A stretch of 51,606 bases of DNA, the filler included, from Dirinaria sp. TL-2023a (lineage: Eukaryota): assembly GCA_051941275.1 (NCBI GenBank). It is 3 parts of 3 records of this genome, joined end to end, with 100 filler letters (N's around TTAATTAATTAA, not from the genome) between each part and the next. Parts side by side here need not be neighbours in the genome. Positions count along the whole stretch, not along the records: positions 34,482 to 51,606 come from JAVEBF010000452.1; 2 more parts are not named here. The stretch is one strand, 5' to 3'. The translations under genes were made by a program, and so were the position numbers. How positions within the stretch are numbered: the first letter of the stretch is position 1; the number at the start of each line of letters is the position of its first letter. This document shows, in pieces, positions 1 to 51,606 of the stretch. Under the pieces are notes generated by a model. The model was not told where the DNA came from. It searched no databases and saw nothing but the letters and a program-made list of their open reading frames with translations.

Positions 1-180
1 ATCTAGTAGTAAGTAGTAGTAGCAGTAGCGCCTTCTTGAAAGTTTTTGCATGCCAGCAGTGTAGTTGTAAATAAGGGAAACCCCCCCTTTTTCCTCCCCC
101 TCCCTCTATCCATCCATCCATCCATCCGACTTCAGCCACAACACATTCCATACTAATTGATTCTCCTTCCTCCCCACATC

Positions 181-999
181 TCACGCCTCGGCTTTCGATC
201 CTTTCTTCTTCTGTTCGACCTTGAGCAGCAGCGCGCGATTGATGTGCGGCAGCACGCCCCCGAACGCGATCGTGGCGCGGATCAGCGTGTCCAGCTCCTC
301 GTCGCCGCGGATCGCGAGTTGTAGGTGGCGCGGCGTGATGCGCTTCACTTTTAGATCTTTGGCCGCGTTGCCGGCCAGTTCGAGGACTTCGGCGGTTAGA
401 TACTCGAGCACGGCGGTGACGTAGACTGCGGCTGTTGAGGGAAGCGTGTTAGTGTCTTCTTATTGTCGGAATGTGGGTGTGTGCGCGTCGAAGATAGATT
501 GGGAGGCAAGGCTTGTACATTGGGAGCGTGGGAATATGTACCTTTGGCGCCGACGCGCATCTTGTTCTGCGTGTTGTTCTTCAGGAAACGCTTGACACGG
601 CCGCAGGGGAACTATATATCATGGAATAAACGCGTTAGCTCTGTAGCCTCGAACATGAGTTTCGAGTGGACAAGGAAATGTTGCGGCAAGGTAGCGCACG
701 TGGCAACGCGCTCAAGATTCTCATTTCAGAAGAAGATCCACGATATCATAACACGTTGGATCGAAATCGAGTATTCTTGAGCGCGTTGGTCTGGGTGTGG
801 TGTCATGTATCCGTTTCTTTTTCTCGACGCGCCTCACGCATTTTCGCCGTGTACAATGCCTTGATCGATCCCTCATGCAATCAAAAACGATTTTACTAAC
901 CTGTAGCCCAGCTTTTGCACTGTGCGACTTCTGAGTCTTTCCTTCCGCGGCCTTGGGCCCGGCCTTGCCTCCAGTGGATTTACCTTTCCCACCAGCCAT
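181..999 (-). CDS. HTZ1: Histone H2A.Z, 3 exons (999-901, 611-542, 431-181), 139 aa
   Basis: Spliced translation MAGGKGK...[96 protein letters not shown] is the H2A.Z signature. Both introns are GT-AG and preserve frame. Confidence 0.98.
704..788 (-). other. Long stem-loop inside H2A.Z intron 1
   Basis: CAACGCGCTCAAGA (704-717) is the perfect reverse complement of 775-788. Nested pairs CTC/GAG, ATTTC/GAAAT and GATCCA/TGGATC lie inside it. Confidence 0.7.
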
Positions 1000-2164
1000 T
1001 TCGTGTACTTAATCCTGTGATGAATGATATGTAAATGACCCGACCCGACGCGCACACAAGCCGAAGCTGTTGATGGATAGAGATGGTGGTTGTGTGAGGG
1101 ATGGGTGGATAGAGTGGAAGGATAACAATCTCAGTTGGAGTATGAAGGTTGGAAGGTGAAGAAGCGCTTGGGATGTTATGATTAGCCCGTGTTGGCGGGA
1201 ATGTTTTGCTGCGCTAACCCGGAAGCGTTACGGCGGGACTGTAGCGAGTGCAGTTGCCTGGAAAGCGTCATGTGACCGTGGTTGGGAGGAAGGCCGAAGC
1301 ATGCCATTCAGAGAAGCAGGTGCAGGTACCGTATCAGGCTCAGCACAACCAGATGCGAGGAGGAAGGTAATAGCGTCTGAAGGATGCTGGGACCAAGAAG
1401 TCCAGATTGGTGCATCACCTTTTGTTGGTAAAGGATATGCTCAATAATGATGCCAAAGGCTGAGGGTCTCCTGCTACTCCCATTGCACCAGACTGAAAGT
1501 AGATGCCATCTTCGGCCTTCATTATCGCTTAGATAATACTGAAGACAGAGAATACTTCCAGATCAAACAGGCGCGAATCTGGGATCGAGGAAAAGAAGCG
1601 TTGGGTAGAGATATCATTCTTGTTGACTGGAACAGACAATGAAGAGTAGGTAGTGTACAGTCGAAGTCTAGCCGTAGAGATGGGACTACATTACGGATGT
1701 CCAAAACACCTTTTAGCGCACTTCCACCCTTCTCTCTCGAGTCTCCCTTACTAGGTAAAGTCACTATCATAGCCTTCTACACACATGTACAAGCAGGCAT
1801 TGTCGATCCTACTCTTAGCAGACAAAGGCATCGGCTTGGCAGTTCGACAAGGATGGACTGCAAGCTAGTGTTACTATCGTCTATCTGACCTGGACTACAA
1901 AGCTCATTCTGTAATGTGACCACAGAGTATCCTCACATCCCTCTGTACTAGTGTTCCACATCCGCGGTCGTATGTACATCAAGGAATTCAGACATTGCTG
2001 CTCACGAATGGAACGTACATAGAGCTCGGTCTCGGTACCTGACGTATCCGAAGATATTGCTACACATGCAGATTCTTACCATCATGTTGGTGGGGGAAAA
2101 ACAATCGCTGTAGAGAAAGAAAGGCGAACAAAGTGCATGGTATGTGAGGCGAACCTAAGACCCA

Positions 2165-5100
2165 TCATCTCCTGTCATCGTACTCCCTCGGACGTTCATC
2201 AGGAGGCGGCCCGTAGCCTCCACCATGGCCGTACCCAGGAGGCGTGTATGTCCCTCTACCCGTCTCCTCTCGCCTCGCTCGGTCGTTGATGTCGCGCCGT
2301 GCCTGGTCCACGACCCGGCTGCTCCGGTATTGAAGCATGTCCGGCCGTGATTGTTCCTGCTGCTGGCGCTGACGTAGTGCTTCCTCTTCTCGCAGAGTAT
2401 CTTGTCGCAGGGCTTCTTGGCGGCGGCTATAGGCATCTTGATACAGGCTTAGGGTGGAGCCTTGTCCTGGTGCCTGCTGGTGTTGCTGCTGGCGAGGCGG
2501 AGGCTGAATGGTCGTTGGTTCTTCTTGGCGCAGAGCCTCAGGGTGACGTTTATATGTGTCAGGGAATAGGTTGCGCGGCGGGTCCTGGCGCTGTGCTTGC
2601 TGGTGCTGTTGCTGGTGCTGTTGATGCGATGTATGCTGGATTGTTTGCGACTGGTGCTGGTTATGGTGCATGGACTGAGAATGCTGATGTTGATGATGAG
2701 GGTGCATTTGTTGCTGGGGATGGATTTGAGTGTATGGCGAAGGGTGCAGCACCGGCGTCGCTTGGCTTTGAAGTTGATGAGGAGGTGGTGGTTGAGGGTG
2801 CGATTGCAAACCGACAAACGATGAGTTTCTGGAATGCCCAAACGAGGGTGGCGGAGTTGGCGCATGGCTACGTGGCATAGACTGCAAGGGAGTGCGAGAC
2901 GTTGCTGGAGGAGGATACGTAGTCTGCGATCGTGGGGATTCTGCGCGCTGCGGTTGCTGATAGGGTTGTTGCCGCTCGAGGTAGTTGCGCTGAGCTACGG
3001 TCGCCCAATTCGTGCTTGGTTCTCGACTTTGTTGTGCCTGGTGCTGTGCCTGGTGCTGTGCCTGATATGGTGCTTGGTGTTGAGGAGGTGGATGCTGAGA
3101 CAGGACCTGACCAAGTGAGGATCTTTGGTGGTGTTGCTGCACTTGGCTTGGTGCCTCGCCAGTTGACGGATCACGCCGCATATACTGCATGACAGGCTGA
3201 GTTGGCTGCTGCTGGTAGATAGGTCCAGCTGGTGATTGAGGCGGAGGTGTAGGCGCGGCCGCCGCGCTTGGACGACTATCACTCACGCGCTTGCGGGTCT
3301 GAGGTTCGGCAGGCTCGTCATTGAGGATTGACATAATGTTGGACCTCTTCGGAGGCTGTGGTGGAGGGGGCGCAGCTGGTACAGAGTTTGGTCGAACGCC
3401 ATCTTGAGGCGGCGAGAAGTTCAGGGGCGGTCTTGTATTCGCTGATGATGGTATGGGTGTCTGACGTGGCTGACCAAAACCATCGGTACGCCGCGCTGCA
3501 GTTTGATTCTCTAAACGCTGTTGCTCTTGCCGCTGATCGACTGAGGGATGCTGTTGTGATGTCAACTGCTGGTGTGTAGCCACTCTTGGTTGGATATTGA
3601 TATCGACTGAGTGTAAGGGCGCGATTCGTTTTTGCGAAGTTGTAGAAGGCTGTTGGCTTAAGGGCGTCGACTGGTGCGAGACCGAGGACTGAGAGGGTTG
3701 CACCGGTTGCTGGTATCTTGAGGATCCTTGATTGTTGTCTTGTCTTGCGCGGTCGTGTGCGTGTACTGGTGGCTCATCGAAGTTGGAGGGCCGGTTTGAA
3801 TCCAATAATGACCGGAGAGGATGACCTTCCGACTGCGGCTGTTGACGGATTTGCTGATGTGGCTGAGATGGTGCTGCAGGCTGAGGCTGGAGAGCAGGCC
3901 GAGTACGATCGTCGGAAAAGAATCCCGAACGAGGGCCTTGTAGAGGTTGAGAACCTCGCTGTTGCTGAGATTGGCTCGTCGGGCGTACAGGAGGTCCAGT
4001 ACTACTTAGCAAGGGACCCGGAGACGCTGCGTTGCTAGAAGCAGGCTCCCCTGGTATTAGGGTAGAAGTCGGTCTTTGCGAGCCCGAGAGTAGTTGAGGA
4101 GGCGAAACTTTGATTGGTTTGCTGGGCTGTAGTCCTGCTGAATCTTTGTCAATCTCAGTGGTCTCTACGCTCGGTGCCAAAGGCCTTGGAGGCGCTATTT
4201 GAGGACCAGTGTCGTAGCGGCGTTTTTGAACTATGGTCGGTGGCGGCGGCAAGCCCATATCTTCGCCTCGTTTAATTTTTTCATTTGCAGCTGAGGCAGC
4301 TTCTTCTAAGGCTCTGCTGTCGCCTCGTTCGATTTGGCGATGGTAATAATTCTTGACCTGGAACAACTCTTGTTAGCTGATAATATAATTTGAAGATGTG
4401 CAAACGTGGTAAGACATACCATTGTCTGCGTTTTGGTCTTCATATGGTCTGCAATAGCCTGCCAATTGGTGCCGAAGTGCTGTAGCAGGTTATTAAAATC
4501 GGTCTGCTCCGGGACTGACCAGTAGCTGGAGGTTGGAGGGGCGCCTCTGTGCTGCGGTTGTAGAGGCTCCTGAGCTGCATACGGCGGCTTTGCTGTTGCA
4601 CCTACGTTGCTCATCGCTACTGGCTGTGTCGCAAGCCATGCTTCGTTGTTCTGCTGGTGGTTGAATGATGGCATGCTCTGATTGTTGTGTAGATTAGCAA
4701 GCAACTCTGCCGTCCTGAATTCTTCTAATTGCTGTCCACTTTCGAGCTTTGGCTCTTTACTCTTTCCCCTGGTGCGCTCTTTGTCAACCTTTTGCGGCGA
4801 AGGCCCTGGCGCAGCAGCCAACAGCAGATTTTTGCCTTTTCTCGCGCCTTTCTCTTTTGCAGGGATCGCTCGTGTGCGCTTGGCTGTTGGTTTCTCCGCA
4901 ATTGGTTCGCCACCATCTCCTTTAGCACCGCTAATGTTGCGTTTATTAGGCGTAATTGATGGCGTTGATGTATCGGCTTCCCCGTCACCTCCAAAGGTCG
5001 GCGCAGCTGCCCGTCTTGGTCGCCCTGTATCCGTAACAGCAATCTGGATGATTTCGTCCACCATGGAGGTAGGCATAAGTGATGGCGCACCAGCACCGGC

Positions 5101-8100
5101 CTTCGAAGGCAAGCCTTTGCGGCCTGGTTTCGCTTTTCCCCTTTTCATCCTAACGTTATACTTCTCCTTATAGTGTGCCTCATGTTTTGTCAGATAGTAG
5201 TGTCGGATGCATTCTTGGTAGCTACGATTGGGAAGATCTTTGGCAATCAAGCCGAACTTTTTTGGGTTCGCAAGGAAGCTTTCCGTGAAGATGTCCTGCT
5301 CTTCAAATGAGAAATCATCTTCTTTAGGCACATAGCCAAGGGCTCTATATGCATCCTTAGAGTCGATGCGGTTGGTGGTATCAATCAGACGATGAGTTTG
5401 AACCTCGTGTTCCTCAAGCATGTCTGGAATGACAGCTTCTTTCTCTGGGTTTATCGAGGACTTAGCTTCTTGTTCTCGCCGTCGCTCTTCCTCAGCTTGG
5501 TACATGACCGATTCTCTGATTGCTCTTTCAAAGTCAAGTTCGCTAACGTTTCTGCCCGATCGTCTCCCTTCCATGACCGGTGCTGGCTGTACAAATGGGG
5601 TTGAAATTGGAGCAGGTGTGGAAGGAACGGATGGAACCTTGTTGTCCGCTTTTTTCTTCTCTTCCCATGCTTCTACGGAAAGCCTCCAAGCCTTGTAGTC
5701 TTCGTAGAATTTTGATTTTATTTCTTCGTGACCAGTCTCTTCGATTTTCAACCGAGCCCTTAATTCTGTGAGCAACTGGGCATCAATGATTTCTTGGAAG
5801 TCGGAATGCTCTTGTAGCTCGTCCATCTCTGAAAACGGCGTCGGTGGTCCAGAGGCTAGGTACGGGAGGCTATCCATCGGAGGTGTCTCAGCCTGAACAA
5901 TCGGCGAATGGGCTAGACCTGGAACCAACTGACACGATTCATCTTCGATAGCTTGGGGAGAAGGATATGCGTTTGGTGTACGCTCATCCGCCGGCTGTGG
6001 TTCGAATTTGAATGGTGAGACCCCATTGGCTCTGTCTTCGGCAGCACTCGCAAGAGCATCGATCTCGTCCATGAGTAGCAGCAGCTGCTTGTTGTGAGGT
6101 GGACTTGCAGGCCGCTTAGCCTCTAAGAGCCGAAGCTCTTGCCTGAATTTGCGCTCGTCAGCGTGATACTCTTCATCCAGGTCCATCTCCTCATCCTCGG
6201 AGATAGCGCTTTCTTTGCCTGCCTCTTCACTCTCTTTGGTGATTGAATTGAGATCTGGAGGCTCTCCCAAATCCTCGGTCTTAGGCGATACCCTTCTGCT
6301 AGCTGCTTGCGAGCTTTCCAATACATTTTGAGAAAGAGCTTGTTCGACGTTTATGTACTTTGGAGTCCTGTCTCCAAACACTAAGGCCTTTGTCGGGCTT
6401 TCCGGTGCTTTCAAGCTCTGCCCATCGTCGTTGTCACCGTCAGAAGCATCATTGGATTCTGGCCTGGCATAGAGATGTTTAGGCTGCCCGCTGCTCATCA
6501 TTGACGCCGATCCACGGGCCAGACCTGGTCGCACCCATGTCAAGTTTGGTTGTCGAGGAGGTCGCTGCGTTGCATTGCCCAGCACTGCGTGCGCAGGAGA
6601 CGTGGTTGTTGGCCATGGTGGTGCCCGACTACGGTCTGCCTTTGGGCCTGTCGGAATCTTGACTGGAGAAGACTGGCTTGGCGCATCCTGCAAGTATTGC
6701 TTATTTTGGTATACGGCATTAGCATTGGAAGATGTCGTAGATTGAGGATGCGCTCCGTCCCTTGCTTTGTCCGCTGACGTAACCGTTGGTGCTCGACCGT
6801 ATATAATTTGCGGAGACGTTTGACCCATTCTAGCATCCCTATTGGTATTGGAAGAGCGCTCGCTACTGGCCGATGCAGTAGATGGAGTTTCAGTAGCCAA
6901 TGTATGGGTATTGGATAATTTATTGATCTCATGGCTATCTTGGAATCGACCGTATGTACGGGTAGAGTCTGCGAGTAGATGCCGGGTCTGTTCTGCCTTT
7001 GGCCCGGTTGGAAGGCTTCCGAGTATCTGAGCTTTTGGCGCTGATGGGACATTGACCATCGAAAGGGGAGCATGTGATACCGGTGGCAATGCAGCCTTTC
7101 TGCCCCCAAAATCTGCTCCACTGGGTAGGTCTGTGGATTGCTTCGGATAGACGATCGACCCAAAGGCAGGCACTTGAGGCGCCTGAGGAGGGGAGCTTGC
7201 GCGCTGGGGGGGCAGTTCTCTAATCATTTCCTGAGAAGCTGAACCACGGCGTTCAGCAGCCTGTGACTGGATGCTTTGATTCGTGTTCCTCACGTCAAAG
7301 CCAGCCCGTTCGTAGGGACTCATGTCCATCTCCTGGCCACTGTACGTAGATCGTCCTGCAACGGAGTGGTAGCCAGGACGCGGTGATACAGACGTCGAGC
7401 CTACACTTGCAGAAGCATCCGGCCCTGATCGCTGAGCAGAGACCTCCTTTGCGCTCTTTTCATGTTCTCGGTCTTTGTCGTCCCATTCCTTTCTAGAGTA
7501 TTCATCTCTCCTACTTTGCCCTTGGGTCCAGTCGCGATCACGGTCATCTACCGCTCTGCGCTCCCAGGGTCGCTCACGGGACCGACTTCTAGGCCGAAAG
7601 TTTTCCCGATCCTCACTAAAACTGCCTCTGCTTTTTCTGCTGTATTCTCGTTCAGTTCTGCCACGGGCTGGAAAGCCTCCACGGCTGGCTGAGCTAGTTG
7701 CAAGGGGAGGATCCAAGACTGCAGGGGACGGCTGGGCGAATGCTTCTCTCGAATCCCTTCGGGATCGTTCTGTGTCACCATCCCTAGGCACAAATTCCCG
7801 AGTGTCCCTGTAGTCTCGAGGAGGGGGGGACCTAGACCGATTGCGCCCTATAGGTGAAGTCCGGCGCTCCCGACTCGGATCTCTTTCTCTCCATCCCCAT
7901 TCTCGGTGGTCACGCTCTCTCCGGGCCGCCGATATGTCCCTGGAATCGCGAAACTCCCTGCTCAGCCCATCTCCACGACCTCGAAACCCTCTCCCTCGGG
8001 TGCCATATGGCCCTCTTCCAGGCCCAGTGCTGAATGCTTTAGGACCACGCGGCGGCTCCCGTCCAGATCCTGAATGTGGATGAGGATCGCTTGAGCGGTA

Positions 8101-8241
8101 CGGAGGGTCATTGGTAGTGCGGGCAGACAAGGGCCCACTGCCATAGGGACCCGACGATCTTCTATCAGGAAAACGGGGTGGGGATCGATCTCGAGGAGGG
8201 TAACGAGAATCGCCTCGGCCAGACTGAAAGCGAGACGACAT
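2165..8241 (-). CDS. SNT1: Snt1/NCoR-like double SANT (Myb-like) protein of the Set3 HDAC complex, 2 exons (8241-4420, 4357-2165), ~2004 aa
   Basis: SANT1 is FSFEEQDIFTESFLANPKKFGLIAKDLPNRSYQECIRHYYLTK. SANT2 is SSYWSVPEQTDFNNLLQHFGTNWQAIADHMKTKTQTM|VKNYY, split by a GTATGT..GCTAAC..CAG intron. The N-terminus is RD/RS-rich and the C-terminus Q/P-rich. Confidence 0.88.
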
Positions 8242-9075
8242 CGATCATATTCACATCCCATAAACCGATGTTATTCGATGTTATTCGATCATGGATTGTA
8301 GGAATGAAATTCAAACAGTGAAGTGAACTTTGGTTCATTAAAGTAAGGAAGACTGCAGGACAGCAGACATAGAGTGTGTTGACCTGCAAAGCTGCGACAG
8401 TGACAAAGTGAAGACTGAACATGAGGCTGCACATACTTTAATCGCCTTGTTGCGTGTAGACGCTAGCGCCCGCCTAATTTGCCGAAGGCTCTGATTGGTT
8501 CCCGATGGACTACTCCGTACCGGGACCACCGGGATCACCTGACCGTACCTACTTACTTGAGCAAGGTACCTTGGGTAGGTTTCGGCAAGTCATAACAGGG
8601 GTCTTATTGCAGATCTTATTCAGGCCATGATATTAATGCCAAGGCCAAAATACCTTACCTTGTACTTTTTACTTCCATGTTCTTAACCTGGAAAACAGTA
8701 AGGTATTCCTTCGCACAGCATTTGAAATTGGTCAAAATATTGTAGCGATCACTGATAGGCTGAGCAACAGTGTATAACAATTTTGAGGCAAGTGTGGTTT
8801 CATTTGCCACCGGCGATCCTCACTGCTTATTTTTGTGGGCAGATGCAGGAGCTTTTGAAAATACTGAATTGCTCGTTCCACGACTAAGTCCGGATTCCGA
8901 ACTGACATCCTGTTTGAAATTGATATCTTTTCTACTGCGAGGGTATGTTTTCGATCGCCATTGCAGACTTAATTTTCATATTGACGGCATTTGAGTCTTT
9001 TCATGGTTCCACCATTCGCTGCTTCGATCCCGAAGTCCTTCCGAAGTCAACTGCGGTGATATCGCTAGGGCCATA

Positions 9076-10267
9076 ATGAGTGTAGACGGAGATGGCCATG
9101 GTGCACTGCCCTCTTCAGTATCGGATGCGGTTCTCAAGGCTTCTGCTCCCGTACCGGAAGGAGCAAAAGAAGTGCATGGCATCGAATTCAACGATTTTGA
9201 GACCAAAGACATCACTGTTGCTGAATTGGTCACTGCAATGGCCGGTATGGGTTTTCAGGCGAGTGCTGTATCTGAGGCAGTTCGGATCATAAATGATATG
9301 GTACGTGGCTCAGGACGATTATGTACATTTCACCGATCTGCGAACCTAATATTTGTTGGTACTCGAGAGATTTAGCGAAGACTTCGATTCACCTAACGGC
9401 ACAACCATTTTCCTGGGGTATACTTCCAATCTCGTTTCTTCCGGTTTAAGGGAAACGTTGCGATACCTTGTACAACACAAGCATGTGTCTGCTATTGTGA
9501 CCACTGCTGGAGGCGTAGAGGAAGACTTGATCAAATGCTTAGCCCCCACTTATCTAGGATCCTTCTCGGCAGTAGGCTCGGAACTACGAGAGAAAGGTAT
9601 GAATCGAATTGGCAATCTTGTAGTTCCAAACAGCAATTACTGCGCTTTCGAGGACTGGGTGGTGCCTATCCTTGACAAAATGCTGGAGGAGCAAGAGGCC
9701 TCGAGACATACAGCGGAACCGCTAGTCTGGACACCAAGTACAGTCATCCAGAGGTTAGGAAAAGAAATCAACAACGAAGCCTCCATCTACTACTGGGCCT
9801 ACAAAAATGACATCCCCGTCTTCTGCCCCGCGCTGACCGATGGCAGCTTGGGTGATATGCTGTACTTCCACACGTTTCGTTCGTCGCCTTTGTTTCTCGA
9901 CATTAGTATCACTCGGGACATCCGCAAGATCAATGATATTGCGATGAATGCAAAGCGGGCGGGAATGATCATCCTCGGTGGGGGCCTGGTCAAGCATCAC
10001 ATTGCGAACGCATGCCTCATGCGCAATGGAGCAGATAGTGCTGTATACATCAATACAGCACAAGAATTTGACGGCAGCGATGCTGGAGCAAGACCGGATG
10101 AGGCCGTCAGCTGGGGAAAAATCAAAGTTGGCGGTGACAGCGTAAAGGTAGGTAATCCAAGAACGCCACAACTCTACAACGAGTTGACAAAGCAGGTCTA
10201 TGCTGAAGCGACTGTCGTGTTCCCCCTCATCGTAGCCGCTACATTCGCAAAGACCAGAAAGCGGTGA
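9076..10267 (+). CDS. DYS1: Deoxyhypusine synthase, 3 exons (9076-9300, 9368-10147, 10196-10267), ~358 aa
   Basis: Motifs [41 protein letters not shown] and [21 protein letters not shown] (active-site Lys). The intron 1 acceptor is inferred from frame (see findings). Confidence 0.96.
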
Positions 10268-10801
10268 TTACTTCAGCCTCCGGGTCCTTCCAATATGGTC
10301 CTCTAGTCGCTGCAATAAGCAGCGACGACGGCAGCGACTCGCTTCGTTTTCGATAGGCACTTTTGTGTGCAGAAGAATGCTGTGTCTTCATCAATGACGA
10401 GAGAAGCGTGAGCTGGCTTTGGGCGGGAAGGATGACATAGCTTCATTGAACTGACATCTAGAAGGCATTCAGATCTCATGAGATAGATGTGCATGGGAAA
10501 GCTGCACAGAGGGACGATTATGTAGAGGCTTCCAGAACAATACCAGTGGTAGAGACGCAAGGACTGATACCATTTCTACTCACCATAGTCAGTCTGTGGT
10601 CAGAAAATGATAGATGTAAAGGCTTTGATCAAAAAATCAATAGAATCCGTAATATGAATACACTGAGATCGGAGGAGCGGCAAGGTCGACGAAGATGGCA
10701 CTTCTCTCGCTCAAGACCAGACGCTGTCCTGGTAACCGAAGGCCTTTCCAAGGAGATAACAATGGCTGTGCCGAGATCGATCAGAAATTGAAAGAGCGTG
10801 A

Positions 10802-11113
10802 GATCCAGATGCCCAAACTTCTACGAGAATCATCCAGCACTGCAATCTGCACAAGGAGTGCTACTTATAACAAGCGTTCTCTGTCAAGAGTCAAGAAATC
10901 ACCACTGACACCGTGTTCGCTACGCTCTCTGCGCATGAAAAGACGGATAAAAAACGCTTTTTTGTCATTGAGGACCGGGATTATACCTTGATGGTCGGCC
11001 TCAGATACAACCATCGTTTTCACTGGTGTGCCTGTCCGCACTGCAAATACGGTAAAGTACATGTAGGTTACCAGGGGATAGGAAAGAACATGGGGCAAGA
11101 GAGGGTATCGTGA
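10802..11113 (+). pseudogene. Degenerate fragment resembling an RBR/IBR-domain E3 ligase
   Basis: One frame reads ..HCNLHKECYL*QAFSV..LRYNHRFHWCACPHCKYGKVH, resembling the fungal IBR entry motif FxWCxxPxCxxGQxH. There is an in-frame TAA at 10868 and RING1 cysteines are missing. Confidence 0.35.
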
Positions 11114-12511
11114 GCCCAACAGAGTCAACGTCCTTCTTAGCCTAATTTTGTAACAGACGCACTGGTCAGAGAAGAGATTGCCACTGAAGGGATTTACACA
11201 TTCGGTTCCTGAGCTTCGAGAATACCAACGTTCCCGAGCGGATTTCCAACAACCATCGTTGCTTACATGTGTGCAATAGGCACGAGCTTACCTAGCATAT
11301 GGGTTCTCATGGATCTGTGAGTTTTACGAATGCTTGGATGTTTAGGAAGGCAATTCCGTAAGGGATTGGGAACGCTTGTCCGATCTGGAGATAACAAAAG
11401 GCGGCTCTTGTAATTGAGGGAGGATCATTGGCTCGTTTGAAGGGTAGCGACGGGGATTGGCGGGCGGCTTGGCAAGGCTAGCGAGACTCGCAAGGCTAAG
11501 GTACTACTACGGTACCTTGAAAGTCTACTGTAAGACTCTTGAGTTATCTCTTACTTTTTCAACCTTGAAGGCTTCGATTAGGCCGTAGTGCCGGGCGTTG
11601 GACGTGCTGTACTTTGAAGTAGAGGCTTCGATACGTAGGATCCTATCAGGCCGTTGCGATCACCCAAGCACACCCCATGGTCCGGATCGGCCACGTACTG
11701 TAAGGTATGGAGGAGAAAGATAAGTATTAAGGTCAGGTAAGGTAGGTTCAGATTGGAAAGTTTAACACCTGGTTGCAGGCATGCAGCTGGCAATGCACCC
11801 ACTAAAATGCGGATCGGGGAAACTTGCAGCAAATAGGCCCCCTCGGTCCCCCCTTTAGCGCTGGTGGGTGCAGTGTGCTGTGGCTTCCCGCCTCGCCCAG
11901 GCTTTCAACGGCGGTGTGACTCCCCCAACTGTCTTAGTGGGAAATCCCATCTGCGGGAGCCAGTAGTGAGACTCATCAGCCACCCACTCACTCTTCCAAC
12001 TGTTTCTCCCTCTAGTCACAGTCCAGTCAGAGTCACAGTCACGACAAAACAAAACAACGGAAAGCTGCTGACTGCTGAACATCATTTGCAGCCTCATCGT
12101 CGCAATGTAACCCAGAAACAGTGCTGCCCACCATAGAGGAGCAATTGCGGCCGAATCTCTGCGCATGTACGAGTACCTACTCGTACTGTACAGTTGGTAC
12201 AGGTACAGAGTGCCCTCTCCACACTTATCTGCAATTCACAACTTCCTCGGGCCATACATTGACCGAGGAGTAAAGTCTCTGCCTTGAGCGACTACCTACT
12301 GACCAAAGAGGCCATTGAAGCCCTAGTGCCTTGGCCTGTGGTAGCCTCATATCTGCCTACACGATCAATCTCTTCTCTTACAAGACTTCACCTTCCACAA
12401 GCTCTTGATGACTGAGACACGAGCCTTACCCCACATCTTGAGACTTGACTCACCCCACAGCTCACCTTCCACTTCACTGCCCGGTTGTCCTGTGACAACG
12501 AGAGATTCACT

Positions 12512-15500
12512 ATGGAGCTTGCGGTATCGATAAGCGGAACCGACTCACAACACCTCACTTCTCAAGATGGCCTCCATGTAGGCTCTCAAGACTTCTCCTC
12601 TTTACACCAGCTCAGGCAGGATCATTCCCCATCACCCGAAGCCCTGCAATACCGCAACTCCTTACCAAGATCAGGCACCACATCTGTCCACGGCACCATG
12701 TCGTCTTCGAACATGAACCCATCGCCCACTTCTGCCACACCCACCTCGCCCTTCCGACACCGAGCCGCTTCCGCTACCGGTGTTTTCGATAACAACAATG
12801 AGATAGATATAGATGCGCAGAATCATGATAGAATGGAGACAGACGAGGAGAGTAGTGAAGAATCCAGCTCAGAAGCAGACACCCCTCCGAACGATAACAC
12901 ATCTGTCAGAGTCGGTCCACCGGACATGATGCTGGTTGACCAAGAGGCCATGGATACCGCGCCTGATAACCTCCATGCTGGCGAAATCAGACTACCAGTG
13001 GGTCCTGGTAGGTTGTCCTTTTGTGATCGAATGTAGGCCTTGCATATGTGCTAAGCTCTCCACCCAGCAAACCAAGAGCAGTACCCAGATATACCTCACG
13101 ATCCACCAGCCTCACAACCAATCGATAATGCAAGAGGCACAGACGACGAGGCGCTTATTGACTTGATTCAACCACCGCCTCTTCTCTCAGAAAGTGATGC
13201 GTTATTAAGCGGCGCAGATAGCAATCCGCCTGCTCATCTTGCGGGTGCTGCAGCAGTAAATGGTAGCCAAGCTGATACAAGTATTGAAAGTCATCAGAGC
13301 AGCGCCAACACGAATGAGGGTGCGCAACCTGGTGAACAAGTTGCAATAGAGGGAAACGATCACACAAATCGTGCAGCTGACGAAAATCCCACACTCATTC
13401 CATCGCCACCTGAAGCAAATCATAACGAGAGCTCATCTGAGGAAGAGGAGCAGCCATACTGGGCCAAATTCGAGGAGGATAAATCAGCTCCCACAGAAGA
13501 GGAGTTGAAGATGATCGAGCAGCAGCCTCATGAAATAAGCGCACTGGATCGTAAGTATCGTGATAGTTCATATCTAGAATCAATTACAGCGCTTATCCCT
13601 CTTCAGATGAACATTGGGAAAAACTTGCGTTTGAACCACTTGACGATCCTGAATATCTGCCATCATCAACCGGGCGTATCTCGTGGACCCTGAAGGGATT
13701 CCACGGTACACCTGCCAATCCAAACAGAGAGACAGTGATGAGATCTCCGTCTGTACTGATTGGAGATTACTACTGGAGCATCAAAGTCTTTCCCCGAGGC
13801 AATGATGGCTCGCCACTCATGAGTGTCTATATTGAATGTTCGCCGTACCCAAACGATGATCAGACCACCGAGCCACCAAACGATAGACAACCAAATCAAG
13901 ACCCTAAGAAGGCTTTGCTTGGGTCGTTGCCCAAAGATTCATCGACGGATGACACATCCAGCAGCGATACGCCAAGGCCTTCCAACTCTGCCGCCGCGCC
14001 AGTGCGTGAGCAGGGAAAAGGAAAGCAAACTGCAGATACAGCTGCTGATGGGGTGCCTAAGCCTGAAGTGAAGTGGGAAGTACCAGCACAAATACTCTGC
14101 GTTGCCTACAATCCAGACGAGCCCCGCGTCAATTCATTTGAGAGGGGAGACCATAGATTTCATCACAAGACTTCGGATTGGGGTTGGAGAAGGTTCACTG
14201 GCCCATGGAAAGTGCTTCATTTACGGGCATCCAATCAACGACAAGCACTGCTTCGCAATGATACACTTTCATTCACCGCATATATTCGCACTGTCAAGGA
14301 CACAACAGGTGCATTATGGTGGCATGCGCCTACTGGTGAACCGCAGTGGGATCATTATGAGCGACTTGGTCTCAATCGGTTGCTCTCGAAAGATGTAGGC
14401 TCGAGCGCTGCTGTGAGCGCGCTTTCGACCTGGTTACACCTCTATCCCTTTTGTGGCTCTTTAAAGAGACTGCAAGAAGCTCAGGAGAAAGACCGCCGCG
14501 ATCGACCACTGTTTGACGATTTGGAATTCTACCGGAAGGAGTTGATAGCGACTTCTCAAGATGCAGAGCATGATATCGACTTCCACAACTCCGTAGAATA
14601 TATTGAGTGGTACGACGCTGTTCAATGCGAAGCAGATGTTATCGCATTCTGGGACATCCTAAGACGAGCTCTTAGCTCTGAAGCTTCTGGAGTAAAGCCT
14701 ATGTCGAAAGCTAAAGACTTCTTCAAGGATATTCTGATGCTAAAACAGCCAGACGCTGGCAAGCAGGCGCACGCTACTTCGGATCAAGTTGTACCCCCAC
14801 CGAAGGGCACTGAACCATGCAGCGTGCAAGAAGCTGTTGATCTTGCTATGACCTACGAAAAGGAGGAGGATAGAGTTTGGAAGACCTTCGATGGCCTGAA
14901 CCAGTCGCTGACTGAACCTCCATCGGTCCTCCAGATAGAGCTGCGTCGGCAAATGTACGATACCAAAGCGCGGAAATGGAAAAAGTCTACCCATCAAATT
15001 AAACTTGATGAGATTGTATCACTAGCTCCTCCAACACTGAGCTCTCGTTATGAATATTCACTACTCGGCATTGTGGTTCACTCTGGTAGCTTGGAATCGA
15101 AGGATTACTACTCAGTCCTGCGGCCCGAAGGACCTGGAACTCGCTGGATAAAATACGCCGGGGACAAAGCCGAGCGGGGCGTTGAATGTCTGACTACCAA
15201 ACAGGCTCTTGAGGCGCATGAAGGAGGTCCCGATGCCGAGAACACGTCGGCAGTGGCTTACATTGCCACTTATGTACGCACTGCTCTGTTTTCAAAATTC
15301 GGCAAAACCCCTAAATGCGAGCCCGCCGTCTCTGATATCGTATCAACCGGACCACAAAAGAAAGGAGACGCGACCATTCAGCCTATGGAGGAGGATGAAG
15401 ATGGAGTGCCCATACCACTTCATGTCTACCAGTCGGAGCTCTTCGAAGGTCACAATGACCTGGGAGTCTTTGATTGGAGCAAGCATAGCGATGCTGACTC

Positions 15501-17009
15501 CCGCATCCTCAAGCTCGAGATCAATGACAACGCTAGCATTTCTGCCATTGTAGATACTGTAGTCAACGCCCGAAGAGAAAAGTTTCCCGACAGGCAGGAG
15601 AAGTATGGAATGTGGTTTGTGAACACATTCATGAACAATCCAGCTATGGAGAACGTGCTTCGTGCACCGGATGTCTTACCTATGGACGCATTCACAGCCG
15701 ATGAGCTTCTGAGGTCGACGAACGTCTGCTACGATGTAGTTCGCATATGGCTGCATACTTTCCCTTCGGAAACGGAAGGGAAACACCATCCTAATACAGA
15801 GGCCACGGGAGAACCCACCCGTGCTCCAATATCAGACGTAGACGAGGTTATGCAGATCGAGGGTGAGGGAGGGACTGTTACCGCAAATGAACGCCCAGCT
15901 CATCCACGAGATCAAGTAGAGATGTCATCCATGGAACAAGCCGCTCCCGGATCGGTCATAGAGAATACAGCAACCCAAGCGGCAACAGCACGGGATGGAG
16001 ATACACCCATGGAAGGCAATGCGGAAGCCGAGGCAGAAGATGTGGCACCACCTTCACCACTGCCGCCAATAACTAAGTCCAAGTGGAACCCTAAGCTTGA
16101 CATGGACTTCTTGAAAAACGACGATAACATATACATATTTTTGAAGGTGTTTGAGCCCAAGGGGCAAATTTTCCGAGGTGTCAAAGCCTTCTTCGTCAAG
16201 CAAAATGCTCTGGTCGGTGAAGAACTCAAAAAGGCCCTGTCCCTCTCAAAAGACCAAGCCATCGATGTCTGGGAGGAGAAGATAACAGCGCACGTAACAC
16301 CTATTAGCACAGACAGCAGGTTTGCCGATGTGGCCCCACGCTCGGGCGTCATCCTAATTGCACAGCGGCGGCAATCGGAGTCAGAGTGAGTTCCTTGTCG
16401 CCATTTCTTGCCATTGGGCCTGAACTGATGAGCAAACACAGACTTTCCCAGCTCAAAGAAGCCGGCAAACCAGCCACCGTACCCGAGTATCGAGACTATC
16501 TGTTTTGCGCCACCGACCCGGCCTACCTGAAACCAACCCTGACAGCCTCCTACTTCAGCACGCCGTACTATTCCTGCTCCATCGCCTACGGCCGCCCGCA
16601 CGGTGCTGGGACATCCATCTCCCTCGCCGGCGACAGCTACACGGGCAACTTCAGCTCCGGACTCAAATCCGGCCAAGGCACGATGCGGTACTCGAACGGC
16701 GACATCTACACGGGCGCCTGGGCCGACAACGAGCCCGAAGGCCAGGGCGAAATGACCTACGCCAAGACGGGCAACGTGTACACGGGCGGCTTCAGGAAGC
16801 GGAAACGCCACGGCAAGGGCGTGATGAAGTTCGAGGTCGCGGACGAAGAACAGCGGCTGTGCCAGATCTGCTACGAGAACGAGATGGATGCCGTGTTCTA
16901 CGATTGCGGACATGTGACCGCTTGCGAAACCTGTGCGCGCCAGGTCGATGATTGTCCCGTGTGTAGGAGGAAGGTTAAGGCTGTTATTAGGATTTGGTTG
17001 AGTGCTTAA
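12512..17009 (+). CDS. MATH + USP-like (apparently inactive) + MORN repeats + C3HC4 RING protein, 4 exons (12512-13007, 13068-13550, 13607-16385, 16442-17009), ~1441 aa
   Basis: MATH motifs IGDYYWSIKVFPRGN and DWGWRRF. USP-fold motifs PSVLQIELRR and YSLLGIVVHSG. MORN repeats YTGNFSSGLKSGQG, YTGAWADNEPEGQG and YTGGFRKRKRHGKG. RING CQICYENEMDAVFYDCGHVTACETC..CPVC. All three introns are GT-AG and frame-consistent. Confidence 0.9.
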
Positions 17010-17154
17010 TTCTTTCTTTTTCTTCTTCTTTTTTTAATAAACCTTACCCTGTTACCTTTCGGACACTAGAAAGAAAGATCGAGCGAGCGAGCGAGAGGAT
17101 TGTGTGTGTGCGTGCACGGGTCTTGCTATTATTATTCAAAAGAGAAAAAAAAGG

Positions 17155-17254
17155 NNNNNNNNNNNNNNNNNNNNNNNNNNNNNNNNNNNNNNNNNNNNTT
17201 AATTAATTAANNNNNNNNNNNNNNNNNNNNNNNNNNNNNNNNNNNNNNNNNNNN
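17155..17254. other. Assembly gap with artificial spacer (44 N + TTAATTAATTAA + 44 N)
   Basis: Exactly 100 nt with a six-frame stop linker; an identical copy is at 34382-34481. Confidence 0.97.
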
Positions 17255-18553
17255 GCCCCCCCACCCTCCATCCATTCCATCAAATATATTTTTTTCGGCG
17301 GGCAAGGAGGTAAATCTCCTCAATTCAACCCCTCAAACTATGAAAACGAATGCAGCACACGAGGTCTACATACATACATACATACCCAGTTCATCTTCAT
17401 GAAAAGAAAGAATAAAAGCCTTCAATTGAGTCTTTCTGTTTTGTCTACCTGCCTGTTCAATTTTAAATCAGTCACGCGCGAGCGATATGAAAAAGGTAGA
17501 GTTCTTTTTTTTTTGAAGGGAGGGGAACAAAGAGATTGTTCTGACAAAAAAGCAACAGATGGTGTTATATATCTGCCGCTGCCGCTGCCGCTGCTGCCTC
17601 TCATGCATTCTATTCTATTCTCTTCAAGAAAAAGAGTTGCCGAGTCAAGTCCCCTTTTTTTTGGGGGGGGGTTTTGAGAATAAGTACATGTAAGTAGGTA
17701 AGTAGTGGAGCTCTCCTCCTTAAAGCTCCCCCCTTTCTTCTCTCTGCAAGCTACCTAAGAAAGTACCTTAGGCTATGTTACTACAGCATGCGTAAGCCCA
17801 TATCCCGAAAGAATTATTGCCGGGCGAGGATGGAAGTCGTGATAGTCGGTTTCCAGAATGCGTGATAGGAAGAGATGGAATGGTTCGGAATTCATGAGAA
17901 AGGAAGGTGTGGAGTGATTTGTGGAGCCGTAGGCATGAAAAAGATGTTTTGCGCTGGGATGGAGTAGGAGCAATTCATGTATGTATATATACGGGATCTA
18001 ACGAGTGACTATCACTATCAAGATGTGGAAGAATAAAGAGATCAAGGCCCCTCGTTGGCGTAGAGAGGAATCTGTCAGTAGAAAAAGCGTGTAAAGTAGA
18101 AACAAGAAGAAAGAAAAAAAAAAAAAGTTGAAACCGCATTTACCGAAACATATATCTTCGTGACAACAGACCCTTGGTATACCCGCTGAAACGATTGTAG
18201 AGGCCTAATACCAGCAACGCCGCGCATTCCGAAACCGGTCCCTCAGACTTGCGAAAAAAATCCCCTCCCTCCCAGTTGTCAAAGAATTGTTGACCCGCGG
18301 GTATTCCCATGCATCCATACCCTCATACCCAGCCTAGTCATGGTAGCGTGATCTCGTGTCATGTCGTAGCACTCGTGCAACTTCTTGTCCTCTACACCGT
18401 CCTAATCGTTGTTTGGCAGATTTGCATGCACGTCTGCAATAGTACCTCCCAAATATCTGCATCGAAGTATATATGAAGTCAGAACCGGGTTGATGACGAT
18501 TCCCCGCGTCCCTTTAATGGAAAGAATGTGAAAGGATATTGGAAAATAAAATT

Positions 18554-20735
18554 TCAACGTGTGCTCGTCGTGGGCACTTTCTCTTCACTCGTAGCAACCG
18601 CGACGAGAGCATCCAGCCCGCTCATCTCAGTGTCTTTGGATATATGCTGTTGAGGTGGTGCGCCTAGAGGTTCTGCGGGTAAAGGCCAGGACGACGCTTG
18701 AGCGTTACCAGTGAAAGGCTTGAGTGTTTGTCAGCAACGATTGACGGGTCCTGCATACTTGACTTACATTATGAGAGGGAGCAGGCCCGGCTCCAGAATT
18801 CCCGGTCTCAACATAACCGTTACTGTGTACAATCGATGGATGATACTCTGCAACAGAGAACGAAGGCGTGTGGACTCCCTCGCTGCTGCTCGAGTCCTCT
18901 GGTGACCTCCGTTGCTGGATAGGAGGCTGCGGCACCACTGATGGAGGTCCTGCATACCAGCCCATGCGCTTCTTTTTATTTGGTGTTGCAGGTTGAAGAA
19001 AAGACGTATTTGTGTTTGGCCGGGGCTGTTCTTGATGGATGACTACTTGAGGTGCTTGAGGTTGTTGAAATGGAGAAAATTGGGGTTTAGGAACATCTTG
19101 TTCATGTATGGTCTGCTGACCCCATGGCTGCTCTTTAGGTGGTGTCCCTGCGATGTCGAGTTTGGTGAGATTTCGGTGAAGTGACATATCCCAAGAAGCG
19201 TGGCCTCTTCTGTCATTTGGCCCTGAGTGGTTTTGAGGACCTGGGTACAAGGGCGGTCTGCCCGTGTCCATCTGCATAGGACTCGGTCCTCGTGCTGGCG
19301 AAGTGGATGATTTCGACATCTGATCGAAAGCTTCGATACCAGGTAGCCGCTGCGGTTGCTGAGCTAAGGCTGTAGCAGCTTGAGATGCGAATGCAGGCCG
19401 GGGGGCATCGGGAGTCTGATAATAGCTGAGCCCACTTGGCGCAGGCCTTTGATAACCGGAGTAAGTGCTCGGATGCCATGTCCGCCTCCGCCAGTCAAGC
19501 TCAGCAGCGCTCTCGCCTTGCGAGAAAGAGTAGGTTGAGTTGGTAGGACTCCCATAGAGACTACTGGCTGCAGAAGAGTTCGATGGAGCTAGAGGGCTTA
19601 GGTAAGGAGGCGGATAGGAATTCCCATGCGATGACTGAAACATATTTCCCGAATTGGGAACTGACAATCTTCTGCTATGAGTTGTTGGAGTATGATTCCT
19701 CCCTCCCCACAGACTTGCTGTGCGTGAGGCAGCCGAGATAGGTGAGCCGTATGATGAGCCGAACGCGGGACTGTTGGGAGCGTTGGAGAGGTTTGACGAG
19801 GTCGGTGTGCTGATGTCACCCGAAGGTTCTCTCGAGTGACTGCGATATACTGGCGGAGTTGTAGGCTGGGTGTCGAGCCGTAACCCGCTTCTGGGAGTAT
19901 CAGCTGCCATCATAAGAGGTGGGGGCCGCCGCCTGCCATCATCTCGGCTGACAGTAGATGACGTCGAGCCAATACTAGAGGCAGACAGGTTCCTGCTATG
20001 ACCCCTGCCATGGCTTCCAGTACTACTCGCAGTTGAAGCTCGTGAGCGCCCATTTGGTGTCCGTACTCGGTCGGTCCGGATTTGCCGCTGGAAACGAGTC
20101 CCAGTAGCTGCGAGTGAGTCCCCAGGTATTTCTTCGTTGACATGCACAGTCTGAGCATGCTGGCGCAGATTGTCGAGTCTCGAGAACCTTCGGGAGCAGT
20201 GACATTGAAATGGCCGCTCTCCTGTATGCTTCCGTATATGCCGCGCCAAATGCTCACTCCTTGTAAAACTCAAATTACATGGGGGAAACTCGGTGCAAAA
20301 GAACCTTTGGCCCTTCTTCTTTTTCGTCGGTCTACCTTCACCGTCTATACTTTCACCATCTGAGCCCCCTTCCTCACGATCCGAAGCATCCATATCAATG
20401 TCTTGAGAATCGACCGACGGCATTGAGCGATGCGAATTATGCGAGTCCCCTCGGCGAAGTGGTCCGGGTTGATCCCCGCCTGTTGAGGGCTGAGATTGTG
20501 GGAATGAGTTACTGAATGGAGATGTAGGCAATGGCCTTTGACCGTTGATCCCGGAAAAACTCCATGTGGTAGGTGTATTGGGCGCGGATTCCGTGGCCGA
20601 ATGCGCTGGTGGGGGCGGGGTTGACGAGGAGGTATTTGTGACTGGCGCTCGAGGCGTTGTCGGCGTATTTGCCTCTTGAGGGAAGTCTCTTAGGCCCAAT
20701 CCCACGTTTATCGACTGAAAAGTTGTGGTGGCCAT
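18554..20735 (-). CDS. nsdC: C2H2 zinc-finger transcription factor, NsdC/Usv1 family, 2 exons (20735-18768, 18718-18554), ~710 aa
   Basis: Zinc fingers [55 protein letters not shown], plus [10 protein letters not shown] and RRRTWHP motifs. A GTAAGT..GCTGAC..AAG intron leads to C-terminal [14 protein letters not shown]. The symbol is from family recognition, not a search. Confidence 0.85.
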
Positions 20736-21240
20736 GACAGTGGCCAGTTCGTGGCTCGGGCGCTGGCGGCTTTGAGAGGGTTTGGGAGATCCAAGGGACT
20801 TATTGAACCAGTTTGGAGAGTCGCTGGGAATGTGCCAGCCTGCTGTCGCACATACGTCGTGGTGCACTGAACTGCGACTCGGCTAATGGTGGGATGTGAA
20901 GATGAGTATCTCACTTGGTCGCAGAACACGAGTTGATGCTGAGAAGTAGATTTGTAACCGAAAATAGCGATTAAGCGATGCGAGTCGAAACAGTGTCAGG
21001 TATGCCAGACAGGTCTCCGGGCGCTCCTCATGTGCTTGTAAGCATGGTTCCTTGTGGCGGCGGGGCTTATCGGACTCGGATGGTGTTTCAGAAAGGATGA
21101 AGGATTGACCTATAAGAACAGGTTGACTGGAGTCGACAACATGAGGATGTCTGCGAAGAAGATGAGAATGCCAATATGGATGAAACCAGTTTAGGGGGAT
21201 GAGAGATGGGATAGCATAAGCAACAAGAAAAAGATGAGGC

Positions 21241-21450
21241 TAGGTAGGTAGGTAGGTAAGGTAAGTTAGGTAAGGGAGTAGGAGTAGTCTCGTACTGTAC
21301 GTAAGGTTAGGCGAGAGGTTGATGGTGTGGATGTACGAGTTAAGGTAGAAGAAGCCCAGTCGAGTAAGGTAGCAGGGTAGGAGTAAGTAAGGTAGTAAGG
21401 GTACTGGGTAGTGGCAGTGGTTAAGGTTTACATGGGGGGAAGGGGGGGGA
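21241..21450. promoter_or_regulatory. Purine-rich AGGTA/GGTAAG low-complexity tract upstream of nsdC
   Basis: (TAGG)4 followed by repeated TAAGG/GTAAG/GGTAG units. The same motif clusters in other intergenic regions. Confidence 0.4.
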
Positions 21451-23535
21451 TGAGAAATGGTCTAAGTAGGAGTACATGACTTGCGCCAGTTACGGGAGTA
21501 CTTGGTCTAACTAAAGTATCTCTCCGGCCTGCTATAGGTAAGCAGCCTTAGAGCCCCAGCCTCCTCGGCGGCCACCATGGCCCGCAACCAGCTGTAATAG
21601 GCGGCAAAAGGGCCGTAATATATCCAGTGGAGACCCGGGACGCCCTGCCTAGAGCCAGCCCCACCATCAACCATCAATTCACCCAATCCTGTTCCACTGA
21701 CATGGCCAACTCCGTGTTTCAGATTCAATATTGTCCACCTCAGCATCTCTAAGGTACACGCCATCTCTTCAGTACCTACAGTATGGACAGTCCTACGTGT
21801 ACTGGACCACATATTTTCCCTCACTCATCGATGAATTCAATGGAAATAATAAAAATCATAGCAATAATAATCCCTCAAAAGCATGCGCGTCCCTGCCAAC
21901 CTCAGGGATGAGGGGGAGAAAAACGTGGGACCTGAGTAAGGGGACCAGTCGCATTCAATGATTACCTTACAGCACCTTCAGGTCCAGGATGGTCTCGTCG
22001 GTGCTTCGGAACAAAACGCCTGCAACCACCATCGGTCATTCAACGTGGGATCTGGACCCGTAGGAATTGAACGGCCTCCCACTTTCGCCCGCAGCACTAT
22101 TCTCTATCAGCACGCTTGCCTGCACACCTCCTTCCGAGCCTTATGGCGGTAGCAGTACAAGGGGGAGAAGGAAAAGGCGCGGGTTGGCTCGCATGGCAAC
22201 GTACAGTTCGCCCGAAGAGGGGGGCTACCCTGCTCTGGTTACTGTTAGTCTCCATGCAGGGGTTTGCTGCCAGGTACAATACAAAGTACATCTACTTCCA
22301 TCCCACTTTTCGCGAACGCGCAATCGAGGCCGTATTATTCACCGACCGTCCAATCCCATTCGGCTTAGGGAGATTCAATCTCGAGCTGATCGGCTCGACT
22401 AGTCCCTCCTCCGCCCAACGGTCGATGCCTGCGATGCCCACTCACGGTCCACGTACTCTCGCTCCAAGGGACAGCTGGGAGCACTGGCTGACGAAGATTG
22501 TCGAAGTGATCACATCATGATAGTCGTCAGCCCCACTTCAACGCATCCATTGCCCCGCCCAGATCACCACTATCGATACGGAGTAGAAGGAAGATAAGCG
22601 CTGCACGCCACTTTTAGTCCGCTCTTAATGGTTGATCCGGCTGTGGACTTGTAGATCGACGGGAATGATCGACAGCCCGTCATGTGAGACGCCCGAAGTA
22701 GTCGGGACTTCAGTCATTTGTTCCTGCTAAGCAAACACGAACGCCCGCCATTCTCATGCTTGCATCAACTCGAGGTCTTGAGTACATGCAATTTATTTTC
22801 GGCTCTGATCATCCTCAAGGTAGCACCGCCGTTTCTCTAACGGTACCCCAAGCCTACAGATCGATGACACAACCCCACGACTTAAATTCTTACTATTTGT
22901 ATCCCTCCATTCCGGAAAAGGAGAAAGCCAAGGGGACACGTCGGGCAAGTCGGGAATAATGAACATTCATTATTTCTACAAATACCCTAGTCGCAGCTAA
23001 ATGCTATTCCAGAGGCTGGTTTCGTTAACGCTCCGGAGGCGACTTTTTCAACAGCTCCAACATTGCTTTGTCGGCCCCCACGTTCTACATATCTCGAAAT
23101 ATCAAAACTTCAGGTGATCCCTATGACAAGTGATTCCAATTCAATACACCGTGTGCGTAAAGCAGGGGCAATTTGACAAGTACATGTACCCCGATGGCCA
23201 TTAGGCAGAGCCATGTCTTGGCGACATGATAGTGAATCGATCGGCGACTTGCTGGTTCCGTGCTTCTATCTCTTTGCGAATCGACGTCCTGGCAACATGG
23301 CCTGCACGTCACTCCGAAATTGGGTTCTCTTGCCGCGTTTTCTCGCAGAACGCTATGATCTGTGGTGTTTGTGTTCGCTCTGAAGCCTTGCGAGCGCCTC
23401 TTACTGAGAGTCGACCAGTGACAGCAGATGCTGCTCTGTATCGGAGTGTGGTGGCGGTCTCAAGTCTGCTCCACAATCACACTGCGCTATGCGTCTCTTG
23501 CTGCAGGATCGCGCGGGCATTGCATGCTCTTGTTA

Positions 23536-23989
23536 TTATGATTTCCCACTCGACGGCATCCCTGAAGCTCCCAATCCTGACAGTGGCTTGGCGCCTTCCC
23601 TCTTCAATCTCTCCAACGTCTCCGCCTTCTTGAATTCTGACACCCTCCGTTGTTTAAAATACGTTACCTGCTCTCACGTAAGCCCAACTCCAAAAGACGC
23701 GTCCCAATATTCCGCGAAGACCCAAGGTGCGTGAAGCACGTACCCAGCTCCGCGCACACTCTCCCTCCAAGCCTCGCTCCTCCTTTCCGCACACCTCATT
23801 TGCCTTCTCCTTCTCTCTAATGCTATCCACAATATTGTTGCCGTCTAGGCATGCAAAAAACCGGTCTCGCGCGTCCCAACAATGTTGGCGTTGGCTGCGG
23901 TCCGGAGCTATGTAGGCGCCGTCGTTTGAAGGGGATGGTGCGGAGGCGGACGTGGATTTCGTGGTAGGAGATGAAGAGAAGAGACCCAT
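23536..23989 (-). CDS. COA6: Cytochrome c oxidase assembly factor Coa6 (Cox12/COX6B-like CX9C-CX10C), 2 exons (23989-23744, 23667-23536), 125 aa
   Basis: APDRSQRQHCWDARDRFFACLDGNNI..CGKEERGLEGECARSW|VTYFKQRRV; GTACGT..CAG intron. Confidence 0.9.
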
Positions 23990-24478
23990 GACAAACAACC
24001 TGATCGAAGCTGCGCGAGCGCTGAATAAAAGTTTGTGGGTAAATTTACTGCGATAGTAATGGGAATGATTGCAAGCTATGAGTAAGGACTACTAGTACTG
24101 CTGCGCTGTAGCGGCGAATTTCTAGCGTGTTGGAGAAACGTTTAGCCGAAGCGATACCGTGGCCTTGAATAGTTGAGCCGTCAACACCACGTCTAATAAT
24201 TCTCATACTTTGCCGTATGTAAATCTTGATATCGCTTCCACGAATTCTGGAAGTTGGAGTCGTGTATCGCCTAGTGCATTAAATATTTCAGAGCAATTTC
24301 GGCGGCCTCCAACCTTCACACGTAACAACTCTCCTGAAATTGCCAAATTTCTGCCTATAGCGAGCATCCCTCCCCTCCAATGGTCCTGAGTCCTACAGCG
24401 CGCATTTTTTGCTCCGGAACCCCACGCTGACGAGATCGCGCTCATGCTGCTCCGATAGCCCTACTTCTCCGAGGACTT

Positions 24479-25232
24479 ATGCCTCCCCGCCGCGTCCCGC
24501 ATCCTTCTGCAATACGTCTAACGCCCCTGCGCATAGCTACGCAAATCCTGGTGTTGCAATTAGGCTACTACGCAATAGCGACGGCGCTGATCCTTTTCAC
24601 CTCCCTCAGCGCCGGGAAGCGCTTCTCCCTTTCCCTGGTCTTCTCGTGGCACTCTCTTCGCGGTGATACGACAGTTGGCTGGACGCTAGGGCTCTGCTGG
24701 CTCATGAGCGGTGTGTTTGGGTACGTTTTTTCTAGTACTCTGTCATGAACCAATATCTTTCAGCCCTGCACATTTTATTCGAACCACTAACCAGTAGTAT
24801 CAGAGGGGCGATTGCTGACACGTGAGATACAGAGTCCTGCTGCTCCTGCTCATCGTATCCCGCTCGAAACTCGTTCTCGACTTCACCCTCACCCTGCACC
24901 TCCTGAACCTCATATTCACGTCGCTGTACACCAAGTCCTTACCCCGGAACCTTCTTTGGTGGCTGCTCCAATTTACAAGCGCGGGGCTGATGACCCTCGG
25001 CGGTATATGGGCATGTCAATGGCGAGAATTGAGACCTGTGAAATTCGGTGGAAGTGCTGCTCCGAATAAAAACAAAGCGAGCGCAGGAGCCGGGGGACAA
25101 GAGCCGGAAAATGCACGGCTAGGGGGTGAGGACGTGCTAGAAAGTGGTGAAGGCGAAGGGTATGAAATCGGTGGAAACAGAGGGAGAGGGAGAGACGGGG
25201 GAGGCTTATATGAGATGGTTGGCATGAAGTAG
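24479..25232 (+). CDS. SYS1: Golgi integral membrane protein Sys1, 2 exons (24479-24720, 24833-25232), 213 aa
   Basis: PLRIATQILVLQLGYY, IVSRSKLVLDFTLTLHLLNL and CQWRELRPVKF with hydrophobic helices. Divergent from COA6. Confidence 0.9.
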
Positions 25233-27572
25233 CTTTCGAATGGCACACAAACGCAAATCGTTTTTAATCTACATCCACTGAAAAAACACCTCTGCACGCG
25301 ACGAGCACGAGCATGCGAGTCAGATTCCCTTGTCAGCATGGTACTCCATGTTCCTGACCTCCACAAAACGGTTCAAAATCGAACTAAGACATTCCCTAGC
25401 CATATCAGACACCACGAATCCCAAAACAAAAGAGAAAAAAAAGAAGAAAAAAAAGAAGAAAAAAAAAAAAAAAAAAAAAAGCTAGAGTCTATCCAGGGTC
25501 TCAGGGATGAAAAGATCTAACACAGAAACTTTCTGAATATTCAATGTTCTTGGCGCAGCCCATGAAACATCTCCTCCAAATTTCGTAGTGGTTTTCTATA
25601 CCATCTTCGTTTCCTACGGATGAAAAGGGGTACCAAAAAAAAAGAGTACCCTGAAAAGGGGCCAACTTAGGTAGCCTAAGGATACTGGAAACCTTTCCTT
25701 TCGTATAGAGCGACCCAATCTATTAAAATACATTGTTATTACAGATATAAGGCACGTGCAGGTTCTGAATTTTCTTCATGGGGTACAGTATGTAAGTACG
25801 ATAAGGTGGTTTTAGGGGCTAATGTCTTGATTAGGGTTTATACGCGTCACATGATATTTCACTCGGTCTTAAGACAGGTGAGCACAGAAAGTCCTGGCTC
25901 ATATTTCATAAGACATAGGTAGGGTCGAATACACGCAACCCCATCCATCCCCTTCTCTCCCTCTTTGCTCTCGCATATTCATCATCCTCCTAAATCCTCG
26001 CAAGTCCAAGTACATCAGTACTGTAAATCTCTCTTCAAAAAATCTCATCGAAAAAAAAAAAGGGGTGTAAACCAAAAAAGGAAAAAAAGAAAAGAAAAAT
26101 CAAAATTTCCGGGAACTTAGGGGGAATCTATAACTATCGATCCGCAGATACGATACTCCCGTTGCATTTGCAAAACTGTGAGAGCTTATCCGGCGTGATC
26201 AGTACTCGTACCTCGCTGGACTGTCCCGTTGCACGCCATGGGGGTCGTGCGGTGCGGTGACAGTTGCGCGCCGGGGGTCTTATTAAAGTACATATCCATA
26301 TGTTCCTAGAAATGATATTTCTTGCAGGGGGGGAGCTTCATTAAAGTACTCACTCTCATCGCCAAGGATAAGGCACTTTTACGTACCCTAATTTTTTTTT
26401 CCCCAGATGGTTTATAAAGTGCGTATAGGAAGGAGATATACAACAGCCTGTACAAATCATTTTTGATCTATCTGCTTACCGTACTGAATGTACCGTATCT
26501 TAACTCTCTCTCCACACATGGACAAGACAAGACAAAAAGATCCTGCAAGTCTCTCGACAAAATTATTTATATCAATATCTTCTAGCTGAGTATTTTTACT
26601 CTCAATTTTATCGCTACGGGCAAACTTTCCCCTTTTCCTTCCTCTACCCTTGCCCATCTACAATGCATCATCCTCCCGCCCGCTCCCTCCCAACTCTCTC
26701 TTGCACGAAAAACGAACGTCCTTCCTCCTTCCCCTTCCTAACTTGATTTTATTCTACCTCATTTGCTATCCTTCGATCTATTTGAGTTCTGCCAATATGA
26801 AACCCTATTTATACCCTCAGCACTCATAACATGGCGTGCAGGTTCGCGATAAAGAAAATCAAGTTCATGCTTCCTATTCTCTGAGATTTTACTGGGCTGA
26901 TGATGGCGGACGGGGTATACTGCTGCATGGACTTTTCTTTTTTTTTTGAAAAAAAGGGGGTAGAAAACGAGGAAAGATAAGATGGTTTCACGATCTCGAG
27001 AAACCTCCTCGATATTATTAGCGGTAGGAACTAACTTCTTGAAAGCCAAGAGCAATTTACTCAGCTGCTACCTTTGACAATCCACATATCTATGCGGGTA
27101 ACCAGCCAAGCAAAGCCAAACCATGTTAACATTTTCGCCGAAATATCCAGCAGACAATCTTTTGACCCCCAAACCAGTCGGTACCAAATCTCAACAAAGC
27201 TCCTTTCGTAAGGTATAAGCTGACAATGCCTTTGTCCCTCTTAACCTCGACCTACCTTTGTTGCACTGCCTTTATGGATTCAAACTCGTCGTGCTTTAGC
27301 AGTGCGAACAAAGCCTATTGTTCTCATACTCCATCTCCACCGTATCACGAAGCAGCCATGACACCTTCTTGCTCACTCACTCACTCGCTCACATGCTGTA
27401 CTTGTACGAGTACCGAACCTCTCGCGAATTGTCTCACTCTTATATACCTAACTCCTCTGCGAACGCCCAATCCTGCAGTCGGTAGCGAAACCTTCCTTTC
27501 GTACTTTTACCCCGTAAGTAAATACTAGATAAAAAAAGGGCAAACCAACCCCCATCCAAGAAGGAAGGGGGA

Positions 27573-27878
27573 ATGTGCTACCAAGAAACAATGCTGCACA
27601 ACTGTACGCACACCTTACGCATACTCGACCGGATCCCCTGCGCGCAGCATAGCTACACGAAAGGTGTCGAATGCGAAGGCTTTATCGGGTACGTCGAGAC
27701 GGTAGCGTGGCCGTGTGCGGATTGTGAGCGTGCGAGCAAGCAGAGGGAGGATAGTGATGTGGAAGGGCGCGGGTGCTGGCGCGAGAATGGTGCTGCCGTG
27801 GTCTCGGCGCTGCATCCGTCCAAACGATGGATTTGGAGCGTGAGGAGAGGAGGGAGGCTGGATTTAGGGGTTAGTTGA
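27573..27878 (+). CDS. Small Cys-rich hypothetical protein (MCx8CxH...C...C...CxxC), 101 aa
   Basis: ATG-initiated MCYQETMLHNCTH..IPC..VEC..PCADC matches a pattern common in small uncharacterised fungal proteins. A TATA-like TATATA lies about 130 nt upstream. Confidence 0.55.
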   Translation: MCYQETMLHNCTHTLRILDRIPCAQHSYTKGVECEGFIGYVETVAWPCADCERASKQREDSDVEGRGCWRENGAAVVSALHPSKRWIWSVRRGGRLDLGVS

Positions 27879-28648
27879 GGAGAGATTGAAGTCAGTCAGG
27901 ACAACATTCCTCAGAACTATATTTGCGCACGAAAAATAAATCCCTGGTCAAAGCAGTTGCATATATCAAGGGCCCTCATAAGAGAATATGGTCTCCTCCC
28001 AACCTTCGCATTTCACAAAAGACAGTTCAATCTCCATGGATTCGCCTCGCCTCGCGCAAAAGCAGCGCGGTACTCACTGTGCAATTCAGTAATCAAAGAA
28101 AGGAACTGTGTATAGAGAAATGGGATTCTCACGAGAGACAAAGGAAGGAGGAGATAGAGAGAAAAACTGTAAGCATCCTTGCTACTTACCAATATGGACA
28201 CAACTCGTTTGTGATTCCGCTGCAAAGGAGTCCAGTTTCAAACAAGATAAAGGGGCACATACACAGCGACATACGTCAACAATGGAACAATGTGGCTTGT
28301 GAGGCTTCGAGAAGAACAATGCCCTTTGTTAGACAATGTACATGTCGAACTTAAACAATTCTTATATCAATTCCGTTGCGAGCTCGATCACCGGCTGGTC
28401 TTGTGGTCTTCGTCGCTCTTCAAAGGAAAATCCCTCCATCGGCTTCTGCGAAAGTCTCTCTATCTTCCGGTTTTCAGCCCGCCTTCGTTGACGTAGGCTT
28501 TGGTATCTGAAGAGAGGAAAGAGGCATCGTAGGTCGAACTGCGTCTCATTTGGTGCGCAAGAGTATATCCCACCAGCTCAGTGCTAGTGCCAGAAGCGTA
28601 TTCCGCTACGCTTCCAGCAAGCCCACAAACCTCGGCAGAAGAGTCGCC

Positions 28649-29011
28649 ATGCCCCACAAAGCAGCAGAACGCAAAGCTGCTCCTGCCGCGAAAGAGAGAG
28701 GGCATCCAAAAGCAAAACCCGATGTGGAGGTCGAAGATACACCATCGACGCATGGTATCGCTTCGGCACCAGCGCCGCTGGTTTTGAAGCAGACCACCGT
28801 CTTCGCATCGTTGACTGGTAGTCCGGTCTCTGCCATCGAAGCTCTGAAGGCTGTCGCTGGCGATAAGACTGCTGAAAGAGATTGGGCCGAACCGGAACAT
28901 GCTCGGGACTCCGACGTAAAGCAAGCGGGAGGACAGAAGCACAATCGGGATGGGGAGAAAGACCCAAAGCTGATTACTATCATGGAGACAATCCATGAAG
29001 TAGAAGAGTAA
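28649..29011 (+). CDS. Orphan hypothetical protein, ~120 aa, hydrophilic
   Basis: ATG in good context (GCCATG) and protein-like composition; no recognisable domain. Confidence 0.3.
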   Translation: MPHKAAERKAAPAAKERGHPKAKPDVEVEDTPSTHGIASAPAPLVLKQTTVFASLTGSPVSAIEALKAVAGDKTAERDWAEPEHARDSDVKQAGGQKHNRDGEKDPKLITIMETIHEVEE

Positions 29012-30725
29012 GTCTTGGCGCATCATCGTAGATAATGAGAGTGTACCATATACTTACTAAAATTGTGGCTGTAAGCCAATCGTTCCCTCCCATCTTACGA
29101 ATGATTATAGTTCTGACACAAAGCCTTCAAATGACGGTCATGCCGCGATAGCAATGTCGGTGCACCATATAGCGAGGATTTGAGGACCACAATGCTGATT
29201 GTTCATACCCATCTTTTTGACGAGGGAGGAGTAGAAACTGGCAAAGCGACCCTTGCTCTTGCTCGGCAGGAAATGCTACAGATAAAAATAGACGGAGTAC
29301 TTAAATTTTCAAGTCAACGAAGACTTATTTTGTTGAGAGCTTGTGCGACAATTACTGAGCCGCCATTGGGCAAAATCATGAAACAAGAATACAGATCTAG
29401 TGTAGCGCTAAGACCATGCTGTCTACATTAGTCTATGTTGCAGAATAGACGTAGCTGTCTATCCTGAAGGTTTCGTGAAGCTCGGCCATCTGATTCATCT
29501 CGCAATTGCCCGACGAGCTTTCAAAGTCGATTGCTGATACTATGCATGGAGGAAACATGCTAGCTTAGATCTGGGACATTTGTGATCATGTATTACTATG
29601 CGTAGAAATAGATGATCTAGAAGCTCAAGAAGAGCACGAAAGGAATAAGAACTGATCACGCAACATACTGGACTGAGTCTCAAGTTGCCTGGCTACGCAA
29701 GGTCAGTCTATATTGACAAAAAGTTGAAGCCATATGTCACATGCTGACAAGATATAAGAATGCAGCGACCCTTCCAGAGGTGGGAGAATCCAAATTTTAG
29801 GATCGGAGCTGCAGGGTGTAGCAAGATGCAGGGTTAAAGTAAGCGCACTCCGTACCTTAGGTACTCAGAAATAAGGTAGGTCAGTACTCGCACGGTATAG
29901 CGTCAATTTCATACTGACAATGTGTCAAGCCCATCTGGGGTTTTGGTCGTGTGTGTCGGATTCAGACGTGTAATCGATTCCGGGAATCAGCAATCAGGAA
30001 TCTTTACTCAAGATGTACAGCCGATAGACCTCTACCATCCCTTCGGTCGTTCGCTAGCACCAACCCTCTGCTGAGATTAAGCAGACTCGACATGTCGCCA
30101 GCTATATGTGACCAACCAAATACACCGCTCGTAAGGCTTCGAGCGTTGGCTGCTTCCACTTTTTTGCAAATGTCATGGAAAAAGGTACACCTGATCACAT
30201 GATACCGTTCATACACTGCATGCAATTGCATTTTTGTCTCAAAGCGGCGAGACTCTCTTCAAGCAATCAAAAGCCATACGATCTGTTGGCGTCCCTCGTG
30301 ACACTGATGGCTTTGCATCAAGTATGACTGATGTGCGGCATGCTTGAGATTGTGACTTTTCGCCCTGATTCCCCAGCTGTGTCCTAGTTGATCTGATTCT
30401 CGCTTCTTCAAGAACGCATAGCGCTATGAGAATAACATACTGCGTCGGCTAACGGGAGTCAGTCTCAATCAAGCCGGCGCCTGTTGGCCAGAAAGAAGTG
30501 GACCGTGCAGGAAGGCCTGTCATGCCACACACAACACTTGCGAAACCATTTCTTGTCTTGGACAAGATGTCTAGGTGTCAGATTTGGGAGGTGACTTGGG
30601 ACTTTTGTATGAGTATTGGTGCTCAATTGATTGATTGATTACTTCATTAGGCACTCGAAGCTCGTCCTCAATCTGGACTAGCTATGCGGCCATCAAAACA
30701 ACCTATCTAGGTACAATTTCTGTAT

Positions 30726-31322
30726 TTAATGACGATGTACTAATGAGTGGCTTCCTTCGCACAATCATCTCGGTCTTCTAATTGACGTCTTCTCTGTCAC
30801 TTCAGAGAGCGTTTCGGTACTCGTGATTCATTCTGTGTAAACAAGTAAAGAAACAACCTCTAGAACTGAAGCTTTTCCTCGGTCTATTAACATCTTTGTA
30901 TTCGTAATATCGAGGTCTTCATCTCTTAAATCGTAGTACTCGTGACGTGTTGAATATCGAGGAGAACTTGCTAGCAGTCTACAAAACATAGTACTGTAGC
31001 TGATGAAGAATGACGAATCGAAGAGGATGTTCTCGACAGTAACAGTATCGATGTCGCTGAAGACGAAGTCGCGTGAAACAAATCGAATTCTTTTTATCTT
31101 CCCTTTTGATTTCGTGTCAACGTAAAAACGTCAATCACGCAGAACAATCGACGTTGACGACGCGAATTTCGAGTTCAGACGCGTGTAACAGATCAGATCA
31201 CAGTTGTCATCACGACGACACACTGCTCTCACTATGCTCTCATCGTCAACAAAAGAAGGATACTTGGCTCTATTGACATTGCAATAGGTTCGTAGTCGGC
31301 ATCACGTACAGGTGATCCTCAT
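30726..31322 (-). pseudogene. Decayed 198-codon ORF interrupted only by four TGA codons (RIP-like)
   Basis: ATG at 31322, in-frame TGA at 31304, 31133, 30830 and 30767, ending at TAA 30728-30726. No TGG codon occurs in the frame and GG/CC dinucleotides are scarce. Confidence 0.6.
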
Positions 31323-31707
31323 CGCCGGCCTATTGGTGCTCAATTGCCTAAAACTAAAGGAGGAACTTTTGTGGGCGGTAAATACCTGCTCGAAGTCTGC
31401 TGACTAATTTACGGTCTAACCGCTTTCGTCAAACCATCTTGGCATTTTGTTAGTGGCGATGAGGTTTTCTCAGTCTTACAGGGATTTATTAGATCTTACA
31501 AGGTATACGAAAGTTTGAAAAGTACCGGAGGCTAGCAAAAGTCATGGAGCAAGCAACCACTGTCAATACGTGAAATCGTCAAATCGTGCTTCTGGATTGA
31601 CATTCCCAGTATGGGTTCTGACTTCTTGGAATCGATCTCTTGATGTTTTAAGTCTTCGTTCAAAGTGCATCCCTATGTGCTTTGTATGCAGCATTAAGAC
31701 CCTGTTC

Positions 31708-32445
31708 TCATTCCGCAAGCTCCTTGCTACCCTCTTTACCTGATTTCGCCTCCTTCTTCCTCTCTAACTCCGCGAGTGCCTCTTTGGCTTTTTCTAAAGC
31801 TTTACCAAGCTTCCGCTGCTCGGTAGATATGGTACGACTTGCTATTGCTTTATCATATTTCCTCGCAAGCGCAGCTTTGGATCCCGGCTCTGGAGAAGGT
31901 CCAGCTGGAAGCATCATTTGATCGACGCGTTTTCGTAAGCTGGCTGTCGTGCTGACTGTCTGAGGAATGACCGAACCCCTACCGAGCTCGCGCAGCTGAG
32001 TTTCCTGTGAAAAGAGTCAGTGCGATGGTATGGCGAGTATCCATGTGTTGTACTTCCCTTTCGATCGGATTCTGCCTCAGCAGGCTCATTGACAAGAGTC
32101 TCCTTACGACACGTTGGACACATATCGTGATCGTCGGCGTACCCTTCGTCCATCAAAGCTAGGTCAAAACGCTGACAATGCTTGCAGGGGATCTTGAGGG
32201 TAATGGTGTCGATGGGCTTTGAGCTAGGCTTGGGTTTTAGTTTGGCGAGGATCTCATCAATGCCTCCGCCCTGAACAGCTGTCATGGAAGTTAGCTTTGC
32301 TTCGAGTATTTTGGAACACGCTTTACTGACTTTGAAGAGGAGCTGGCGCTTTCTCAGGTGCCGGCGGGACTTCGACATTCTTAGGCCCAAGACGTCGCAG
32401 AATTTCATCGACCTTGCCTGGCGTGAAGCTTGATTCAGCAGCCAT
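31708..32445 (-). CDS. Orphan spliced gene or young pseudogene with CxxC..CxxC motif and C-terminal coiled coil (exons 32445-32331, 32278-32058, 32004-31708), ~210 aa
   Basis: Intron 1 (GTCAGT..GCTAAC..CAG, 52 nt) joins VDEILRRLGPK to IDEILAKLKPK..CKHC..CPTC. Intron 2 (53 nt) has an ACTGAC..CAG end but its donor reads GGAAGT. Confidence 0.5.
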
Positions 32446-32703
32446 GATTACGACTTTAGGTAAGCGAAGCGAGCTGCGAAAACGTTGGAGGAAGTGATGA
32501 AGATCTCTGGATTGGACTTCTAGCACTCAAAGTTTTGTGTAGAGGAGACAAAACCGCTGTTACCGTCACTTGTTCAAGGCTTCGGAAAAGAGTGACGGAC
32601 GGGTGAAGGTCTGTGGCGCGTAAGTCGTGTTCTTCACCTTGCGTGTCATACATCACAGGATGCAAGCACCTCACTTTGCGCAACGAGGATTCTCTTCTTC
32701 ATG

Positions 32704-33140
32704 ACCACAGAGCAGGCTGCAGTACGTGATGAAAAAAAAAGTGTGACGCCGAAGGCATCTAGGAGTTCCAAAAATTTGTTTCGTACCCACATCCCACAAT
32801 CTGAAAGCGAAAGGGGTGATAGATACTTGGTGCCGAAAGACACCGGTACCACAGAGCAAGCTGCAGTACGCGATTAAAAAAAAATTTGTGACGCCAAAAG
32901 CGTCTAGAAGTTCCAAAAATTTGTTTCGTACCCACAACCCACGATCTAAAAGCGAAAGGGGTAGTGAGTACTTACCTAGTGTCCAAAGACACTGGTACCA
33001 CAGAGCAAGCTGCAGTACGTGATAAACAAAAAGTTGTGACGCTAAAAGCATCTAAAAGTTCCAAAAATTTGTTTCGTATCCACAACCCACGATCTGAAAA
33101 CGAAAGAGGTAGTGGATACTTGGTGCCGAAAGACACTGGT
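32704..33140 (+). repeat. Three tandem ~144-nt units (32704-32847, 32848-32996, 32997-33140)
   Basis: Each unit starts ACCACAGAGCARGCTGCAGTACG and contains GTTCCAAAAATTTGTTTCGTA. Lengths are 144, 149 and 144 nt. Confidence 0.95.
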
Positions 33141-33235
33141 ACAGCGTTGCTATAGTTGAAGCCTCAGAAGCCCACTAAAACCCACAGATCCCATGTTGAG
33201 ATTGCCCACGAATCTTCAGCCCCAGCAGCTGAGTT

Positions 33236-33536
33236 GAGCCCCCAGCAACCACGAGCCCCCAAGGCCTGCGATCCCCCAGTGTCTGCGATCCCTCAGTACC
33301 CGCGATCCACCTCTTCCCAGCCCGCGGACTCGTAAGTACACCGAACCAGCCCTGCCTCTAGCATAACATGAGCCCCCAGAACCCACGAACCACCTCCTCT
33401 CAGCCCGCTGACCCGTAGGTAACTTTCCGAACCGGCCCTGCATCTGGCATAACATGATCCCCCAGAACCCACAACCCACCTCTTCTGGGTCCGGAGGCCC
33501 GCAGGCACACCGAACCAACCCTGCTTCTAGCATAAC
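33236..33536 (+). repeat. Nested minisatellite: 17-nt units (33236-33303) running into three ~83-nt units (starts 33287, 33370, 33456)
   Basis: GAKCCCYCA recurs with a 17-nt period. The long units share CCGAACC..CCCTGC..CTRGCATAAC. Confidence 0.85.
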
Positions 33537-34381
33537 AAAAAAAAAAGTAAAAAGCCAAAGAAGAGGAGAACTACAAGAAAGCAAACTACAAACACACAAG
33601 GGAAGAAAAAAAAAAAAGAAAGGAAAGAAGGTGAAGGGTGGGTGAGAAGGTATTTGTACCCCTGGCACGCGACCTGTGATAAGCGAAGGGAGCTAAACCC
33701 GATTGGAGGTGTTTGCCCTATTAGCCGAGATTTTGGGGTGGTACAAAACGGGGTCGGGTGGGTCAACAACACTTTTCTTTCATGTGACACATCCTTTAGC
33801 GGCATAATTGAACACCCGAACTGATTATTCTACTCTAGAGAGTTTCACCTAGGTATGCACGGCTACACAATAACACGCAAAATTCTGTGGTGCGAGTACC
33901 TTAAGTATACCTGCACCGAATACTCGACGGCCTCTTTTACACCTCAAGAAAAAAAAGTCATGCCTTGCCATACGAGCTCAGCCTTCCGCCCTCATTTATC
34001 TCATTTAACTCTCTCTCCCCTAGTACTTTCCCCAAACCCCTACAAAGATCCAATCTGAATACTCTCATAAGATTCCCGAAAATAATCGATCATGAAAATG
34101 TAGATACCTTACTACTTACTCGAAGAGCAAAGTCAGGAAACAAATTGTGTAGGAATTTTCGTAATTTTAGGTACAGCGAACCTATGCTAGGCAAGGTAAG
34201 GTATGTAAGGTGGATTTTTGATGATGTTTCTGTACTCGTACTGGAAGATGATTACCTAAGGCCATTGCATACTTGAATCGATAGATAGGTAGCTACACGA
34301 CGAGCGGAAAATGAGTCCAAGAAAAAAAAAAAATCAGAATATACCATTCTTGCCCTGCCTGCTATATGCAAAACGTTCAAC

Positions 34382-34481
34382 NNNNNNNNNNNNNNNNNNN
34401 NNNNNNNNNNNNNNNNNNNNNNNNNTTAATTAATTAANNNNNNNNNNNNNNNNNNNNNNNNNNNNNNNNNNNNNNNNNNNN
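34382..34481. other. Assembly gap with artificial spacer
   Basis: 44 N + TTAATTAATTAA + 44 N. Confidence 0.97.
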
Positions 34482-34515
34482 TCAGTAGGGTCAGTAGGGT
34501 CAGTAGGGTCAGTAG
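34482..34515 (+). repeat. (TCAGTAGGG)n tandem repeat at contig edge
   Basis: Three full 9-nt units and one partial unit immediately after the gap. Confidence 0.9.
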
Positions 34516-36321
34516 CCGATGTCATACAGGATCCACGTTGTGAAAGTTCCATCTGGTGCCATCTTGGCTTTTAGTGCGTGACGGCTGCTCGGGATTCCGG
34601 CTGCAGCTGCTCGCTTAGCCAGATCGGGTCAAGGCAAGCTGGCCGACAGCATTGGAACTGTTCGAGTGCCTGGCAGTCATCCCGGGGAAACGGGTCAGGG
34701 CCAAGGAGAGTTTAGGCCGTCGCTCTCCTTCGCCAAGCCATCTTTTGCCCGGCGGGACTGCATCCCGACACGGCGGCGAAAAAAAAAAAAAAAACTAAAG
34801 TAAGGTAAGGTAGAATAATGCACGCACATGCAAATGGTTGCTGGAAAAGGGGATGAAACAAAACCTCCGAATGGGAACTCCTGCATTCTCCATTGTTCGT
34901 AGTCTTCTCCTAGACCGCCTTACAAGGTTGCCCTTCGACCGCAATCTTTGGTTCGCTTCAAAACAGCACAGCGGACCACCTTACGTATGCGGCCAATTGG
35001 AGCTACAGTGCATGGACATACCGGAGAATTGATTACTCTCGGCGTCGCCGTGCGCCTCGACGAGTGCGGTGAGCAAAATCCGGATGACTTCGTATCAGCT
35101 AGCCCGCTTACCTTATGTGCACGATCCATTAAACAGCGACTGGCCGCATGATCAAATGGCGGTGAGCGGGATGGCGATGGTGAGCTCCTAAAGCACATGA
35201 TCCTATGGTCAGAGTCCATTCCAAGTACTCTGTTCTGACGCTCTAGATTTGTGCTCCGGAAGGAGTAATAATATAAAGTAGGCTGGGCGCATCGATGGAG
35301 CTGCCACGACAAGGCAATTGTACACTAAGTCGAAATTGAGACGCCAAGCACTTCCATTTCCTGGCCTGGTGCAAACGGGAAAGTGCGACTTCTCATAGCA
35401 AAAGCAAGGTTTTGGCGGGGCTAGAGAGGTCAGAGCCGCATTCGAAGCGTGGGCTGAGGGATTCAGTTTAACAGGCTGGACTACCTCGTTCGACTGTTAG
35501 GTAGGCATATTTGGTTTGTCGGTCGGAGACGGGGTAGTATTAGTCCTGACGATGCGATAAACTCATGGATGGGATGATCCCTGACAAGAGATCAACGTGG
35601 CATACCTTGGGTAGCGCCGGCGCCCGCAGATGAAGGGTTTCTCCTGGGTCGTTAGGCGAATGCAGATGCCACGCGATCGATCCCATGCGCATGGCAAGGA
35701 TTCTGTCTGGCAGCAGCGAATGAGCGGGCTAACAGGCTTCCTTGAAAGGTGGAATTGTGGGAAGAACCCGAGATCTGCCCTCCTCCTTCGATCATGTGAT
35801 GACACGCCTCCTACGAGCCCTACCTGACGGAGTACCGGTAGGTGGGATCGTTAGCTTAGTCATGCAGCGCCTCAGCTCATGGTTCTGACATGTACAGTAT
35901 CTTGGATGTTGCACGGAATAGCCTTTCATCGTACATTGAATTTCGGGCATTCCACAATACCATCGAGATCCTGCTCCTACGCAAAGTTTATGTAGACGTC
36001 CGTGCATCGAGCCTGAAGTCGCAGCCCGGCGACCTGCAGCGATGCCAGAATGCGAGGTAAATCTCTGCTCTGGCTCTTGACGATGCCGTTTGAGGTCATT
36101 GCAGTGCACGGCCGGAATGCCTTTGACAACGCACTATCGAATGTTGCGTTTGTATCCGTCTGTCACGGTCGATATCATCATAATGTTGCCTCACTTCTTT
36201 CGAGCGATGTACGGTGCAATTATGATTTGGCACTTTGGCACTTAGTTTCCGATCTAGACACAGTGTCTTCGATAATTTGATGACATACAGGAGGAGCGAA
36301 GGACATGGTAATGGCCCCAAG

Positions 36322-36360
<39 letters not shown>
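36322..36360 (+). repeat. Poly(A) tract, 39 nt
   Basis: Uninterrupted A run. Confidence 0.95.
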
Positions 36361-36365
<5 letters not shown>

Positions 36366-37538
36366 AGTGGTACGGATTAAGGTACGGAGGTACAACCGGT
36401 GTTCAGTTTTCCTGTGCAGTTCAGAAACAGGAAAGATCTTTTACACTCGCTTCAATAATAACAATACTATGATAATCTAGTGGAAGGGTAATAATGTCCC
36501 GGAGCGCCCGCGACAGGGGTCCGTGCTAATTGGGCTAAAGCCGTTACCGGGATAAGATATCAAATGCAGTTAGGTATGCAGTGATGCCATGTCGAGAGTG
36601 ACGGTGTGTGTGGTTTCAAGCGCGAGCGCCTTACAGCGTGGCTCGGACAGCTTTGACATGCATAGCGCAGATGCCAGGTGGACGGACCGCCCTGCTTCTG
36701 ACTCCATACGGTATTTCACACTTCATGCCAGAATTATGTGATTGTGGGATCAATGCCAGTCATCACTTACTCTTACAGTACAGGCTCCCTTACAGTCTGA
36801 AGGAGTGAAGGCTTTGTAATCCGGGCCCCCGGGGTATTTGACTCCTGAGTCCTGATACCCGGATTTTAGCATTCCTTTTTCCCGACCTGTACTGTGTGTT
36901 ACCGTGATCGCTCTCGTCTGTACCTTAAGGTCGTCCCCCGAAACTTGCTTCGACGGTATTATGTATGACCCAACCGAGCTGGCCTTGGTTTATTTTTTTT
37001 TTTGATTCTTTCCTGGACGTTGCCGGGATTTGTAGACCGGCCACGAGTCTCGAGCAGCTTTCCGTAGATGGAGCAATCGTTCTAGGAAACAATTGAACGC
37101 TTTATCTACCGTCTACTTTAACCATACATAAACATACGTGCCACGTCAGGAGTTCCCCGCGATAGTATCGTTCAGCATGTCCTGCCAGCCTCTCATGTTA
37201 CAGCGATACTCCCATCAGCGACAGAGCGGCGATTATTGCGGCGTCGTTATTCGATTTTCATTGTTTCTGTAATCTGTCTACTTGTATGATAGTGTTCATG
37301 CAATCACTATAAGAAGCATGGGCAATCGATGTCTTGCGATTTTATCGAAGCTAAGTACGTGTACAAGCCGAGGACCAAATGGTGGCAGACTTTGTAGCGG
37401 TCCGAGATGACCAGTGTGATTCGCATGCCGCAACCGAAACAAATCTTAAACACTAAAATATATGTAGAGCTTGAATACCACCCGAAGCAGAGTAAACCTT
37501 GGTGGCGCTGAAGATGTATAGATTGCCGGTACTCAATT

Positions 37539-38316
37539 CTAAGCTGATAATCCACTGTTTCTGCGAAAGGAGACTTTCTCGACGGCGACATTCTCGACGC
37601 CGTTCTGGTCTGTTTTTAATTGATACACATAGAGGACTAATACATCACCCTGGACCTACCCAATCGCGTTAGCAAGATCTTTCCACTGTGGCAATGAAGT
37701 ACTTGCATCCATCAAGCAGAAGCTCGGCGTGGGCTCTTCTGTGTCAGGCCACCAGCCTGTGCTCAACGCGCCAGTCGCACTTCCTGGATTGACGAAGAAT
37801 TTACCCTCAAGTTCGTAAGCCTCAAATCTGTGTGTACCTCCCCATAGTAACACATCCACATCCATATGTCTTGCAGCGATCAGTAGACTATCTGGATCTC
37901 CTGGTGGGATGAGGGTGTGGCCGTGAGTAAACCCAATGCGTAGCGATCCATGAGTGACTACTTTGGACAGAGCCAGGTTTGGAGCTTCCACGTCAAACTC
38001 GCCCTTGACAATTTGCAAATCTGGCGCTATCTGGCGCAGGAAGTCGTAGGTTTCTTTGTCAGTAAGATTCCCCAAGCACAAGATTTGGCCAATTTTGCCC
38101 GGCGCTAACAATTTTTTGAGCTGCAGTAAGGCGGCTTAGCAGTCAGCGTTGGCGGCGTAGATATTGAGAACTATACCTTTGCTGGTATATCCTATACGTT
38201 ATGGTGAGCATGTAAAGAGCCTTCAGGTAATGATTGGCCGGCAAGATGAGAGACCATACCGGCGCGCGATCAGGAATGAAGAGGTCACCAACGACCAGCA
38301 CAAGTCTTGATGCCAT
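37539..38316 (-). CDS. VPS29: Retromer subunit Vps29, 4 exons (38316-38260, 38191-38177, 38120-37707, 37655-37539), 200 aa
   Basis: MASRLVLVVGDLFIPDRAP|DIPAK|LKKLLAPGKIGQILCLGNL..FFVNPGSATGA..PSFCLMD|VQGDVLVLYVYQL. Includes a 15-nt microexon and a GC-AG last intron. Confidence 0.97.
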
Positions 38317-39046
38317 CGCCACTTGCAATGTTACCGCTCATTGAGCTTTCTTGCTGGATTGTACTGTAGTAAAGGACCTTGAAGGGAGACCAATGCTTTA
38401 CGACGTAGCCTGTTAAGGTGGTGCACTTTGACAAAGGTTGCTCGGTTTTAATAATCAAAGCATAGCGCACTTTCGAGGAATAGCGTAGACCTCATGAATT
38501 GGACCGTGAAATGATTGGAACACAGGCATCATGATAGCTTCATGACTGTGTCTGGCTGGTGGTAACACTCCATAAACATCTGTGTCTGGTCAGTGGTAAT
38601 ACCATTATCCGCATCCTGCATCCAAGCCGACAAGGAACAAAGAAGGGCCGGCCAGCACTGACGAACGAAACCTAAACGGCAAATGTACGTATGAGCACAT
38701 GTAGGTTGGCAGGATTCATGAGCTATAACAGAATCTGCATTGAATGCTGGATACCTTGTCATTTGATTTTAGAAATTTTTGAAGCCTTCTCACCAAGAGC
38801 TCCCCGGATCTATTCGCTGACAGCATCCTGGCAACATTCTGGAGTAGACACTACCGTATCTTTAGCCGGCCTTGCCAACCCCTCACGGTCCTAAATCTGG
38901 CGAACTCGCGTGCAAGATTGAGCCTCATCTCGAGGCACCTCGAGCAAAGGCCAGTCCTCGAGATAAATACTCCTTTCTCCGCCGAGAGGTTATCAGGCTA
39001 CCAAGACGATCTAGAATACACGCCACCCATCAGAGAACCACCGAAG

Positions 39047-40329
39047 ATGGACAGCGAGAAAGATAGGAGTCTATCCAAACAGCCCGACCACCCCGCGCTC
39101 TTGATTCCGGGACCCGTGGAATTCGATGATGCAGTACTCGAGGCCATGGGCCATTACAGGTGCGGTATAAGACGGCACAGATTCAGCATTCATTGACTCG
39201 TGACTCAGCCAGAGCCATGTGGGCGCACCTTTTGTTGCGACTTTTGCGGAAGTTCTCACGATGCTGCGCAAGCTGATGCAGACCTCTAACCCTGCGTCAC
39301 AGCCGTTCGTGATCTCCGGCAGCGGCACACTCGGCTGGGACATGGTAGCCGCAAATCTGGCGGAACGTGGTGATGAGGTGCTCGTCCTTCACACGGGCTA
39401 CTTCGCGGATTCCTTTGCAGACTGCTTCAAGACATATGGTGTCTTGGCAACCCAACTCAAGGCCCCAATTGGCGAACGGCCTCAATTACCAGAGATCGAG
39501 ACGGCGTTGAAGGAAAAGGACTATAAGATTATCACGGTCACACATGTAGATACCTCTACAGGAGTTCTGAGCGAGATTGAGACCCTCGCGGAGCTCGTTC
39601 ATCGAATCAGTCCTGATACTTTGATCGTCGTAGATGGAGTATGCAGTGTCGGGTGTGAAGATCTGCAATTTGACAAATGGGGCATCGACGTGGTGTTGAC
39701 GGCGAGTCAAAAAGCAATTGGGTGCCCTGCTGGTCTATGCATCTCAATGTATTCAGGGCGCGCAATAGAAAGCCTCAACAGTCGCAAATCGCCACCAGCA
39801 TCGTACTTTGCTTCTCTTAAAAATTGGCTACCGAGTAGGCTTTCAATGGTCTTTACAGTGGGAAATGGAGAGCTGACGCCAAGCAGTAATGCAGAACTAC
39901 GAAGCCAAAAAGCCATCATACTTCGCAACGCCTTCACCCCAACTCATTCACGCGCTTCATACGGCATTGTCTCAAATACTCTCAAGCCCCTTGTCGGAGC
40001 GGTTTGCCGCTCATCGTGATACCTCGCACCGTATCAAATCGGCCGTCACGTCTATGGGCCTCAAGCAACTGGCGACCAAGCCCGAGAACCAAGCCAACGG
40101 AATGACGGCTATGTACCTCCCAAACGATTTAAAGGCTTCCGAAGTGCTGCCGAATATCCTTAAGAGAGGCGTCATATTCGCTGGCGGATTGCACAAAGAC
40201 ATTGCAACTAAGTATATAAGATTCGGCCATATGGGCGTGAGCATCCTCGACCCCAACAGACAGGACATCGATAAGGCTCTTGAAGCGCTGAGATTAGGGC
40301 TAGCGGAGGTTGGTTATAAATCCGCATAG
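39047..40329 (+). CDS. AGX1: Alanine-glyoxylate aminotransferase (class V PLP enzyme), 3 exons (39047-39159, 39209-39834, 39887-40329), 393 aa from first ATG
   Basis: LLIPGP, ISGSGTLGWD, THVDTSTGV, VVDGVCS, LTASQKAIG (PLP Lys), YFATP and YIRFGHMG. Confidence 0.95.
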
Positions 40330-40706
40330 GGCTCCAGCATGAGTTGTGGTGGCGGACCGCGTAGCGTTCTACCAGCTCTCTATATCCTAGCATGTAGCAT
40401 AAAAGTTTCATTCCCGCCCCTACTCGATCACTGGGGCTCTGGCGGTGATATGGACCAAGTTACAAGTAAGATAAGCGTCTCAACCCAAAGTATCCCTACT
40501 AGCCTAAAAGTTCAACTGGGTAATTGGATTTTCAATTGTAACACTACCACCCCAAAAAGATGCATGAAGCCGATCCAGTCTCCAATTGCGTTGCCTCCCT
40601 TATTGGCCTTTCATAGTCTCGTTGCGAGAAGGCCATTTTCTTGGTACCTTTGTTGCAATAGCAAGTTCTTTGCTCGAATCTCGACGGCAGCACATACGGT
40701 TCCAAA

Positions 40707-41618
40707 TCAAGACAACGCTACCATAATGCCAGCGAAACCTCCGAGCACTGCCGCAACCCACATGAGTCTGACCCAACCAGTGACCGGCTCCACACGTTCG
40801 CCATTGCCACTAGTTTGCATAACGATTTCACCCAGCTTAGCACGGCATGCTGTTGGCGTACCCCAGGTCCTATCGATGATCGGTATGTTCTGAGGTCTCT
40901 TACTCGCAATGCCAGGCCTGCAGCTGGAGTTTGGCGGAGCGCATGTGGGTGCCACGGCCACCGACAGAAGGTTCCTAGGCGGAGTGGAGACTAGCGGTAT
41001 CAGAACCGCCGCTTCCTGACTGGTTTGACTTGTAGGTGGAAAAGTTGGTGTCATCTTCATCTTCGCCCCTACGATCATTGAATAGTCCAAAACCATCGCC
41101 AGCGTCTTGTATTCATATTCGAGGCACATTGATCGGGCACACCGGAAGTCGATCGGACAACAGGCCCCATCTAGAGACAAGGGGCAGTTAAAAGTATTGA
41201 ACGGGCACATCGCCGCAAGAGAAGAGTGTTGGCAAGAGAACGGACCTGGACAGCACAAAACGTGTGCAGGCCAGCCGGGCACCCTATCACACTTCGTTTT
41301 GGGGGGACAGCAGATTTCCTACAAATTTCCCTCTGTAAGTCTTTGATAATACATATACATCACTAAATCTAAGACCATTACCGGATGACCTTGGCTAGTA
41401 CAGTCCAGTTGCTCTGGGCCGCAACGTGGAATTTCCGAGCTAGCTAACAGCATTTGGACGTCTTCTTCCTCGCGGGACCGCCCCCCACGTACTACTTCGT
41501 TTGAATACTGCTTTTTGTTCCCAATGGTGAAGAGGTCCGTGGTGTTCTGCCATCCGCTGCTCATACCTAGCGCAGCAAGCATGCAAACGAGCGAGACGAA
41601 ATGGAATGTGTGAGCCAT
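40707..41618 (-). CDS. Secreted Cys-rich, putatively GPI- or membrane-anchored protein, 2 exons (41618-41382, 41318-40707), ~282 aa
   Basis: Signal-like MAHTFHFVSLVCMLAALGMSSG. Repeated C..C..CC..C modules (CGPEQLDC..ICCP..C..LCCP..C; CPFNTFNC..GACCP..C). Hydrophobic C-terminus LMWVAAVLGGFAGIMVALS. Confidence 0.7.
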
Positions 41619-42745
41619 AACGCCGCCAGCGGCGGTAGCATGTGGGCTGAGAATCTGCAATGGGAGCGTGATTGACAACTTGGTACAAAGAAGGGGATTT
41701 GTCAATTGACGCTGCAACGCTTTGCAGAGGCGCCAGGAGGACGATAAAAATTATGGCCAAGAGCAGCATTATACAAGGATAGTGTTAGGAGGTGATATGA
41801 ATAGAGAACGTGCCATAATAGAGAGTACCTTGTGATACTTTAAGGCACTCTGAATAACCAATGCGGAGGGAACGGGGGAAGAGTAGGTGTTCGTTCCGTG
41901 CAAGAGATGATCGCTACTTCCTTAGCAACGAGTGGCTAGCACTTACGAAAGAAGTGTTTCCCACATCGATGCCTGAGGGACATCACCACAAGCAGCATCT
42001 TATAAGTCTCATCATGTTGGGGAAATAGATCTTCCTGGGATCTGTAGCGTAAGTAGGAGTAGTAGTACTTAGACAGGCAATTCTTACAGTCCTTACAACA
42101 GCAATGTATGTACGGAATACTTGTTGGAAACTTCGTCTTAAATACACTACCTTATCCAGGCAACTGGCAATAATGTCTGCTTCTCTCTACAGTAAGGTAG
42201 GTATGAGAAGGAGTATGCCATAAGTCCTGGCTAGCGCGGTCATGGGGTTAACTGAAAGTCGCCCGGGGGATAACCCAACATTCTCACCAACTTGCCACCT
42301 AGGGTGCAGCTGGGCTCTCCAAAGCTTACCTGTGGTCACCTAAGGTAGACAGTGAGTCTTGGCGTACATGATGCTGGCCAGGACTAGCACAGCCAACCGC
42401 GGATTTTCTACTGAATTTACGTAATCCCATAATATCAAGTTCGAGCGTGAAAGGTGAAACACGTTAACGAATCTAGCCTCTTGAAGATAGAGGATTGAGT
42501 TAATAATAGAACATACCCATGTGGGACTGGATAAGGCATTATTAGGCAAGGCTGTTGCCGGTTTCCTCTTTCTATAAATGAACTATAGACAACACTGACA
42601 GACCTGATTACTGGGTCTTGACATTATTCTAATATTAGCTGGTCAAGTATTTAAAGGCTCAAGGACACATACACCCAGTGCTTCATGTATGCAAAGGTAC
42701 AGTTGATACTGTAAGTCGATCTTTCACTTCACCTGTGCTAGAACA

Positions 42746-43781
42746 ATGTCCAAACGTTCCGTTTTCACAACTGTAACTCGTGAGTCCGCCCCACCTATCG
42801 TCTCAATGCGAGCTGGTCTAAGGCATTGCCAGCTCTTGAACCCGGCATAACCCGCGAGACGGTACTGCAGACGCTCCATGATCATGTGGCAATGATCGAC
42901 CTAAATCGTGAGGCAATTGCAGCGTACTTGCGTGAAGAAAGCTGATGGTCCCAGCCTTGGTCATCGATCGTCACCCCGTGAAACCTCCAGCAACGGCGTC
43001 GCCTGAAGAGTACCACTGCCAGTGGTACCAGTTGACTGATAGGGTCCAATACCTCCCCAGCGGCCTTGCTCAGGGCAAGGTCACATATAATGTCTGCTTC
43101 CACGACCTGGTGATGGGTCTGCAAACCCATTGCTTCGCCCCGGCAGGGCTTGACATCAAAGGAAAATGGACCGTCGGCGGTTCCCTGCCTGGGGAACCCA
43201 AAGAACCGTCCGAATTGGGATTAGGGTTGCCAAAGCATGGGCTCTGGCTAAGAGAAGACGTGGATATGAGATGCAATGTCCTAATGACCAGTTTCGTTAA
43301 AAAGACGTTGAAGAAAGCCCACAGCACTCTAGTGGCACGCTTGGTTCAGAAAGCTCATCTCATGGAAGCTGAATCACTGAATGATAGCCTCTCGCAGCTT
43401 GGGGACCGTCGCAATTCCTACGCAACGTATAACACACCCGGCGCCCCGCCAGCCCAGCAAACCCAACCCTACTCGGACGTCTCCAGCTTAAGGAGCTCCG
43501 ATCTATCTCAAAGCCCCCAATGCCAGCAGGACGGTTTCACGCCAATGACAAGTCCTTTCCAAAGCGTAGATCCAGCATACCGGGATGCCCAAGATTCTTA
43601 TCTGGCGCATCGGAAAATTTTCACCAATCACCTGGCTGGCTCGCACAAACCCTCTCAAACAATGCTTCATCCATCTAATGCGATCAAGTTACCTCAAGAC
43701 GAAATGCTAGTCGAACTTCCGACTGCAGCTTCACCACAACATCATGAACTACCTGCTCGCTTATTCGATAATTATGAATAG
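42746..43781 (+). CDS. Conserved fungal hypothetical protein (resembles DUF7053 family), 3 exons (42746-42779, 42833-42907, 42955-43781), 311 aa
   Basis: MSKRSVFTTVT|PLEPGITRETVLQTLHDHVAMIDLN|PLV..GLQTHCFAPAGL..LWLREDVDMRCN..FVKKTLKKAH. Two GTGAG..CAG introns in consistent phase. The family name is from memory. Confidence 0.8.
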
Positions 43782-45432
43782 CTCTGGATATGCCGCGTTC
43801 ACCGAACAAAATGCCATTCATTGTCCAGGCTATGAACTCGTAAGCACTGCATGCGCAAAGGCACAGACTAGCTCATGAGGATGACTCTGATTGGGCTACC
43901 CACAAACCTCAGACCGGGCTATATCTAACACTCCAACTGTAGGGATTCTTTCCGCTCGCGAAGACGAGGATATGTGGCATGTATCCTCCAACTGGCTTCG
44001 CAGCCGGACTGATTCATGTCGAAAGATGAAGTTGGCCGAAAGGAAGCTGTAACGAAACACTACTACTGATACCGTGTTAAAACACGTCAAGCATACCTGA
44101 GAACCTAACTCCTCGCGATATGCGAAAGCCAGGTTTATGAAGACCGCGGTAGGCTCCAGGCTGAAGGATATGCAGCCCCGGTGCAAAATTGGTCAAGCTT
44201 GGTTATTGATTGAGCAAGAGCCAAGAAGCGTCCATATTTTCTGGATCCCGTTGCGGTTCTCCAGTAATTTGGCGACCTTTTGATAGGTTAATGGATATGA
44301 GCCGCGCTATCCTCCCTTGAAGTAGTGTGGACAAGCATCGTGAGGTAGTTGATACTTGAGTGTGTTTTACTCAATCCCGTCGCAGCAATTCAGAAATCCG
44401 AGCTCGTTCTCAAATTCTACACACCAACTACAGTATTGGTTTAGATAACACAGCGATACAAATCCTCCCCCTTTCCCTCCTTTTCTTTCGCATTAATTTG
44501 AAGGTGGATTTATGAACCTTGCAAGTTCGCGCGTTGTACTAAAATTTTATCCTAGTGGATGTATTCTAGCATTATCAACACTTTCAGTCCATCTACGATG
44601 AGATGTATTTATGCGTCGGGCTCTTGATTGACCTGAGTAGTAATGGTGTTGAGGTTTCTACTCTGCATCTTATCTGTCCAACTCCAGCGACGCTAAAGCT
44701 GTGCTGACCGCGATGGATTACTACAAATGACAATGACAAATGTGCTACAGTTGTAGAGATGACAGTTCAGATATTATTGAACTCGCAGCAGTCAAGCAGT
44801 TATCGCGCGAGGATACATATTGGATAGCGTGCTTGATCAATGACAAAGAGGCTACTTTTTCGAGATTTCTATTTCTAGCAACACAATGCTGAAACAGACT
44901 TGCACGTCGTGGCACAATCGCTTGTGTTTCTTGTTCCGAGCACAGGTTCACCGAGTCTCGCCCAAACAAGCTTTTATCTTTCCCGACAGAAACTTCGCCT
45001 TTACGTTCGTTCAGGTGGTGACTACGGAAATCAAGACCCCCGCGTCTTTAACGTTCTCGTTTCAGGCGCCTAAGCGATTAGCACGAAGTGCCGGTATAAG
45101 CTCGCCAATTATAGATAAATAGTTGAGCGCCGTACTTCCGAGACCGCGGATGTGATTACGTGGGATGTTGAGGAGTAGCAAAGTAGTAGTGGTGGAGCTC
45201 ACAAGACGCAAGCTACGTTTTGAGCATCAACAGAGGAGTGGAGGTCAACTACTGTCTTTCCCAATCAACGCCGTTCCCCTTCTTGGTGAGTGTCCCCGTT
45301 TACTATTATTGTGTACAAGAAGTACGACCAATTGATCACCCTCGGTGACTCTTTTCATTGACTGAGACGCTGTAACCATGTTTGATTTTGAGCATTTACA
45401 TATCCAATGCCGCAGGTTTAGAGCCCCAGCCG

Positions 45433-45525
45433 TCTACTCGTGCGGCCCAGAAGTACAGTATGTGGAATATAAGCGACTAACACAAATAGGTTCAATTCCA
45501 CATCCTTCTGGGCCGCACGAGTAGA
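45433..45525. other. Perfect 21-bp inverted repeat with inner 9-bp stem
   Basis: TCTACTCGTGCGGCCCAGAAG (45433-45453) pairs with CTTCTGGGCCGCACGAGTAGA (45505-45525). ATGTGGAAT (45460-45468) pairs with ATTCCACAT (45495-45503). Confidence 0.9.
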
Positions 45526-45718
45526 TACAGTTTCTGCCGAGTCCTCGTGGCAACACCTTCGTCGGCAATCGCTTGCGCGTTGTGCCTCAAAAAGCGCAGT
45601 GCATCCAGATGACTCCTCAAGTGCAAGACTGCTGTACCTTTTGTTGACCTCAGTATATAATTTTTCGAATTTCGACGCCGAGCTCGAACATAGACAGCCA
45701 GTCCCTTCGATTTACGAT

Positions 45719-47147
45719 ATGCCGTGGGTTAATTTAGGAAGGCTGGGCCATTCGCTGGTTTCGTTTCCTGCACCCATTGTTCCACTCGCTCCCGACTTCA
45801 TAAACTGTGATGCACGATATGGGCAGTTTCTCAAGACGAAGGATTGCAGACTTGCGACTATCGCTATGCCTAGGTCAAGAGAGGGTGAGGAAGTCGATTG
45901 GGCTGTAAACCACATGGGTCGGGATCATCACTTTAATTTACCGCTGACATTCAGACATGGTTGGTTTGAGCGACTCGGAAAGTCCTATGCAGCGCCATTA
46001 GACTTATGGATTCATAGGGGAATGTGCCGTCACCATTGAAGCACAGGGTCCGAATACATACTACGAAATTGGTCATATCAACCCTCCTTTTACCATCAAG
46101 GCTTCGCCTTTTCAACTCCGAGGGTTAGCTGCCTACGTGATCAAGTCATGCGTGAATCGACCAAGTAGCGCAGGCGAGGATGCTAGCATCGGTGGTTTTG
46201 CCACGGACAGGATGTCAAACTTGGCTGAGTACCTCTTGGATGAGAATATTGACCTTTCGGCGCCTTTACGTACGAGATCAAATTCCTGTCATTACAAAGA
46301 ATTAGATTCGCTGATCTTGAGTGCACACAGCGCCGTCAACGACATTTATTACTGTGACAGTAGGCAATGTAGAGGGGAAGAACCGCTCACCTGGGAACTT
46401 CGATCCTTCTATTGCAGTCCTTGTTGCCGAGTATCTTGCGAACCGCGCCCGCGGCCAGCCCAGTAATGTTAGGGGCAGACTGAACGGGATCATCCATGAT
46501 TTTACCCTCCGTACTCAGAAGATGTACGCCGGTGGCAAGACGACGCCTTTCTGGAGTAGAGTCGCTACGAGTGAGGAACAAATGTCATACCAGTGCGATC
46601 CTGCGCTAGGGGCTCCTGCTAAAGTTGATTGCGCTCACGTGGAATTTAACGAGCTGGGTGCCAACGATGATACGTTCTCTATAGGCCCGGGCATTTCAAA
46701 GGTCCTCTCATCCAGTAAGTGGCTAGACGGGATTCTAAGACGATCACATATCGACTTTGAAAACGATGGATGTGTTGACCAACTTGGTTTAGATACTTGC
46801 CACCTCACAATCAGCGCCGCAATTACCACAGTGCTCTACTGGCGTCAAGTCCGCGTTGCTCTCGACACACTGCTCAATGTCTGCCTTGCAGTTCCATTTG
46901 GACGACCCGCGGGAGGTAGAGCTTTTGTTGGGGCTCGACATGGGGTCAGTGGAGGGATATGGGGCAGGGACACCAGCAACGTGTCAATCGATGCTTGGAC
47001 GAATGGAACCATTACTGGTATGTATACCCTACATTTCACCATTGTGAGCCTACGATGATGGAACGATCGAAGCTAACCGCTTCAGGTTTGGATGCCCTTC
47101 CTCCTGGCGCCAATATAACTCTCTCTACGCAGCCATTAAGCGGTTGA
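45719..47147 (+). CDS. Hypothetical protein with two tandem Cys-patterned (Ecp2/KP4-like?) domains, at least 5 exons (45719-45959, 46018-46269, 46331-46714, 46793-47017, 47086-47147); 5' end uncertain
   Basis: Four frame-consistent GT-AG introns. Domain 1 reads INCDARYG..DC..ECAVTI..VIKSC..GGFA and domain 2 reads YQCDPALG..DC..TCHLTI..LLNVC..GGRA. The frame stays open upstream to about 45473. Confidence 0.75.
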
Positions 47148-48038
47148 ACCGCAATTGCGCAAGACAGCGTAGTATAGATTGGCTTAGATCTGTCTCTAAG
47201 CTTAACTTCATGCATGGCTCAAACAGTACATCAATGGCTAGAAAGGCAATTGTACCGGGAGGTCATAAAGCATTACCTGTGCAAGCCTCACTCCTCGGTT
47301 TTAAAAAAAAAATTCTCCAAGGCTTTGGCAACTGGCTAACACAAGGCCCAGTAGGGATTGCTACACTGATGAAAGCTGAAGCAGGAAGCAAGCTTACTCA
47401 GAAGCTTTCAGACCAGTGATTCCGGAAGATTTTGAGGTGTCTGAAGCATATATTCACGAGATGCGTTTCGAGAAGCGCTGCCTCCAATGCAACTCCCCAG
47501 GCTCAAATAAGCAAGCGTACAGAAGAGGAATACTATTGAGGACAGACGAATTGCTAATAGGTTCGCTAAGAGCGAGCAGTGTAGTACTTGAGCAAAACAC
47601 TTGACTTGTAAGGAATTTTGATGTTGTCTGGTCCACGCCGTGGTGGGTTGTCGGTTCAGAGGCCTGCTAAAGAAGCCCGCGATTCATGGTACATGATATT
47701 GTGATGGATCAGGTCACCGGGGAAGGCGCCATTGTCAAAAAGATAAGCCATATTATTCCAGCCGTGTCGATACCGCAGCAATAGTAAAATGGATCGTCAA
47801 CAGAAGCTCAGATGAATCGTGATGCAATAATAGTACTGTAAGCAGACCGAGGAACTAGCGCCCATCGAAGCATAGATGGACGCTACACACATGTACCTTA
47901 GTCAAGACCCTACAGCATTTTAGCCTTTTAGGGGAGCGAGTTCTGGGCTGGTGATAACTGAAGGTCGTTTGTGGGCCCGAGGACGACGGCAAGGAACCCT
48001 GGGAATGATTCCAAGGTGCTAAACTAAGATTACTTTCA

Positions 48039-48142
48039 GTACCTTATTTGGGTAAGGTGGGTAAGGTAGGTAAGGTAGGTGAGTAAGGTAGCCTGGGTAC
48101 CTTACTACCTTAGTCTGGGCAGTAGGTACAGTAAAGTAAGGT
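48039..48142. promoter_or_regulatory. AGGTA/TACCT motif cluster upstream of the SUN gene
   Basis: GTACCTTA..GGTAAGGTGGGTAAGGTAGGTAAGGTAGGTGAGTAAGGTAG..GGTACCTTACTACCTTAG..AGGTAC..GTAAGGT. Confidence 0.4.
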
Positions 48143-48816
48143 CCATGTATATGATTGTATGTACTTTAAGATTGCACTCAAGCTCGCTCAAGCTCGCTCA
48201 AGCCTGTGCTTTTTAGCGTCTCACTGGGAAATGATTAGATTGGATGTAGACGTACCAGAGCAATTTCCCTGGTGTGTGATGTCGCTACTGGCCGTGTGGC
48301 CCTGTTGCTTGCCGAGATGAACCAGATGAACCCCATGAAACCCCCTGGCTGCAGCTGTGCAGATGTCCATCATTCGGCGCGAAAAGGTTGTTTAGCGGAT
48401 TTAGTGCCTTTCATGGCCCCGCTAACGGTCTTTAGCTTCATTGTCTGTCGCATCGCGGCATCGATCAGGTCGCGGGCCAAAAGCGAAGCGCAGAGGCCTT
48501 TGACCTCGCAAGTCGTTTCATACTCCTTCTTTTCTTTCCCCCACCCCATTCTTTGTCTCGTTGTCGCTCCTTATTACTCCTGCTGCTGTCGCGGCATCAC
48601 GTTCTTTCCGTTTCTTACCGCAGTCACTCCTTTCACACGCCCCTCGCTTTCAATCGTCTCGCAGAGTCGAAGTAGTACTGCGCAACTGGGCATTGAGCAA
48701 GAGCACGGATATCAGATTCGAATCGCTGTCAAAATCCCTCCTTGAGGAGCCAACTTCAGCTACCGCCGCGAAAGGCTTCGGCAGAATCTGGGCGTCAACA
48801 GATCGCAAATCATTCA

Positions 48817-50564
48817 ATGAAATACGCAAGCATCGGCGCAATCGGTGCGACTCTCGCGCTCCACCTCCCTTTCACTTTCGCGAAACACGGCCACGCACAC
48901 CTCAATGCGCTCGAGCATAGACATCATCATAGCAGAGGACTTCGCGGATCAGCAGCAGAGACTGGGTCGGCCATTGAGCTTACGGACGCAAACATCGGGA
49001 AAAGAGGTGGACAATGCCAGTTCCCAACAGATGCTGGATTAGTTGCCGTCACCCCCAATGATCAGAATGGAGGTTGGGCTATGAGCCCGGATCAATGCTG
49101 CGAACCGGGGAAGTATTGCCCCTACGCTTGCCCTCCGGGCCAAGTAATGGCGCAATGGGACCCGGACGCAACAGCCTACACCTATCCGATGTCCATGGTA
49201 TGCTCATTGCTTCCCTCGGTTCTGGCGCGGCACTAACGGTCACAGAACGGCGGCCTGTATTGCGATCGTGGTGGAAACATTCAGAAGCCGTTTCCCAACA
49301 AGCCATACTGTGTCGACGGCACAGGCAACATTGGGTGCACGAACAAAGCTAGTGGCAGTGTAGCGTTTTGTCAGACTGTTCTGCCAGGCAATGAAGCAAT
49401 GTTAATCCCCACGAATATTGAGACTTGGGCGCAGCTCGCTGTCCCCGGTCCGAGTTATTGGGCTGGCACCGCTGCGCAGTGAGTCTCACGAATGCCATCT
49501 TCCTTGCGTCAATTGTAATCCTGACATCACATAGTTTTTACATCAATCCGCCAGGCGTTTCGACCGAGGAAGCCTGTGTATGGGGCTCTTCGTCCAACCC
49601 CTATGGCAATTGGAGTCCGTATGTTGCAGGCGCAAACACGGTCGAATCAGGAGAAACTTTCATCAAGCTGGCCTGGAACCCAATCTATCTGGAACCCGCG
49701 ACTCCCTTCCGCAACGAGATGCCGACCTGGGGTGTCGAAATAATCTGCGATGGCGAATGCAATGGTCTTCCGTGTGCCATCGACCCAAGCAAGCATCAAG
49801 TAAATGAAATGGACGGCAGCAATACCGACGGAGCAGGAGGCGCAAATTTCTGCGTTGTGACTGTAGCGAAAGGGTCCTCCGCTAACTTCGTTGTCTTCGA
49901 AGGGGCCATGAGTTCAGCCGACACTGGAGCTGGAGGAGCTCCCCAAGCCGCAGCATCTCCAAGCACCCCCGGGTATAGCTATGTGGCATCACCCGCCTCT
50001 CCATCGAGTAGCACGCCAATCACGTCTCAACTAAGCTCTGGGCCCCCGTCTACTCCCCCACCCAGCAGCTCCTCGTCGGCAAGTCCGACGCCTACACCAA
50101 CACCAACCCCGACACCAACCCTGACCCCATCGTCAATTTCAGTACCGCCGCCCCCGCCGAGCAGCACATACTCTCCTCCTTCAGCAAGTTTATCCATTTC
50201 CTCATCATCATCATCATCATCATCATCCTTGTCATCCTCAACGCCTCAAGCTGTGAGCAGCAGCAACTTCCCTCTTAATATTACGAGCCAAGCACCCACT
50301 ACACCTCCTCATGCCCATCCGCATAAGCACGTCAAGCCAACGCACCTGAGTTTCCACTACAAGCCGCACGTTTTCGTCGAGAATGCTACGTCGCCCGTAG
50401 CTTCCGCCAGCGCCCCAATCGCGTCGGTCAACGCCACGGGGACTCCCACACAATCACTGATTGTGCAGACCGTCAAGCCTACTGGAGCCGGCTATAATAC
50501 GCACGTGACTGTGGCAGGCTTCGGCCTGACGGTTCTGGCAGCCATAGCATTCGTGGCTTTGTGA
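48817..50564 (+). CDS. SUN-family (GH132, group II / Adg3-like) cell-wall beta-glucanase-like protein, 3 exons (48817-49197, 49246-49478, 49535-50564), 547 aa
   Basis: Signal peptide and KR site. Motifs GWAMSPDQCCEPGKYCPYACPPG, NGGLYC, FCQTVLPGNEAMLIPT, YINPPG and GNWSPYVAGAN. Ser/Pro/Thr-rich stalk and GPI-like hydrophobic tail. Confidence 0.93.
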
Positions 50565-51473
50565 TCGTGTCCAACGTCTTCATCCAAATCTTTTTATTAC
50601 GTCTTTATAATTATGCTATATACCCAAATCATGTCGGACATGTCGCTTACTATACTTTACACTTTAATTTCTAATGGGCGGGGCTCGAATGCTTTTCGTT
50701 GGTAATGCCATGTCGTCTGTTTGCTGGACAAGAAGCAGCTGGCCGTACATAAGACGCCTTTGATCGGATCTTGAGGATATCTTTATAATTAATTGTGTGT
50801 ACGATAGCGTTTGTTTATCCAGTTATGCTTAGCGTGCTGGGAGTTGGATATCTGCTTCGAAGTGGTTGGAGACTCCATCGTTCGATCACAGATACAAAGC
50901 TGATCGTACTAATAAGTGTACATATATAATTCGCGTAGTAGGGAAAATACTAAAATCGCAAACCTAAATCCAAAATTCATCGACTTGTTTGACATTGATG
51001 GTCTTAGCTAGATGGAGAGCTCGAAGTTGAATCATGTTCGGATCTTCAAGAATCGTCTTCGCCTGAGGGCCATTCACCTACTTTACCTTATCTTAAGGTA
51101 CTTAGATCCCATCTTACCTTACCATTAATCAATTAGGGTTACTGGAGGGTGTCGAATCTAGTTACCTAGGTTTTTTACTGTGACGACACCACAAGTTTTA
51201 GCTACCTAGTGCTATATACGCCAAGACTCCTGTGGCTTCTAGGTGACTACAGTTGCCCTTTGGTGAGCACAGCTGCCTGCTGGGTATAACGCTGGCATGT
51301 CCGGGCGATAATTTCGGGTGGTCTCCCAGGCGACTTCCTGTTGACCACACTAGTGGCATTGACCACGCTAGTCAGGACTTAAGTTATGATGTGCTCCCTC
51401 GGCTCCTAAGATGACTGCAAACCCTCAATCGCTCCAAGCTAGCTCCAATTCATTCTTCCTGTGTTACCACATT

Positions 51474-51585
51474 ATGGACATCCAAGCACTCTCTCCCGAG
51501 ATTATCCAAGACACCCAAATACCATCCACCTCAGACTCTATCCCCGCCGGTCAAATCACCTCAACGTTCAGCTCCACCTGCATCG
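51474..51585 (+). CDS. Possible first exon of a gene continuing beyond the window
   Basis: ATG, 37 open codons (MDIQALSPEIIQDTQ..), then a consensus G|GTAAGT donor at 51586. Confidence 0.4.
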
Positions 51586-51606
51586 GTAAGTACCGATTCC
51601 CTCCCT

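Follow-up and report, generated by a model that had tools for sequence, protein, structure and literature searches.

Does the AGX1 gene of Dirinaria sp. TL-2023a, annotated as encoding a 393-aa enzyme without signal, also give rise to a longer isoform that starts without an AUG and is sent to peroxisomes by an N-terminal PTS2? Glyoxylate is formed inside peroxisomes by the glyoxylate cycle, so the location of its transamination is important for carbon and redox metabolism in fungi. To our knowledge, AGT1 of Magnaporthe oryzae is the one fungal alanine-glyoxylate aminotransferase (AGT) whose location has been studied, and it was assigned to peroxisomes through a weak tripeptide at its C-terminus; an N-terminal PTS2 that is strongly conserved across Pezizomycotina represents a different, testable targeting route. 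We found no description of a PTS2 in fungal AGX1 or alanine-glyoxylate aminotransferase in the full-text literature, and subscription fungal peroxisome proteome papers may mention one. A first-pass annotation had read the region upstream of AGX1 as a translated, PTS2-bearing extension with a probable near-cognate start, and here we follow up this reading by sequence comparison. The window is the whole stretch of DNA that was analysed (51,606 nucleotides, filler included), joined from three parts of three records of assembly GCA_051941275.1, of which JAVEBF010000452.1 supplies positions 34,482 to 51,606; all positions given here count along the window.

Results

The annotated start of AGX1 is ATG 39047..39049 (+ strand, in ccgaagATGgac), which opens the form without signal. 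The coding region (39047..40329, +) consists of three exons (39047-39159, 39209-39834 and 39887-40329) separated by the introns GTGCGG..CAG and GTAGGC..CAG, and its spliced translation is identical to P0019, the 393-aa database protein of Dirinaria sp. TL-2023a. The product matches PF00266 (E = 4.4e-20, 72.4 bits against a cut-off of 21.5), and its database matches carry the source name alanine--glyoxylate transaminase. The spliced gene model ends in YKSA and confirms that the C-terminus is not a PTS1. Upstream of the annotated start, the extension frame (38783-39046, +) runs for 88 codons without a stop and its first ATG is 39047; the upstream limit is an in-frame TGA (38780..38782, +), which also closes a 12-codon ORF beginning at ATG 38744, and all the coordinates first given for this open frame were reproduced. 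Furthermore, ATG is absent in all three frames from the 302-nt leader 38745..39046 (+), the last ATG before it being 38744, and stops number 0 in the extension frame compared with 4 and 3 in the other two. When the intergenic region 38338-39046 was shuffled 20,000 times at the mononucleotide level, open runs of 88 codons or more had P = 0.009, the lack of ATG over 302 nt had P = 0.007 and the two together had P = 5e-5; on the same strand, about 1.5% of all 300-nt stretches of the window are free of ATG. Codon usage also distinguishes this frame: the log-odds over 38828-39046 were +6.5 bits in the extension frame, the only positive value, and -12.4 and -2.0 in the other two, while the next 264 nt upstream of the extension gave -22 to -30 in all frames. 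GC3 was 0.60 in the extension, 0.55-0.59 in the exons and 0.44 upstream. An overlapping ORF in another frame (38691..38894, +), with ATG 38691 and ATG 38718 and the stop TAA 38892-38894, is relevant solely if transcription begins upstream of it.

Comparison with a close relative, P0043 (90% identical), showed where the constraint on this frame sets in. The tblastn segments lay at 38718-38768 (frame 3), 38773-38814 (frame 1) and 38804-39193 (frame 2), the last one running gap-free in the extension frame over 130 aa at 87% identity. The extension frame is therefore kept in P0043 from about 38815 on, and upstream of that point P0043 matches in the two other frames, with two frameshifting indels within about 100 nt. 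This places a frame-constraint boundary at 38804..38816 (+), and by this comparison the constraint on the frame begins just ahead of CTG 38828. By a count by eye, the two sequences differ at 5 of about 84 amino-acid positions in the extension, at 4 of 37 in exon 1 and at 5 of 12 in the intron read-through. The P0043 counterpart of ATG 38718 shares the frame of the extension, so that this species could use an AUG start for it. Translation from the in-frame ATG 38744 through TGA 38780 was considered as a further candidate and rejected, the frame there not being shared by the window and P0043.

The translated extension reads ...LATFWSRHYRIFSRPCQPLTVLNLANSRA-RLSLISRHL-EQRP..., and the nonapeptide RLSLISRHL (38915..38941, +) would occupy residues 7-15 counted from a start at CTG 38897 and residues 30-38 counted from CTG 38828. 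A stricter form of the PTS2 is R-[LVIQ]-x-x-[LVIH]-[LSGA]-x-[HQ]-[LA], and this pattern has a single match, RLSLISRHL, in the 103,208 six-frame residues of the window. The nonapeptide also satisfies the broad consensus, quoted as (R/K)-(L/V/I)-x5-(H/Q)-(L/A) (PMC7214817), and both its position and its fit to R-L-x5-H-L were as first described. It is followed by a conserved box (EQRPVLEINTPFSAER, 38942..38989, +) of the NTPFS type. No family in Pfam matched the extension sequence.

The alignment of RLx5HL and of the start codon across Pezizomycotina, which had been proposed as a check, showed a conserved motif and two start columns. We compared 260 database proteins from three overlapping lists (all 33 matches of one, the best 120 of 468 and the best 120 of 606), which, among the matches listed, span several Pezizomycotina classes and include Umbilicaria, Gyalolechia, Penicillium, Aspergillus, Histoplasma, Cladophialophora, Alternaria, Hortaea, Rhynchosporium, Chaetomium and Geoglossum; counts over such related sequences are not independent events. 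The NTPFS box is present in 258 of the 260 relatives listed, and 242 of these 258 have a PTS2 consensus no more than 30 aa upstream of it (180 strict, 62 broad only). In these 242 sequences Arg1 and His8 are invariant (242/242 each), Leu2 is found in 237 and position 9 is Leu or Phe, and positions 3, 4 and 7 vary, giving 56 distinct 9-mers; the very 9-mer of the window recurs in 131 of 242. Many relatives are prokaryote-style ORF calls, whose first "M" may be GTG or TTG and which reach the database only with some start upstream. Searching the 73-aa extension alone against 1.84 billion representative proteins gave 55 matches at E <= 0.001; eight newly numbered ones aside, these are AGX1 leaders as far as recognised, except for two borderline multi-stretch matches. 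Among the recognised matches of this search there was no sign of the extension module outside AGX1. A scan of genome contigs returned one bacterial locus only, which matched exon 1 alone. Eight NCBI models lack an initial Met (P0006, P0009, P0016, P0157, P0162, P0166, P0172 and P0240), seven of which lie on contigs 77 kb or longer, and many annotated AGX1 start codons are suggested to lie too far downstream or to be missing.

Two CTG codons qualify as candidate start sites for the extension. The upstream one, CTG 38828..38830 (+, in agcatcCTGgca), is preceded by ATC and has A at -3 and G at +4, confirming the context first noted for it. In its column, 42 lichen-fungus-like sequences (window included) have Leu in 16 and Val in 7; Met comes first at -22 to -24 in 6, and the motif as defined is absent in 13. 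Lichen-fungus relatives read Leu, Val or Met followed by Ala at this site, and the codon before the motif is A-first in 47 of 69 occurrences among relatives. The downstream one, CTG 38897..38899 (+, in ctaaatCTGgcg), repeats this context (A at -3, G at +4). Of 221 relatives, 73 have their first Met at -5 to -14 relative to the PTS2 and just 5 have it at -15 to -21, and among the sequences extending upstream by a further 20 aa or more (n=158), 129 have [LV]A at -14 to -3 and 17 have Met. The [LV]A dipeptide occurs at this second site in 84 of 101 cases against 13 of 101 in a control segment. Exchange of Met for Leu or Val is the commonest ordinary exchange for Met, and several pairs have near-identical contexts that differ only in Met versus Leu/Val (P0121/P0113, P0087/P0082 and P0126/P0145). 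The residue before [LV]A at the second site is Lys, Thr, Ile or Asn, all with A-first codons, in 90 of 120 distinct local sequences, and the preceding codon is G-first in 22 and pyrimidine-first in 3, compared with 77 A-first, 133 G-first and 254 pyrimidine-first of 501 at [LV]A dipeptides of the mature domain; for relatives these codon classes were deduced from protein residues. Among relatives, both columns carry one signature, Met, Leu or Val followed by Ala with an almost always purine-first preceding codon. The non-AUG feature is lineage-specific, as the same extension begins at ordinary ATGs in most other fungi.

In addition, a predicted RNA hairpin (CTCGAG-GCAC-CTCGAG, 38916..38956, +) begins at +20 from CTG 38897. 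Its predicted energy is -19.4 kcal/mol alone, and the 70-nt segment 38900-38969 folds at -23.8 kcal/mol (z = -2.51, equal stability in 2 of 200 shuffles); no hairpin was found after CTG 38828 (z = +0.68) or after ATG 39047 (z = +0.12). Initiation at CUG has been described to be aided by a stable structure at +17 to +32 (PMC11165317). The hairpin is built from codons of conserved residues and could be incidental. Since CTG 38897 is aligned with the initiator Met of many relatives, shares the context of CTG 38828 and has the hairpin at +20, it is a start candidate at least as good as CTG 38828. Further downstream, a Met lies 5-20 aa before LLIPGP in 237 of 237 sequences, and the interval from the PTS2 to the LLIPGP-proximal region contains an in-frame Met in only 7 of 237, as expected if ribosomes must scan through.

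Discussion

Our analysis supports the central reading of the locus as a translated, PTS2-bearing extension with a probable near-cognate start, through the conserved PTS2 extension, the frame boundary before CTG 38828 and the start column of Leu, Val or Met followed by Ala, and adds three amendments to it. The best explanation, to which we give a probability of roughly 0.7, is that the 264 nt before ATG 39047 are AGX1 coding sequence and not untranslated leader, and that a minority CTG-initiated PTS2 isoform is made beside the cytosolic form. Near-cognate start codons are decoded as Met by initiator tRNA. We infer that transcripts include the leader, that ribosomes initiate at the CTGs, that the isoforms are apportioned between them and ATG 39047, and that the extended protein is imported. 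Most scanning ribosomes would probably cross the ATG-free leader and start at ATG 39047, which has a strong context, yielding the cytosolic 393-aa enzyme, and a minority would probably start earlier at one or both in-frame CTGs. In a protein begun at CTG 38897, the PTS2 would occupy residues 7-15, to be recognised by Pex7 for peroxisome import, and the predicted hairpin formed by the PTS2 codons may stall scanning at this codon. Initiation at CTG 38828 would put a 23-residue basic, acid-free leader before the PTS2 and could direct the protein to peroxisomes or mitochondria. Transcription could also start downstream of one or both CTGs. The same two positions are ATG in most other Pezizomycotina and Leu or Val codons here and in many relatives, with the extension intact.

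The PTS2 isoform might instead begin at a normal AUG in a short spliced upstream exon, making a non-AUG start unneeded, which we consider unlikely. The first-pass annotation had found no upstream ATG exon in compatible phase; formally, 31 phase-compatible combinations of ATG, donor and acceptor exist upstream, the best being ATG 38683 with donor GTATGA 38689 and acceptor 38797, and none was convincing in a motif scan, where no combination paired a good donor with a usable branch point. The introns of AGX1 itself have weak signals (GTGCGG, GTAGGC), so weak exon candidates are not dismissible by motif strength alone, and the unrelated N-termini of some annotated relatives, such as P0008 and P0013, may stem from predicted upstream exons. 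However, the upstream parts of annotated relatives are not mutually conserved, the acceptors at 38784-38799 fall where the window and P0043 do not share the frame, the border of conservation reads D-V-I-L-A in relatives, where an AG acceptor is not encodable, and eight NCBI models have no start codon assigned. Alternatively, the extension might be a relic, an ancestral upstream ATG having been lost so that the leader is now 5' UTR and only the 393-aa form is made. The annotation of both P0019 and Physcia stellaris P0034 from the downstream ATG would agree with this, as would the ATGs at the two start columns in many other fungi. A decayed leader is nevertheless hard to reconcile with a frame, an exact PTS2 and a following box that are intact in the window and in 23 lichen-fungus-like sequences (window included) with Leu or Val at site 1, with conservation against P0043 that equals that of exon 1 and lies far above that of the intron, or with an extension free of indels next to two of them in the upstream 100 nt. 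ATG is moreover missing from all three frames and the -3 purine is retained at both start columns, and we regard the loss of the extended form as quite improbable.

A third alternative concerns the destination of the longer form. The segment between the two CTGs (ATFWSRHYRIFSRPCQPLTVLN, 38831..38896, +) is basic and acid-free and is a possible mitochondrial presequence, and the form begun at CTG 38828 might go to mitochondria by a dominant basic leader, the PTS2 mattering only for the 38897 form or not at all here. The first-pass annotation had likened the segment before the PTS2 to a presequence, and its composition bears this out: acidic residues are absent from the inter-CTG segment, which includes 4 Arg, and the stretch 38828-38914 contains 4 Arg, 3 Ser, 2 Thr and neither Asp nor Glu. 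Amphipathicity did not follow, as the helical hydrophobic moment of 38828-38914 was not above that of shuffles in a crude test (the maximum 11-mer moment was reached by 264 of 2000). In this region relatives read LAAPRRLL.. or LAARLLARRFYPA, and those that start at site 1 are presequence-like (MLAPNLRTL.., MFATRRLF.., LAAPRRLLGALNSRLYP, an RRFYPA-type motif); some, such as P0154 and P0110, have three in-frame Mets, one per site. Mammalian AGT is split between mitochondria and peroxisomes by species (cited in PMC3798809). A mitochondrial role, which this leader may have, is argued in the window from composition only, and relatives look more like presequences. Against a leader that overrides the PTS2, conservation of the PTS2 is far stronger than that of the preceding leader, and we hold mitochondrial targeting of the CTG 38828 form to be possible but not favoured.

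Returning to the CTG-initiated PTS2 isoform, a wider reading can be offered tentatively, as one that we think will rather not hold as a whole. One mRNA would carry three nested starts, CUG 38828 for a possibly mitochondrial form, CUG 38897 for the peroxisome and AUG 39047 for the cytosol, and this layout would be ancient in Pezizomycotina, lineages adjusting the proportions of the isoforms by exchanging AUG for CUG or GUG, or back, at each upstream site. The -3 purine and the +4 G would be retained through such switches, and the hairpin of the PTS2 codons would hold the ribosome on the second CUG. Because species differ in having either Met or Leu/Val at the start columns, the gene offers a natural system for relating start-codon strength to organelle partitioning.

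Several known systems resemble AGX1 in part. Mammalian AGT shares with it the enzyme family PF00266 and an organelle distribution set by the N-terminus that is made. The alternative starts of mammalian AGT are AUGs, and it reaches peroxisomes by a C-terminal PTS1-type signal and Pex5, whereas AGX1 has an N-terminal PTS2 and a C-terminus (YKSA) that is not a PTS1. The mitochondrial and peroxisomal targeting of mammalian AGT has been described as variable (Danpure 1997, cited in PMC3798809). AGT1 of M. oryzae, a Pezizomycotina orthologue, is peroxisomal and required for appressorium function (Bhadauria et al. 2012, PMC3338719). Its targeting was ascribed to the C-terminal QKA, using the 385-aa form, and an N-terminal PTS2 is not mentioned there; full-length GFP fusions under a 0.52-kb upstream fragment gave no signal (PMC3338719). 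In Candida albicans, 6-phosphogluconate dehydrogenase likewise has a cryptic N-terminal PTS2 and a minor peroxisomal isoform of a cytosolic enzyme, the signal being added by alternative splicing (Strijbis et al. 2012, cited in PMC7214817), whereas no convincing spliced exon was seen for AGX1 in the motif scan.

Translation from near-cognate codons has been described for cpc-1 of Neurospora crassa, which acquires an N-terminal extension in this way (Ivanov et al. 2017, PMC5487733), and the context of near-cognate starts in Pezizomycotina depends chiefly on A at -3 and G at +4 (PMC5487733). The cpc-1 gene resembles AGX1 in its conserved Pezizomycotina extension, which lacks an AUG and combines conserved near-cognate codons (A at -3, G at +4) with main-frame purifying selection; unlike AGX1, it encodes a transcription factor whose extension has no organelle signal and interacts with uORF control (PMC5487733). 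The closest precedent is the 6-phosphogluconate dehydrogenase Pgd1 of Ustilago maydis, of which a PTS2 isoform arises by initiation at non-AUG codons (Kremp et al. 2020, PMC7214817). Both genes have a PTS2 in the annotated 5' leader, no in-frame AUG upstream and a motif conserved in related fungi (PMC7214817). Pgd1 uses the near-cognate tandem AGG AUU and makes a minor peroxisomal form, about 2%, beside a cytosolic AUG form (PMC7214817). AGX1, a case known from sequence alone, encodes another enzyme in another fungal phylum, with two CTGs 69 nt apart in place of a tandem pair, with start sites that are ordinary ATGs in many relatives, and with a much longer extension (50 or 73 codons) in which a basic leader precedes the PTS2 and a conserved box follows it. 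If our reading is true, AGX1 would be a second fungal enzyme after Pgd1 with a non-AUG PTS2 isoform.

AGX1 and its open leader

The AGX1 gene consists of three exons on the + strand (39047-39159, 39209-39834 and 39887-40329), and its spliced translation is identical to P0019, the annotated 393-aa hypothetical protein of the lichen-forming fungus Dirinaria sp. TL-2023a; the product has a match to PF00266, the family of class V aminotransferases. The annotated main start, ATG 39047 (+), lies in a strong context, ccgaagATGgac. Upstream of it 88 codons are open as far as TGA 38780, no ATG occurs in any of the three frames from 38745 to 39046, and the two other frames of this leader contain 4 and 3 stops. 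The extension frame encodes the PTS2 RLSLISRHL (38915-38941, +) and carries two candidate near-cognate starts, a distal one at CTG 38828 (+; context agcatcCTGgca) and an in-frame proximal one at CTG 38897 (+; context ctaaatCTGgcg). Each coordinate of the first-pass annotation, which had proposed a CUG-initiated organellar AGX1 isoform with this PTS2, was correct on re-checking the sequence. When the intergenic region 38338-39046 was shuffled 20,000 times, 88 or more consecutive open codons arose with a probability of 0.009, 302 nt without ATG with one of 0.007 and both jointly with one of 5e-5. Additionally, codon-usage log-odds, trained on the long ORFs of the window, were above 0 in the extension frame only and below 0 in every frame further upstream, and GC3 was 0.60 for the extension and 0.55-0.59 for the exons, against 0.44 further upstream. 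Across the window's six-frame translation (103,208 residues), the strict PTS2 consensus had one match, the RLSLISRHL site. A looser consensus is quoted in PMC7214817.

A divergent neighbour (37656-38337, -) encodes a calcineurin-like phosphoesterase domain (Metallophos_2, E = 5e-14) and looks like VPS29; with its apparent start near 38313, a promoter region of ~730 nt is common to both genes. The other long ORFs (9350-10267, 13567-16389, 42936-43781 and 49422-50564, +; 4306-8244, -) are ordinary fungal genes, their products being deoxyhypusine synthase, a USP7-like ubiquitin hydrolase, a DUF7053 protein, a SUN-family protein and a Myb-domain protein.

Conservation of the extension and the PTS2

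Relatives were collected by querying with the extension and exon 1 together (33 matches) and by profile searches (best 120 of 468 and best 120 of 606). The same extension was found in many relatives, as was already evident among the 33 matches, and 260 database proteins drawn from the matches listed were compared, kinship among them meaning that counts are not independent events. A box of the type ..RPxLEINTPFSTER was present 3' of the PTS2 in 258 of the 260 relatives among the matches listed, the two without it (P0019 and P0034) being annotated in the short form, and a PTS2 consensus lay within 30 residues upstream of the box in 242. Among the 16 scored as lacking the PTS2, six are ORF calls whose start falls within the motif or beyond it, several have a gene model apparently mis-spliced at it and two are variants with a final Val or Ile; another relative scored there, P0030, does contain RLSLISRHL. 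The alignment of AGX1 leaders across fungi, a check proposed in the first-pass annotation, showed the PTS2 to be conserved, with Arg1 and His8 in 242/242 and Leu2 in 237/242 of the matches listed; position 9 was Leu or Phe and positions 3, 4 and 7 were variable, with 56 distinct nonapeptides among these 242 sequences. A fixed consensus with variable positions would be expected under selection on a PTS2. The named matches include lichen fungi (Umbilicaria, Gyalolechia, Polycauliona, Bachmanniomyces) as well as Penicillium, Aspergillus, Talaromyces, Histoplasma, Paracoccidioides, Cladophialophora, Alternaria, Bipolaris, Hortaea, Elsinoe, Rhynchosporium, Chaetomium, Madurella and Geoglossum. An exhaustive search of 1.84 billion representatives with the extension alone gave 55 matches; those recognised were AGX1 leaders, with no sign among them of the extension on another protein family. 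A scan of genome contigs gave a single bacterial match, confined to exon 1. Judged by sequence comparison, the extension is conserved coding sequence.

The box (38942-38989, +), directly 3' of the PTS2 and strongly conserved, had no Pfam match and could belong either to the receptor-binding surface or to an N-terminal arm of the enzyme. Four relatives (P0029, P0030, P0032 and P0033, including Cladophialophora and Fonsecaea) have far longer annotated N-termini, with 85-113 Ser/Arg/Pro-rich residues ahead of the PTS2, which hints at another start further upstream in this group.

The 5' limit of the conserved frame was seen against P0043, an ORF call that shares 90% identity with the window. Its alignment with 38804-39193 is in the extension frame and free of gaps (130 residues, 87% identity), and further 5' its matches to the window fall into two other frames, at 38773-38814 and at 38718-38768, which indicates two frameshifting indels in the 100 nt 5' of ~38815 and none in the 390 nt 3' of it. 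Differences, counted by eye on the alignment, were 5 in about 84 residues of the extension, 4 in 37 of exon 1 and 5 in 12 of the intron read-through. Hence the constraint on frame sets in a few codons 5' of ATC 38825 and CTG 38828. P0043 has its counterpart of ATG 38718 in the extension frame.

Candidate start codons

Sequences were anchored on the PTS2 and the first Met was scored in 221, many of the relatives being prokaryote-style ORF calls whose initial "M" may represent GTG or TTG. Among the matches listed it lay at -5 to -14 relative to the PTS2 in 73/221, at -15 to -21 in only 5/221 and at -22 to -33 in 31/221, farther positions being widely scattered; CTG 38897 is a Leu at -6, within the first range. 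Where sequences read further upstream, the proximal column held Leu-Ala or Val-Ala in 129/158 and Met in another 17, and this dipeptide occurred in 84/101 at the proximal site versus 13/101 in a control segment (matches listed). Met versus Leu/Val was the sole difference between near-identical contexts in three pairs of relatives (P0121 and P0113, P0087 and P0082, P0126 and P0145), compared as protein sequences, in which this exchange is common anyway. The residue 5' of the dipeptide was Lys, Thr, Ile or Asn, chemically dissimilar residues whose only common trait is a first codon base A, in 90 of 120 distinct local sequences, with G-first codons in 22 and pyrimidine-first codons in 3; mature-domain dipeptides scored in the same way gave 77 A-first, 133 G-first and 254 pyrimidine-first of 501 (all among the matches listed). 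A-first preceding codons, together with an Ala (GCN) that gives G at +4, point to a start-codon context visible through the protein sequence.

Of 42 lichen-fungus-like sequences including the window, 16 have Leu and 7 have Val in the distal column, 6 start with Met at -22 to -24 and 13 fall outside the motif as defined (matches listed); across classes, 47 of 69 occurrences among the matches listed have an A-first codon 5' of it. CTG 38828, the start originally proposed, retains its Leu/Val/Met column; the chief change to that proposal is the second CTG, 38897, arguably the better one. As to a possible mitochondrial presequence, the sequence 3' of the distal column is often presequence-like in relatives (e.g. 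LAAPRRLLGALNSRLYP, LAARLLARRFYPA) and the leader between the two CTGs is basic and acid-free; its amphipathicity in the window is not significant.

At the main start, a Met 5-20 residues ahead of LLIPGP was present in 237/237 sequences that reach LLIPGP, and only 7/237 had an in-frame Met between the PTS2 and this region (matches listed). Some relatives, such as P0154 and P0110, have Met at all three sites, and AGX1 possibly has a three-start layout. Eight NCBI gene models among the matches listed begin without Met, seven of them on contigs 77 kb or longer, which suggests that their annotators likewise met no ATG in those species. Taken comparatively, the signature of this case is unusually clear. 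The main Met is unusually placed in the window: where most relatives have it, Leu stands instead (CTA 39074, +), and the window (39047, +), P0043 and Physcia stellaris P0034 have theirs 9 codons further upstream.

Proposed mechanism and alternatives

We propose that ribosomes would scan the ATG-free leader, a minority initiating at CTG 38828 and/or CTG 38897 and the majority going on to ATG 39047. The CTG 38897 form would carry the PTS2 at residues 7-15 and be imported through Pex7, and the CTG 38828 form, with its added leader, may reach peroxisomes or mitochondria. A hairpin is predicted at 38916-38956 (CTCGAG-GCAC-CTCGAG core, -19.4 kcal/mol), beginning +20 from CTG 38897; the 70 nt around it had z = -2.51, and 2/200 shuffles were equally stable. 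Folding gave no stable structure after CTG 38828 (z = +0.68). Stable structure at +17 to +32 is reported to favour CUG initiation (PMC11165317). The predicted hairpin overlaps codons of conserved residues, and a role in initiation may be considered a lead. CTCGAG palindromes occur three times (38929-34, 38939-44 and 38957-62, +), the first two forming the hairpin stem over the PTS2 codons. Five upstream ATGs become relevant if transcription begins 5' of 38691; they include that of an overlapping upstream ORF in another frame (38691-38894, +, 67 codons, with ATG 38718 in the same frame), which stops at TAA 38892-38894, 2 nt ahead of CTG 38897, and matters only in that case.

An upstream ATG exon could instead be spliced onto the extension, and a scan gave 31 formal combinations; the best acceptors fall where the frame is not conserved against P0043, and none is convincing. 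Read-through of TGA 38780 from ATG 38744 was rejected because the frame is not conserved there against P0043. The idea of a decaying relic conflicts with the 23 lichen-fungus-like sequences, window included, that have Leu or Val at the distal site and keep the frame intact and the PTS2 exact, and it conflicts with the P0043 comparison as well. Conservation, the frame boundary and the start columns support a translated, PTS2-bearing, non-AUG extension, as first proposed, and with it a putative organelle isoform of AGX1 with a cryptic PTS2.

Comparison with known systems

A full-text literature search, with subscription fungal peroxisome-proteome papers outside its scope, gave no published description of an AGX1 PTS2. 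Many database entries already contain the extension with an ATG start, so the PTS2 is present in annotations yet undiscussed in the literature searched. M. oryzae AGT1 is peroxisomal via a C-terminal QKA, and the consulted section of PMC3338719 does not mention an N-terminal signal. In Pezizomycotina, cpc-1 has a conserved extension with near-cognate initiation, A at -3 and G at +4, as described in PMC5487733. The closest system to AGX1 is Ustilago maydis Pgd1, for which PMC7214817 describes a non-AUG PTS2 isoform.
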